A stretch of 59,324 nt of DNA, the filler included. It is 5 parts of 5 records of this genome, joined end to end, with 100 filler letters (N's around TTAATTAATTAA, not from the genome) between each part and the next. Parts side by side here need not be neighbours in the genome. Positions count along the whole stretch, not along the records: positions 1 to 16,802 come from DRR723986_1871; 4 more parts are not named here. The stretch is one strand, 5' to 3'. The notes beneath the pieces are model-generated. The model saw only the letters and a list, made by a program, of their open reading frames with translations, ran no database searches and was not told the DNA's origin. The position numbers and the translations under genes were made by a program. Shown in pieces: positions 1 to 59,324 of the stretch (the stretch's first letter is position 1; each line of letters begins with the position of its first letter).

Positions 1-30
1 TCGGAGGTTCGAATCCTCTCACTCCGACCA
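1..30 (+). tRNA. 3' end of tRNA-Pro (truncated by window start); attL of the element
   Basis: TCGGAGG-TTCGAAT-CCTCT-CACTCCG-A-CCA gives a T-arm, acceptor strand and CCA typical of alphaproteobacterial tRNA-Pro; anticodon not visible. Confidence 0.85.
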
Positions 31-44
31 AATTTCACCACTGC

Positions 45-57
45 AATCAACCACTTA
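45..57 (+). promoter_or_regulatory. IHF-type binding site in attL
   Basis: AATCAACCACTTA fits WATCAANNNNTTR. Confidence 0.6.
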
Positions 58-81
58 CACCCCTCCCCTTGGCACTGAGAG

Positions 82-120
82 TTGTGCAAACTTGTGCATT
101 GTTGCACGAGAGATGCACAA
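82..120. repeat. left arm-type site array (GTGCA, GTGCA, TGCAC, TGCAC)
   Basis: Motifs at 84, 94, 103, 114; the same 0/10/19/30 offsets recur at 16397-16431. Confidence 0.7.
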
Positions 121-136
121 CGGCTAGCCTTGCCGA

Positions 137-1531
137 ATGGAAACAGCAGAAAAACGCCTCCGCACTCGAACAGATGGTATCTGGGAAATCGTTTGGAACG
201 ATCCCAAGTCGGGAAAAGTTCGCAGAAAATCGACGGGCAACCGTGATCGCTATGCCGCTCTACAAGCCTTGGAAACATTTGCTCCTGAAAAGGTGGACGA
301 AAAATCAAAATTTGACGTTGCGTACCGCCTTCGACGCCGCTCAGATGGCATTTTTGAAACAGCGTGGAGCGACCCAACGACGAAGAAGGTCAGACGGAAA
401 ACTACTGGCACCAAAGACGAAACTGACGCCCAGATCAAACACGCTGCCAATATTGTCGCCATTCAAGCAGGGGATGCACCGGATTCGGCTACTGTCGGAT
501 GGGCTTTGGACGAGCATCTGGCCTATGTTACCGAGCATAAGTCTCCGAAAACTGCTGCGACCTTGCCTCCAAAAATCCGAGCACTGAAAGCACGGCTCGG
601 GGCACTGGATTGTGATCAGGTAAATCAAAACCACGCAGACGGCTACGTAGCTTGGCGGACACGTCAAAAACGTTGGGAAGGGGATAAACGCTTCAATGGT
701 GGAATCGGCAATGTATCTCAAAGCACTGCCGCCAGCGAACTCCGAATGTTGCGAGCAGCAATAAATCGGGCATACAAAAATGGTTTCGTTGAGCAGCCGT
801 CAAAATTTTCCATAGAAAAGGGAGAAACCCACCCGCTACACGGAAATTGGCTGGAAGACCACGAGTTGGCCCAAATACTGGAGGCGTGCGAACCGCGCAA
901 CTATGTTGTGAACGGAAAAACATTGGAGCGGAAAACCGACCGTGAACATATTGAAGCATTTATTATGATCGCTGTAGCCACCGGCGCTCGGAAAGAAGCG
1001 GTTTTGTCTTTGACGTGGGATCAAGTGCATATCCCCAAACTCCCGGGCGATTACCTCGAAATCGAACCAAAACGTCGGATTTTTGTGGCTGATGATAATC
1101 GAAAGGTTCTCGACTACCACACGCTCGAGAATATAGAGGGCGCATTCATAGACTTTGGCCCCGGCAGTGGCAACAAACTCCGCCCTCGCATTCCTATCGG
1201 TCAAAATTTTGAGCTGATGAATTACCTGTGTTTTGGTGGGGATCGTTCGCAGCCATACGTCATTTCGCGAAATGGTGAGCCAGTGGAAAGCGTTAAGAAA
1301 GGTCTATCCACCGTTGCCTCAGAAGCGGGTATCAAAAAGAAAGTCACTCACCACACCTTCAAGCGGACGGCGATAACCCGGTTTGTCCGCGCCGGAATTC
1401 CTCTTCGTGAGGTTGCGAAGATGGTCCAAACCACAGAGGACATACTAGAAAAGCACTACAATCATTTTCGCCCTGATTTGGAAAGGATGGTAGGCGCATC
1501 GGGTGCAATAAAACGCCGACGTCCAACGTAA
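137..1531 (+). CDS. tyrosine recombinase/integrase with duplicated N-terminal arm-binding-like domain
   Basis: TGARKEA (catalytic R), HTFKR (HxxR) and KHY (Tyr); adjacent to tRNA 3' end; two N-terminal repeats RLRxRxDGIxExxWxDPxxxKVRRKxTGxxD. Confidence 0.92.
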   Translation: METAEKRLRTRTDGIWEIVWNDPKSGKVRRKSTGNRDRYAALQALETFAPEKVDEKSKFDVAYRLRRRSDGIFETAWSDPTTKKVRRKTTGTKDETDAQIKHAANIVAIQAGDAPDSATVGWALDEHLAYVTEHKSPKTAATLPPKIRALKARLGALDCDQVNQNHADGYVAWRTRQKRWEGDKRFNGGIGNVSQSTAASELRMLRAAINRAYKNGFVEQPSKFSIEKGETHPLHGNWLEDHELAQILEACEPRNYVVNGKTLERKTDREHIEAFIMIAVATGARKEAVLSLTWDQVHIPKLPGDYLEIEPKRRIFVADDNRKVLDYHTLENIEGAFIDFGPGSGNKLRPRIPIGQNFELMNYLCFGGDRSQPYVISRNGEPVESVKKGLSTVASEAGIKKKVTHHTFKRTAITRFVRAGIPLREVAKMVQTTEDILEKHYNHFRPDLERMVGASGAIKRRRPT

Positions 1532-1726
1532 CTGGACAACAATCTTCTGCACTCTCCTCAGTCAAAATTTCTTTGAAAACGGCGACAAAATTACCTGACC
1601 CGTTTCTGCGGTTGCTTTGACTTTTTTCCCGTTTTGTGTTAAATTTCTAGACGTGGGAAAGGCACCGGGGGTGTTGCCCACCGCGCCGGGGGCGTGTTCC
1701 AAAATCCAAAAAATGAAAGAACTCTT

Positions 1727-1960
1727 ATGATAACCGCATCTCAAATTGCGGCTTCTTTGGAGGTTTCGCTAGGGCGAGTATATCGCTCTCTTTCGAGACC
1801 GTTCCCGTTGCCGTTTACGCTTGCGCCAGCCCTCAAAAAGGGAGGGGCGTGCGAACGCCTTTATACCATCGGTGTCGTCCTACCTCGTGTCAAACAAGCA
1901 TTTTCTCCAACGCCTGCGCAAATTAGGAAACTCTTTGAACATGGAGGCTACAATGTCTGA
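1727..1960 (+). CDS. small HTH-like protein, possible excisionase/regulator
   Basis: 77 aa; N-terminal TASQIAASLEVSLGRVYR resembles an HTH; follows int; its stop overlaps the next start. Confidence 0.5.
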   Translation: MITASQIAASLEVSLGRVYRSLSRPFPLPFTLAPALKKGGACERLYTIGVVLPRVKQAFSPTPAQIRKLFEHGGYNV

Positions 1961-2387
1961 CCTTACAGCCATTCAGAACATCATTGCAGGCCTGACATCG
2001 ACACAAAGAACGCGACTGGATGCAATCCAGACTCAAGTAAGGGTCGAACTGGCCCGGAATTTTGGTGACCGTCTGGCTCCGATCATGACGGATGTGCTTG
2101 TTCAGGAAAGCATCACCCATCCTGACGTTCTCGCGGCGCTGGAGGGCATACAGGAAAGCCTACCCCAAACGCCCTCTGATTGGCGCGCGTTTGTGCAGAA
2201 CCTCATACGGAACAACGATCTGGCTCAGCGCAACATCGCTTTCTCCGATGCGGCTAGACAAGCTGAAATCCACGCCGACGAGTTGGAAAAACTGCGTCCG
2301 GATCATCGTTTGACACTTAGCCGGTTCGGAAAGCTTGATGCCCACCTTGAGAAACAGGTCACGGCAAGGTTGGAGGCGAGTGAATGA
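1953..2387 (+). CDS. hypothetical helical protein
   Basis: GGAGG RBS before ATG 1953; overlaps both neighbouring ORFs. Confidence 0.65.
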   Translation: MSDLTAIQNIIAGLTSTQRTRLDAIQTQVRVELARNFGDRLAPIMTDVLVQESITHPDVLAALEGIQESLPQTPSDWRAFVQNLIRNNDLAQRNIAFSDAARQAEIHADELEKLRPDHRLTLSRFGKLDAHLEKQVTARLEASE

Positions 2388-2800
2388 AGCAGTTCACAGA
2401 GATCGAACAGTCTCGTGTGCATCTGGCTGTGTGCAGTGCGCTGGGCGTGGCGGACGAACCGCAAAGCAGGGAGGAGCGCATACGGTATAGTTACGCATAC
2501 TGGGCCGCTCGTGATGTCACCACGTTCCGGGAAGCTGGATTGCTGGCGGCAGCTCTAACTGAGCATGCCCAGCGCACTGATTTCTGTTTTCGGATGTCAG
2601 AATTGTCAGTCGCTGCTGATCACCTTGAAATGGCTCAGTGCGCGGGAGAATTGATGGGAGCCGTCAACATTGGTCGGGGCGTGTGGAGTACAGCACCTAA
2701 GGAAAACGCACCGCGTGTCTCGGTGCCGCCCACGCTCTTCCGTGACTATCTGGAAGAGTGGGCTTGTCATCTCCCATTCGATGAGGTCGCGCCGTCCTGA
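2384..2800 (+). CDS. hypothetical protein
   Basis: GGAGG upstream, ATGA overlap with previous gene, followed by a hairpin. Confidence 0.65.
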   Translation: MKQFTEIEQSRVHLAVCSALGVADEPQSREERIRYSYAYWAARDVTTFREAGLLAAALTEHAQRTDFCFRMSELSVAADHLEMAQCAGELMGAVNIGRGVWSTAPKENAPRVSVPPTLFRDYLEEWACHLPFDEVAPS

Positions 2801-2814
2801 AGTAGGTCAAAGCC

Positions 2815-2839
2815 GATGCCCCAATGCGCATGGGGCATC
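2815..2839. terminator. hairpin closing the small-gene operon
   Basis: GATGCCCCA-N7-TGGGGCATC perfect inverted repeat; no clear U-tract. Confidence 0.45.
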
Positions 2840-2977
2840 AATTCTCGTGTCACTTTGCTTTCTTACTAGACTTGGCCTGCGTAATGGCAGGGCAGTAAAT
2901 GAGGCTTGAATATTGTTTGTCAGAGCCAGCGAAGAAACTCGTCTTAAAGACGAAAAGTGTGATTTTTCAATATCTTA

Positions 2978-3006
2978 TTGACATTTCCCGGATCGTAATT
3001 TAGTGT
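2978..3006 (+). promoter_or_regulatory. sigma70-type promoter for the primase-helicase gene
   Basis: TTGACA-17 bp-TAGTGT. Confidence 0.55.
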
Positions 3007-3177
3007 ATGGCGCACGATCTTTGGATGAGTCTGCCTGACTTCTTCAAGCGGGCTGCATGTTCTGGGTCCGGGGTCTAGGCTAAGTCGCATTGCGGCCATG
3101 TCGCAAAACACACCTAAGCCATTGGCTAAAAATTGTAATCGATGGGGTTCTCCCATCGCTCCAAAAAGGATGAAGAT

Positions 3178-6100
3178 ATGAATGTTTCTGAGACACAAGA
3201 CGCATTGGAAACGGCGTTCCTAGCTGCCGGGCTTCCGGAAGGCAGTTACGAAATAGACGGGGATAACGTTGTCCCGCTGTTCCCAGATGATCCGGACGTG
3301 ATTGTTAAGACGTGCCCGACGCGTGGTGACATCGAAATCTTGGTTGATGATCGAGGCGAGCAGGAAATTGAGTCTGATGGTGCTGAACTGGAGGGACCTG
3401 CGTCAGCAGGTGAATCAACACCTGAATCAGAATACAGTGAGACAGCAGATTCCGGACCAGTTGAAGGCGATTTTTACGGTGAACTAAACAACGCCGCGAT
3501 ATACGGACCAGAGCCGGACAGCTTCGTTGATTTCCTGAACCAGCCTGCCACGTTCCTAACTGGTGAGATGTGGGGTGCTAAAGACCGCCGAAACACTCAG
3601 GATGGTGACTGGAAGGCCGTGACGTTGCCATGGGGCGCATGGATCAATGGTGGTGAAGGGGACAAGAACCGCGCCGCTTGGGGTCTCTCCCGGCACCCGG
3701 TCGGCAAAAACAAAGAAGGCCCATCCATCGTTCTGGGATCGTCCATCGAAGGCGCACGCAAAGCGAACGCAATGGATGAAATGTACGCGCTCGGTCTCGA
3801 CATCGACTCCGGTGCTGCGTTGAACGACGTGGTTGACACCATTCGCGAGAAGAGCCTTCTGGCACTGATCTATACGTCACACTCCCACGGGAAATCCGGC
3901 TTGGAAATCAAGCGGGATGAAGTGATGCGCAAGCTCGGCATCGGTGAAGACCCAAACCTTCCGCAAGTGCAGGAATATCTGCGCATGTACTCCAAGAGCC
4001 GTTATGAAGAATCCTTCATCAATCAGGTGCGTATCGAGGATGGTAAGCGTCAGACCAAAGAAGGTGTGAAGATCATCCTGTCCACGCCGCCGTTGGACAA
4101 ATTCCGGATCATTTTCCCTCTGTCCGCCCCGGTCAAGCTGATCGATCTCGCTCCTACACAGGCTGCGGCCCTAGAAGTGTGGGAAGACAAGATCACAGGC
4201 ATGGCGTGGGAGGCTCTGGGCGTCCATTTCGATACGTCGTGTACTGACCCGAGTCGTTTGTTCTACACCGCCCGTCACGCCAAAGAGGCGGAGTGGGACT
4301 GTATGATCCTACGCGGTGATCCACTGAAATTCGACGACGTGCCTGTGTACAAAAAGCACCAGTACACAAAGCAGCGCGCCAAACTGAACCCGTTCGAGAT
4401 GGTTGGCGCTGATCTGGACGACAACAAAATCCCGACTGCTGAAACCCCGTCTGGCAAGAACCTGAACGACTGGCACCGCCACGCCAAGGACCGGTTCCAG
4501 ATGGCTTCCCTGTTGGAAGATATGGTTCCAGACAAAATCCGCCATGCGGGCGGCGAGACGCAGGGCCATGTCCATACCGAATGCCCGTTCGAGCACGAAC
4601 ACTCGAAAGAGGGCGGCACCGCCACCATGGCAATCGATGCCCTAGACTCTCAGAGCGAATACTGGACGTGGTTTTGCCACCACGATTCCTGTCAGGGACG
4701 TCATAAGCTGGAATTTCTTGAGGAAGCTCTACAGCAGGGCTGGTTCGAAGAAGAAGTGCTGTTCGACGAGGACGGCATGTACATCCTTGATCCGGGCGAA
4801 GAAGAAAAGAAGGTGCAGCCCTATCTGGATAGGGCGGCAGAACTGCCCCGAAACCCATCTGCCAAGGTCGTGGTTCGGCTGATTGCAGAAGCGTTGATGG
4901 ACAGGATAACCGTGCCGGAGGTTGAGGAACTGAAGGCTTCGGTGATGGCATCCACAGGCCTCAAAGCTAGGCCTCTGGACAAGCTGTGGAAACAAGCGGA
5001 GGAGCAGTGCCTCAGGGTGGCAGACAAACAGCGTGAAATAGAAAAGGCAAACATGGAGATGCCGGAGCTTTTGCCGCTGGACGCGGCGACACCCGAGACC
5101 ATCAACGCAGCCGCAGCAAATGTCAAATGGTCGGGAAAAGTCGTTTACAGGGATGGCTGGTTTGGCAAAGTTGAAGGCTTTGGCGCTGATGAAAAGTTCT
5201 ACAAAACCTGCCGTGCTTTTGAGCCAATCCATTGTGCGGATGGTGCATTCGGCAAGTCACGCCGTGGTAATGAAATTAAAATTCGCTACCGGCACCGAAC
5301 GACCCGCATGGGGATCGTGGAATCCACATATTCTGTAGGTGCGACCTATAAGGACTCGGGAACAATATTGGGACGGCTGGCTGAGGAGGGTTTGGACTTC
5401 CACCCTCAAGCCGATTCCGGTGATGTACTAACCTTGTTGCGTTCTGTGCGTGGACGTGACGCCGTGCTGATTGAAAAACCCGGCTGGACCGATGACAAAT
5501 CCGCATGGGTGTCGCCGACCGGTGAAGTGGCTACAGAAGGTGACACCACATACATTCTTGTGGAACGTATGCGCGTCAGCGCTGTGAAGGCCGGTACTCT
5601 GGACCTCTGGACAGAAAACGCCGCCGTTGCTCTGCGAGGAAGGAACCGGAAGCACTTCTTGCCGGGGTTTCTGTCGGGTGGTGTCGGCATTCTTGCGGAT
5701 TATCTGGACACGCAGATGTCGCCCATCGTGGCAAATGAGGGAGATGGAAACCGGGGTAAAACCTCATCACTTCTGGCTGGTGTATCTTGGATCGCTATCA
5801 CGTCCGTGGAAGGCCTGACAGCCTCTTTGAACGCCACAGAGACTGCAATTGAAGGGCTGGCTGTACGAGCCACAGGTGCTGTTCTCGCGTTGGACGAAGA
5901 AGGCGTTATCAACCGTGCTGCTGAGGACATGCAATCTCTTTATTTGATGATGGCGGGTGGCGTAGGTCGCGCACGGGGAAATACAGATGCCAGTGTCCGC
6001 GAATTAAACTCATGGCGGACATGCTTTACCATATCCACTGAGGCAGGATTTGTGTCCCGGATGGAACGAGCACAAGCAGAAAGGCCAGATGTTCAGGTAA

Positions 6101-6939
6101 AAACCGGGGCTGTGTCGCGGATACTCAGTGTGAATTACAATGACTCTGTAGTGTTGGACAAAAGTGATCCCGACGATGCACGAGAACTGGCGGCGTATTC
6201 CGTGCTGGCAGGTGTGAAAGGTAAAGACACGTCTGTGCGGGCTTACGGGTGGGCAGGGGTTGTGTTTGCCGACGCACTAATGGCTTTCGGTGTAGTGGCC
6301 ACCAATGACATGGTGAATGCATATGTTGAGAAGTGGGGCAAGAACCGCCTTGGCGCACAAGACCGTGTTGTCCACACCGTCGCGCTTTTTGCCACAACCG
6401 CCGAAATTGCCAAAGAAGCTGGGTTGATCCCGAAGGATGTGGACACCGACGCGTTGCTGGAAGAACTGCTTGACGAAACGCTGCGCCAGCGAGTGATGCA
6501 TCTGGACACCGACATGCAGTCGATGGAAAAACTCAAGCGTGCCGTTGTGAATGCCGTAAATGCAGGCCAGATCATTCCCACCGGAGGCGAAAAACTCCAC
6601 GGGCGAACAACTTTGGGCTACTACAAGGTCGAGAGTCGTAGGGGTGGCGAGTACGGGATAACCCCTGACACAGACGACGAACTCGCACGGCGTACGTACA
6701 TCTTGCCGGAGGACCGCTTGGGGCAACTCGGCGTCATAGTGGACCCGAAGGTGATGGCGGAACGTATAAATGCGGACGGCGGTCTGGTTGAGCCTGTGGC
6801 GTCGGGACGGTTTGCGGATCGTCTGATGCACGAAACCACCCCTTCCGAGGGGCGTATGGCCAACATACGCATCACTGGTCAGTGGGTGCATGGATTGGAA
6901 GACGGGCCTGCCAGTGAGACGGACGCGCCAAACGGGTGA
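3178..6939 (+). CDS. multidomain replication protein: AEP-like primase + Zn finger + DUF927-like (Cch-type) helicase
   Basis: LDIDSG (DxD), IYTSHSH, KFRIIFPLS and DTSCTDPSRLFY primase-like motifs; CPFEHEH...FCHHDSC Zn finger; Walker A-like GDGNRGKTS and Walker B LALDEEG; GVGRARG...SWRTCFTISTE typical of DUF927 proteins; alternative start 3142. Confidence 0.75.
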   Translation: MNVSETQDALETAFLAAGLPEGSYEIDGDNVVPLFPDDPDVIVKTCPTRGDIEILVDDRGEQEIESDGAELEGPASAGESTPESEYSETADSGPVEGDFYGELNNAAIYGPEPDSFVDFLNQPATFLTGEMWGAKDRRNTQDGDWKAVTLPWGAWINGGEGDKNRAAWGLSRHPVGKNKEGPSIVLGSSIEGARKANAMDEMYALGLDIDSGAALNDVVDTIREKSLLALIYTSHSHGKSGLEIKRDEVMRKLGIGEDPNLPQVQEYLRMYSKSRYEESFINQVRIEDGKRQTKEGVKIILSTPPLDKFRIIFPLSAPVKLIDLAPTQAAALEVWEDKITGMAWEALGVHFDTSCTDPSRLFYTARHAKEAEWDCMILRGDPLKFDDVPVYKKHQYTKQRAKLNPFEMVGADLDDNKIPTAETPSGKNLNDWHRHAKDRFQMASLLEDMVPDKIRHAGGETQGHVHTECPFEHEHSKEGGTATMAIDALDSQSEYWTWFCHHDSCQGRHKLEFLEEALQQGWFEEEVLFDEDGMYILDPGEEEKKVQPYLDRAAELPRNPSAKVVVRLIAEALMDRITVPEVEELKASVMASTGLKARPLDKLWKQAEEQCLRVADKQREIEKANMEMPELLPLDAATPETINAAAANVKWSGKVVYRDGWFGKVEGFGADEKFYKTCRAFEPIHCADGAFGKSRRGNEIKIRYRHRTTRMGIVESTYSVGATYKDSGTILGRLAEEGLDFHPQADSGDVLTLLRSVRGRDAVLIEKPGWTDDKSAWVSPTGEVATEGDTTYILVERMRVSAVKAGTLDLWTENAAVALRGRNRKHFLPGFLSGGVGILADYLDTQMSPIVANEGDGNRGKTSSLLAGVSWIAITSVEGLTASLNATETAIEGLAVRATGAVLALDEEGVINRAAEDMQSLYLMMAGGVGRARGNTDASVRELNSWRTCFTISTEAGFVSRMERAQAERPDVQVKTGAVSRILSVNYNDSVVLDKSDPDDARELAAYSVLAGVKGKDTSVRAYGWAGVVFADALMAFGVVATNDMVNAYVEKWGKNRLGAQDRVVHTVALFATTAEIAKEAGLIPKDVDTDALLEELLDETLRQRVMHLDTDMQSMEKLKRAVVNAVNAGQIIPTGGEKLHGRTTLGYYKVESRRGGEYGITPDTDDELARRTYILPEDRLGQLGVIVDPKVMAERINADGGLVEPVASGRFADRLMHETTPSEGRMANIRITGQWVHGLEDGPASETDAPNG

Positions 6940-6964
6940 TTTCCGGATGTAACGAGAGAGCGAG

Positions 6965-6987
6965 GGCCGCCGTTTAGGCGGCCTTTT
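6965..6987 (+). terminator. Rho-independent terminator
   Basis: GGCCGCC-gttta-GGCGGCC-TTTT. Confidence 0.75.
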
Positions 6988-7016
6988 GCTGTGCAGGCGG
7001 GTCTTCCCCCAAGTGA

Positions 7017-7332
7017 CTCCCAAGCTTGGGAGCGGGATGGGAGCCATTCTGGGAGCCGAATGTCGGGAGAAAGTGACTTTTTTGTAAGGGGTTATCTGAG
7101 CCGTGTCCATGACTCCCATGAGTCCCATAAAAGACAGAGAGACCTCCTGAAAGGTTATCAATTGATGGTCCCCGTGCGGGCCTTCAACAGACGCGCGACA
7201 TATTAGTCCCTTGGCTGCGCGTCCATTTTCCCGGTGGGAGTCTGGGAGCCACAAGGAACAAAGTGATAAGTGCTGGGATTTCAGGGTGTTGATGGAACAT
7301 TTCGCTCCCAAAGCCATTCCCAACCTTGGGAG
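7017..7332. repeat. iteron-like TGGGAG/CTCCCA block, putative replication origin
   Basis: Perfect palindrome CTCCCAAGCTTGGGAG at 7017, near-copy at 7317; TGGGAG at 7038, 7050, 7235, 7243; CTCCCA at 7113, 7305. Confidence 0.6.
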
Positions 7333-7774
7333 TAGACCAAGCCTCTGGGCAGTTCAGCGGACTTGTACACTTCACTTCACATCGCCCCAGCAAAACTTGT
7401 ACAGCCCGCTCCTGCCATGCACAAAGTCAGCCCTGAAATCCCGATTAATTGATTGAAATAGTCAGATATGTCCCTTGCACTAGCCGCGAGGCAATGAGAA
7501 CGCAAGTTCACTTCAAGACTTGCATTACTAATTACATCACCGTTCGCACTCCCTGCTACGCGGGGATGCACCACACCGGAAACACCCATCCCATCACCAT
7601 GGAAACTATCCAACACCGGGTCGGTCGCCGTTTAGAAACTCGTCCACTGCTCGACGCAGTAAACCGGTTGTTTTTAGCAACACTCACTTTTTCTTGTTAC
7701 GAGATTAGGTACGATAGAATTTCGTTCATGGCGGCGAAATACGGAATGTAAATTTATTGTTCTGGACCCGAAAC

Positions 7775-8635
7775 CTAATCGGATTCAGGTGAACGCAGCG
7801 CACTAAGTGTGTGACGCACAGCCCTACTCAAAATCTCATCAACCGAAAAAACCGTGTCCATACCATTGTCGAGGCCTAACCTTCGTATGCCAATGTGAAA
7901 GATTGCTCGGTCGTCGTTGTCTCCAAATAATTCATGGGTCTCCGAAATCTCCGATGCATCGGAAATGGTCACGCGGAAGTCACTATCTTTCACGTCTTCT
8001 AAAAACTTAGACATGAATTCACATGCGTATTCGAGATGGCTCCCAGCTTGAAGGTGCTCTTGGAAAAGCTTCTCCGCTTTGGGATTGTCCAAAATCAGGC
8101 GACAGCGAGTCACCACGCAATACGGAACCTTTTCGCCATGATCCACAAACAGCCATTCTACGATTGAGCTTCTTTGAATTGTGCCCCAATCGACAGACCA
8201 GTCGGTGTGGAAGTCCAACCTGTCGATACGTGACTGCTGGGGATTAGATATCCGCTGCAATGACCTGTCGAGAAGCTCAAAAGCTTGATCTTTGTCCTTT
8301 CTGAAATCGACGTAGAGTTTGTCCCGAAGGAACAATGGTATGTTGCAGTCTCCCACGATGCACGGAATGAGTATTGCTCGTCGTTCGTCTAACTCACGCA
8401 TCAGACCGGCGTTCAGTTCCCGCTTGCACCATGAAGAATTTATCGAGTGCTCTGACAGAACAACAAGGATCGCGTCAGACTCACCAATTGCTTCTTGAAT
8501 CTTGTCCAGCAACGAGTCCCCCGCGTTGAGTTCCCACTGGTCGATCCATACGTTGTGCCGGGCGTAGACCAAATTTCGGGCGAGTGTCGTTACAAAGCCC
8601 TTGTCGTTATGATTATAGCTAATGAAAATAGGCAC
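7775..8635 (-). CDS. TIR-domain protein with uncharacterised C-terminal domain
   Basis: IFISYNHND, VWIDQWELNAGDSL, AIGESDAILVVLS and WCKRE (catalytic Glu) are canonical bacterial TIR motifs. Confidence 0.88.
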   Translation of the reverse strand: MPIFISYNHNDKGFVTTLARNLVYARHNVWIDQWELNAGDSLLDKIQEAIGESDAILVVLSEHSINSSWCKRELNAGLMRELDERRAILIPCIVGDCNIPLFLRDKLYVDFRKDKDQAFELLDRSLQRISNPQQSRIDRLDFHTDWSVDWGTIQRSSIVEWLFVDHGEKVPYCVVTRCRLILDNPKAEKLFQEHLQAGSHLEYACEFMSKFLEDVKDSDFRVTISDASEISETHELFGDNDDRAIFHIGIRRLGLDNGMDTVFSVDEILSRAVRHTLSALRSPESD

Positions 8636-8817
8636 CGTGGGTGATCCTTCCTCAAGTTGTATGGCCGACAGTCAATGCACGATCAATTGCACAACTCTGA
8701 GTTGGTCGAAATGCCTTTCCAAAAAATTCGGTCATAAACCTCGCACATCCTTGTCTTGAAACGTCGCGGACATAGTCAATGCGGTTTTGGAGAGGTTTAA
8801 CCGATTTGAGTTTTGAC

Positions 8818-8933
8818 GTGTCCAAACTGAGTATACTCTGACAGGACGCCTGAAGTTTACCCCATAGTGTCCGATTAGACTTGCCGAATCACTTATCGGA
8901 CAGGTAGTATTAATGAGACAGTCAAATCGGACA
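8818..8933. promoter_or_regulatory. putative res site of the serine resolvase
   Basis: Palindrome GAGTATACTC (8829-8838); inverted pair TGTCCGAT (8868)/ATCGGACA (8895); third ATCGGACA (8926), directly upstream of the resolvase. Confidence 0.65.
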
Positions 8934-8946
8934 GAAGGGACAAATC

Positions 8947-9513
8947 ATGGGCGAATTGATCGGATACGCAAGAGTCAGCAGTAAAGGTCAGGACCTGACC
9001 ATACAGACCGACGCCCTGACGGGCGCAGGTGTTCATTCAGACCATCTTTACTCAGAGAAGATCAGTGGAACCAAACGAATGGGACGCGCCGCACTGGACG
9101 ACATGCTGTCACGTGGAATCCGCAAGGGCGATACCGTCGTCGTGACGCGGCTGGACCGGTTGGCACGTTCGACGCGCGATCTTCACAACATCGCTCACAT
9201 TCTGAGTGAGAAAGGTGTGGGTCTCCGGGTGCTGGAACAGAACATCGACACTACCACGCCAGAGGGTCGCATGTTCTTTACAATGCTCTCCGCAGTCGCT
9301 GAGTTTGAGACTGAGATACGCAAAGCCCGCCAACGTGAAGGTATCGATGCTGCTTTGGCCAAGGGGGCTGACAGCCCATTCAAAGGGCGTCCGGCCACCA
9401 TTGATGTTGAAAAGGTTGCTGACCTGCGTCAGCAGGGCAAGACGCCAACGGCAATCGCCAAAGAGCTTGGGATCGCCCGCTCATCAGTCTACCGATACCT
9501 CCAATCGAAATAA
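8947..9513 (+). CDS. serine resolvase/invertase
   Basis: IGYARVSS catalytic motif, VVTRLDRLARS, C-terminal GRP + HTH (IAKELGIARSSVYRY). Confidence 0.95.
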   Translation: MGELIGYARVSSKGQDLTIQTDALTGAGVHSDHLYSEKISGTKRMGRAALDDMLSRGIRKGDTVVVTRLDRLARSTRDLHNIAHILSEKGVGLRVLEQNIDTTTPEGRMFFTMLSAVAEFETEIRKARQREGIDAALAKGADSPFKGRPATIDVEKVADLRQQGKTPTAIAKELGIARSSVYRYLQSK

Positions 9514-9945
9514 TGCAGGACACTGAAAAAGGTGATTTCCTCTGTGTTCAGGGTGGTTGAAGTTGGCGTTTTTGCTTAAGCCCCTGACAAGGCAAAATAA
9601 TTCTGGGACCCGTAGAGGGAGGCGTCGACTCTCAGCCTAATTTTGACGGGCGCTGAGGCCCGCTACAAGTGCATGTTTTCCCTTTCATTTCTGTGGGTAG
9701 GAAACATTTCTGGATTATGAGACACCCCCATGTTTCAGAAAATACCGGCCTATAAAAAATTTCAAAATTTCTGAAAAACACTTAACATTCTTGCATTCCT
9801 GACAGGCCCCATGGCCTCGGTGACGTCTGCAGTTTGCCATTCCTGTCGTGAAATTATTTCTGAGACTATATTGGATGGGCTGGAAGCCACACCCCCAGAA
9901 GTTGTAGGTTGAGCAAAATCAAAACATTCGGAACGAGGCAGCGCA

Positions 9946-11979
9946 TTGGAACACATCGGAAATCTGGAACGGCGGCTTTGGACATCAGCGGATGTTCTGC
10001 GATCCACTTCAAACTTTGCGAGCAACGAATACTTCATGCCGGTGATGGGGTTGATCTTTCTCCGTCACGCATGTTCCCGCTTTCTGAAAGTTCGGGATGA
10101 GATCATTCCTACGCTACCAAGTCGCGGCGGCAAAACGCGGGACCTGACCAAGGCGGACTTTTCCAGCAGAAGCTCGATATTCCTGCGGCCAGAGGCACAA
10201 TTCGATTACCTCGTGAGTCTGCCCGAGGGTCAGAGCGCATCTGCCGCTGTCATCCATGCGATGGAGACCATCGAAGAAGACTATGAAACGCTCGCTGGCC
10301 TCCTCCCTAAGCAGGAATACGAAGAACTTGATGACGACGCCTTGCGGCAAGTTCTGCGCATCTTCAATGACCCCGCGCTGCAAAAAGCTGATGGCGATGT
10401 CTTTGGGCGCATCTATGAATATTTCCTGACCCAGTTCGCCGATCAGAAAGCACACGACAATGGCGAATTCTTCACACCGATCAGTATCGTCGAAACCATC
10501 GTAAACGTTATTGAACCGACACGCGGCAAGGTCATCGACCCAGCCTGTGGTTCCGGCGGCATGTTCGTGCAGTCGGCGCATTTCGTCGAGGCGATGAAGG
10601 CCAACCCAAACGAACAGCTCACCTTTTACGGGATGGAAAAGAACCCGACCACACTTCGTCTTGCCAAGATGAACCTCGCAGTTCACGGGTTGGAAGGAGA
10701 TATCCAGAAAGCGATCAGCTACTACGAGGACCCACACAAAGACCAAGGGCCGTTTGACTATGTTATGGCCAATCCACCCTTCAATGTGGATGAGATTGAC
10801 GCCGAAAAGATGAAAGATGACAAACGTCTGTCCTTTGGCCTTCCCGGCGTAAACAAAGGCGGCAAGGTCTCCAACGGCAACTACGTTTGGATGTCGTTCT
10901 TCCATTCTTATCTGTCCGAACGTGGACGAGCAGGCATTGTCATGTCGTCGCAGGCGTCCTCGGCTGGAGGGCAAGAGGCCAAAGTGCGCGAGGCAATGGT
11001 CAAGACAGGCGATATCGACATCATGTTCGCGATTAGGGGTAACTTTTTCTACACACGTACCGTGCCCTGCGAAATCTGGTTTATGGACAAGGGTAAACCA
11101 GAGCACCTGCGCGACAAGGTGCTGATGCTAGATGCACGCCATGTCTTCCGGAAGGTGACACGCAAGATTTTCGATTTCTCGCCCGAACAGATGCATAACT
11201 TGTCTGCCATCGTCTGGCTTTACCGGGGGCAAGAGGACCGGTTCGCAAGTCTGGTGCAAGACTATTTAACCACTGCACGGGCAGAGGCTCAGGGTTCGGA
11301 GTTCGCCGATCTGTTCAGCGCGTTTGAAACTGCATTGAACTACTTCACCAAGCACACGGACACGGCGGAGTTGAAGGCGGGTGTCGACAAGCTGAAAACC
11401 GATGCGGGTGATTACATATCAGCAACTAAGGCATTGGCAGAACCAAACGCCGATATCGCATCTCTTGTAGAGTCCCGCTCAACAATGGAGCAGGTTGCGG
11501 ATCAGGCCAAGGTGCTTGTCAGGGAAATCGACCATCTAGCGAAGCTGACTCAGAAGGCGCAGGAAGCAACAATTGCAAAAGGTGAGAAGGCCGCTGTGGG
11601 GAAGAGGCTGCTAGCTGCGATAGCGGAGGCGCGGGTGCCGTTGACAGGTGATCCAGAACAGCATCTGACGGTGACCGGCAGCTTGAAGCGCTCTCGGTAT
11701 TTCGAGGGGCAAGCAGAATGGTTGCTGTCGCGTTTTCCTGAAGGCAAGCTGCGCGATGTTGAAGGTCTGGTAAAACTGGTGGATCAGGAAGAACTGGCCG
11801 CCAATGACTTCAGCTTAACACCGGGGCGCTATGTGGGAGTGGCACCGGAAGAGGATGACGAAGATTTTGATTTCGATGAGACGATCAAGGAAATCCATCT
11901 AGAGATTGAAACCTTGAATGCCGAGGCCGCAGAGCTGGCAGAGACCATCGCCAAGAACTTTGAAGAGCTGATCGTATGA
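9946..11979 (+). CDS. hsdM: type I R-M methyltransferase subunit
   Basis: GEFFTP, DPACGSGG (SAM binding), NPPF catalytic motif, C-terminal SLTPGRYVG; TTG start with GAGG RBS. Confidence 0.95.
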   Translation: MEHIGNLERRLWTSADVLRSTSNFASNEYFMPVMGLIFLRHACSRFLKVRDEIIPTLPSRGGKTRDLTKADFSSRSSIFLRPEAQFDYLVSLPEGQSASAAVIHAMETIEEDYETLAGLLPKQEYEELDDDALRQVLRIFNDPALQKADGDVFGRIYEYFLTQFADQKAHDNGEFFTPISIVETIVNVIEPTRGKVIDPACGSGGMFVQSAHFVEAMKANPNEQLTFYGMEKNPTTLRLAKMNLAVHGLEGDIQKAISYYEDPHKDQGPFDYVMANPPFNVDEIDAEKMKDDKRLSFGLPGVNKGGKVSNGNYVWMSFFHSYLSERGRAGIVMSSQASSAGGQEAKVREAMVKTGDIDIMFAIRGNFFYTRTVPCEIWFMDKGKPEHLRDKVLMLDARHVFRKVTRKIFDFSPEQMHNLSAIVWLYRGQEDRFASLVQDYLTTARAEAQGSEFADLFSAFETALNYFTKHTDTAELKAGVDKLKTDAGDYISATKALAEPNADIASLVESRSTMEQVADQAKVLVREIDHLAKLTQKAQEATIAKGEKAAVGKRLLAAIAEARVPLTGDPEQHLTVTGSLKRSRYFEGQAEWLLSRFPEGKLRDVEGLVKLVDQEELAANDFSLTPGRYVGVAPEEDDEDFDFDETIKEIHLEIETLNAEAAELAETIAKNFEELIV

Positions 11980-13106
11980 GCTGGGCTGAAGCTTCGATAG
12001 AGGAACTCTGCGAAAGAGTCGCCAGTGGTGGTACACCAAAGCGCTCGCAGAACGAGTATTGGGAAAATGGGACCATTCCTTGGTTGAAGACTGGAGAATT
12101 GAACGACGGCTATGTCTATAGCGCTGAGGAATTGATCTCAGTGGCAGGAATTAAAAACTCTTCAGCAAAACTATTTCCGAGAAATACCGTGCTGATGGCA
12201 ATGTACGGAGACGGAAAAACCATTACAACATTGTCAATTCTCGGTACCGCGTCTGCAACCAATCAAGCCTGTGCCGCAATGATCGCCGATCCTACGGTCT
12301 GCGACTACCGTTTCTTATTCTATAGCTTGAAAAGACATAGACACAAACTGCTTAAACTTGTGGTTGCCGGTGCTCAGAGGAACCTTAGCCTTGGCATAAT
12401 CAAGAAGTTCTCGATTCCAGTTCCCGACCTCCCCACCCAAAAGCGCATCGCAACGATCCTCTCAGCCTATGACGTCTTGATCGAAAACAACCGGCGGCGG
12501 GTTGCGTTGTTGGAACAAACGGCGCGGCTGCTCTATCGAGAATGGTTCGTCCATTTCCGCTTTCCCGGCCATGAGACCGCAAACTTCTTTGATGGGCTGC
12601 CGGAGGGGTGGGAGACAAGGACCATCGGTGATCACTGCCCGTTTGTTTACGGAAAGGCGCTCAGGGCAGACACTCGGACGGCAGGTATGATTGATGTATA
12701 CGGTTCCAGTGGGATTGTTGGCAGCCACAATAAGGAACTCGTGAAAGCAAACGCAATTGTCGTTGGTCGAAAAGGTAATGTTGGAAGCGTTTTCTGGGCA
12801 CAAAGGGACTTTTGGCCAATTGATACCGTCTATTACATCGTGCCGGAGAAAAGCGACTATTTCACATATTTTGCTTTGCAAAACGTCACCTTCATTAACA
12901 CGGACGTTGCGGTTCCCGGACTGAACCGCGACTTCGCGCACAGCCGTGAACTCTCTATTCCGGATGATGACCTACTTTCGGAATTCAATCTGATTGCCGC
13001 GGGGTTCATGAAGCAAATCAGACTTCTATCAAGCGCTAATGATAACCTCACCAAAGCCCGCGACCTTCTTCTCCCGCGCCTGATGGATGGACGCCTTCCC
13101 GTATAA
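11976..13106 (+). CDS. hsdS: type I R-M specificity subunit
   Basis: Two TRDs separated by conserved PDLPTQKRIATILSAYD...LYREWFV; ends ARDLLLPRLM; ATGA overlap with hsdM. Confidence 0.95.
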   Translation: MSWAEASIEELCERVASGGTPKRSQNEYWENGTIPWLKTGELNDGYVYSAEELISVAGIKNSSAKLFPRNTVLMAMYGDGKTITTLSILGTASATNQACAAMIADPTVCDYRFLFYSLKRHRHKLLKLVVAGAQRNLSLGIIKKFSIPVPDLPTQKRIATILSAYDVLIENNRRRVALLEQTARLLYREWFVHFRFPGHETANFFDGLPEGWETRTIGDHCPFVYGKALRADTRTAGMIDVYGSSGIVGSHNKELVKANAIVVGRKGNVGSVFWAQRDFWPIDTVYYIVPEKSDYFTYFALQNVTFINTDVAVPGLNRDFAHSRELSIPDDDLLSEFNLIAAGFMKQIRLLSSANDNLTKARDLLLPRLMDGRLPV

Positions 13107-13121
13107 GTGTAGTATTTTTGT

Positions 13122-16100
13122 ATGAACGATTTCACCGAAGACCAATTGGTCCAGACGACCATGGCCGACTACCTGCACGATGTGCATGGCTGGCGCTCTG
13201 TCATGGCGTGGAACAAAGAGACATTCGGCCCTGAGGGCACGTTTGGGCGTCGCTCTGACAAAGACGTGGTACTGACCCGCTATCTGTCTGAAGCGCTGGT
13301 CAAACTGAACCCCGGTCTGCCTGATGTGGCCTATAAACAGGCCTTGCGAGAGATTACCGAAATCTTCGGCTCTCAATCTCTGATCCGCATCAATCAGGAC
13401 AAATATGCCTTGGTCCGCGACGGGGTGAAGGTGAAGTTTCGCCAAAGCGGCGAGCAGAAGGTCGAACGCCTGCGTGTGTTCGATTACGACGCGCCCGAAA
13501 ACAACGACTTCCTATGTGTCCGGGAAATGTGGATACGCGGTTATGCCCACCGACGGCGTGCCGATATCATCGGTTTCGTCAACGGCCTTCCGCTGATGTT
13601 CTGCGAACTGAAGCGCCCCGACAAAGACCTGCGCCGTGCCTACAACGAGAACCTGAGCGATTATAAAGACGCCATCCCCCATCTGTTCCACTTCAACGCA
13701 TTTGTCATTTTGGGCAATGGTGAGAAGGCAAAGATGGGGTCGATCAGCGCGGATTATGAACACTTTGCAGATTGGCTGAAGTTGGGTGAGGGCGACCGGC
13801 GGGACGAGATGCTGCCGATGGAGGCGCTTCTCAAGATTGTGTGTGACAAACGGCGGTTTTTGGACCTGTTCGAGAACTTTATCCTTTTTGCAGACAGGGC
13901 TAGCGGCCCTGCAAAGATTGTAGCCAAGAACCACCAGTACCTTGGTGTGAACCGCGCCGTTGAGGCGGTGGAGAAGCGTGATAGCTTGAACGGGAAGCTG
14001 GGGGTGTTCTGGCACACGCAGGGGTCGGGAAAGTCATTTTCGATGGTCCTGTTCACTCAGAAGGTTCATCGCAAGCTTGGTGGCGACTTCACCTTCCTTG
14101 TGTTGACCGACCGCACCGATCTGGACAATCAGATTTACAAAACCTTCTCTTCTGTTGGGCTTGCCAATAACGATAAAGACCCGTGCCGTGCCGGATCGGC
14201 CAAAGGCTTGCGTGATCTTCTTGGCCAGCAGAAGAAGGTCGTCTTTACGATGATCCAGAAGTTTACCGACGCAGAGGCCGAAGGTGGGGTTTATTCAGAT
14301 CGGGACAATGTGATCGTCATGACTGACGAGGCACACCGCACCCAGTACGGCACCTTGGCGCTGAACATGCGCAAAGGACTACCCAACGCCAACTTCATCG
14401 GTTTCACAGGCACGCCTCTGTTCGCCAATGACGAAATCACAAAGCAGGTATTCGGCGAGTATCTGTCAACATATGACTTTCAGGATGCAATCGAAGATGG
14501 AGCGACTCTGCCGCTGTTCTACGATGCCCGGGGAGATAAGCTTCAGGTTTCGGGCAATGGGCTGAATGAAAAGCTTGCAGAGGCCATCGCAGATGCTGAG
14601 ATCGACGACCCCGATGTTGCGGCAAAACTCTCAGACGATCTGAAACGCGAATACCATGTGGTGACCGCTGAGCCTCGTCTTCGGCATGTGGCCAATGATT
14701 TCGCTTGGCACATCTCGACCAATTGGGAGAGCGGTAAGGCCATGTTCGTGGCCATTGATAAGATCACTGCCGTCCGCATGCATAACTACGTTCAGGAGGC
14801 TTGGCAGGACCGCATCGATGCGCTCGAGCAGGAGCTGAAAACGGTCACGGATGATCAGGAAAGGGTCATTCGGGGACAACAGCTTGAGTGGATGCGCGAG
14901 ACCCAAATGGCGGTCGTCGTCAGTGACGAGCAAAACGAGATTAAGAAGTTCAAAGATTGGGGTTTGGACATCATCCCACACCGAAAGCGGATGAAGGACG
15001 GATTTACAGTCAAGGAGATGGTAGGAGGTCGCGAAGTCGAAAAACGACTGGATGCCGATACTGCGTTCAAGCGCGAAGATCATCCGTTCCGTATCGTTTT
15101 CGTCTGCGCGATGTGGCTGACTGGATTTGACGTCCCTTCGCTCTCCACGCTCTATCTCGACAAGCCTTTACAGGCCCATACGCTTATGCAGGCCATCGCT
15201 CGTGCTAACCGCGTGAAAGAGGGCAAGAACAATGGTCTGGTTATCGACTATTGCGGCATCCTAAAAAATTTACGCAAGGCGCTTGCCACATTTGCGGGTC
15301 ATACCGGAGGAGGCCCTGTTGGTGGCGGTGAAGAGGGCGGAGGCACAGATGTCGACCCCCTCAACCCCGAGGACAAGCTGCTTGGAGAGCTTGTTGAGGC
15401 AATCGGGTTGGTGCGAGAGCGCCTTAGGGACGAGGGGTATGACCTCGACCGGATGAAGTCGGCGACGGGGTTCGACAAGCTGAAAGCCCTCAAGGACGCC
15501 AAAGAGCTTATCAATACTAACGACGAGACCCGGAAAGGTTTTGAGATCGCCGCGCGCGCAGTATTCCGAAAGTACAAGGCGTGCCTGACCTTTGCTCGGG
15601 TCGAAACCTATAAGCCTGAATACCAAGCCATCAACTACATCTACAGCTCTCTGCAAGAAGACAAATCTGCAGCGGACACAACGGCGATCATTCAAAAGCT
15701 GAACGAGATTGTTGCCGAAGCCATCGATATACAGCCCGATAGCGAAGGCGACCGCATTTTCGATATATCAAAGGTCAACTTTGAACTTTTGCGTATGGAA
15801 TTTGCCAAGAGTGAACGAAAAGCCAGTGACGTGCAGGACTTACGCAGTGTCATTCAGAAACGCCTTGCCAAAATGCTCGCCGACAACCCCACTCTGAATG
15901 ACTTTCAGGAACGCTTCGGAGAAATCGTCTCCGAGTACAACAAAGAAAAAGACAAGAATACCATTGAAGCCACCTTCGAAGCCCTGATGCGCCTCACAGC
16001 GGAAATGGAAGCTGAGGCGCAGGCCCATGTCGCGCTTGGTCTTACAGCAGATCAGAAACCTGTGTTCGACTTGTTGGTGCGTGATGACCTGACAAAGGAG

Positions 16101-16355
16101 GAAATTCGGCAAATCAAGTCTGCATCCGTTGAGCTTCTCAAGGCTATCCAGCGCAAGATTGAAGAGGTGCAGGATGTTTTCCAAAAGCAGGGCACGAGAG
16201 ATGGGCTTAAGCAGGAGATCTATGACCTGCTCTATGATGAACGAACTGGTCTACCAGCTTCAAAGTACGACGATGATGCCTTGGATTTGAAAACGGACGC
16301 ACTCTTCCAGTTCTTCGAAAACAGATACTCATCTTCAGCAGCTCACACAGCTTAA
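13122..16355 (+). CDS. hsdR: type I R-M restriction subunit
   Basis: [19 protein letters not shown] nuclease motif, HTQGSGKS Walker [28 protein letters not shown]. Confidence 0.95.
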
Positions 16356-16395
16356 CGTGATGCAGCTCAGGCTTGCTTGTTCTTGATTTTGAGGG

Positions 16396-16431
16396 CGTGC
16401 AACATCGTGCAGGATTGCACGAAAATTACAC
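16396..16431. repeat. right arm-type site array
   Basis: GTGCA 16397, GTGCA 16407, TGCAC 16416, TACAC 16427; same spacing as the left array. Confidence 0.7.
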
Positions 16432-16504
16432 TGTTTGCCAATATGTTGCAGATATGCTTGTGCAATATGATTCGAATCATCCCAAATATTATGGATGGTA
16501 AATT

Positions 16505-16555
16505 TCTTTGGGAGGCAGGGGCCGCGAGTTCGAATCTCTCCACTCCGACCAAATT
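16505..16555 (+). pseudogene. degenerate 3' half of tRNA-Pro(TGG)-like sequence; attR
   Basis: TTTGGGA anticodon-loop-like sequence then GCGAG-TTCGAAT-CTCTC-CACTCCGACCA; no 5' half; mismatched T-stem. Confidence 0.75.
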
Positions 16556-16556
16556 A

Positions 16557-16569
16557 AATCAAGTACTTA
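16557..16569 (+). promoter_or_regulatory. IHF-type site just outside attR
   Basis: AATCAAGTACTTA fits WATCAANNNNTTR. Confidence 0.55.
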
Positions 16570-16773
16570 CGTGGAATATCAAAATCGCTGATGCGGCTAC
16601 GCATTGGGGAAATCTTTGGCCATTCCCAAGCCCAATCCAGCCCCTAGCACTGCCGCCTTGAAGCCCGATAAAGGGGGCTAATTTGGTGGAGATTGAGCCA
16701 CATTTGGCACAGGAAAATCCTGACAGATTGATCAGAACGATCAAGGCAATAAGTTACTATATCTGGGGGTATA

Positions 16774-16802
16774 TGGTGGGTCGTGAGAGGCTCGAACTCC
16801 CG
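16774..16802 (-). tRNA. 3' end of a tRNA (probably tRNA-Val), truncated at contig end
   Basis: Reverse complement CGGGAG-TTCGAGC-CTCTC-ACGACCC-A-CCA; identity inferred from recall, anticodon not visible. Confidence 0.7.
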
Positions 16803-16902
16803 NNNNNNNNNNNNNNNNNNNNNNNNNNNNNNNNNNNNNNNNNNNNTTAATTAATTAANNNNNNNNNNNNNNNNNNNNNNNNNNNNNNNNNNNNNNNNNN
16901 NN
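16803..16902. other. artificial contig spacer
   Basis: N44-TTAATTAATTAA-N44, stop codons in all six frames. Confidence 0.98.
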
Positions 16903-16906
16903 AAAC

Positions 16907-16926
16907 GGCTCGGAGAGCCGAGCGAC
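16907..16926 (-). repeat. REP-like palindromic element
   Basis: Minus strand GTCG followed by hairpin CTCGGCTCTCCGAG; lies at contig edge. Confidence 0.35.
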
Positions 16927-17046
16927 AATCGCGTGTGCCCCCAGATTGAAACTCTGGACGCGCTCGCGAGTCGGATTCAATTCGTCACGGACAGGGCTTG
17001 GTCGGCGACAAGCACCGACAGGGTTTGCCAGCTTCGCTGAGCAAAC

Positions 17047-17084
17047 GAAAAAGGCATGGTCAGCGGTTTGCTCACCATGCCTTT
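17047..17084 (-). terminator. Rho-independent terminator after PDZ gene
   Basis: AAAGGCATGGT...ACCATGCCTTT stem with T-run on the minus strand. Confidence 0.7.
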
Positions 17085-17139
17085 CATTTCGTTGTCGCTC
17101 AGCCGGAGTTATCGGAGATGCCCGCCGGCTTCGACAGAC

Positions 17140-18294
17140 TTACTTGTCGTCTAATTGCTTGCGAAGCTCTTTGATTTCGCTCTGAAGCTTCTCTACCAGA
17201 CTACGAAGTTCCTGGATTTCCTTGGCTCCCGCCGCTTTAGTCTCGGTGCGGCTACGAAGTGTGGAACGAATACGCTCTACGGCTTGCTTCGATTGCTCAC
17301 GAGCAGCCTTGGACTGTTCAGCGGCTTCTTTCGCGATAGCTGCAATGCGAGCCGAGACTTCATCGCTAGCGAGCACTTCCATGTCATTGCTACCCTTGCC
17401 GTAGATCGTGATCACATCAGCAATGGCTTCGTGTGCTTTCCCAAGATCAACCTTAACACCACCTTCAAGCAGTGGTCTTACCATCACACGAATGTCCTCC
17501 GGCAAGTCGCCAGCATCGTCGACTTCGTATTCCTCTACGTCGTCGCCCTGGGTGACCTTGACCTTCGCTGGCCCTTCACCCTCTTTGGTGACTGATACGC
17601 TAAACTTCTTGCCGTCTTCATCTCGATTAATAGTGACGTCGAAATCCTTATCACTGCCGAGCATCGCCGGAGCACCCAAACGTAATATCTTGAACTCGTC
17701 GCTGCCGAGCTTCTGCAGGAGCTCTTTGTCGATTTGCTTGGCTATGCTGCTGTCGTCCAGAATGATCCGCGAGCCCTGGATCTGAAGCTCCTTCATCTCC
17801 GGGCGCTCGGCGGGAGTGACACTGATCGCCTTTTCCTTGCCTTTGCTCAGAATCTTCAGCTTGATCTTTGACTTGTCTTCATCGTCTACTTCAGCCAAAA
17901 CCTCCAGCAACTGAGGCATCTCAACCAACTCGGTGTCATTCGCACTCAGAATAACGTCACCAGCATTGATGCCAGCCGCTTCCGCAGGACTATCTGGATA
18001 GACCGAGATGACGAAGATCCCGGACTCCTCGCCAAGGAAGGTCGCTAGGTCCCCTTCGACCTTCTTGAGTTGGATGCCCAGCCAACGCTTTGGCATCGGA
18101 ACACCAACACGAACTTGAACTTCCTTGTCGTCATCATCGTTGGCTACACTCTCGGTCTTGACGACGACTGCTATCTCTTTTTCCTGATCATCCTGCTGCG
18201 GCGAAAACGCCTGAGCTGGGGAAGACGCTGCCGAGGTAGCAACGACGCCGGCTACACCGAGTGCAATAAACTTCTTGAAGAGCGAACGAGACAT
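17140..18294 (-). CDS. secreted PDZ-domain protein with C-terminal coiled coil
   Basis: Signal peptide; WLGIQL...GIFVISVYPDSPAEAAGINAGDVILSAN PDZ signature; heptad-like tail; no trypsin GNSGG motif. Confidence 0.8.
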   Translation of the reverse strand: MSRSLFKKFIALGVAGVVATSAASSPAQAFSPQQDDQEKEIAVVVKTESVANDDDDKEVQVRVGVPMPKRWLGIQLKKVEGDLATFLGEESGIFVISVYPDSPAEAAGINAGDVILSANDTELVEMPQLLEVLAEVDDEDKSKIKLKILSKGKEKAISVTPAERPEMKELQIQGSRIILDDSSIAKQIDKELLQKLGSDEFKILRLGAPAMLGSDKDFDVTINRDEDGKKFSVSVTKEGEGPAKVKVTQGDDVEEYEVDDAGDLPEDIRVMVRPLLEGGVKVDLGKAHEAIADVITIYGKGSNDMEVLASDEVSARIAAIAKEAAEQSKAAREQSKQAVERIRSTLRSRTETKAAGAKEIQELRSLVEKLQSEIKELRKQLDDK

Positions 18295-18619
18295 AAACTA
18301 CTCCGAAACAGATATTTGAAAATGTGTATCAACTACTAAAAGGCCGCGACCAGCGTCCTATTCTTACTCTGGATGCATTTGCAAGGATTGTTGCCGAGCA
18401 GCGTGGGCTGTTTCACCAATTTGCAGCAAGAAACCAATTTCGTTTTGCTGTCAAAGCTCAGGACTGCCTAAGCCAACACATTACGGCTCCGAACGGAACA
18501 CTCGGCAAAGAACCCGGCGAAGCACTCAACGAAGAGCGCCTGCACCAGGCAGCCCCCCCCTGCATCGCCAACAAGCAGTACCGCGGAGCAGTGTCGCGTG
18601 AGATTGGCCGCAAGAAGAA

Positions 18620-19375
18620 CTAGTACGACTGCCCGTTTCGCACAACGCGATACATCTGCGTTGGGATAACAACCTGATTCCCATTTTCCAGTTGCATCGG
18701 CACGATGCCGTCGGATGACTCGATCCGGACAAGTCCTCTTCGCTCCAGTTCAACGAGCCACTCAGGCACACTGCGATCAATTGGGAAATACTGCTTGCCG
18801 AGATCACTACCTCTCACAAGCGTTCCACCAGATGGCAGCGTTTCAAAACCGCCGCCCGAACCGTACCGACCGTCGTTCGGGTAATTTTGATCGGTATCCT
18901 GCGACACCGTAGTGGTTCCCTGGCCGTCGGACGAATTACCCGCCTGGGTTGATTCACCAATCACTCCGGAACCAATCCAACCAATTGTAAAGCTGACTAA
19001 CAGTAGAGCCGCCAGCGATGTCCAATGCCCCAACCGCAGAAGCTTCTCCGCCGCAGGATCTTGGTATCGGTAACTCTGTTCGCTGGAAGCAGGTTGCACG
19101 TGATTCTGCTGTGAACGCTCATTCAGATAGACCAACGTCTCTTCACGCTCAAGAGCATCCGCTTCGGGACGGTGCGCTGCACTCCAGTCTACACTTGAAC
19201 CCGACAGACTCTTAAGCTCAGCCTCAATTGCCTGTTCTTGCAAGAATGCAATCGCGCAAGCTCGCCATTGATCCGGCTCGGCGTCCAGTTGATTCAAGAT
19301 CTGCCGATATCGATCAGGCGACACGTCGCCCATCACCAGCTCATCCAAAACGGCGTCGTCGATCTTGATTGTCAT
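18620..19375 (-). CDS. putative membrane anti-sigma factor
   Basis: Directly downstream of ECF sigma; N-terminal helical region, one TM segment (LAALLLVSFTIGW), C-terminal extracytoplasmic part. Confidence 0.6.
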   Translation of the reverse strand: MTIKIDDAVLDELVMGDVSPDRYRQILNQLDAEPDQWRACAIAFLQEQAIEAELKSLSGSSVDWSAAHRPEADALEREETLVYLNERSQQNHVQPASSEQSYRYQDPAAEKLLRLGHWTSLAALLLVSFTIGWIGSGVIGESTQAGNSSDGQGTTTVSQDTDQNYPNDGRYGSGGGFETLPSGGTLVRGSDLGKQYFPIDRSVPEWLVELERRGLVRIESSDGIVPMQLENGNQVVIPTQMYRVVRNGQSY

Positions 19376-19409
19376 AAGGAACTTTCCCGCTCTTCAAACA
19401 GCCGAGCGA

Positions 19410-19970
19410 TTACTCACTCAACAAGTGTTTTCGCAATGTAGCTCGCGCGCGGTGCAATCTGCTCTGCACAGCGCTGGCCGTAACTCCAACTCGAGCTGCT
19501 ATTTCGCCGTACGACAGTCCGTCCACGTACTTAAGCAGCAGCAATTGCCGATCTCGCTCGGAGAGTTTCGCCATCGACTCTCGCACTTCGCCACGACGCT
19601 CTTCGCTGAGTAGAAACTCCATCGGAGAGCGATCGCGGGTGTCGTGCTCACTAGGCGCAGCCTTTTCTCCAAATCCAGCGATCAACTTTCGTCGGCGTCC
19701 TGCCTTGCGACGGAAAAGCATTACTTGCCGAAGGGCGACCCGGTACAACCACGGGCCAGGCTTCTCGACGGGAACACTTTTCGCTGACTGATTGGCTGCT
19801 GCGACCGCCACTTCCTGCATCACTTCGTCGACTTCGTCGTGGTTCCCCAGGCGCGCATGCAGGGTGGTCCTGAGCCATTTTTCATGGTCAGGCAACGCCT
19901 CAAGCGGGTCACAGTAACTGGTTGTCGACATCTTGCTATCGGATTCGGTGGATTTTTCGCCAGCGTTCAC
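19410..19970 (-). CDS. ECF sigma factor
   Basis: DEVMQEV / WLYRVA (region 2) and LSERDRQLLLLKYVDGLSYGEIAARVGVTASAVQSRLHRAR (region 4); start uncertain. Confidence 0.92.
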   Translation of the reverse strand: MNAGEKSTESDSKMSTTSYCDPLEALPDHEKWLRTTLHARLGNHDEVDEVMQEVAVAAANQSAKSVPVEKPGPWLYRVALRQVMLFRRKAGRRRKLIAGFGEKAAPSEHDTRDRSPMEFLLSEERRGEVRESMAKLSERDRQLLLLKYVDGLSYGEIAARVGVTASAVQSRLHRARATLRKHLLSE

Positions 19971-20184
19971 TATCGTCGTTTTCGCTCAATTATCGCCGGC
20001 GGCAGCGTGGCAGCAGGAATACCGATGCCTGCCAATCATGTTTAGAGTTGCCGCTTGAAGGCTTACGTTTCGGCCACTTTGCGCGTTTTCAAGAACTTTT
20101 CGTTCGTCCAGAGCAGACCGACAAGAGAGCATCGTTGTTCGAGCTTGGCCCCTCTGCAGGGCTGCATTCCACTCTCCGAATGAG

Positions 20185-20688
20185 CTATTCGGCGAGCTGA
20201 ATCCCCGCGGTTTTGAGCAAGTTGTCAAACTGGTCGCGCAGTTGGTGCATCTGATCGACACTCAATTGCTGACCGATGTGAGCGACGATGTAGAGGGCTA
20301 AAATCAGCAAAAGTGGCACGACCGCAAGCCAAACCGCCCACACGGTTTGATTCAAAGCCCATTGGGAATAGGCCAACATGAAACCAAAAAACGACGTGAA
20401 CGCCATCAGCATGTAGAAGATCCAAACGCTCGTCCAAACATCCACTCGCGGGGCGAATCGCCCAAATATTTCCTGTTGTGAATCGTGGTTGACGACATAA
20501 AACGACAGGTGGGGCGACCAAACGCGGTGTTCCTCGCGCGGCAGATGGAGCTCACCATACTCTCCATGCATGCGAAACGCGTCCGGAGCGGCCATCTGGT
20601 TCGCCGCCTGCTCAAGACGCTCAATTGCTGTTCCGCGGTCCTGCTTGATGGCCACGGTAAAGGTAGGTCGCAGTTTGAACCAAGACAT
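20185..20688 (-). CDS. hypothetical membrane protein
   Basis: HRVWSPHL motif and two C-terminal TM segments; ATG 20688 with GGGGA RBS. Confidence 0.7.
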   Translation of the reverse strand: MSWFKLRPTFTVAIKQDRGTAIERLEQAANQMAAPDAFRMHGEYGELHLPREEHRVWSPHLSFYVVNHDSQQEIFGRFAPRVDVWTSVWIFYMLMAFTSFFGFMLAYSQWALNQTVWAVWLAVVPLLLILALYIVAHIGQQLSVDQMHQLRDQFDNLLKTAGIQLAE

Positions 20689-20988
20689 CCGCCATCCCCT
20701 AAAACGACTCGCACCACACCTTTGGGCAACGCGCTGAAACGCGACCCTGCACAGGCAGAAGACTACCAAATTTCAACTCCGCACGTCGGGCCAAGCTCTT
20801 CTGGCTCACAAAGCAGAACTTCGTCGGCTCAATACAGCTTCGCAACAGCTTGGTTCTGAACAGTGCCCGGATCACTTATTGATGCTGCGACTCATTCCAG
20901 CTAGGCTCGCATCTCCCAAAAGGCGACTTATCACGACCCAATTTGCTAAACCCGCTACCCACAACAGAAACATCGAACCTAGACGACC

Positions 20989-22008
20989 ATGACAATTGAA
21001 AAAGAAGCGTTCGGCACCACCGAAGACGGTCAACAAATTACGGCATACACGCTCTCTGGCGGAAACACCCGAGTTCGCATGATTGACTATGGGGCCATCA
21101 TTATTTCAGTCGAAGTACCTGACGCCGATGGACGACTTGCCAACATCAATTTAGGTTTCGACGCACTTGATGGTTATCTGGCAAGACACTCCTACTTAGG
21201 GTCAACCGTTGGCCGATTTTGCAATCGCATTTCGAAAGGGCGATTCGAACTCGACGGAGTCGAATACAAGGACCTTGTGATCAACAACGGCCCCAATCAC
21301 CTGCATGGCGGCACGGTTGGATTCGACAAATTGTTCTGGACGACCGAGGAAATCAACGATGATCTGGGCCAAGGCATTCGCTTTCGGACCACCAGCCCCG
21401 ATGGGCAGGAAGGTTACCCAGGCACGCTCCAGGTCACTGCGGATTACTGCGTCAACAACGAAGGCTCCTTGGCCTATCGCTTTTCTGCCAAGACTGACAA
21501 GGCAACCGTCATTAACATGACCAATCACTCTTACTGGAATCTCGCGGGCGTCGACTCTGGCAATATCCTGGATCACGTCGTCCAGATGAATTGCGACAAT
21601 AGCTTGGACGTAGACGACACGCTTATTCCGACTGGAAAAATCATTCCTGTAGCGGGAACGCTTCTGGATTTCCAAGAACCTCGTCGTGTGGGTGATCGCA
21701 TCGAACAACTACCAGCGACAAAGGGCTACGACCACTGCTATGTCGTCAACGGTACACCAGGCGAATTGCGTCTGGCGGGCAAAGTTGTTGATCCAACCAG
21801 TGGTCGAAGCATGGAAGTACACACGACGCAGCCCGGCGTTCAGTTGTACACCGGCAATCACCTGGGCGGCAAGCACTCGCCTTACAGTGGCCTTTGCCTT
21901 GAGACGCAACATTATCCCGATTCGCCAAACAAGCCCGACTTTCCCACAACGGTACTTCGCCCTGGCGAGACGTTCCTGGAAACGACCATTCACAAGTTCG
22001 GCTGCTAA
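20989..22008 (+). CDS. galM: aldose 1-epimerase (galactose mutarotase)
   Basis: GRFCNRI, NHLHGG, NMTNHSYWNL, GYDHCY and CLETQHYPDSPN motifs. Confidence 0.95.
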   Translation: MTIEKEAFGTTEDGQQITAYTLSGGNTRVRMIDYGAIIISVEVPDADGRLANINLGFDALDGYLARHSYLGSTVGRFCNRISKGRFELDGVEYKDLVINNGPNHLHGGTVGFDKLFWTTEEINDDLGQGIRFRTTSPDGQEGYPGTLQVTADYCVNNEGSLAYRFSAKTDKATVINMTNHSYWNLAGVDSGNILDHVVQMNCDNSLDVDDTLIPTGKIIPVAGTLLDFQEPRRVGDRIEQLPATKGYDHCYVVNGTPGELRLAGKVVDPTSGRSMEVHTTQPGVQLYTGNHLGGKHSPYSGLCLETQHYPDSPNKPDFPTTVLRPGETFLETTIHKFGC

Positions 22009-22086
22009 TACGAAATCTGAACACGCCACAGCCGCGTAGCACAGATCGGCTGCCGGGAGGGGCTCCTCACCGTAGTGCAGGCAGCC

Positions 22087-22186
22087 NNNNNNNNNNNNNN
22101 NNNNNNNNNNNNNNNNNNNNNNNNNNNNNNTTAATTAATTAANNNNNNNNNNNNNNNNNNNNNNNNNNNNNNNNNNNNNNNNNNNN
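22087..22186. other. artificial contig spacer
   Basis: N44-TTAATTAATTAA-N44. Confidence 0.98.
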
Positions 22187-22654
22187 GTCTTCGGCGGCGG
22201 CGGTCACAATGATCCGATCAAACGGCGCCTGCTCTGGCAAACCGAACGATCCATCCACCGTCATCGCCGTAATATTGGCCAGATGCATGGACTGAAAAAC
22301 CATCTGCGCCTCGCGCACCAGACGTGCGTGCCGCTCAACCGTATAGACCCGGCGCGCCAGCTTGCTCAGGATCGCGGCCTGATAGCCAGAGCCAGTCCCA
22401 ACCTCTAAAACCTTATCGCGCGGATTGACCTCAAGCGCTTGCGTCATGATCCCAACAACCGATGGCTGGCTTATTGTTTGGCCACAGGCAATCGGCAGCG
22501 GCATATCCTCGTATGCGCGGGCTGCAAAGATGCCCCGCACAAACGGCCCCCGGTCGATTTCTTCCATTGCCGCCAGAACCTTGGCATCTGTCACCCCCTT
22601 GGAGCGCAGATGAAAGACAAACTGCATTTTGGTTTCAGGATCTGGACCGCTCAT
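22187..22654 (-). CDS. pcm: protein-L-isoaspartate O-methyltransferase (3' truncated)
   Basis: [33 protein letters not shown]; downstream of surE. Confidence 0.95.
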
Positions 22655-23433
22655 TCGATTGTCTTGAGTGCCTCTAGATGGTCATGGGCGGTCAGATCCG
22701 CGCGCATGGGCGTGACTGAAATGTACCCTTCAAGGTTCACCGCCGCATCGCTGCCCGGTTCGGTCATCACCTGCTGATTGCCACCTTTAATCCACAAGAA
22801 CCGACGCCCGGTGGGGGATTTATGCGGCTCAACAGTAAACTTGGTTTCGCGTCTGTAGCCCTGTGGTACGGCACGAACACCAAGCACCTCATCAACCGGA
22901 ACCGGCGGGAAATTGACATTGTAGAACAGGCGGTAATCCGCTCCTACACCGGGATCCTGATCCAGGATCTTGCGGATAACGTCCGCCCCATGCGCCAAGG
23001 CCACTTCAAAAAGGTCAGGCCGGTCAAAATTGCGCGGGCCGAAATACTGCGACAAAGCAATCGCGGGCAGCCCTTGCAGGGCCGCCTCCATCGCGCCGCC
23101 CAGCGTGCCAGAATACAGCGCGTTTTCTGCCGAATTGTTACCCTTGTTCACGCCTGACAACACCAGATCAGGCGGGTTATCTTTCATCACATCGTGCAAG
23201 CCTGCCAGTACGCAATCCGCAGGCGACCCTTCGGCGGCATAGCGACGTTCGCTCAACTTGGCGATCATGGTAGGGTGAGAATAGCTGATGCAATGGCCCA
23301 CACCTGATTGTTCAAACGCAGGCGCAACCACCCACACTTCGCCATCTGGCCCAGCCAGTTCAGCTGCAATGGCTTCTAACGTCGCCAGTCCCGGCGCGTT
23401 GATGCCGTCGTCATTTGTCAAAAGAATACGCAT
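22651..23433 (-). CDS. surE: 5'/3'-nucleotidase SurE
   Basis: [35 protein letters not shown]. Confidence 0.96.
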
Positions 23434-23508
23434 AATACCCCGCCCCGTTTGGTTCTTGATAGCCGCGCACCCGCGCCCCGGCAAGCAAGCACAGCCCCCA
23501 AGAGCCAC

Positions 23509-23536
23509 AAAAAGAAAGGAGCGTTGCCGCTCCTTT
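23509..23536 (-). terminator. terminator after riboflavin synthase gene
   Basis: AAAGGAGCG-ttgc-CGCTCCTTT with T-rich tail on the minus strand. Confidence 0.65.
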
Positions 23537-23604
23537 GCTCAATCCAAGACAGATCCGAACCTTACCTGCGGCACTCGGGCCTTAGCCCCGGCCCCATCGC
23601 GGTC

Positions 23605-24192
23605 TTAGCCGACTTCGTTCAGTCGCGCGACATAACGGGCCAGCGTGTCGATCTCGAGGTTGATCATATCGCCCTCGGCCATGTCACCCCACGTGGTTAC
23701 GTCTTTGGTGTGAGGGATAAAATTGATCCCGAAATCGGCCCCATCCACGTCATTCACGGTCAAAGATGTCCCGTTCAATGCGACCGACCCCTTTGGCGCA
23801 ATGAATTTGGCCAACGCCTGTGGCGCGCGCAGGGTCACACGAGTGCTGTCGCCTTCGTCGACCATCTTGATGATCTCGGCAACGCCATCCACATGGCCTG
23901 AAACGATATGACCGCCCAGTTCATCGCCCACTTTCAAAGCACGCTCAAGATTGACCCGCTTGCCCACGGCCCATGCGCCCAGATTGGTTTTGCCAACGCT
24001 TTCCGCACTGATCTGCACATCGTACCAATCCGTGCCCAGAGCAACGACTGTCAGGCACACACCATCACTGGCAATAGATGCCCCAATGTCGATGGAGGCG
24101 GTGTCGTATCCCGTCTGAATGCGCGCCCGCAAATCGCCTTGCTGATCCAGTTCAGCAATTGTGCCAACGTCGGTGATGATCCCTGTAAACAT
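23605..24192 (-). CDS. ribE: riboflavin synthase (alpha chain)
   Basis: MFTGI N-terminus, GVCLTV, VNLERAL, GGHIVSGHVDG. Confidence 0.96.
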   Translation of the reverse strand: MFTGIITDVGTIAELDQQGDLRARIQTGYDTASIDIGASIASDGVCLTVVALGTDWYDVQISAESVGKTNLGAWAVGKRVNLERALKVGDELGGHIVSGHVDGVAEIIKMVDEGDSTRVTLRAPQALAKFIAPKGSVALNGTSLTVNDVDGADFGINFIPHTKDVTTWGDMAEGDMINLEIDTLARYVARLNEVG

Positions 24193-24353
24193 TCTATTTG
24201 CCTCTGAAAGCTATACCTACAGGCTGACGTAGCGGGCGACGGGCGCACGAGCAAGCCCCAGTTGCTTGCCCTTCTGACACGGTCCGGTCATAGTTTTGCC
24301 TGATCCACAGGCTAAAGGTTAATGTATTGTCCCACGGCGCAAAGAGTAATGAT

Positions 24354-25646
24354 ATGCCTATTTCGGCCCAGAAACAGCGGAAATTCCTGTTCTTACAAGG
24401 CCCCCACGGGCCCTTTTTCAATGCTTTGGGCAAAATGCTGCGTGCGGCGGGTGGTCAGGTTTGGCGGGTTGGGTTCAATGCCGGTGACCGTGCGTTCTGG
24501 TTTCACCAATCCAGCTATATCCCCTATCGTGGTACGCCGGATGACTGGTCAGATACGTTTTCAGACCTGCTCGACACACATCATGTCACGGATATCGTGC
24601 TGTACGGCGACACGCGCCCAGTTCATGCCAAAGCCATCGAAATCGCTCGCGCCCGCGGTCTGACCATCCATGTTTTTGAAGAGGGGTATTTGCGGCCCTA
24701 TTGGGTGACCTATGAACGGGGCGGATCAAATGGCAACTCGCGCCTGATGGATATGTCCATCCCCGAGATGAAAGAGGCGCTGGATCAATCCGTTATGGAA
24801 ACGCCCCTGCCGCCGTCCCATTGGGGGGACACGCGCCAGCATGTTTTCTATGGGGCGCTCTATCACTGGTTTGTCATGTTCAGAAACGGCGATTACCGCA
24901 ATTTTCGCCCGCATCGGGATCTGCCCGTCACCAAAGAGTTCCAGCTGTATCTGCAAAGGCTCTTACTGATGCCAGCACAGGCGCTGGATCGCTGGATCTC
25001 AACGCTGCGCATTCGCAATGGGGGGTTTCCCTATCATCTGGCCTTGCTGCAGCTGGAACATGACAGCTCGTTCCAAATGCATTCGCCGTTCTCAACTATG
25101 ACCGAATTCCTGTCCGAGATTTTCGAGGGTTTCGCCACAGGTGCCCCACAACACCACCATCTGGTGGTCAAAGCACATCCTCTGGAAGATGGCCGGGTCC
25201 CCATCCGGACTGAAGTCAAGCGCCTTGCGGATCAACACGGCTTGCACGGACGAGTGCATTATGTGCGGGGTGGTAAGCTAGCGCAGCTTTTGAATGATGC
25301 CAGAACTGCCGTCACCGTGAATTCCACCGCTGGTCAACAGGTGCTGTGGCGCGGTATCCCCCTCAAGGTATTTGGCAAGGCCGTCTATGCCAAACCTGAG
25401 TTTGTGGCGAATCAATCCTTGCGCGATTTCTTTGCTGGGGCCACCCGTCCTGACAACCGCGCCTATAAGGAATACCGTCGCTACCTGCTTGAAACGAGCC
25501 AGCTTCCCGGTGGGTTTTATTCCCGGCGCGGACGTCGCCAACTGCTGCGTCAGGTGGTTGATATGATGCTGTCCCCAGAAGACCCCTATGATGCGCTGAA
25601 ATCCGGCACAGCGGCCCCACGGCAACAGTTGCGTCTGGTGAACTGA
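24354..25646 (+). CDS. kpsS: capsule biosynthesis protein KpsS-like
   Basis: FLFLQGPHGPFF, FEEGYLRPYWVT, LQLEHDS, VKAHP, VNSTAG; alternative start 24327. Confidence 0.85.
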   Translation: MPISAQKQRKFLFLQGPHGPFFNALGKMLRAAGGQVWRVGFNAGDRAFWFHQSSYIPYRGTPDDWSDTFSDLLDTHHVTDIVLYGDTRPVHAKAIEIARARGLTIHVFEEGYLRPYWVTYERGGSNGNSRLMDMSIPEMKEALDQSVMETPLPPSHWGDTRQHVFYGALYHWFVMFRNGDYRNFRPHRDLPVTKEFQLYLQRLLLMPAQALDRWISTLRIRNGGFPYHLALLQLEHDSSFQMHSPFSTMTEFLSEIFEGFATGAPQHHHLVVKAHPLEDGRVPIRTEVKRLADQHGLHGRVHYVRGGKLAQLLNDARTAVTVNSTAGQQVLWRGIPLKVFGKAVYAKPEFVANQSLRDFFAGATRPDNRAYKEYRRYLLETSQLPGGFYSRRGRRQLLRQVVDMMLSPEDPYDALKSGTAAPRQQLRLVN

Positions 25647-25742
25647 CCAACACAAGAGCTAGGACTGGATTTTTATTCCTGATTCCGATAGCTTGATAAA
25701 AAAAGACCGAGGCAAAAAATAATAGGTCGAGGAGACCGAGCA

Positions 25743-26879
25743 GTGAAACCCATGTCCGTCCGGTGGGCTAAGCCCATTGCCGTGCTGACTGCGATCGCAG
25801 TCGTGGCCTCTTGTACGTTGCCACGTACCGGCCCCAATAAACGTGAAATCTTTGCAGGTTCCGTGCAAAAAGAAGGCGATGCATTTATTGTCGCCGTCAA
25901 TGATCGCGTCACCCGTGCAACCGCCGTTGTCCCAGCTCTTGGATTTTCTGACAGCTTCAAGAACGCATCCCAGCTAACATCTGACACCATTCGCCCCGGC
26001 GATGTGTTGGGCCTGACAATCTGGGAAAACGTGGACGATGGTCTGTTGGCGGGCGAAGCTGCCAACTCCACCATTCTGGAAGAGGTGCAGGTCGACAGTG
26101 CTGGGTTCATATTTGTGCCTTACGCTGGTCGTGTACGCGCCTCTGGGAACACACCCAACCAATTGCGTGAAACCATCACAACCAAACTCGAAGATCAAAC
26201 ACCCGATCCACAGGTTCAAGTACGGCGCCTTGCTGGTGATGGCGCAACCGTGTCCTTGACCGGTGCCGTTGGTGGCCAAGGCGTGTATCCGATTGAACGC
26301 CCGACCCGCACGCTGTCTTCAATGCTTGCACAAGCTGGTGGTGTCACTATCACGCCGGAAATTGCACAGGTCACCGTGATCCGTGGCAACCAACAAGGGC
26401 AAGTTTGGTTTCAAGACCTCTATGACAACCCCAAGCTGGACATCGCCTTGCGTGGTGGTGACCGCATTCTGGTCGAAGAAGACACCCGGTCCTACACAGC
26501 GCTGGGTGCCACAAACGCACAGGCGCGGGTTGCTTTCGAGACACAGGATCTGTCGGCCCTCGAAGCGATTGCGCAAATTGGTGGCCTCTTGTCGACCTCC
26601 TCTGATCCAACCGGCGTGTTCATCTTCCGCAACGAACCAGCTGAAATTGCTGGCCAAGTCCTGGGACGCACCGATCTCGAAGGGGCACAGCGCATGGTTT
26701 ATGTTCTGAATCTGACCGAACCCAACGGCTTGTTCGTGGCCCGTGACTTTGTCATCCGCGACGAAGATACGCTCTATGTCACCGAGGCGCCTTATGCCCA
26801 GTGGACCAAAGCAATCTCACTTGTTGCCGGTGGCCTGACACCCATTGCCAACGTGGCGACCATTACTGACAGTTTCTAA
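25743..26879 (+). CDS. polysaccharide export lipoprotein (Wza/KpsD family)
   Basis: Lipobox VASC; IRPGDVLGLTIWE; GFIFVPYAG; SLBB-like repeats. Confidence 0.9.
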   Translation: MKPMSVRWAKPIAVLTAIAVVASCTLPRTGPNKREIFAGSVQKEGDAFIVAVNDRVTRATAVVPALGFSDSFKNASQLTSDTIRPGDVLGLTIWENVDDGLLAGEAANSTILEEVQVDSAGFIFVPYAGRVRASGNTPNQLRETITTKLEDQTPDPQVQVRRLAGDGATVSLTGAVGGQGVYPIERPTRTLSSMLAQAGGVTITPEIAQVTVIRGNQQGQVWFQDLYDNPKLDIALRGGDRILVEEDTRSYTALGATNAQARVAFETQDLSALEAIAQIGGLLSTSSDPTGVFIFRNEPAEIAGQVLGRTDLEGAQRMVYVLNLTEPNGLFVARDFVIRDEDTLYVTEAPYAQWTKAISLVAGGLTPIANVATITDSF

Positions 26880-26884
26880 TCAGC

Positions 26885-28882
26885 ATGATCACCGAACACT
26901 CTACAACAGCCGAGAGCCCCCGCTCTCGGCTGTTTGTGTATAACGGGGGCTTCTTGACCCAATCCCGCCTGCGCCGCATCCTAAGCCTTGCGGGGTATGA
27001 CATCCGCCTCGGTTTGCCCGGACCGGATGACTCGATCGGGATCTGGGGCAACAGCCCAACGGCCCATCGCGGCAAAGCCATCGCCGCAAAACGTGACACG
27101 CCTCTGGTGCGGATCGAGGATGCGTTTTTGCGATCCCTCCACCCCGGCCGCGCTGGCGAGCCACCGCTGGGTCTGCATCTGGATCGCTCTGGGGTGCATT
27201 TTGACCCGTCGACCGTCTCAGACCTGGAACAGCTACTGACAACGCACCCACTGGATGACACCGCTCTGTTGAATCGCGCCCGCGCAGGAATGGCGCGTAT
27301 GCAAGACCTGCATCTGAGCAAATACTCTGGCTTTGATCCGACAATCCCAGCACCAGATCCCGGCTATGTATTGGTCGTGGACCAGACGCGCGGGGATGCA
27401 TCGGTCACAGCCAGCAAGGGCAACGACGCTCTGTTTCGCGAAATGCTGGTCTTTGCACAAGAAGAACACTCCGGCGCGCAGGTCATCATCAAATCTCACC
27501 CGGAAACCAACGCGGGCTATCGGCCCGGATATTATTCGGCCGAGGATGCCAACCATCGCATCACCCTGCTCGACACCCCGATCAGCCCGTGGTCCCTGCT
27601 CGAAGGGGCGGTGGGCGTCTATACCGTGTCCTCCCAGCTTGGGTTTGAGGCCATTCTGGCCGGTCACAAACCGCGGGTTTTTGGCCAGCCGTTCTATGCG
27701 GGCTGGGGCCTGACTGCAGACGAAAACCCGGTTCCCCGGCGTGAACGCCGCTTGACCCGCGCACAGCTGTTCGCAGCGGCGATGATCCTCTATCCGGTCT
27801 GGTACGATCCCTATCGCGATCAACTCGGCTCCTTGGAAACTACGCTGGACACGCTTGAGGCACAAACCCGCGCTTGGCGACAGGATCGCCACGGGTGGAC
27901 AGCAGGTGGCATGCGCCTGTGGAAACGCCGCCCTCTGCAAAAGATGTTCGGGCGCTCCAAGCGTGTGCACTTCACCGATACCCCCGATGTGGATGATCCA
28001 CGTCCCCATATGGTTTGGGCCAACCGTCCCGCGCCCAATGATGCGCACCGGCTCGAAGATGGCTTTCTCCGCTCGCGCGGCCTAGGCGCAGAGCTGGTGC
28101 CGCCGCTGTCGTTGGTGACAGATGATCGCGGCATTTATTACGATCCAACCCGCCCCAGTCAGCTGGAGGCATGGATCGCCAAACGCGAAGAGCTGCGCCC
28201 AGATCAACATCTACGCGCGGACCGGCTGGTGCATTCACTGCTTCAAAACAAACTGAGCAAATACAACCTTGGCGGAAATCACCCCACCCTGCCCGATGGC
28301 CATCGCATCCTCGTTCCCGGTCAGGTCGAAGACGACGCCTCGATCAAGACCGGGACCGGGGCCGTGAAAACCAACCTTGATCTGCTGCAACGCGCCCGTG
28401 CGGACAACCCCGATGCGATCATCCTTTACAAACCGCACCCAGATGTTGAGGCCGGGTTGCGTACCGGCACAATCACCGTCGATGGGCTTGCGGATTTGGT
28501 TCTAACAAACTGCGACCCAAGCGCCCTTTTGAGCGAAGTGGATGAGGTCTGGACTATGACCTCGCTCCTCGGGTTCGAGGCGCTGTTGCGTGGGGTCAAA
28601 GTCACCACACTAGGCGCGCCGTTTTACGCCGGATGGGGCCTGACCACCGATTTGGGTAAAGTTCCCGCCCGTCGCGGGGCCCGCCCGGATCTGATGGGAT
28701 TGGTGCATGCCACCCTGATCGATTACCCGCGCTATTGGGATCCCGTCACTGGCCAGCCCTGCCCCGTCGAAGTTGCTGTTGAACGGCTGAGCACCGGGAC
28801 GATCCCACATCCGGGCTACGCCAATCGGGTATTGTCAAAACTGCAGGGGGTATTTGCCACCTACGCCCACCTGTGGCGCTGA
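26885..28882 (+). CDS. kpsC: capsule biosynthesis protein KpsC-like
   Basis: Duplicated domain with EDAFLRS/EDGFLRS, LSKY, KSHP/KPHP and PFYAGWGLT twice. Confidence 0.9.
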   Translation: MITEHSTTAESPRSRLFVYNGGFLTQSRLRRILSLAGYDIRLGLPGPDDSIGIWGNSPTAHRGKAIAAKRDTPLVRIEDAFLRSLHPGRAGEPPLGLHLDRSGVHFDPSTVSDLEQLLTTHPLDDTALLNRARAGMARMQDLHLSKYSGFDPTIPAPDPGYVLVVDQTRGDASVTASKGNDALFREMLVFAQEEHSGAQVIIKSHPETNAGYRPGYYSAEDANHRITLLDTPISPWSLLEGAVGVYTVSSQLGFEAILAGHKPRVFGQPFYAGWGLTADENPVPRRERRLTRAQLFAAAMILYPVWYDPYRDQLGSLETTLDTLEAQTRAWRQDRHGWTAGGMRLWKRRPLQKMFGRSKRVHFTDTPDVDDPRPHMVWANRPAPNDAHRLEDGFLRSRGLGAELVPPLSLVTDDRGIYYDPTRPSQLEAWIAKREELRPDQHLRADRLVHSLLQNKLSKYNLGGNHPTLPDGHRILVPGQVEDDASIKTGTGAVKTNLDLLQRARADNPDAIILYKPHPDVEAGLRTGTITVDGLADLVLTNCDPSALLSEVDEVWTMTSLLGFEALLRGVKVTTLGAPFYAGWGLTTDLGKVPARRGARPDLMGLVHATLIDYPRYWDPVTGQPCPVEVAVERLSTGTIPHPGYANRVLSKLQGVFATYAHLWR

Positions 28883-28896
28883 TGGCAAATAGGGTC

Positions 28897-29988
28897 TTAT
28901 CGTAGGGCGCGTGTCCAGCGGTGCATGACATCCTTGCCCATCTGACGGGTTTCAACCAGATCAAAGCGCGGTGCCTCGGCCAGCCGGTTCAGACCAAGCG
29001 CCCCGATACCGGCCAGACCCTCGGCGCCAATTGCCATCCCAGCTGTAAACCCGATCAGCTCATCCACCAGATCATTGGCCAACAGGGATGCGGCGAGTGA
29101 TCCGCCGCCCTCACAAAAAACGCGTGTCAGCCCAGCTGCTCCCAACTGCTGTACCATATCCACAGTATCAACCTGGATGCCCTGCATCGCACAGGGAACC
29201 AACTTGGCCCCTAATCCATCCCATGCACGCGCGCGTTCGGCGTCAACACCGGTGCCATGACACAACCAGACAGGCACATCCTTAGCGGTGCGGGCCAATT
29301 GCCCCATGAACGGCAGATCCAGATGGCGCGACACGACCACCCGCACAGGCTGCTGTGATACGCCCATATCCCGCACCGTCAACGATGGATCATCGGACCG
29401 GGCCGTCCCGGCCCCGACCATGACCGCGTCGTGACGCGCACGCATCGCATGCACCGCACGCCGTGCCTCTGGGCCGGTGATCCACTGGCTTTCGCCTGTC
29501 GCCGTTGCAATGCGCCCATCAAAACTGTTCGCCAGTTTGAGCGTCACCAAGGGACGCCCCTGTTCCGTCTTTAAGAAAAACCCGGCATGATCCCGCGCGG
29601 CTTGGGCGCTCAAAACGCCCGTCGTGACCTCAATCCCGTGCATTTTCAGCTTTTGGAACCCCTGCCCAGCGACCCGAGGATCACTGTCTTCAATGGCGCA
29701 CACCACCCGCGCGATCCCCGCCGCAACCAAGGCATCCGCACAGGGCGGCGTTTTGCCGTGGTGGGAACAGGGTTCCAACGTCACATAAGCGGTAGCCCCA
29801 CGCGCCGCCTCACCCGCTTGGGCCAAAGCAACAGGTTCCGCATGCGGACGCCCGCCGGGCTGTGTCCAGCCCCGCCCAATAATCCGACCATCCCGAACAA
29901 TAACGCATCCGACAGCCGGATTTGGCCAACAAGATCCCTGACCGCGCCGCCCCAAAGACAGGGCCAGCGCCATATATCGTTCATCCAC
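28897..29988 (-). CDS. ribD: bifunctional riboflavin deaminase/reductase
   Basis: NPAVGC, HAE, TLEPCSHHGKTPPC, SQWIT, EGGG. Confidence 0.96.
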   Translation of the reverse strand: MDERYMALALSLGRRGQGSCWPNPAVGCVIVRDGRIIGRGWTQPGGRPHAEPVALAQAGEAARGATAYVTLEPCSHHGKTPPCADALVAAGIARVVCAIEDSDPRVAGQGFQKLKMHGIEVTTGVLSAQAARDHAGFFLKTEQGRPLVTLKLANSFDGRIATATGESQWITGPEARRAVHAMRARHDAVMVGAGTARSDDPSLTVRDMGVSQQPVRVVVSRHLDLPFMGQLARTAKDVPVWLCHGTGVDAERARAWDGLGAKLVPCAMQGIQVDTVDMVQQLGAAGLTRVFCEGGGSLAASLLANDLVDELIGFTAGMAIGAEGLAGIGALGLNRLAEAPRFDLVETRQMGKDVMHRWTRALR

Positions 29989-29994
29989 CTGAGC

Positions 29995-30465
29995 TTACTC
30001 TTCGCCTGGAGACACGGGGGGGCGCAGTTCGTGGACAAAATCCTCGAAATCATCTGCTGCCTGGAAGTTCTTGTAAACGCTAGCAAACCGCACATAGGCA
30101 ACCGTATCGATCCGGGCCAAAGCCTCCATCACGATCTCACCGATCTGTTTTGAATCGATATCGGTCTCACCCATGCTTTCCAGCCGTCGCACAATGCCAG
30201 AAATCATCTGATCAATCCGTTCTGGATCAATCGGGCGTTTCTGCATGGAGATCCTGATCGAGCGTTCCAACTTGTCACGATCGAAATCTTCGCGCTTGCC
30301 GTTGGACTTGATCACAACCAAATCGCGCAGCTGGACCCGTTCATAGGTGGTGAACCGCCCGCCACAGGCCGGGCAAAACCGCCGCCGCCGAATAGATACG
30401 TGGTCCTCAGCCGGACGTGAATCTTTGACCTGAGTATCGATATTTCCGCAAAACGGGCAGCGCAT
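29995..30465 (-). CDS. nrdR: transcriptional repressor NrdR
   Basis: MRCPFCG...[22 protein letters not shown] cone, AYVRFASVY. Confidence 0.97.
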
Positions 30466-30518
30466 GCGCAATCCCCCTCAATCATTTCCGCCTTGAAATT
30501 GTGAACACTGCGGCCCAC

Positions 30519-30527
30519 TTATCCACA
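30519..30527 (+). promoter_or_regulatory. perfect DnaA box upstream of nrdR
   Basis: TTATCCACA 54 bp before the nrdR ATG. Confidence 0.5.
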
Positions 30528-30590
30528 ACTATAGGCCACCCTCTAGAGTTTGGGTAGAGGGGAAATTTAACCCCTACATCCTGCGTATCC

Positions 30591-31004
30591 TCAAGCGAAA
30601 TGTGCCGCGATTGTACGCACATGAGGGGCATTGCGGTGCTCGAACAGGTAAATCCCCTGCCATGTCCCTAAGACCGGGCGACCGTTTTGCACCGGGATCG
30701 ACAGGCTGACAGGCATCAGAACCGCCTTAATATGGGCCGGCATATCATCCGGCCCCTCATAGGTATGGCGCAGATAGGTCATAGACGGATGGTTTGAGGG
30801 GGGCACCAGACGATCAAAGAACGCCGCCAGATCGGTTTGCACCTCGGGGTCGGCGTTTTCCTGAATCGCCAAGGAACACGACGTATGGCGCACGAACAGA
30901 GTCAGCAGGCCGTCCCCACCAACCGTGTTGACCCACTGGCACACTTCTTGTGTGAATTCATACAGACCGGCGCCATGACTTTGGATTTGAAACTGATGTT
31001 GCAT
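30591..31004 (-). CDS. yjbQ: YjbQ/UPF0047 family protein
   Basis: HTSCSLAIQENADP, EGPDDMPAHIK, LGTWQGIYLFEHR. Confidence 0.92.
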   Translation of the reverse strand: MQHQFQIQSHGAGLYEFTQEVCQWVNTVGGDGLLTLFVRHTSCSLAIQENADPEVQTDLAAFFDRLVPPSNHPSMTYLRHTYEGPDDMPAHIKAVLMPVSLSIPVQNGRPVLGTWQGIYLFEHRNAPHVRTIAAHFA

Positions 31005-31063
31005 GCCCTTTGATGCACCGCCCAAGACCACGGTGCAAGGTTGAGCAAAACCAAAATGAGCCC

Positions 31064-31483
31064 TCAATCAATCCATTGTTCAAAGGGATCAAACCGGCTC
31101 CCGGAACAATACTGACGGGCAAAAGACGCGCTCAGACTATCGCCTGCTTGCTTTACCGACAGACCATATCCCTGCGCAACAGCACCCCCCGACGGCGGGT
31201 TGAGCGCAAATTGCACCGCTGCGCGCTCGGGCCGGGTAACGCTGGGGCCAAGTCCGCGCCAGACATATATCTTTTGCGTCGCCCCCAGATTTAACTGCAT
31301 GCGCCCGAAATCCCCGATACCGCACCAGAAATCCACCGCACCAGAACCGGGTTCGCTGACCACTTCATAAACCCCGGGCGAGATCTGATAGACATCATGC
31401 TGATTGATCGCCCGCCAGGCAGAGGCACTAGTGGGCAACGCCCCCAATAGGGCCAAAGCCTGAACACATCTCTTGAGCGTCAT
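31064..31483 (-). CDS. secreted hypothetical protein (paralog 2)
   Basis: Signal peptide; shares FWC and GDSxS...YC motifs with 31510-31914. Confidence 0.75.
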   Translation of the reverse strand: MTLKRCVQALALLGALPTSASAWRAINQHDVYQISPGVYEVVSEPGSGAVDFWCGIGDFGRMQLNLGATQKIYVWRGLGPSVTRPERAAVQFALNPPSGGAVAQGYGLSVKQAGDSLSASFARQYCSGSRFDPFEQWID

Positions 31484-31509
31484 CGGTGGTCTCCCTTTTA
31501 CGCGAATGC

Positions 31510-31914
31510 TCAGAACGTAATTGGAACAGGTTCGCAATATCCCTCAGCTTGCTGAATGCTCATGCTGTCGCCAACGGGCAAACCACTTTTGAAGCCCCCC
31601 GTGGGCAAGGGTGTAATCCCTGCCGCATCTGGATTTAACGTGAACTGCAACGCTGTCCGGCGCTGGGTGGTGACGCTTTGGCCGCGCTCTCGGGCGATAT
31701 ACACACGATCAGTCCAACCCGCGCCCAAAGCCCGACGTGCAAACTCGCCCGCTGCGCACCAAAAGTCCCCATTTCGCACGCGTCCGCGGGGAATGACTTC
31801 AAACAATACGTTGTCCACTTGGTTCACGCGCGCCCCATTGAACGCAGTAAAGGCATTAGCCTGTGTCGCGAAACCCGCGACGGCTAGCACACCAAACATC
31901 AGAAATTGTTTCAT
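31510..31914 (-). CDS. secreted hypothetical protein (paralog 1)
   Basis: Signal peptide ending ANA; shares motifs with the neighbour. Confidence 0.75.
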   Translation of the reverse strand: MKQFLMFGVLAVAGFATQANAFTAFNGARVNQVDNVLFEVIPRGRVRNGDFWCAAGEFARRALGAGWTDRVYIARERGQSVTTQRRTALQFTLNPDAAGITPLPTGGFKSGLPVGDSMSIQQAEGYCEPVPITF

Positions 31915-32044
31915 AAAGGCGTCACTTTCATATCTCTCTGAATCTATACTTAGTACGCAGACCCCCTGCCGCACAGGGGAATTCACAAGGAATTCAAACA
32001 AGCGGAGCAGCTGCGCGGCACTCCGCCGGCTTCCAAGCGCCATG

Positions 32045-32073
32045 AAAAAGGGGCCCCCGAAACGGGAGCCCCT
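32045..32073 (-). terminator. terminator after rpoD
   Basis: GC-rich hairpin with TTCG loop followed by T-run on the minus strand. Confidence 0.7.
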
Positions 32074-32095
32074 CAAATCTGTTTGTCAGTAAGCT

Positions 32096-32246
32096 TTACT
32101 GATCCAAGAACGACCGCAGCTTACGTGACCGGCTGGGGTGCTTCAGCTTGCGAAGCGCTTTCGCCTCGATCTGACGGATCCGTTCGCGTGTCACGCTGAA
32201 CTGTTGGCCGACCTCTTCCAGCGTGTGGTCGGTGTTCATGCCGATG
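32096..32246 (-). CDS. rpoD: RNA polymerase sigma70, C-terminal fragment
   Basis: Manual translation [47 protein letters not shown]. Confidence 0.95.
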
Positions 32247-32346
32247 NNNNNNNNNNNNNNNNNNNNNNNNNNNNNNNNNNNNNNNNNNNNTTAATTAATT
32301 AANNNNNNNNNNNNNNNNNNNNNNNNNNNNNNNNNNNNNNNNNNNN
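32247..32346. other. artificial contig spacer
   Basis: N44-TTAATTAATTAA-N44. Confidence 0.98.
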
Positions 32347-32347
32347 C

Positions 32348-32542
32348 ACCGAGATCACCGGGATGGAAGGCGACGTGATCTCAATGCAGGAAATCTTCCG
32401 CTACGAACGCCTCGGCCTGAAGCCCGATGGCACGATCATCGGCCGCTTCACCGCCTGTGGGGTGCGGTCGCACTATTCCGAACGTTTCCGCCAGTGGGGC
32501 TATGACCTGCCGGCTTCGATCTATGAACCCGCGGGGGACTGA
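32348..32542 (+). CDS. cpaF: Tad secretion ATPase, C-terminal fragment
   Basis: Manual translation TEITGMEGDVISMQEIFRY...GRFTACGVRS; precedes tadB. Confidence 0.85.
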   Translation, partial: TEITGMEGDVISMQEIFRYERLGLKPDGTIIGRFTACGVRSHYSERFRQWGYDLPASIYEPAGD

Positions 32543-32547
32543 CAGCC

Positions 32548-33516
32548 ATGGACCTGAGTATCGAACCGCTCATCTATATCGGCATCTTTGTCGGTATCCT
32601 GATGCTGGTCGAAGGCATCTATCTGATGGTCTTCGGCAAGTCGATCAGCCTGAATTCCCGCGTGAACCGCCGGCTGGACCTGATGAACAAAGGGACCAAC
32701 CGCGAAGACGTACTGGCCAAGCTGCGCAAAGAGCTGGACCAGCACACCGGGTCGCGCACCATCCCGCTCTATTCGTTGATCGCCAGCAAGGCGCAGAAGG
32801 CCAGCATTGCCTTTACGCCGCAGCAACTGATCCTGGTGATGATCGCACTTGGCATAGCGGCGTTTGTCATGCTGACCCTGATGACCGGGGCATCGCTGCC
32901 CATTCGCGTGCTGGTCGCCATCGTGATGGGCATCGGCGGGGTGTTCATGTGGGTCAACTCCAAGGCCAAGAAACGCCTGGCGATGATCGAGGAACAACTG
33001 CCCGATGCCGTTGACCTGATGGTCCGGTCCCTGCGCGTCGGTCACCCTTTCGTGTCGGCCATCAATACCGTTGCCAAAGAGGTCGCCGATCCCCTTGGAT
33101 CCGAACTGGGGATCATCGCCGACGAGGCAGCCTATGGCCGCGATGTCAGCGAATCCATTGCCGCAATGGCCGAACGCCTGGATCTTCAGGATCTGCGTTT
33201 TCTGGCCGTTGCCGTGGGCATTCAGCAGAAGTCGGGTGGCAACCTTGCCGAGATCCTGAACGGTCTGTCCAAGGTGATCCGCGCCCGCTTCAAGCTGTTC
33301 CGTCGCGTGAAAGCCATTACCGCCGAGGCCAAGTGGTCAGGCATGTTCCTGTCCGCCTTCCCGCTTCTGGCGCTGATCGGCATCAACGTGATGCAGCCCG
33401 ATTACTACAGCGACGTCATGGAAACCCCCGCCTTCATTCCGGCCTGCGCGGTGGTGGCGGTGATGCTGGCGGCGAACTTCTTTTTCATGCGCCTGATGGT
33501 CAATATCAAGGTCTGA
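32548..33516 (+). CDS. tadB: Tad pilus inner-membrane protein TadB
   Basis: QLPDAVDLMVRSLRVGHP, QQKSGGNLAEIL, VKAITAEAK. Confidence 0.9.
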   Translation: MDLSIEPLIYIGIFVGILMLVEGIYLMVFGKSISLNSRVNRRLDLMNKGTNREDVLAKLRKELDQHTGSRTIPLYSLIASKAQKASIAFTPQQLILVMIALGIAAFVMLTLMTGASLPIRVLVAIVMGIGGVFMWVNSKAKKRLAMIEEQLPDAVDLMVRSLRVGHPFVSAINTVAKEVADPLGSELGIIADEAAYGRDVSESIAAMAERLDLQDLRFLAVAVGIQQKSGGNLAEILNGLSKVIRARFKLFRRVKAITAEAKWSGMFLSAFPLLALIGINVMQPDYYSDVMETPAFIPACAVVAVMLAANFFFMRLMVNIKV

Positions 33517-33527
33517 GGAACGGATAA

Positions 33528-34493
33528 ATGAACCAGATCAACGACCTAATTGTCGCCTTCCTTGGTCCGCTCGGCCCGCTTTTCGTGGTTGGGTTTCTGG
33601 GGGTCATCCTTGTGACCGTCGGCCTTTCGGCCATCTTGTTCCGCAAGAAAGACCCGCTGACCAAGCTGCGTGACATGAACCGCGACGGCGCGTCGCCCGA
33701 GGTTCAGAAAGCGCTGCGAGTCGGTGGCAAGAACGAGCGGCTGGACAAGTTCGCGCAGTTCCTCGAACCGCAGAACCAGGAAGAATTCAGCCAGATCCAG
33801 CTGACCCTTATGCGGGCTGGCTATCGGTCCAAGGGCGCGGTCCAGACCTTCCATTTCGCGCAGTTCGCGCTTGGCATGGGTTTTCTGGCGCTTGGCGTGA
33901 TCTACACGCTGATCGTCCCCGACATGGGCACCCAGAAAAGCATCCTCAGCGTGTTGATCCCCGGTGCCGTGGGGTATTACCTGCCCAAATACTGGGTCAC
34001 CAAGCGCGTGCAGAAGCGTGAGGAAGAGATCACCCAGGGCTTCCCGGACTCGCTGGATCTGATGCTGGTTTGCGTCGAGGCGGGACAGTCGCTGGATCAG
34101 GCCATTATCCGCGTCGCCAAGGAAATCCGTGCCTCGTTTGAATCGCTTGCCGACGAATTCGAAATCGTCGCCTACGAAATCAAGGCCGGCAAGGACAAGC
34201 TGAAGGTGTTCCGCGACTTTGGCGAGCGCTGCGGCGTGCAGGACGTGAACAGCTTCGTCACCGTGCTGATCCAATCGGCCACGTTCGGCACCTCGATCGC
34301 CGATGCGCTGCGGGTCTATGCCGAAGAAATGCGTGACAAACGTGTGATGCGCGCAGAAGAAAAAGCCAACAAGCTGCCGACGAAACTGACACTCGGCACG
34401 ATGATGTTCTGTTTGCCGCCCCTGCTGATCATCCTGATCGGCCCGTCGGTCTACGGCATCGCGCAAAATCTTCAGGGCGGAGGAGGCTTCTGA
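33528..34493 (+). CDS. tadC: Tad pilus inner-membrane protein TadC
   Basis: FPDSLDLMLVCVEAGQSLDQA, FGTSIADALRVYAEEMR, AEEKANKLPTKL. Confidence 0.9.
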   Translation: MNQINDLIVAFLGPLGPLFVVGFLGVILVTVGLSAILFRKKDPLTKLRDMNRDGASPEVQKALRVGGKNERLDKFAQFLEPQNQEEFSQIQLTLMRAGYRSKGAVQTFHFAQFALGMGFLALGVIYTLIVPDMGTQKSILSVLIPGAVGYYLPKYWVTKRVQKREEEITQGFPDSLDLMLVCVEAGQSLDQAIIRVAKEIRASFESLADEFEIVAYEIKAGKDKLKVFRDFGERCGVQDVNSFVTVLIQSATFGTSIADALRVYAEEMRDKRVMRAEEKANKLPTKLTLGTMMFCLPPLLIILIGPSVYGIAQNLQGGGGF

Positions 34494-34498
34494 CGGAT

Positions 34499-35071
34499 AT
34501 GAGGTGGGGCAAGACATTACTGGCAATCACGACTGTTCTCGGTCTGGCCGCGTGCGATACCTCGCCGCGGCTTCAGCCATTGAACGAAGGGCTCGACGCA
34601 CCCGGGGATGTCAGCGTGCTGCGCGACGGGGTTGATCCGCTGATCGTCGGCCACCGGCTGATGGAGGCGGGCGAATACGACCTCGCGCTGCGGGCCTATC
34701 TGCGCGCGGCAGGTGATCGGGGCATGACGGCGGAAACGCTGTCCTCGCTCGGATCGGCCAACTTGCAGCTCGGGCGGCTTGGGCAGGCCGAGGAATTGCT
34801 GCGCAGCGCAGTTGAGGAAGATCCCGAATTTGTTCCTGCCTGGAACAACCTTGGCGTGGTGCTGATGGAACAGGGCGAATACGGCGAAGCACGGCAGGTT
34901 TTCCGGCAGGCCTATGCGCTCGACAGTGGCGAAAGCGACTCGATTCGCGAAAACCTGCGCTTGGCTATCGCGCGAATGGAAAATCCGGGCTATAGTCAAG
35001 ACCATACAAATGAAAGCTTCGACTTGGAGCGTCGGGGTGGGGGACGGTATCTCCTGCTTTACGCGCCATGA
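34499..35071 (+). CDS. TPR lipoprotein (TadD-like)
   Basis: Lipobox LAAC; TPR AWNNLGVVL; tad context. Confidence 0.8.
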   Translation: MRWGKTLLAITTVLGLAACDTSPRLQPLNEGLDAPGDVSVLRDGVDPLIVGHRLMEAGEYDLALRAYLRAAGDRGMTAETLSSLGSANLQLGRLGQAEELLRSAVEEDPEFVPAWNNLGVVLMEQGEYGEARQVFRQAYALDSGESDSIRENLRLAIARMENPGYSQDHTNESFDLERRGGGRYLLLYAP

Positions 35072-35103
35072 ACGGGGCTAACTCGAGCAGCAAGAGGCAG
35101 CAA

Positions 35104-35949
35104 ATGCGCCCTATTATCCGGATCACGGCAGTGGTGTCTGTCGGGCTTGCCTTGGCGGCCTGCGACCAGACCCGGTCTGCCGATGTCGACCGTGCGCTGG
35201 ACGGCGTGAACGTCATCGACGAAACCAACCTCAACGACATCATGCTGACATCGGCTGACCCAGACGAGGCGGTGACCTATTTCCGCCGCGCCAGCCGGGA
35301 AAACCCCGACCGGATCGACCTGCGCCGGGGGCTTGCCACCAGCCTGATCCGCGCCGGTCACCACACCGAAGGCGTGACCGTCTGGCGGGCTGTCGTGAAC
35401 AGCGACGAAGCCACCGATCAGGACCGCGTGGACTACGCCGGTGCGCTTATCCGTACCAATGACTGGGACGAGGCCGAACGTCAGCTGGATGCCGTGCCCC
35501 CCACGTTCGAGACCTATGAACGCTACCGGCTGGAGGCGATGATCGCTGACAGCAACGAGGAATGGGACCGTGCCGACAGTTTCTATGAAACCGCCGTCGG
35601 CCTGACCATGCGGCCTGCGGGCGTATTGAACAACTGGGGCTTCTCCTACCTCACGCGCGGCGACTTCGACGCGGCGGAACGGATGTTCGTCGAGGCCATC
35701 AATTACGACCCCGACCTGTTCACCGCCAAGAACAACCTCGTGCTCGCCCGCGCTTCGCGCGGTCAGTACACCCTGCCGCTGGTCGAGATGACCCAGGTGG
35801 AACGGGCGCAATTGCTGCACACCATGGCCATCGCCGCCATCCGGCGCGGTGACGTGGATATCGGCCGCGGCCTGCTGGAAGACGCCATCGACACCCACCC
35901 GCAACATTTCGAGGCCGCCGTACGGGCGCTTCGCACGCTGCAAAGCTGA
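35104..35949 (+). CDS. TPR lipoprotein (TadD-like)
   Basis: Lipobox LAAC; TPR repeats (LNNWGFSY, AKNNL). Confidence 0.8.
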   Translation: MRPIIRITAVVSVGLALAACDQTRSADVDRALDGVNVIDETNLNDIMLTSADPDEAVTYFRRASRENPDRIDLRRGLATSLIRAGHHTEGVTVWRAVVNSDEATDQDRVDYAGALIRTNDWDEAERQLDAVPPTFETYERYRLEAMIADSNEEWDRADSFYETAVGLTMRPAGVLNNWGFSYLTRGDFDAAERMFVEAINYDPDLFTAKNNLVLARASRGQYTLPLVEMTQVERAQLLHTMAIAAIRRGDVDIGRGLLEDAIDTHPQHFEAAVRALRTLQS

Positions 35950-35959
35950 GGAGACAGGA

Positions 35960-36481
35960 ATGACCCTTGCCATAAGCCAAATGGAAGCCCTCTGGTTCCT
36001 GCCCTTCGTCCTGCCGATCTGCATCTGGGTCGCCTGGTCGGACCTGCGCGAAATGCGCATTCCCAATGTCAGCGTTCTGGCGCTGGCGGGGGTGTTCCTG
36101 GTTGTCGGTCTGGCACAGGTCTTCATGGAGGTCATGACCTTCAGCACCTGGTACATGCGGCTTGCCCAACTGGTGATCGTGCTGATCGCGGGCTTTATCA
36201 TCACCTCGATCGGGTTGGCGGGCGCGGGCGATTCCAAATTCGCCGCCGCCATGGCACCCTTCGTGGCGCCCGGGGATTACCTTTTGTTCCTGACGCTGTT
36301 CGCTGCCGTCCTGATCGGATCGTGGATCACCCACCGGGGTGTGGGCCGGGTGCCCGCCGTGCGCCGCGCAACACCGGATTGGGTGTCGTGGGACCGGGGC
36401 AAGCTGTTTCCCATGGGTGTCGCGCTGGCCGGGGCCCTGGTGGTCTACCTGGCGCTTGGTGCCATGGGCAGCGGGGCTTAA
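35960..36481 (+). CDS. cpaA: prepilin peptidase (A24 family, CpaA/TadV-like)
   Basis: SDLREMRIPN and GAGDSK aspartate motifs; FPMGVAL; multiple TM segments. Confidence 0.85.
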   Translation: MTLAISQMEALWFLPFVLPICIWVAWSDLREMRIPNVSVLALAGVFLVVGLAQVFMEVMTFSTWYMRLAQLVIVLIAGFIITSIGLAGAGDSKFAAAMAPFVAPGDYLLFLTLFAAVLIGSWITHRGVGRVPAVRRATPDWVSWDRGKLFPMGVALAGALVVYLALGAMGSGA

Positions 36482-36549
36482 CGGCCTCGCAATCAAGACG
36501 GGTTACAAGAACGATCCGGGGGCATTTTCTGGCGAAAGGGTAACGCCCG

Positions 36550-37866
36550 ATGAATATGCAAGCTGCCGACCTCAATGCCTTCGCGCCGCCAATGCTGCGC
36601 AAGCTGGAAGATACCGGCCTTCAGATGGTCATGATGCGGGATATCCTGCTGAAAACCATCTTCCGCAAGAACGTTGAACAGACCAGCGCCATCGCCGAGG
36701 CGGTCAGCCTGCCGATGCCGCTGACCCAGGCGCTGATAGACATGCTGCGCGATATGGGGCTGTTGCAGGCCATGGGCACGCTGCACGCCACATCCTCCTC
36801 CGAAATGGGCTATCAGTTGACCGATGCGGGCAAGGCGCGGGCCCTCGATGCCCTTTCCCAGTCGGAATATTACGGCGCCATGCCGATCCCGTTGGAGGCT
36901 TACAAGGAACAGTCAAAGCGTCAGTCGGTGCGAAACGTCAAGATCACGCGGCAGGCTTTGCAAGACAGTATGGGCCATCTGATCCTGCCCGAAGGTATGA
37001 TCGACCAGCTTGGCCCGGCTGTCAGTTCCGGCCGTTCCGTGCTGATGTATGGCCCGCCGGGCAACGGCAAATCCTCGATCGCCGAAGGCATCCGCGCCGC
37101 ACTTGGCGACACGATCTATGTGCCGCGTGCCATTGCCTATGCCGGGCAGGTCATCACCCTGTTTGATCCGATCGTGCACACACCCGTTGCCCAACCGGCG
37201 GCTGAAGGCAGCGGCCTGCGCCGCCAATCCAGCCGCTATGATACCCGCTATATCATGTGCAAACGGCCCACGGTGATGACAGGGGGCGAGCTTTCGCTGT
37301 CGATGCTCGACCTCAACTACAACAAGACCTCGCGCACCTATCAGGCGTCCTTGCAGCTGAAATCCACCGGCGGCGTGTTCATCGTCGACGACCTTGGCCG
37401 CCAGGAAGAGCCGCCGCAGTCCCTGATCAACCGCTGGATTGTTCCGATGGAAGCGGGCTACGACATTCTGACCCTGCAATCGGGCGAGAAATTCGAAGTG
37501 CCTTTCGACACGCTGGTGGTGTTCTCGACCAACTTCCACCCCAACGATCTTTTCGATGGTGCAGCGCTCCGGCGGATTTTCTTCAAGGTCAAGATCGACG
37601 GCCCGACCCAGTCGGAATTCCTCAAGATCTTCGCCATGGTCGCGAAGAAGAAAAAGGTGCCGCTGGACGAAGCATCGCTGCTGCACCTGCTGAAAAAGAA
37701 GTATCCGACGGTAGACAATATCTACGCAAACTACCACGCACCGTTCCTGCTGGACCAGATCATCGCGATCTGCGAATTCGAAGGCATCGCATATCAGATG
37801 AACCCCGGCCTGGTGGACCGTGCCTGGGAAAACCTGTTCGTCAAGCAGGAAGCCATTGCCCACTAG
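36550..37866 (+). CDS. AAA+ ATPase of unknown function
   Basis: YGPPGNGKS Walker A, FIVDDLGR Walker B, FSTN, AALRRI. Confidence 0.85.
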   Translation: MNMQAADLNAFAPPMLRKLEDTGLQMVMMRDILLKTIFRKNVEQTSAIAEAVSLPMPLTQALIDMLRDMGLLQAMGTLHATSSSEMGYQLTDAGKARALDALSQSEYYGAMPIPLEAYKEQSKRQSVRNVKITRQALQDSMGHLILPEGMIDQLGPAVSSGRSVLMYGPPGNGKSSIAEGIRAALGDTIYVPRAIAYAGQVITLFDPIVHTPVAQPAAEGSGLRRQSSRYDTRYIMCKRPTVMTGGELSLSMLDLNYNKTSRTYQASLQLKSTGGVFIVDDLGRQEEPPQSLINRWIVPMEAGYDILTLQSGEKFEVPFDTLVVFSTNFHPNDLFDGAALRRIFFKVKIDGPTQSEFLKIFAMVAKKKKVPLDEASLLHLLKKKYPTVDNIYANYHAPFLLDQIIAICEFEGIAYQMNPGLVDRAWENLFVKQEAIAH

Positions 37867-37995
37867 CGGTGCAAGGATTTTGCAAAATCCTTCCACGCGT
37901 TTTCAAAACGCGTCCCCGCGCCCCGGTCAGGGGGAGGCGCGCAGAAACAATGGGCGCACCTTCCCCGGCCTGCCGCTTTGCCCTATCTCTGGACC

Positions 37996-40404
37996 ATGAC
38001 CGCCCTGCCCCCGATCATCGAAGACTGGTTCTCCCGTCAGGGCTGGCATCTCCATCCCCATCAGCGCGCCATGTTCGACCGCGCCCGGGAACCTGCCTTG
38101 ATGCTGATTGCCCCGACCGGCGGCGGCAAGACCATGGCGGGCTTTCTGCCCACATTGGCGGAGCTTGCCGAGGGCACACATGAGGGGCTGCACACGCTCT
38201 ACGTCTCGCCCTTGAAGGCGCTTGCCGCCGATATCAAACGCAACCTGCGCCGCCCGGTCGAGGATATGGGTCTACCGATCCGCATTGAAGACCGCACCGG
38301 CGACACGCCCCAGTCCCGCCGCAAGCGCCAGCGCGCCGACCCGCCGCATATCTTGCTGACCACGCCCGAAAGCCTCGCTCTGCTGACCTCGTATGAAGAC
38401 GCCGCCCACACCTTTCGGGGCCTCAAACGGGTGATCGTCGATGAAATTCACGCCCTCGCGGAAAGCAAGCGTGGCGATCAGCTGTTCCTTGCGCTGTCGC
38501 GGCTGGAAACCCTCGCCCCCGGCCTGCGTCGCGTGGGCCTATCGGCGACAGTCGAAGACCCACCCGCCCTTGCACATCTACTGGCCCGCGCGCCCGAGCC
38601 GTGCGCGATCCTGCATGCCGATCCGGGCCCCGACCCCGATATCGCGATGCTGGAAACCGAAGATGCACCACCCTGGTCAGGCGGCGGCGCAGCCTATGCG
38701 ATCCCGGCTGTGCTGGATCAGATCACGCGCCACAAGACCACGCTGATCTTTCACAACACCCGCGCTCAGGCCGAGATTTTCTTTCACAATCTGTGGCTTG
38801 CAAATGATGACGCCCTTCCCATAGGCATTCACCATGGCGCGTTGGCCCGCGAGCAGCGCGAACGGGTAGAGGCCGCGATGGTCGCGGGCGAGCTGCGCGC
38901 CATCGTCTGCACCGGCACGCTTGATCTGGGCATCGACTGGGGCGATGTGGACCTTGTCATTCAGGTCGGTGCCCCCAAAAACGTCAAGCGGCTGGTGCAG
39001 CGCATCGGCCGTGCCAACCACCGCTACAACGCCCCTTCCCGCGCGTTTTTGGTGCCAGCGAACCGCTTCGAGGTCGTGGAATGCGTGGCGGCGCTGGAAG
39101 CCGTGAAAGCCCATGCACTCGACGGCGAGCCACGCGGCCCCGGCCCGCTCGACGTGCTGTGCCAACACATCCTGATCCGCGCCGCAGCCGGCCCATTCGA
39201 GGCAGATGCGCTGTTCAACGAGGTCCGCACGACCGGAGCCTATTCTGATCTGCCGCGTGAGACATTCGACCGGTGTCTCGATTTCGCGGCGACCGGCGGC
39301 TACGCCCTGCGCGCCTATGATCAATGGCAACGGCTTGTGCAGCGCCCCGATGGTCTTTGGCAGTTGCGCGACCCGCGCGGCGCCGCCCGCATCCGCATGA
39401 ATATCGGCACCATCACCGACAGCGACAAACTGAAGGTACAGTTGAAGAACCGACGTGGCGGCAAGCCCCTGGGCGAGGTCGAAGAAGCCTTCGCCGCCAC
39501 CCTGACCCAAGGCGACACCTTCCTGATCGGTGGCCATATCGTGCGCTACGAAGGTCTTCGTGAAATGGTGGTTCAGGTCAGCCGCGACCGGGGCCGGAAG
39601 CCGAAAATCGCGGTCTTCTCCGGCACCAAATTCGCCACCTCCACCCAGCTTTCCGACCGTATCCTGACGATGTTCAGACAGGACAGTTGGCCCAACCTGC
39701 CCCCACACACCGCCGACTGGCTAGCCTTGCAGAAAGAGGTCTCCAAGCTGCCCGAACGCGACCGGCTGCTGGTGGAAACCTTCCCCCATGACGGGCTGCA
39801 TCACCTGTGCCTTTATGGGTTCGCGGGCAAGAACGCACAGCAGACCCTGGGCCTGCTGGTGACGCAGCGGATGGAGGAACGGGGCCTCAACCCGATGGGC
39901 TTCGTCGCCACCGATTACGCCACTCTGATCTGGGGGCTTGATCCCGTCACCGACCCTGCGCCGCTATTGGCCCGTGACGGGCTTCATGCAGCGCTGGAGG
40001 GCTGGCTTGCGGGCAACGCCGTCATGAAACGCACCTTCAAGACCTCCGCCGTTATCGCCGGCCTCATCGACCGCAACGCCCCCGGCGGCAAGCGCAAATC
40101 CGGGCGACAGGCGACGTTTTCTACCGACATCCTCTATGACACCCTGCGCAAATATGATCCCACCCACCTACTGCTGGCGATCACGCGGGAAGAGGCGATG
40201 CGCGGGCTGGTGGATTTCTGCCGGGTGGAAGAGATGCTCGACCGCATCGGCCCCCGCATCGACCACCAGACCCTGACCCGCGTCACCCCGCTGGCCGCGC
40301 CCCTGTTTCTGGAGGTCGGCAAAGTCCCCGTCAAAGGCAGCGCCGAGAACGTGATGATCGAGCGTGAACGCAAAGCGCTGATGGACGCCGCGGGGCTGGT
40401 GTAA
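37996..40404 (+). CDS. ligase-associated Lhr-like DEXH helicase
   Basis: APTGGGKT, SPLKAL, TTPESL, DEIH, LSAT, LDLGID, QRIGRANH. Confidence 0.92.
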   Translation: MTALPPIIEDWFSRQGWHLHPHQRAMFDRAREPALMLIAPTGGGKTMAGFLPTLAELAEGTHEGLHTLYVSPLKALAADIKRNLRRPVEDMGLPIRIEDRTGDTPQSRRKRQRADPPHILLTTPESLALLTSYEDAAHTFRGLKRVIVDEIHALAESKRGDQLFLALSRLETLAPGLRRVGLSATVEDPPALAHLLARAPEPCAILHADPGPDPDIAMLETEDAPPWSGGGAAYAIPAVLDQITRHKTTLIFHNTRAQAEIFFHNLWLANDDALPIGIHHGALAREQRERVEAAMVAGELRAIVCTGTLDLGIDWGDVDLVIQVGAPKNVKRLVQRIGRANHRYNAPSRAFLVPANRFEVVECVAALEAVKAHALDGEPRGPGPLDVLCQHILIRAAAGPFEADALFNEVRTTGAYSDLPRETFDRCLDFAATGGYALRAYDQWQRLVQRPDGLWQLRDPRGAARIRMNIGTITDSDKLKVQLKNRRGGKPLGEVEEAFAATLTQGDTFLIGGHIVRYEGLREMVVQVSRDRGRKPKIAVFSGTKFATSTQLSDRILTMFRQDSWPNLPPHTADWLALQKEVSKLPERDRLLVETFPHDGLHHLCLYGFAGKNAQQTLGLLVTQRMEERGLNPMGFVATDYATLIWGLDPVTDPAPLLARDGLHAALEGWLAGNAVMKRTFKTSAVIAGLIDRNAPGGKRKSGRQATFSTDILYDTLRKYDPTHLLLAITREEAMRGLVDFCRVEEMLDRIGPRIDHQTLTRVTPLAAPLFLEVGKVPVKGSAENVMIERERKALMDAAGLV

Positions 40405-40458
40405 AAGGAGCGAGTTCCTTGCCCCGATCCCTTGCGCGCGGCCATAACCCATGCCATG

Positions 40459-40473
40459 GAACAGATCATGAAC
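40459..40473 (+). promoter_or_regulatory. alphaproteobacterial LexA (SOS) box
   Basis: GAAC-AGATCAT-GAAC fits GAAC-N7-GAAC, overlapping the pdeM start. Confidence 0.7.
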
Positions 40474-41130
40474 GGCCTGACCTTCCCCTTTGCTGGCGAA
40501 ACCCTCACCGCCCTGCCCTCCGGCGCGCTGCACTGGCCCGCCCGGCGGCTGCTCTGCGTGTCCGACCTGCACCTGGGAAAGTCTGAACGCATGGCCCGGC
40601 GCGGCGGCCCGATCCTGCCCCCCTACGAGGCGCGTGAAACACTGACCCGGCTCGACGCCGACATCCGCGCCACGGCCCCCGAAACGGTCCTTTGCCTTGG
40701 CGACAGTTTCGACGATCTCGACGCCATGCGCGCGTTGGAGGATCAGGCCCGCTCGATGCTGGCCACGCTGATGGCAGGCCGCCGCTGGATCTGGATCGAG
40801 GGCAACCACGATGCCGGGCCCGTTGATCTTGGCGGCACACACCTGCACAGCCACCATGACGTCCCCCTTACCTTTCGCCATATCGCCAGCCCCGGCGCGA
40901 CGGGCGAGATCTCTGGCCATTACCACCCCAAGGCGCGGATCGCGCTAAAGGCGCGCAGTCTGACCCGCCCGTGTTTCCTGACCGATCAGCACCGCCTGAT
41001 CCTGCCCGCCTACGGCACCTATACCGGCGGGCTTCACTGTGACCGCCCGCCGCTCAGCACTATTATGGGACCGGATGCGCAGGCGATCATGCTGGCCAAC
41101 CCGCCGCTTGCGGTGCCGATGCCGCGCTAG
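40468..41130 (+). CDS. pdeM: ligase-associated metallophosphoesterase/endonuclease PdeM
   Basis: SDLHLGK, LGDSFD, GNHD, GHYHP; follows Lhr-like helicase; alternative start 40456. Confidence 0.88.
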   Translation: MNGLTFPFAGETLTALPSGALHWPARRLLCVSDLHLGKSERMARRGGPILPPYEARETLTRLDADIRATAPETVLCLGDSFDDLDAMRALEDQARSMLATLMAGRRWIWIEGNHDAGPVDLGGTHLHSHHDVPLTFRHIASPGATGEISGHYHPKARIALKARSLTRPCFLTDQHRLILPAYGTYTGGLHCDRPPLSTIMGPDAQAIMLANPPLAVPMPR

Positions 41131-41209
41131 GCGACGCTGCGTTCTGTCCACCCCCTGCTTGTCACGTACCGCCGCCACCGGCAGGATGCCCCGACAAGGA
41201 GGACAGGCC

Positions 41210-41620
41210 ATGGAAACGCGCATCAGGAACAGCTTTGACAAACAGGGGCTGATGGCCAGCCTCAATGCCCGGCTCGACAGCATCGACGCAGGCCGCGTGG
41301 TCATCTCTGCCCCGATCCTGCCAGAGACCAGCCAACAGCACGGGTTCGCCCATGCCGGCCTGACATTTTCCCTTGGCGACAGCGCGGCTGGCTATTCGGC
41401 GCTGACCACCATGGCGGAGGGTGCCGAGGTGCTGACCGCCGAGATGAAGATCAACCTCATCGCGCCCGCCGATGGCCTCCGGCTGGTGGCAACGGGCGAA
41501 GTGATCAAGCCCGGCCGCCGTCTGGTCGTCACCCGCGCCAATGTCGAAACGGAATACGCAGATGGCCGCCGCAAACTGGTTGCGGTGCTGCAAGGCACCA
41601 TGGTGCCGGTCGGCCCCTAG
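41210..41620 (+). CDS. PaaI family thioesterase
   Basis: QQHGFAHAG...DSAAGY; EMKINLIAP; AGGAGG RBS. Confidence 0.9.
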   Translation: METRIRNSFDKQGLMASLNARLDSIDAGRVVISAPILPETSQQHGFAHAGLTFSLGDSAAGYSALTTMAEGAEVLTAEMKINLIAPADGLRLVATGEVIKPGRRLVVTRANVETEYADGRRKLVAVLQGTMVPVGP

Positions 41621-42255
41621 CCGTCGTCCGTCGTGAAGCCTGCCGCCTTGTGACTGCCATCGCAAAAGGGCTTGCTGGCGGATTGACCGCAGCGGCACAG
41701 AAACAGCTTCTCTGCCCGCGCGATCCGCGCACCGCTGCCCGATGTCACCTCGACCGGCCCAACCAGCCCAAGTGGCCCATTGGGCACCGGCCTGATCTCC
41801 AACGCCGCGCCCATGCGTGTGTCGCCATCCTTGTCGGATGGCGCGGGCTCTCCGGTTGCGGAAAAGCCTGCCTTCACATGGGAATGGTCGCAAAAAGGCA
41901 TGTTGGCGGACTGCCCACACCGGCACAGCGTCGCCCGCGTGAACCGCGCCGCGCCGAAGCGCAGATCACCCGACACTTCAACCGGCCCGTTCTCCTGCAC
42001 GCGCACCCGGTTGATCGGTTTGGGCTGTTCCGCGCCGCCGCCATCCAGCCGCCGGAAGGTCAGCGCGCCCGAGGGGCAGCTACGGATGATCGCCGCGATC
42101 TCTTCCGCAGGGGCCGCATCGGGCGCAACCCAGGGCCGCCGGGCCGGGTTGAACACCTGTGGCAAGCCCAGAAAACAGTTCCGTGCATGGATGCAGCGGC
42201 GCATGTCAAAGCTGATCTCGATATCGGTGCCGGGATAGCTGCGGGGCTTTGCCAT
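41617..42255 (-). CDS. iron-sulfur protein: divergent ferredoxin domain + two CDGSH domains
   Basis: CIHARNC...CPSGAL; LCRCGQSANMPFCDHSH; LCRCGQSASKPFCDGSH; GGAGG RBS. Confidence 0.9.
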   Translation of the reverse strand: MAKPRSYPGTDIEISFDMRRCIHARNCFLGLPQVFNPARRPWVAPDAAPAEEIAAIIRSCPSGALTFRRLDGGGAEQPKPINRVRVQENGPVEVSGDLRFGAARFTRATLCRCGQSANMPFCDHSHVKAGFSATGEPAPSDKDGDTRMGAALEIRPVPNGPLGLVGPVEVTSGSGARIARAEKLFLCRCGQSASKPFCDGSHKAAGFTTDDG

Positions 42256-42519
42256 ACGGGCCTCCTGGTCTGGGGTCATTCCGTAGCCTAACCGCCCGCC
42301 ACGCAAAGCCCAATCACAACCCCGTCACCCAATGCGCAGCTTTGACGTTCTTCTTGGATAAAATACTCCCGCCGGAGGCCTCCCGAGGGCACGCCCGACC
42401 CGATCCTCACGCCTGGCGATCCGGCCTCTCCGATGTTCCGTGGCAACGCGGCCCGACGAGGGCCCCGCAGGGGCTTGAGAAGGGCCGCTCCCCGGTCGAC
42501 GCGCAAAGCGCGGCGAAAC

Positions 42520-42619
42520 NNNNNNNNNNNNNNNNNNNNNNNNNNNNNNNNNNNNNNNNNNNNTTAATTAATTAANNNNNNNNNNNNNNNNNNNNNNNNN
42601 NNNNNNNNNNNNNNNNNNN
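42520..42619. other. artificial contig spacer
   Basis: N44-TTAATTAATTAA-N44. Confidence 0.98.
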
Positions 42620-42720
42620 CATGGCTTGACCATGGGATCCATGCCGTTTCCTTTCCTGAAACGAGGCAGTCGAATGGTGAGGAGAATTGGTTCAAGTTCG
42701 GGCAACGACGAGACTTGGAG

Positions 42721-45192
42721 CTATGTCCCCCGCGGCTTTGCCCGTCTTGTGGCTTCGGCCTCGGTCGGGTCGTCCGGCCAGGGGTGCCTGGGGTAGCGGC
42801 CTTTCATGTCGGCTTTCACATCCGCCCAGGAGCCTTGCCAGAAGCCGGGGAGGTCCTTTGTGATCTGAATCGGCCGTTGGGCAGGGGAAAGAAGTTCCAG
42901 GATTAGCGGCAATCTGCCGTCGCAGACGCTTGGGTGGTCCTTGAGGCCGAAGAGTTCCTGCACGCGGATGGACAGCGTCGGACCTGCAGCAGCGCCATAG
43001 TCGATCGGCACCTTGCTGCCTGTCGGCGCGGTGAAGTGCGAGGGGGCAAGGTTGTCCAGCCGTGCAGATGCATCATAGGGCAGGAGCGCCGCAAGCGCGT
43101 TGCCCAGCACGGCGGTATCGATTGCGGCAAGGCTCGTGCAGCCGGCGAGATAGGGCTGCAGCCAGGATTCCAGTGTCTCCGTCAATGTGCCGTCGGAAAG
43201 ATCCGGCAGATCCTGCGCGCCGTTCTCCCGAGCATAGGCGACACGTTTCTTCAGCCGTTCCTGATCCTTGCTCCAGGGCAGGCGGGAGACGCCGCGCCGG
43301 CGGATTTCGGCAATCAGGGCGCGTTCAACGGCTTCCGGATCGGCGGACTGGATCTGGACGGACTTCAGTTCGACCGCCTTGTAGCGGGTGACCCGCCGCG
43401 CCTTCAGCGCACCATCGCCTGTCAACTGGACTTCATCCTGTTCGACAATCTCGGCAGCAAACAGATCCTCGATATCGGCCTTGGAGATCGGCGCGCAAAG
43501 CTGAATGCGCCCGCTTGCCGCCTTGCCCTGAATATCGGCGACGGTCAGGAAGGCTTCCCGGGAAAGGGCATGTTCCGCCTCCAGCTCGGCGCCACGACCA
43601 TTCGCAAGGCGGAAGCGGCCGGTCTGCCCGCGTTGCTGGGCAACCCGGTCGGGGTAGGCAAGGGCGAGCAGAAGTCCGGCGCTTTCCGGGTCTATCCCCC
43701 TGCCTGCGCCGCCTGCCTGCTTCAGCCAGCGCTCGGCAAGTTGGCGGCCGTCTTTTACACGTTGGCTCTTGTCGTGGCGCAAAGCCTGCAAACGCGCACG
43801 CAGGTCGGGATCCCGGCCGCCAAGACCCGGTTCGGACAGCACCAGCGCGATCATGGCGGCGGTAAAGCCGAGATCGCGGGCAACGCCTTCGATCACCATA
43901 TGCGCGAGGCGCGGATGCAGCGGGAGCTTCGCCAGTGCCTTGCCGTCATTGGTCAGACGTCCGTGGTCATCCAGAGCGTGCAGATCCTGAAGCAGAGCCT
44001 TTGCTTCGCGCCAGGCCGCAAGTGGGGGCTGGTCGGCAAAAGCGAGGGCTGCCGGATCGAGCGTCCCCCAGGCCGCCAGGTCCATCACCAGGCCGGTGAG
44101 ATCCGCTTCCAGGATTTCCGGAGCCTCTGCCTGTGGCAGGGCCACGGTCTGGGCTTCGTCCCAGAGCCTGTAGCAGACACCGGGCTCGGTACGTCCGGCG
44201 CGGCCTCGCCGTTGATCAGCGGAAGCGCGGGAGACGCGCACGGTTTCCAGCCGGGTCAGTCCGGTCTGCGGTTCATATTTCGGCACCCGTGCCAGACCGC
44301 TGTCGATAACGACACGCACACCTTCGATGGTCAGCGAGGTCTGGGCGATGGCGCTGGCCAGCACGATCTTGCGGCAACCGGCATCGGCCGGCCGGATGGC
44401 TGCGTCCTGGGCTTTGGCGTCCAGTCCGCCGTAAAGTGGTGCCACCTGGCAGCCGGCCGGGAGCTTGCCCTCCAGCATCTCAGCGGTGCGGCGGATTTCG
44501 CCCTGGCCTGGCAGAAACACCAGAATGGAACCTGTTTCTTCCACGAGGGCTTGCCGGATTGCCCTCACCATCTGCGGCTCCACGCGCTCGTTGGGTGTTC
44601 GCCCCAGGTAACGCGTTTCGACCGGGTAGCTGCGCCCCGTGCTTTCGATGACGGGCGCGTCGCCAAGCAGGCGTGAAATTCCGGCAGCATCGAGCGTTGC
44701 TGACATGGGCAGCAGACGCAGGTCGTCGCGCAGTGCAGCCTGCACATCCAGCGCCAGCGCCAGCCCGAGATCGCCGTCAAGCGAGCGTTCGTGAAATTCG
44801 TCAAAGAGAATGGCGGCAACGCCCGTCAGTTCCGGATCATCCAGGATCAGCCGGGTGAAAACACCTTCCGTGATGACCTCTATCCGGGTACGGGCGCTGA
44901 CTTTCGTTTCCATGCGCACACGGTAGCCGACGGTCTCGCCGGGCTTTTCGCCAAGTTCGGCTGCCATCCGGCGTGCAGCGGCACGGGCAGCAAGACGTCT
45001 CGGTTCCAGCACCAGGATCTTGCCGTCGCCGCGCCAGGTCGCGTTCAAAAGAGCCAGCGGCACGCGGGTCGTCTTGCCCGCGCCCGGTTCGGCAACAAGA
45101 ACCGCGTTCAGCCCTGTATCAAGCGTTGCCAGAAGCTCCGGCAGGATACCGTCGATCGGCAGTGGTGCCGCGAAGGCTGGGGCAGAGGACAT
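42721..45192 (-). CDS. hrpB: ATP-dependent helicase HrpB
   Basis: EPGAGKTT, DEFHER, MSAT, QRRGRAGR, C-terminal GRYPRHPWPDDP. Confidence 0.95.
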   Translation of the reverse strand: MSSAPAFAAPLPIDGILPELLATLDTGLNAVLVAEPGAGKTTRVPLALLNATWRGDGKILVLEPRRLAARAAARRMAAELGEKPGETVGYRVRMETKVSARTRIEVITEGVFTRLILDDPELTGVAAILFDEFHERSLDGDLGLALALDVQAALRDDLRLLPMSATLDAAGISRLLGDAPVIESTGRSYPVETRYLGRTPNERVEPQMVRAIRQALVEETGSILVFLPGQGEIRRTAEMLEGKLPAGCQVAPLYGGLDAKAQDAAIRPADAGCRKIVLASAIAQTSLTIEGVRVVIDSGLARVPKYEPQTGLTRLETVRVSRASADQRRGRAGRTEPGVCYRLWDEAQTVALPQAEAPEILEADLTGLVMDLAAWGTLDPAALAFADQPPLAAWREAKALLQDLHALDDHGRLTNDGKALAKLPLHPRLAHMVIEGVARDLGFTAAMIALVLSEPGLGGRDPDLRARLQALRHDKSQRVKDGRQLAERWLKQAGGAGRGIDPESAGLLLALAYPDRVAQQRGQTGRFRLANGRGAELEAEHALSREAFLTVADIQGKAASGRIQLCAPISKADIEDLFAAEIVEQDEVQLTGDGALKARRVTRYKAVELKSVQIQSADPEAVERALIAEIRRRGVSRLPWSKDQERLKKRVAYARENGAQDLPDLSDGTLTETLESWLQPYLAGCTSLAAIDTAVLGNALAALLPYDASARLDNLAPSHFTAPTGSKVPIDYGAAAGPTLSIRVQELFGLKDHPSVCDGRLPLILELLSPAQRPIQITKDLPGFWQGSWADVKADMKGRYPRHPWPDDPTEAEATRRAKPRGT

Positions 45193-45204
45193 GACGGGCC
45201 CGGG

Positions 45205-46245
45205 TCAGCTCGCGCCCGATGCGGCGCCTGCGGTCCATTGCCGTCCTTGCATGTCGACGGCAAAGGCTTCCGGCGCGCGTGCGAAGGAGGCAAGGCCTTC
45301 CAGGGCCGGATCGGGATGCCGGACGATGAAGGTCGGTATCTTGGCCATCAGGGCCTCGTGGGGCGCCTTGGCCTCAAAGGCGGCGCGGAAGCCGCCGTCC
45401 GTGAGGAAGCGTGTGATACGCGAAGTGACACCGCCAGTCAGATAGACGCCGCCCCGTGCCAGAACCGCGAGGGCAAAATCACCAGCCACACGGCCAAGGG
45501 CCCTGGCAAAGACCTCCAGCGTCTTCACCGCTACCGGATCGTTTTCCTCTGCGGCCGTTGTGATGCTTGCCGCCGTTGTGAAGTCGCGGTCCGCGCCCAT
45601 ATAGGCGGCAACACCGCGGGCAAGGCGGGGAAGGCCGGTGCCGCTAAGGATCTGTTCGGCGCCAAGCCGTCCACCGACGAGTTCGATATGCGGCCAGATG
45701 GCAACGTCTTCCGGGGTTACCGGCCCGAGTTCCACATGGCCACCTTCGCCCGGAACGGGAACCCAGGTCTGGGCGGCATAGATCATCGCGGCGGCGCCGA
45801 GGCCCGTGCCCGGACCGAGGACGAACTTGGCGCTCTCTTCGCGGATCGTGCCGGAGCCGACCTGTTCGATATCGCTGCCGCTATATCCTGGCAAGGCCAG
45901 GGCCTGCGCTTCGAAATCGTTGAGCACGATGACTTCGTCCAGACCGAGGTCGGCGATCATCTTCAGCGGCTCGATTACCCAGGCCGCGTTGGTGAGGGGG
46001 ATCCTGTCACCGGTGACGGGACCGGCAACCGCGATGATTGCCGTGCGCGGTTTCGGATCGGTTTCCGGCAGCACCACTTCGCGGATCGCGGAAGAAATGT
46101 CGGGATGATCCGCGGTCGCCGTCTTGCCGCACATGCGGGTGGGCGCCTCAGCGTCGTCAACCAGAGCGAAACGGGCGTTGGTGCCGCCGATATCGGCAAC
46201 CAGAACCGGATAGGCAAAGGATTTGGTGTTCTTGGAAAAACTCAT
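45205..46245 (-). CDS. glk: glucokinase
   Basis: [28 protein letters not shown]. Confidence 0.95.
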
Positions 46246-46673
46246 GAGGACAGGGAGCCAACTTCAGGTGTCGCGGATGTAGTCTTGAGGCCCTGCAGGC
46301 GGGCGGAGCGCAGCAGGATATCCGCAGTCGACGGATTGAGCGCCATCGGCATGTCATAGACCACTGCAAGGCGCATCAGGGCTTTCACATCAACATCATG
46401 CGGCATGGGCGACAGCGGATCGACGAAGAAGAACAGGCCCTGGAGCTTGCCTTCGGCAATCATCGCGCCGATCTGCTGGTCGCCGCCCAGCGGGCCGCTT
46501 TTCAGCCTTGTGACCTTGAGATCCGGACAGGCTTCCAGAATGCGGCCGCCCGTGGTGCCTGTGCTGACAAGTTCGAAAACCGCGAGTTTGTCCTGGTGCC
46601 GTCTGGCGAACTCGACCATGGCGTCTTTTTTGGCGTCATGCGCGACAAGCGCAAGAGTGGGCGTGGCAGGCAT
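46242..46673 (-). CDS. mgsA: methylglyoxal synthase
   Basis: [35 protein letters not shown]. Confidence 0.96.
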
Positions 46674-46904
46674 CAGCGGTCCTCTGGGGTCTATGCAATC
46701 CAGATCGATTGAATAGCCGAAAGCTGGTCGAAACCAAAGTCCCGGGAGACCAGTTCGTACCCGGAGGGAACCGGACGAAAAGGCACCCTGGCAGGAAGCG
46801 ACAGCGGCGGGGAAGTGTTTAGCCGTTCAAAGCGCTTTAGGCAAAGGAAGATGAACGGGCGGGCGCAGAACCTGTTCCCGGTGGGCAGATCATTGGCAGG
46901 GAGC

Positions 46905-46940
46905 AAAAGAAAATGCCGCGTCCCGGCCCGGAACGCGGCA
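46905..46940 (-). terminator. terminator after DUF1194 gene
   Basis: TGCCGCGT...ACGCGGCA stem with T-tract on the minus strand. Confidence 0.65.
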
Positions 46941-46968
46941 GGCAATAAGGAGAATGGAGACGTGGCGA

Positions 46969-47823
46969 TCAGTCGAACAGATTACAGCGGATCGGTTCGC
47001 GGCCGGCAACGCGCTGGAAGTAGGGATCGGGTTCCGGCAGATGCAGCCCGGCGATCTCCATCACCAGCTTCATCCGGATCGCGTCTGCAAAGCCTTCCTG
47101 ACTGCGAACGGGGATGGCGAAGGAGCCCGGGCCGCCGATCACACAATCCTCGTAATAGTGGTCGAGGTTGAGCATCGCCTGCCAGGTGTTCTTGTTCGAC
47201 TTCATCATCAGAGGCAAGCCGTTGATGGTCACGCCAGAGGCAACCATGCGATCACGCATGGCAGTTACGGAGCCACCCTGGTTGTTCGGGCCGTCACCGG
47301 AAATGTCGATTACGCGGCGCAAGCCTTCATACTGGTTGTTCTGAACCAGAAAGACGGACTTTTCGAGCGCCGAGGCGATGGAGGTGCGCTGGACCTGCCG
47401 AAGCGGGGCTTCGGCAATCTTGGAAGCGAAGTGTGCTGCCGAGCTTGCATCTTGGATCACCGTCCAGTCGGCGACGATGAAATGCTCATCAACCCCGCCC
47501 CATTCCATGTAGGTCACGGCAACGCGGCCGATCGGACCGACCTGAATGGCGTCAAGAAATTCCCTGGAGGTGAGAGCGGCAACATACCCGGCGCGCTGCA
47601 CTTCCTGTTCTTCTGTATCCATGGATTGGGAGATGTCGACGGCCAGGACAAGTTCGACGTCCACTTCGTTGCCCGGATCATAGCTGTATTGTGAAGAAGC
47701 CATCAGAGCCGGACGGTAGTCTCGGGCTGCGGCTGGGGCGGCGAAAAGAAGTGCCGCACAAATAAGTGACAGTAAACTTGTAACCGTCAGTGCACAGTCT
47801 GTTTTGGTTATGTCGAGACGCAT
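46969..47823 (-). CDS. secreted DUF1194 (vWA-like) protein
   Basis: Signal peptide; ELVLAVDISQS (DxSxS MIDAS), IDISGDGPNNQG, VIGGPGSF. Confidence 0.88.
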   Translation of the reverse strand: MRLDITKTDCALTVTSLLSLICAALLFAAPAAARDYRPALMASSQYSYDPGNEVDVELVLAVDISQSMDTEEQEVQRAGYVAALTSREFLDAIQVGPIGRVAVTYMEWGGVDEHFIVADWTVIQDASSAAHFASKIAEAPLRQVQRTSIASALEKSVFLVQNNQYEGLRRVIDISGDGPNNQGGSVTAMRDRMVASGVTINGLPLMMKSNKNTWQAMLNLDHYYEDCVIGGPGSFAIPVRSQEGFADAIRMKLVMEIAGLHLPEPDPYFQRVAGREPIRCNLFD

Positions 47824-47966
47824 GGTTTTTCTCCTTACTTCAGCCTTGCGGCTGGGTGGCCACGTCTCCCCTGTTTATTTTGTCGTTGAATTCCTTATCT
47901 TTCCGTTTCTCGTGATTCCTAACAAGGCATTGGCTGAATGCCTTGGATGAGCTTGGAAATTTACTT

Positions 47967-47983
47967 AGCAAGCTACATGCCAA
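47967..47983 (-). promoter_or_regulatory. sigma54 (-24/-12) promoter
   Basis: Minus strand TTGGCATGTAGCTTGCT fits TGGCAy-N5-TTGC, ~145 bp before the DUF1194 ATG. Confidence 0.7.
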
Positions 47984-48750
47984 ACGTAGCGTAATATTCC
48001 TTGGCTGGCAAAAGTAATGTGCACGGAGTGCATGTTCTATCCACAGGCGCGGGATATCTTCCGGATTTGCTAGGCAAATTTTTCATCCGTGGATCCGCGT
48101 CGAGTCTTACGTTTAGGTAAGGTGGTGATTTCTTGAGTTTTTTCAATCCGCCTTGTCGGTCACATTTTTGCGCGAAACTGTGAGAAAGTCGGGCGAGAGA
48201 ACCTGTTTGAGACCCAAAACAGCCGACGTTTCAGCAACTTCTCAAGCGCCTGACATGCGCGTTCCGATTAGCTGTTTTTCGGCCGGAAAGACGAAGGTTT
48301 TCAAAGTGGGGGACAAATCCATCGGCAATTATTGCCGTGCAACTGGGCAAATTTTGCCGGGTTGTTTCTAAAAATCGGCAGCTTTGGGCAGAATTTGCCG
48401 CCGTTCAGAAGTGGTACTCGGCGCTGATTGCTGCCCAGAAATGCAGCAATCAGCCAGAAAATTGGCAGTTTTTTTAGTTGACGGCAAAGGCAAGGCTGGT
48501 CATGATCTGAAGAAATTCTCACTTGGTGAAGAATTTTTCGGCCGGCCTTCGCGGCCCCGGAAAATAAAAGCTCCGAAGAGAGCAGGGCATAGCCGGACCG
48601 TTGCGGTCAACCGCTTCGCATGGCTGGACAGGCGGGTGTTTCATCTTGCGGGATGCAATTCCATCAAGCCGGGCGTTTTGAGAGTGGTTGAGTATCCTGT
48701 CCGCCGGAAGGCGTGCGCAAGGGCTCTGGAGGGGAAGGTTTCGACGCGGA

Positions 48751-49734
48751 ATGCAGACACGCGACGACGACTGGACATCATATATGGCCATCCGGGCGGC
48801 CTGGCTGTCCTTTGTTGGCGGCCGTACGCAGGGCGAAATCGCCTCGCAGCTCGGCGTTTCGCCTGCCAAGGTGCATCGCCTGATCGCTCACGCGCAGAAA
48901 GCCGGTTTCGTCAAATTCCAGGTCGATGGTCGCCCGATGGAATGCCTCCAGCTTGAAAAGGAGTTGACGGAGCATTTCGGCCTGACGAACTGCATCATTG
49001 CTCCCGATCTTGGTGGCGGCGACGACGACAGCGCCCTCAGGGCCGTCGCGGTGTCCGCGGCACAATTCCTGTCCGGGATGCTTGGTGGGTCAAACGTCAC
49101 GCGTCTGGGCGTTGGCATGGGCCGCACGCTGACCGCGGCTGTCGAAGCGTTGCCGAAAGTGGCAAGAACCGATCTCGAAATCATGTCGATCTGCGGATCC
49201 CTGACGCGCACGCTTGCTGCCAACCCCTATGACATCGTTCAGAAGATGCAGGAACGCACAGGCGGCATCGGCTATTATCTGCCGGTTCCCTATTTTGCCG
49301 AAAACCAGGACGAAAAGGCGATGTTCCTGACCCAGCGCAGCGTGCAGGACCTGATGGATCGCGCGCGCCAGTCGGATGCCTTTCTCATCGGCATCGGTTC
49401 GGTCGAGAACGAGGGCCATCTTGTCCAGCGCGGCATGATTTCCAAAAAAGAACAGGAAGATTTGCTGTCGGGCGGCGCCGTCTGTGATTTGATGGGGCGC
49501 TTTCTGACGATCGAGGGAAAATTGGCCCCGGATCCGCTCGGCGATTGTGCCGTGGGTCTGCATTTCGACGAAGTGCGCGGGCGCCGCGTGATTGCGCTGG
49601 TAGGTGGGGAGAGCAAGGTGGATGCCACGCTCGCGGCCCTGCGTACCGGTGTCATTACCGACCTTGTGGCAGACGAGACCCTTGCGAGGGCTCTGACGGC
49701 ACGGGCCGGATTGCAGCTGGCACAGTCCGCATGA
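48751..49734 (+). CDS. SorC/DeoR-type sugar-binding transcriptional regulator
   Basis: TQGEIASQLGVSPAKVHRLI HTH; LGVGMGRTL; sugar-binding C-terminal domain; heads the nucleoside operon. Confidence 0.9.
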   Translation: MQTRDDDWTSYMAIRAAWLSFVGGRTQGEIASQLGVSPAKVHRLIAHAQKAGFVKFQVDGRPMECLQLEKELTEHFGLTNCIIAPDLGGGDDDSALRAVAVSAAQFLSGMLGGSNVTRLGVGMGRTLTAAVEALPKVARTDLEIMSICGSLTRTLAANPYDIVQKMQERTGGIGYYLPVPYFAENQDEKAMFLTQRSVQDLMDRARQSDAFLIGIGSVENEGHLVQRGMISKKEQEDLLSGGAVCDLMGRFLTIEGKLAPDPLGDCAVGLHFDEVRGRRVIALVGGESKVDATLAALRTGVITDLVADETLARALTARAGLQLAQSA

Positions 49735-49802
49735 TGCGGCTGGGTCACGAGGGGAAACGGGCCGGCCAAAAGGCAGGCCCCCGCATGTCGGAGGACATAT
49801 AA

Positions 49803-50804
49803 GTGAAAAAGCTTCTTACCATCGGCACCGCGCTTGCCGGCCTGACCTTTACCGCCGTGGGCGCATTGGCAGCCGATATCAAGCCGGCAGTGCTTTACGA
49901 TCTGGGCGGCCGTTTCGACAAGTCGTTCAACGAAGGCGCATACAACGGTGCTGAAAAGTTCAAGGAAGACACCGGCGTCGAATACCGCGATTTCGAAATC
50001 CAGAACGACAGCCAGCGCGAGCAGGCCCTGCGCAACTTTGCCAAGCGCGGCATGAACCCGATCGTCGCAATTGGCTTCTCCCAGGCAAACGCCGTGGAAA
50101 AGGTTGCCAAGGAATTCCCGGATACGCAGTTCGCGATCGTTGACATGGTCGTCGACCTGCCGAACGTGCGCTCCATCCTGTTCAAGGAGCAGGAAGGCTC
50201 CTACATCGTCGGCATGCTGGCTGCGATGGCGTCCGAAACCGGCAAGGTCGGCTTTGTCGGCGGCATGGACATTCCGCTGATCCGCAAGTTCTCCTGTGGT
50301 TACAAGCAGGGCGTGATGGCTGCAAACCCGAAGGCGGAAGTCTTCGAGAACATGACCGGCACCACCGGTGCGGCCTGGAACGATCCGGTCAAGGGCGGCG
50401 AACTCGCCAAGTCCCAGTTCGACCGTGGCGCTGACGTTGTCTATCACGCTGCCGGCGGCACCGGCATCGGTGTTCTGCAGGCCGCTGCTGACGCCGGCAA
50501 GCTCGGCATCGGCGTCGACAGCAACCAGAACAACCTGCATCCGGGTTCCGTCCTGACCTCCATGCTGAAGCGCGTCGACATTGCCGTCTACCAGGCGTTC
50601 GAAGATGCGGCCAACGACAGCTGGTCCTCCGGCTTCGAAGTCCTCGGCCTCAAGGAAGGTGGCGTCGACTGGGCGCTGGACGACAACAACGCCGAACTCG
50701 TCAACGACGAGATGAAAGCAAAGGTCGAAGAAGCGACCCAGAAGATCATCTCCGGCGAGATCGAAGTTCACGACTACATGGCCGATCAGTCCTGCCCGAT
50801 GTAA
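49803..50804 (+). CDS. BMP-family nucleoside ABC substrate-binding protein 1
   Basis: Signal peptide; DKSFN, FKEQEGSY, AAGGTGIG, GVDSNQ, SMLKRVD. Confidence 0.92.
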   Translation: MKKLLTIGTALAGLTFTAVGALAADIKPAVLYDLGGRFDKSFNEGAYNGAEKFKEDTGVEYRDFEIQNDSQREQALRNFAKRGMNPIVAIGFSQANAVEKVAKEFPDTQFAIVDMVVDLPNVRSILFKEQEGSYIVGMLAAMASETGKVGFVGGMDIPLIRKFSCGYKQGVMAANPKAEVFENMTGTTGAAWNDPVKGGELAKSQFDRGADVVYHAAGGTGIGVLQAAADAGKLGIGVDSNQNNLHPGSVLTSMLKRVDIAVYQAFEDAANDSWSSGFEVLGLKEGGVDWALDDNNAELVNDEMKAKVEEATQKIISGEIEVHDYMADQSCPM

Positions 50805-50815
50805 GGCAGTCGTTT

Positions 50816-50847
50816 TGGACCTCCGCGCGATACCGTGCGGAGGTCCA
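50816..50847 (+). other. intercistronic stem-loop (mRNA stabiliser or attenuator)
   Basis: TGGACCTCCGC...GCGGAGGTCCA inverted repeat after the first binding-protein gene. Confidence 0.6.
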
Positions 50848-50890
50848 CCTGTATTTCTAGCGTGCCCAACCCGTTTTTTCGGAGGACAGG

Positions 50891-51883
50891 ATGCTCCGTC
50901 TCACATCAGGCGTCATTGCTGCGGCCTGCGCTGTCTTCATGACAACAACCGCAACTCTGGCCGAACCGGCCATCGTTTATTCCGTCGGCGGCAAGTTCGA
51001 CGGGTCTTTCAACGAAAGCGCCTTTGCCGGCGTGAAACGGTTTCAGGACCAGGGCGGCGACGTCAGGGAATTCGAGTTGGAGCGCGATGCGCAAAGCCTG
51101 CAGGCACTGCGGAACTTTGCCAGCCGGGGCGCGTCCCCCGTTGTCGCAATCGGTTTCAACCAGGCCAACGCGCTTGGCCAGGTGGCTCCCAATTTTCCAA
51201 AGACGGATTTTGCCATCGTCGACATGGTGGTCGATCAGCCGAACGTGCGCTCCTATGTCTTCAAGGAACATGAGGGGGCCTATATCGGCGGTTTGCTGGC
51301 CGGCATGGCCTCCAAGAGCGGCACCATCGGTTTTGTCGGCGGCATGGATATCCCGATCATCCAGCGGTTTCTGTGCGGCTACAAGCAGGGCGGCCAGGCC
51401 GCAAGGGCGGATATCAGGGTTCTGTCCAACATGACGGGCGATACGCCGGCCGCTTTCGCGGATCCTGTTCGCGGCGGCGAACTTGCCATCGGCCAGATCA
51501 ATCAGGGCGCCGATGTGATCATTCAGGCAGCGGGCGGAACCGGCATTGGTGTGCTGCAGGCAGCTGCCGACAAGGGCGTCCTCGGCATGGGCACCGACAG
51601 CAACCAGAACGGCCTGCATCCGGGCAAGGTCCTGACGTCCATCCGCAAGCGCGTGGACAACGCCGTCTACGACAGCTTTCAGGCGGCGAAGGACGGCACC
51701 TTCGAACCCGGCATCAAGGTGCTGGGCGTCGCGGATGGCGGCATGGACTGGGTGCTGGACGAAAACAACAAGGACCTGATCACGCCGGACATGAAAGCGG
51801 CGGCGGATGCCGCCGTTGCGGCCATCTCCGACGGCACCGTCAAGGTTCATGACGTCGTCACCGACGGAGCATGTCCTTTCTGA
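50891..51883 (+). CDS. BMP-family ABC substrate-binding protein 2
   Basis: Paralog of previous gene (DGSFN, FKEHEGAY, GTDSNQ). Confidence 0.92.
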   Translation: MLRLTSGVIAAACAVFMTTTATLAEPAIVYSVGGKFDGSFNESAFAGVKRFQDQGGDVREFELERDAQSLQALRNFASRGASPVVAIGFNQANALGQVAPNFPKTDFAIVDMVVDQPNVRSYVFKEHEGAYIGGLLAGMASKSGTIGFVGGMDIPIIQRFLCGYKQGGQAARADIRVLSNMTGDTPAAFADPVRGGELAIGQINQGADVIIQAAGGTGIGVLQAAADKGVLGMGTDSNQNGLHPGKVLTSIRKRVDNAVYDSFQAAKDGTFEPGIKVLGVADGGMDWVLDENNKDLITPDMKAAADAAVAAISDGTVKVHDVVTDGACPF

Positions 51884-51955
51884 TCGGGACACCGCGAGGC
51901 AGCGGCGAGGGGCAATAACAATGACAAAGAAAAACAGTCAGGCCTGGGGGAACGC

Positions 51956-53505
<1,550 letters not shown>

Positions 53506-53509
<4 letters not shown>

Positions 53510-54612
53510 GTGCCGGTCAGCTCCCGCGCTGGGTCGATTACGGCCTGATCCCGTTCCTGAACCTGGCCGCCGCCTTCCTGGTGTCCGGCCTCGTCGTTGT
53601 CCTGATCGGGGAAAACCCGCTGGACGCGGTGCAGCTCCTGGTCTGGGGCTCCATTGGCTATGGCGAAGGCATCGGCTTCACGCTGTTTTATGCCACCAAC
53701 TTCATCTTCACCGGCCTGGCCGTGGCCGTTGCCTTTCATGCCGGGTTGTTCAACATCGGCGGTGAGGGCCAGGCCTATATCGGTGGTCTCGGGGTCGCCA
53801 TAGCCTGTCTGGCGCTGGACCACATCGTGCCGTGGTACATCACCTTGCCGTTCGCCATCATCGGCTCGGCGCTGATGGGGGCCGCCTGGGCGTTCATTCC
53901 GGCCTGGCTGCAGGCCACCCGCGGCAGCCACGTGGTGATCACCACCATCATGTTCAACTTCATCGCCTCGTCGCTGATGGTCTATCTGCTCAACAACGCG
54001 TTGAAGAAGCCAGGCTCCATGCAGCCGGAAACGCGAACCTTCGAGGACGGCGGCCGTCTGCCGTTCCTGAACGACATATTCCCGTCCTTCGGCTTCGGCT
54101 ATGCGCCGGTCAACCTGTCGCTCTTCGTGGCGCTGGCGGCTTGTGTTCTGGTCTGGGTGCTGATCTGGCGCACCAAGCTCGGTTTCGAGATCCGGTCCTT
54201 CGGCGCCAACGCCACAGCCGCGGTCTATGCCGGCATCTCGCCGGTGCGCACCATCGTCATCACCATGCTCATATCCGGTGGTCTTGCAGGCATGATGGCG
54301 ATCAACGAGATCATGGGGTCACAGCACCGTCTGCTGATCGATTTCGTGACCGGCTACGGCTTCGTCGGCATCGCGGTTGCCCTCATGGGGCGGGCGCATC
54401 CGGTCGGCATCGTTCTGGCATCGATCCTGTTCGGCATGCTCTATCAGGGCGGCGCGGAACTTTCGTTCGAAATGCCCAACATCACGCGAGACATGATCAT
54501 CGTCATCCAGGGCCTTGTGATCCTGTTTGCCGGTGCCCTTGAGCACGTGTTCCGCCCGGCCATCATCAAGCTGTTCACGCCCTCCCGGGCTCTTGCCGAG
54601 AAGGAGGCGTGA
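53506..54612 (+). CDS. ABC permease
   Basis: GLFNIGGEGQ, multiple TM segments, ATGA overlap. Confidence 0.92.
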
Positions 54613-55583
54613 TCATGTTCGAGATCGTGATCCTGACACTTGATTCCACAGTCCGCCTGTCGACACCGCTTCTGCTGGCCTGTCTGGCAGGGCTTTATTC
54701 GGAACGCTCCGGCGTGGTCGATATCGGCCTGGAAGGAAAGATGCTCGGCGCAGCCTTTGGGGCGGGTGCGGTAGCCTACATGACCGGAAACGCCTGGATC
54801 GGCCTTCTGGCGGGCATGGCGGTTTCGATCGGCCTGGCGCTGATCCACGGCTTTGCCTCCATTACCAACCGCGGCAACCAAATCGTTTCCGGCGTCGCCA
54901 TCAACTTCCTGGCAGCGGGCCTGACCGCGCTGCTCGGGCAGACATGGTTCCGCCAGGGCGGTCGTACACCCTCACTGCCGGAAGGCGGACGGTTTAGGGA
55001 CATCGTCTGGCCCTACGCGGAAGAACTGCGCGATGTTCCGATCATTGGCGGCATCTACAGCGAACTGCTGTCAGGCCACAACATCCTGGTCTACGCGGCT
55101 TTCGTGGCCGTGCCGCTGACCTGGTGGGTGCTGTTCCGCACCCGTTTCGGGCTGCGCCTGCGTGCGGTCGGGGAAAACCCGGCGGCCGTTGACACGGCCG
55201 GCATCTCTGTCACCTGGCTGCGCTACCGGGCGGTCATCGCCTGCGGTGCCCTGTGCGGTGTTGCCGGAGCATATCTTTCCATCGCCCAGTCCTCCGGCTT
55301 CATCAAGGACATGACGGCGGGCAAGGGCTTCATCGCGCTGGCGGCCCTGATTTTCGCCAAGTGGAAACCGGCCAACGCCATGTTGGCCTGCCTGTTGTTC
55401 GGCTTCCTCGATGCTGTCGCCATCCGGATGCAGGGTCAGAAATTACCCGGTATCGGCGAAATTCCGGTGCAGTTCTTCCAGGCACTGCCCTATATTCTGA
55501 CCGTGATCCTGCTTGCAGGTTTCATCGGCAAGGCAATCCCGCCGAAGGCGGCTGGCATTCCGTATCTCAAGGAGCGTTCATGA
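54609..55583 (+). CDS. ABC permease
   Basis: SERSGVVDIGLEG, GLRLRAVGENP, GKGFIALAA. Confidence 0.92.
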   Translation: MIMFEIVILTLDSTVRLSTPLLLACLAGLYSERSGVVDIGLEGKMLGAAFGAGAVAYMTGNAWIGLLAGMAVSIGLALIHGFASITNRGNQIVSGVAINFLAAGLTALLGQTWFRQGGRTPSLPEGGRFRDIVWPYAEELRDVPIIGGIYSELLSGHNILVYAAFVAVPLTWWVLFRTRFGLRLRAVGENPAAVDTAGISVTWLRYRAVIACGALCGVAGAYLSIAQSSGFIKDMTAGKGFIALAALIFAKWKPANAMLACLLFGFLDAVAIRMQGQKLPGIGEIPVQFFQALPYILTVILLAGFIGKAIPPKAAGIPYLKERS

Positions 55584-55978
55584 GCGATCTGGACGCGTTG
55601 TTCGAGGCCGCAAAAGCGGTTCGTGAAAACGCATATGCACCCTATTCAAACTTCCTGGTCGGCGCGGCCTTGCGTGCACCGGACGGCACTGTTTTCATCG
55701 GCTGCAATGTGGAGAACGCTTCCTACCCGGTGAGCGTTTGTGCAGAAGGTGGGGCGGTCAGTGCCATGATTGCCGCCGGTTACCGCGAAATTGCGGAAGC
55801 CGTTGTCATTGGCGATGCGGCCCTGTGCACGCCGTGCGGCATGTGCCGCCAGCGTCTGAAGGAATTCGGCACGGACGATCTGGTTGTCCATGTCGCTGAT
55901 CTCGACGGTATCCGGCGCAGCTTCACGATGGATGAGCTGCTGCCTGCCGCCTTCGAACTGGAATACACGTCAAAATAA
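55580..55978 (+). CDS. cdd: cytidine deaminase
   Basis: AYAPYSNFLVGAAL, GCNVENASY, CAE, PCGMCRQ. Confidence 0.95.
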   Translation: MSDLDALFEAAKAVRENAYAPYSNFLVGAALRAPDGTVFIGCNVENASYPVSVCAEGGAVSAMIAAGYREIAEAVVIGDAALCTPCGMCRQRLKEFGTDDLVVHVADLDGIRRSFTMDELLPAAFELEYTSK

Positions 55979-55994
55979 GAAGGACTGACCCACA

Positions 55995-56804
55995 ATGAGT
56001 GGTTTCGGCCGTGAATGCGCGGAGATCGTCCGCGCAGCCCGGGAGGGCTCGTACAAGATTGGCATGATCCTCGGCTCCGGCCTCGGCGCGCTCGCCGAGG
56101 AAGTCGAGGACGCTGTTCGCATTCCCTATTCGCACCTGACCGAATTTCCGGTCTCCACCGTCACGTCCCATTCCAGCGAGCTGGTTGCCGGCACGCTCTC
56201 CGGGGTGCCGGTGGTGATCCTGTCGGGCCGGGCCCATTATTACGAGGGCGGTGATCCGACGGTCATGCGCACGCCGGTGGAAACGCTGAAGGAGCTCGGC
56301 TGCGAGATCCTGCTGGCAACCAATGCGGCTGGTTCCTTGCGCCAGGAAGTTGCTCCCGGCTCGCCCATGCTGATTTCCGACCACATCAACTGGTCGGGCA
56401 TGAACCCGCTGATCGGTGAAGAGGACGAAAAGCGCTTCCTCGACATGAGCACCGCCTACGATGCGGACTTGCGTGCGGCGATGAAGAAAGTCGCCGAGGA
56501 AACCGGCGATCCGGTCGCCGAGGGCGTTTACATGTGGTTCTCCGGCCCATCTTTCGAGACGCCTGCCGAAATCCGCATGGCCAAGACACTGGGTGCGGAT
56601 GCGGTTGGCATGTCAACCGTGCCGGAAGTCATCATGGCCAGGTTCCTGGGTATGCGCGTCGCGGCCATGTCGATTATCACCAACTACGGCGCAGGCATGC
56701 AGACGCACGCGCTGTCTCACGACGAAACCAAGTCCGTCGCCTTGCAGGGCATGGAACGCATGAAACAGCTGGTGCGGGCATTCGTGAAGGAGATCGGCCA
56801 ATGA
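55995..56804 (+). CDS. purine-nucleoside phosphorylase (trimeric type)
   Basis: ILGSGLG, GRAHYYEG, TNAAG, GPSFETPAE, AVGMSTVPE. Confidence 0.95.
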   Translation: MSGFGRECAEIVRAAREGSYKIGMILGSGLGALAEEVEDAVRIPYSHLTEFPVSTVTSHSSELVAGTLSGVPVVILSGRAHYYEGGDPTVMRTPVETLKELGCEILLATNAAGSLRQEVAPGSPMLISDHINWSGMNPLIGEEDEKRFLDMSTAYDADLRAAMKKVAEETGDPVAEGVYMWFSGPSFETPAEIRMAKTLGADAVGMSTVPEVIMARFLGMRVAAMSIITNYGAGMQTHALSHDETKSVALQGMERMKQLVRAFVKEIGQ

Positions 56805-57583
56805 CTGACATGATCGAACACGCCAAACGGGCCCTCGGGCTCGTCGACCTGACCAACCTCAACGACGACTGCACGGCAGCGGATATTTCCAAGCTGACCG
56901 GACGGACCGTGACGGATCACGGGTCGGTTGCTGCTGTCTGTGTCTGGCCGCGTTTTGTCGCCCAGGCGGCGCAGGAGCTGACCGGTACCGGCGTGAAGGT
57001 GGCAACCGTGGTCAACTTCCCTGAAGGTGGCGAAGATACGGACGCTGTCCTGGCCGAGACGAAACAGGCACTGGCCGATGGTGCCGACGAGATCGATCTG
57101 GTGATGCCCTATAAGGCCTTCTGCGCCGGCCGTAAGGGCTTTGCGGAAGAGCAGATCATCCGCGTGAAGGCTGCCATTCCGGAACCGGCCTTGCTCAAGG
57201 TCATCCTGGAAACGGGCGAGATCAAGGACCCGCTGCTGATCCACGCAGCTTCCAATATCGCCATCGGGGCTGGTGCGGATTTCATCAAGACTTCGACCGG
57301 CAAGGTCGCCGTCAATGCAACGCTGGAAGCGGCCGAAATCATGCTGACCGCGATCGAGGAAGCCCGGCGCGACAACGCCGAGCGTGTGATCGGCTTCAAG
57401 CCGGCCGGTGGTATCCGCACCGCCGAGGACGCGGCTGCCTACCTGGCGCTTGCCGACAAGATCATGGGCCAGAACTGGGTATCGGCACACACCTTCCGCT
57501 TTGGTGCCAGCGGTCTCCTGGATGCCCTGATCTCGACGATTGAGGGCCAGGAAATCGTGGACCACTCCCACCACGGCTATTGA
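56801..57583 (+). CDS. deoC: deoxyribose-phosphate aldolase
   Basis: DLTNLN, ATVVNFP, LKVILETG, FIKTSTGK, GFKPAGG, RFGAS. Confidence 0.96.
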   Translation: MTDMIEHAKRALGLVDLTNLNDDCTAADISKLTGRTVTDHGSVAAVCVWPRFVAQAAQELTGTGVKVATVVNFPEGGEDTDAVLAETKQALADGADEIDLVMPYKAFCAGRKGFAEEQIIRVKAAIPEPALLKVILETGEIKDPLLIHAASNIAIGAGADFIKTSTGKVAVNATLEAAEIMLTAIEEARRDNAERVIGFKPAGGIRTAEDAAAYLALADKIMGQNWVSAHTFRFGASGLLDALISTIEGQEIVDHSHHGY

Positions 57584-57606
57584 GACGGCTTCAAGAAGGA
57601 CAACAA

Positions 57607-58923
57607 ATGCTGCCGCAAGAACTCATCAGAAAGAAGCGCGACGGTGGAACACTGGACGCAGCGGAGATCCAGTTCTTCGTCAAGGGTCTGGCCGACGGTT
57701 CGGTGACTGAAGGCCAGGTGGCGGCGCTTGCCATGGCTGTCTTCTTCAAGGGGCTGACCGTCGATGAACGCGTGGCGCTGACGCTCGCCATGCGCGACAG
57801 TGGCGATGTCATGGACTGGTCGGGCATCGACGCGCCGATCCTGGACAAGCATTCCACCGGCGGCGTTGGCGACAACGTCTCCTTGATGCTGGCGCCGGCG
57901 CTTGCCGCCTGTGGCGCTGCAGTACCGATGATCTCCGGTCGTGGCCTGGGTCACACGGGCGGCACGCTGGACAAGTTCGACAGCATCCCGGGCTATCAGA
58001 CGCAACCGGACAATCTGCTGTTCAAGAAGGTGGTCAAGGAGATCGGGTGTGCCGTCATCGGCCAGACCGGCAACCTTGCTCCGGCCGACAAGCGTTTTTA
58101 CGCCATCCGCGATGTGACCGGCACGGTGGAGAGCATCGACCTGATCACCGCGTCGATCCTGTCCAAGAAGCTGGCAGCCGGTCTGCAGGGACTGGTGCTG
58201 GACGTGAAGTGGGGCACGGGCGCTTTCATGGCAACACTTGAAGATGCTCGTGCGCTTGCCGAAAGCCTGGTGCTGGTCGCGAACGGGGCGGGTTTGAAAA
58301 CGACGGCTCTCCTGACCGACATGAACGAGCCGCTGGCGTCTGCCGCCGGCAACGCGGTTGAAATGCAGAACGCCGTCGACTTCCTGAAAGGCACGGCAAT
58401 CGACAACCGCCTTTGGGATGTCACCGTGGCACAAGGCGGCGAACTGCTTGCCTCGGGTGGCATTGCCGCTGATGCAGAGGCCGGTGCCGGCATGATGCGT
58501 GAAGCGTTTCAGAGCGGCAAGGCGGCTGAGAAGTTCGCCCAGATGGTTCATGCGCTTGGCGGACCTGCCGACTTCATGGAAAAGGCGGAACTTTATCTCG
58601 CCAAGGCGCCGGTGGAAGCGCCGGTCTATGCCGAACATGACGGCGTCGTTACGGGTGTGGATGCCCGGGCAGTGGGTGTTGCGGTCGTCGCGCTTGGCGG
58701 TGGACGCAGGGCGGCGGCAGACGTGATCGATCCGTCCGTCGGCCTGACCAGCCTTGCCGGTGTCGGTAACACGGTGGACGCGGATGCGCCCTTGGCGATT
58801 GTCCATGCCAGAACCGAGGCAGAGGCCGAAGAAGCAGCCGTCGCGGTGCGCAAAGCCTACACCATCGGCTCCGCAGCCGATGTCATCGACAGACCGAGCG
58901 TCGTCGAGCGCATCGCGCCCTGA
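57607..58923 (+). CDS. deoA: thymidine phosphorylase
   Basis: DKHSTGGVGD, MISGRGLGHTGGTLDK, SILSKKLA. Confidence 0.96.
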   Translation: MLPQELIRKKRDGGTLDAAEIQFFVKGLADGSVTEGQVAALAMAVFFKGLTVDERVALTLAMRDSGDVMDWSGIDAPILDKHSTGGVGDNVSLMLAPALAACGAAVPMISGRGLGHTGGTLDKFDSIPGYQTQPDNLLFKKVVKEIGCAVIGQTGNLAPADKRFYAIRDVTGTVESIDLITASILSKKLAAGLQGLVLDVKWGTGAFMATLEDARALAESLVLVANGAGLKTTALLTDMNEPLASAAGNAVEMQNAVDFLKGTAIDNRLWDVTVAQGGELLASGGIAADAEAGAGMMREAFQSGKAAEKFAQMVHALGGPADFMEKAELYLAKAPVEAPVYAEHDGVVTGVDARAVGVAVVALGGGRRAAADVIDPSVGLTSLAGVGNTVDADAPLAIVHARTEAEAEEAAVAVRKAYTIGSAADVIDRPSVVERIAP

Positions 58924-59007
58924 CCGGGAAAATGCGTGCCGGGCGAATGGTCGCCCGGAACCTCTCCGGCCGAACCGGCCGGCAATGATAAATTTGAGGA
59001 GATGTCC

Positions 59008-59324
59008 ATGCCTCGTGCAATTCTGTGCGTTCTGGACAGTTTCGGTATCGGCGGTGCCGCGGATGCGGAAGCCTTTGGTGATGCCGGGGCCGACACTTTG
59101 GGCCACATCGCGGCGCGTTGTGCAGCCGGTGAGGGCGACAAGGACGGTCTGCGCTCCGGCCCCTTGAACGTTCCCAACATGGACCGGCTCGGCCTGGGCG
59201 CGGCAGGGCGCCTGTCCACCGGCAAGGACGTGCCGGGCCTGGATTTCGATGGCGAGCCGGAAGGCCTGTGGGGCTATGCTGCCGAAGTTTCCAACGGCAA
59301 GGACACGCCGTCCGGCCATTGGGA
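59008..59324 (+). CDS. deoB: phosphopentomutase (N-terminal part, runs off window)
   Basis: Manual translation [35 protein letters not shown]...[20 protein letters not shown]. Confidence 0.93.

Follow-up and report, generated by a model that had tools for sequence, protein, structure and literature searches.

Organization of the island

The window, that is, the whole stretch of DNA that was analyzed, has a length of 59,324 nucleotides including filler. [quoted passage not shown] The features of this region are as follows:

7..34, plus strand: attL, direct repeat (GTTCGAATCC...CCGACCA), presumably the 3' end of a tRNA gene truncated at the start of the window
137..1531, plus strand: tyrosine integrase (Phage_integrase, E 4.9e-10)
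1821-2387 and 2384-2800, plus strand: two overlapping ORFs of 188 and 138 aa, between the integrase and DUF927 genes
3142..6939, plus strand: 1265-aa DUF927-containing protein (DUF927, E 2.1e-20)
7775..8635, minus strand: TIR-CTD gene, 286 aa, GTG start, stop codon included (ORF and full-length homologues)
7778..8254, minus strand: family-specific CTD, residues 128-286, with conserved R136, D145, G254, D256 and G258 (model with pLDDT 94.8 and pTM 0.88; conservation)
8273..8629, minus strand: TIR domain, residues 3-121 (Pfam TIR_2, HMM E 2.7e-31; structural and sequence matches to solved TIR domains)
8417..8419, minus strand: codon (gaa) of Glu73, the predicted catalytic Glu of WxxxE (WCKRE), aligned to the Glu of AbTIR and PdTIR
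8645..8653, minus strand: Shine-Dalgarno-like GAGGAAGGA, 5' of the GTG start (read from the sequence)
8947..9513, plus strand: serine recombinase (resolvase/invertase), divergent from the TIR-CTD gene (Resolvase, E 3.7e-40)
9946..16355, plus strand: complete type I restriction-modification (RM) operon hsdM-hsdS-hsdR, the cargo neighbor (N6_Mtase, Methylase_S, HSDR_N/SWI2_SNF2)
16528..16555, plus strand: attR, direct repeat 86% identical to attL, the right end of the 16.5-kb island

The repeat that delimits the island is 28 nt long. From tRNA anatomy we take it to be the 3' end of a tRNA gene and, on this reading, the window opens inside a tRNA gene into which the island has integrated. No Rfam family was found at positions 1-20000, and ARAGORN detected no tRNA, because the start of the window truncates the tRNA gene on the left. 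The island has a GC content of 50-55%, versus 61-65% further right, and to the right of attR lie ordinary chromosomal genes (a PDZ protein, an ECF sigma factor, aldose epimerase, pcm, surE, and riboflavin and capsule genes).

Between the integrase gene and the TIR-CTD gene, the two overlapping ORFs have neither a Pfam match nor a homologue in 80 related loci. The DUF927 match in the large protein that follows covers residues 736-954 only, leaving about 700 N-terminal residues without a match; this protein is probably the primase/helicase-type replication protein of the island. The 836 bp from the end of the DUF927 gene to the end of the TIR-CTD gene (6939-7775) contain only short ORFs (71-100 aa) that match no family, and one terminator-like hairpin at 6969-6982. 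On the other side of the TIR-CTD gene, the serine recombinase has a copy that is 79% identical and lies 2 kb from the TIR-CTD homologue in locus L017, and in locus L002 a relative of the recombinase adjoins the homologue. The TIR-CTD gene and the serine recombinase may move together as a small module.

The initial annotation described the TIR-CTD gene as cargo that lies beside a type I RM operon and is oriented against the core genes. Both points hold: the hsdMSR operon is contained within the att-flanked island, and the TIR-CTD gene is the sole large minus-strand gene of the island, the integrase, DUF927, resolvase and hsdMSR genes all being on the plus strand. A Pfam scan of the large ORFs of the island identified no SIR2, Macro, CD-NTase, Argonaute or STAND domain, which agrees with the view that the element carries no such gene.

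The open reading frame of the TIR-CTD gene is intact over 286 codons, and all peptides that the initial annotation quoted from it (WCKRE, FHTDWSVDW, EWLFVDHG, YCVVTRC and IGIRRLGLDNGMD) were found in it. Its GTG start codon (8635-8633) is separated by 9-10 nt from the Shine-Dalgarno-like sequence, and homologues share the N-terminus MPIFISY with the protein of the window. A TTG-initiated ORF of 57 codons (8652-8825, minus strand) stops 17 nt before this start on the same strand; as no related small ORF is found beside the homologues of the TIR-CTD gene, it is probably spurious.

The TIR domain

Residues 3-121 match TIR_2 (PF13676) with a score of 109 bits (cut-off 28), and the Pfam models TIR and ThsB_TIR (PF08937, 26.9 versus 21.2 bits) are likewise above their own cut-offs. 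The closest solved TIR sequences are those of AbTIR/PdTIR-type NADases (PDB 7uwg, 8g83 and 3h16), with E values of 4e-09 to 2e-08. The Glu of the motif W69-C-K-R-E73 is aligned to that of W...EL in two TIR proteins of solved structure, AbTIR and PdTIR. AbTIR has been deposited as an NAD(+) hydrolase, and the aligned Glu is presumably its catalytic residue. In an alignment of 69 family members from all phyla, E73 and W69 are each kept in 68, the remaining one being a gap, and G39 and S41 are each present in 66. The equivalent Glu in SpbK, a TIR protein discussed below, is described as E192 (PMC11984713).

The full-length AlphaFold2 model has moderate pLDDT values of 51-88 in the TIR domain and of 94-97 in the CTD, and a Foldseek search with this model matched solved TIR folds (4w8h_A, TMt 0.73, rmsd 3.5; MyD88 7beq, TMt 0.68). 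Thus, the claim that this is an intact TIR domain with its catalytic Glu stands, and computation supports a catalytically intact domain that is predicted to be NADase-competent. Several ThsB models of PADLOC also match the protein, the best being ThsB1 (E 4e-9). Since the protein passes the ThsB_TIR cut-off and is matched by ThsB1, its sequence alone would not separate a TIR that depletes NAD+ from one that produces a signal.

The C-terminal domain

For the analysis of the CTD we used an alignment of 56 rows, made up of the window and 55 of the 68 loci with a full-length CTD; 13 rows had been left out beforehand because they were truncated or represented other TIR proteins. AlphaFold2 run on this alignment gave a confident model in which four antiparallel strands are followed by two helices, four strands and a final helix. 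These eight strands and three helices bear out the beta-strand character that had been predicted for this region.

Several lines of evidence show that the CTD matches no known family or fold. Firstly, residues ~128-286 are not covered in Pfam, NCBIfam or PADLOC, apart from a weak match to PDC-S63, and when 56 diverse CTDs were searched against Pfam and PHROGs at E <= 0.1 no family matched more than one of them. Secondly, a PDB sequence profile search with the CTD alignment returned designed proteins only (E >= 0.026). Thirdly, a Foldseek comparison of the CTD model with PDB and BFVD, a check already proposed in the initial annotation, gave nothing at E <= 0.001, and the fold matches score lower than chance alone would yield with models of this kind. 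In the ESM Atlas, the best score for residues 130-286 was 0.78, for an unnamed cluster and under the lead threshold. The CTD thus turned out to be a component of a known system in none of the library or fold searches, and computation supports the conclusion that it is assignable to no known family or fold.

PDC-S63 itself was considered as a possible identity of the CTD. The CTD of the window matches it at E 0.0083-0.016, but only one of the 56 CTDs does so at E <= 0.1, which is chance level, and this candidate was rejected.

The two domains differ in their rate of divergence. In a set of 45 closer sequences, pairs share on average 64.5% identity in the TIR domain and 36.6% in the CTD, which is the less similar domain in all 990 pairs. 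Conserved islands at residues 131-150, 161-172 and 251-270 surround a hypervariable stretch (181-250), made up of helices and strands, in which column conservation is 0.25-0.43 versus 0.84 in 251-260, and most of the CTD surface is hypervariable. This faster divergence is as expected of a recognition module. Within the conserved islands, R136, D145 and G254 are invariant in the 69 sequences from all phyla, and G258 (68/69) and D256 (65/69) are nearly so. These five residues could form a catalytic or ligand site and not a protein-recognition surface. The CTD cores are acidic (pI < 7 in 56/56; net charge of -11 for the CTD of the window), and they contain no TM-like segment (median maximal hydropathy 0.98).

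It is also conceivable that the CTD serves constitutively for oligomerization or as a scaffold, as the coiled coil does in AbTIR, and that the protein is activated by, for example, a metabolite or a change in host state that acts at the polar cluster. We consider this improbable, since the rapid divergence of residues 181-250 relative to 251-260 fits an arms-race surface better, and the below-chance fold matches likewise speak against it. A homodimer prediction for the CTD gave a score of 0.00; in this prediction the fold of the partner was uncertain and the alignment was not used, so that the score speaks neither for nor against self-association.

Architecture and distribution of the family

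A profile search with the CTD among 1.84 billion representatives identified 384 proteins at E <= 0.001, 266 of them at E <= 1e-10. The 150 of these 384 matches that were listed all have a size of 95-336 aa, and in them the CTD begins near residue 128 (~128-290) or is represented by shorter pieces. Eight of the short CTD proteins were inspected; they retain the end of the TIR domain or the linker and can therefore be considered 5'-truncated calls. No longer fusions of the CTD were present among 264 candidates of 502-2000 aa, which is weak evidence. Hence, among the matches listed, the CTD appears to be known only behind this TIR domain.

Of 1641 candidates from a word-indexed protein search, 232 reached E <= 0.001. 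Almost all of the 120 that were listed are 275-315 aa long; they align with the query at 43-79% identity over 92-100% of its length, and their names go no further than "TIR domain protein" or "hypothetical". Together, these searches provide computational support for a conserved two-domain family.

When one genome per species was searched, 153 stretches matched the pattern and 106 of them encode a relative, of which 80 loci were kept. According to the record titles, these belong to the Alpha-, Beta-, Gamma- and Zetaproteobacteria, to the Desulfobacterota, Myxococcota, Planctomycetota, Nitrospirota, Balneolaceae, Verrucomicrobiota and Acidobacteriota, to the Actinomycetota, Chloroflexota, Gemmatimonadota and Bacteroidota, and to others, so that the family is spread over at least 13 phyla; the carriers are mostly free-living bacteria from marine, soil and sediment environments. 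Despite this spread the family is rare: among 201 genomes sampled from one carrier's taxonomic family, the CTD profile was found in a single genome, that of the carrier. Collections of phages and plasmids gave TIR-only matches, none of their records covering >=80% of the query. We found no paper describing the TIR-CTD family, although the supplementary tables of the preprints on PADLOC embedding and on the Serratia defense islands may list it.

Genomic neighborhoods of the family

The 1370 ORFs of >=70 aa in the 80 loci were clustered. The TIR-CTD family itself forms a cluster present in 78 loci, and the next-largest cluster, of RM methylases, is present in 7. Loci L027 and L062, in which crude ORF calling gave no plus-strand ORF of the family, were left out of the later neighbor counts. 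Among ORFs of >=35 aa within 1.5 kb, no cluster was common to more than 5 of 79 loci. In the 78 related loci there is no conserved partner gene, which fits the description of the gene as stand-alone.

Most of the 144 nearest neighbors are not recognizable defense genes, and no family accounts for more than 6 of them. In raw counts, the commonest PADLOC match among these 144 was MTase_I (type I methyltransferase, 6), and the Pfam matches were N6_Mtase (5) and Methylase_S, ResIII, HsdM_N and Phage_integrase (3 each). In several loci, the TIR-CTD gene is embedded in or adjoins a type I RM operon. In two Chloroflexota loci (L076 and L079) it lies between an HsdR-like gene and a gene for an HsdM-S fusion, with gaps of 12 and 27 nt and of 15 and -42 nt, respectively, and in L080 it is flanked by hsdR and hsdM. 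In L052 it starts 4 nt after hsdS, with hsdR 4.7 kb downstream, and in L073 it follows hsdM at 41 nt. Thus, computation supports a mobile and RM-associated setting that includes true embedding in type I RM operons of distant phyla. As described by the PADLOC group, embedding in RM systems is the criterion by which they nominate candidate defense genes (bioRxiv 10.1101/2024.01.29.577857).

These data bear on the question of whether the protein serves in defense at all. It might instead be a TIR effector that acts on other cells, either directed against a host or interbacterial, as in the TcpB/BtpA type, or a selfish gene that stabilizes the island. Among the best PDB sequence matches are indeed bacterial TIR proteins that have been investigated for a role in virulence (PdTIR and TcpB), and the gene is always accessory and located on mobile DNA. 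However, the free-living lifestyle of most carriers and their distribution over many phyla, the lack of a conserved secretion-system gene nearby, and the embedding in type I RM operons, a pattern that according to the same preprint is used to predict defense genes (bioRxiv 10.1101/2024.01.29.577857), make this explanation very improbable.

Some loci have features of their own. In L012, L057 and L058 a two-gene module (clusters c10 and c11) lies beside the TIR-CTD gene. There are two SLOG matches (LD_cluster2, E 9e-78) among the nearest neighbors, and one of the genes of this module is probably their source. In other systems, SLOG domains serve to bind signals derived from nucleotides, and a functional link between the SLOG module and the TIR-CTD protein is conceivable. 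In L026 and L039, a second TIR gene (256-262 aa) is located in tandem, directly upstream of the family member. Its product aligns with the query over the TIR domain only (to ~131-140), the C-terminal part being different, and the pair is reminiscent of the paired ThsB1/ThsB2 proteins.

The neighborhoods also bear on the nature of the output. Instead of depleting NAD+, the TIR domain might, like ThsB, generate a messenger of the cyclic ADPR type, which would act on an effector whose gene lies at another place in the genome or that also serves another system. The above-cut-off match to PF08937, the matches to several PADLOC ThsB models and the probable presence of a SLOG gene near the TIR-CTD gene in the three loci mentioned fit this explanation, as does the report that Thoeris TIR proteins are themselves the phage sensors (bioRxiv 10.1101/2024.07.29.605636). 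On the other hand, no effector-like gene is conserved beside the family, its largest shared neighbor cluster being the RM methylases, and no SIR2 or Macro effector gene is found among the island ORFs scanned. Furthermore, SIR2_2 is present in only two of five carrier genomes, far from the TIR-CTD gene, and STALD was found in none of the five, in a search in which the control genomes also gave none and which thus had no positive control. We therefore regard a messenger-producing role as unlikely.

Comparison with known TIR systems

Two systems that have been described are close in concept to the TIR-CTD protein. The first is SpbK (YddK), encoded by ICEBs1 of Bacillus subtilis. In the published description, it is a single-gene TIR NADase of 267 aa that causes abortive infection; its TIR domain, with the catalytic Glu E192, depletes NAD+ without the need for a partner gene, and its non-TIR domain binds the phage portal protein YonE, which is thought to drive oligomerization of the TIR domain (PMC11984713). 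On this description, the TIR-CTD protein resembles SpbK in being a small two-domain TIR protein that is encoded by one gene on an integrative or mobile element, without a conserved partner. However, the order of the domains is TIR-then-CTD here, whereas SpbK is described as having its sensor at residues 1-94 and its TIR domain at 116-267 (PMC11984713). Moreover, the sensor of SpbK comprises ~95 aa and the CTD ~160 aa, a comparison based on the published description, and the host phyla differ.

The second is SDIC1A, from Serratia defense islands. [quoted passage not shown] The likeness to the TIR-CTD protein, an N-terminal TIR domain followed by an unassigned C-terminal domain, is one of architecture. 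According to that report, SDIC1A is a protein of 323 aa with a C-terminal domain of ~220 aa, compared to 286 aa and ~160 aa here, and it has a partner, SDIC1B (E2-like), that tempers its toxicity, whereas the TIR-CTD family has no conserved adjacent ORF of >=35 aa in 79 loci. SDIC1A is reported to be enriched in Salmonella and Escherichia, neither of which is among the 80 TIR-CTD loci. Thus, as far as these descriptions go, the TIR-CTD family differs from SpbK in domain order, from both systems in the size of the second domain, and from SDIC1 in having no partner gene.

The example of SDIC1A raises the possibility that the CTD is the effector or co-effector and that the TIR domain mainly oligomerizes or regulates. 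SDIC1A has the same domain order, and deleting either of its domains reportedly abolishes defense (bioRxiv 10.1101/2024.01.28.577318); the polar cluster of the CTD (R136, D145, G254 and D256) could likewise be a catalytic or ligand site. Yet the strict conservation of the catalytic Glu would not be expected of a purely structural TIR domain. The CTD has no TM-like segment and matched no nuclease, protease or pore family in the sequence and fold searches, and the hypervariability of most of its surface points in the same direction. An effector role of the CTD seems to us rather improbable.

Other known TIR proteins share the TIR domain only. To our knowledge, ThsB invariably functions together with a ThsA effector encoded next to it. 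The TIR-CTD protein is like ThsB in its TIR motifs, in its above-cut-off ThsB_TIR match and, if the CTD acts as a sensor, in that ThsB itself is described as recognizing phage (bioRxiv 10.1101/2024.07.29.605636); it is unlike Thoeris in that ThsA (SIR2-SLOG or Macro-TM) is absent from the island ORFs and is not conserved in the 78 loci. With the full-length model, Foldseek gave its best matches to SPARTA TIR-APAZ proteins (8spo_I, E 3.7e-08), in which an N-terminal TIR domain is likewise followed by a non-catalytic domain. However, these matches are carried by the TIR domain. No SPARTA, APAZ or Argonaute chain is among the matches listed for the CTD-only model, and the CTD has about half the size of APAZ. 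Similarly, the PADLOC model Aga_TIR-PNTD1-PNTD2 matches residues 3-130 (E 9.1e-12), and the TIR-PNTD alignment is limited to 3-130/143. Unlike in SPARTA, there is no short pAgo gene in the island or adjacent to the gene, and no neighbor is conserved across loci.

All active-site motifs align with those of AbTIR and PdTIR, but these proteins have no counterpart of the CTD, their TIR domain presumably being C-terminal, behind a coiled-coil region. Finally, the best PADLOC match is PDC-S66 (E 3.3e-18). It covers the TIR domain only, at positions 151-238 of the 282 of the profile, so that the TIR domain of PDC-S66 is C-terminal, and there is no full-length match. PDC-S66 and PDC-S63 are described as single-gene candidates embedded in RM or BREX systems (bioRxiv 10.1101/2024.01.29.577857).

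Proposed function

We propose that the TIR-CTD protein would act as a self-contained anti-phage defense system, carried as cargo of a tRNA-associated island, in which a single protein combines a TIR NADase with a CTD that senses or regulates and brings about abortive infection; we estimate the probability of this reading at about one half. The N-terminal TIR domain would be the enzymatic effector and, as we infer, would consume NAD+ via Glu73 rather than produce a signal. The CTD would serve as a regulatory or sensor module, keeping the TIR domain inactive at rest, and would recognize a phage-derived trigger during infection. Because the CTD is acidic, this trigger would more likely be a protein than a nucleic acid. 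Recognition of the trigger would lead the TIR domains to assemble into an active oligomer, and the infected cell would then lose its NAD+, so that the phage would fail to propagate. The initial annotation had suggested a CTD that may sense phage and activate the TIR NADase for abortive infection, possibly as a backup to the RM system, a reasonable reading that the present data support in part.

A further-reaching interpretation, which we put forward tentatively, is that the CTD has an undescribed fold and is a dedicated pattern-recognition module coupled to this TIR domain only. The protein would then be a minimal one-chain immune receptor that occurs in at least 13 phyla, often in type I RM operons, and that combines sensor, transducer and NADase in 286 residues and spreads by horizontal transfer. 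In a bolder version of this interpretation, the R136/D145/G254-x-D256-x-G258 cluster would be a small-molecule pocket, and an infection-derived metabolite would be sensed and not a phage protein.

As for novelty, the initial annotation proposed a candidate new single-gene defense system. The part that concerns the CTD stands, in that this domain matches nothing known. The concept itself has been published, according to the descriptions of SpbK (PMC11984713) and SDIC1A (bioRxiv 10.1101/2024.01.28.577318). It should be noted that neither PADLOC 2.0.0, NCBIfam 20.0 nor Pfam recognizes the TIR-CTD family as a whole. Since the fusion of TIR domains to new kinds of sensor is well established, the finding is not conceptually surprising.

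If the single gene protects, a compact and widespread family would be added to the TIR-based defense systems. If the sensing role holds true, the CTD would be a new sensor domain, whose trigger could be found with escape mutants. As the CTD is small, confidently modeled and always associated with one effector, it would be tractable for studying how a non-TIR module gates the assembly of TIR domains. It would also aid the annotation of the many marine and soil genomes in which this gene is now named "TIR domain protein".
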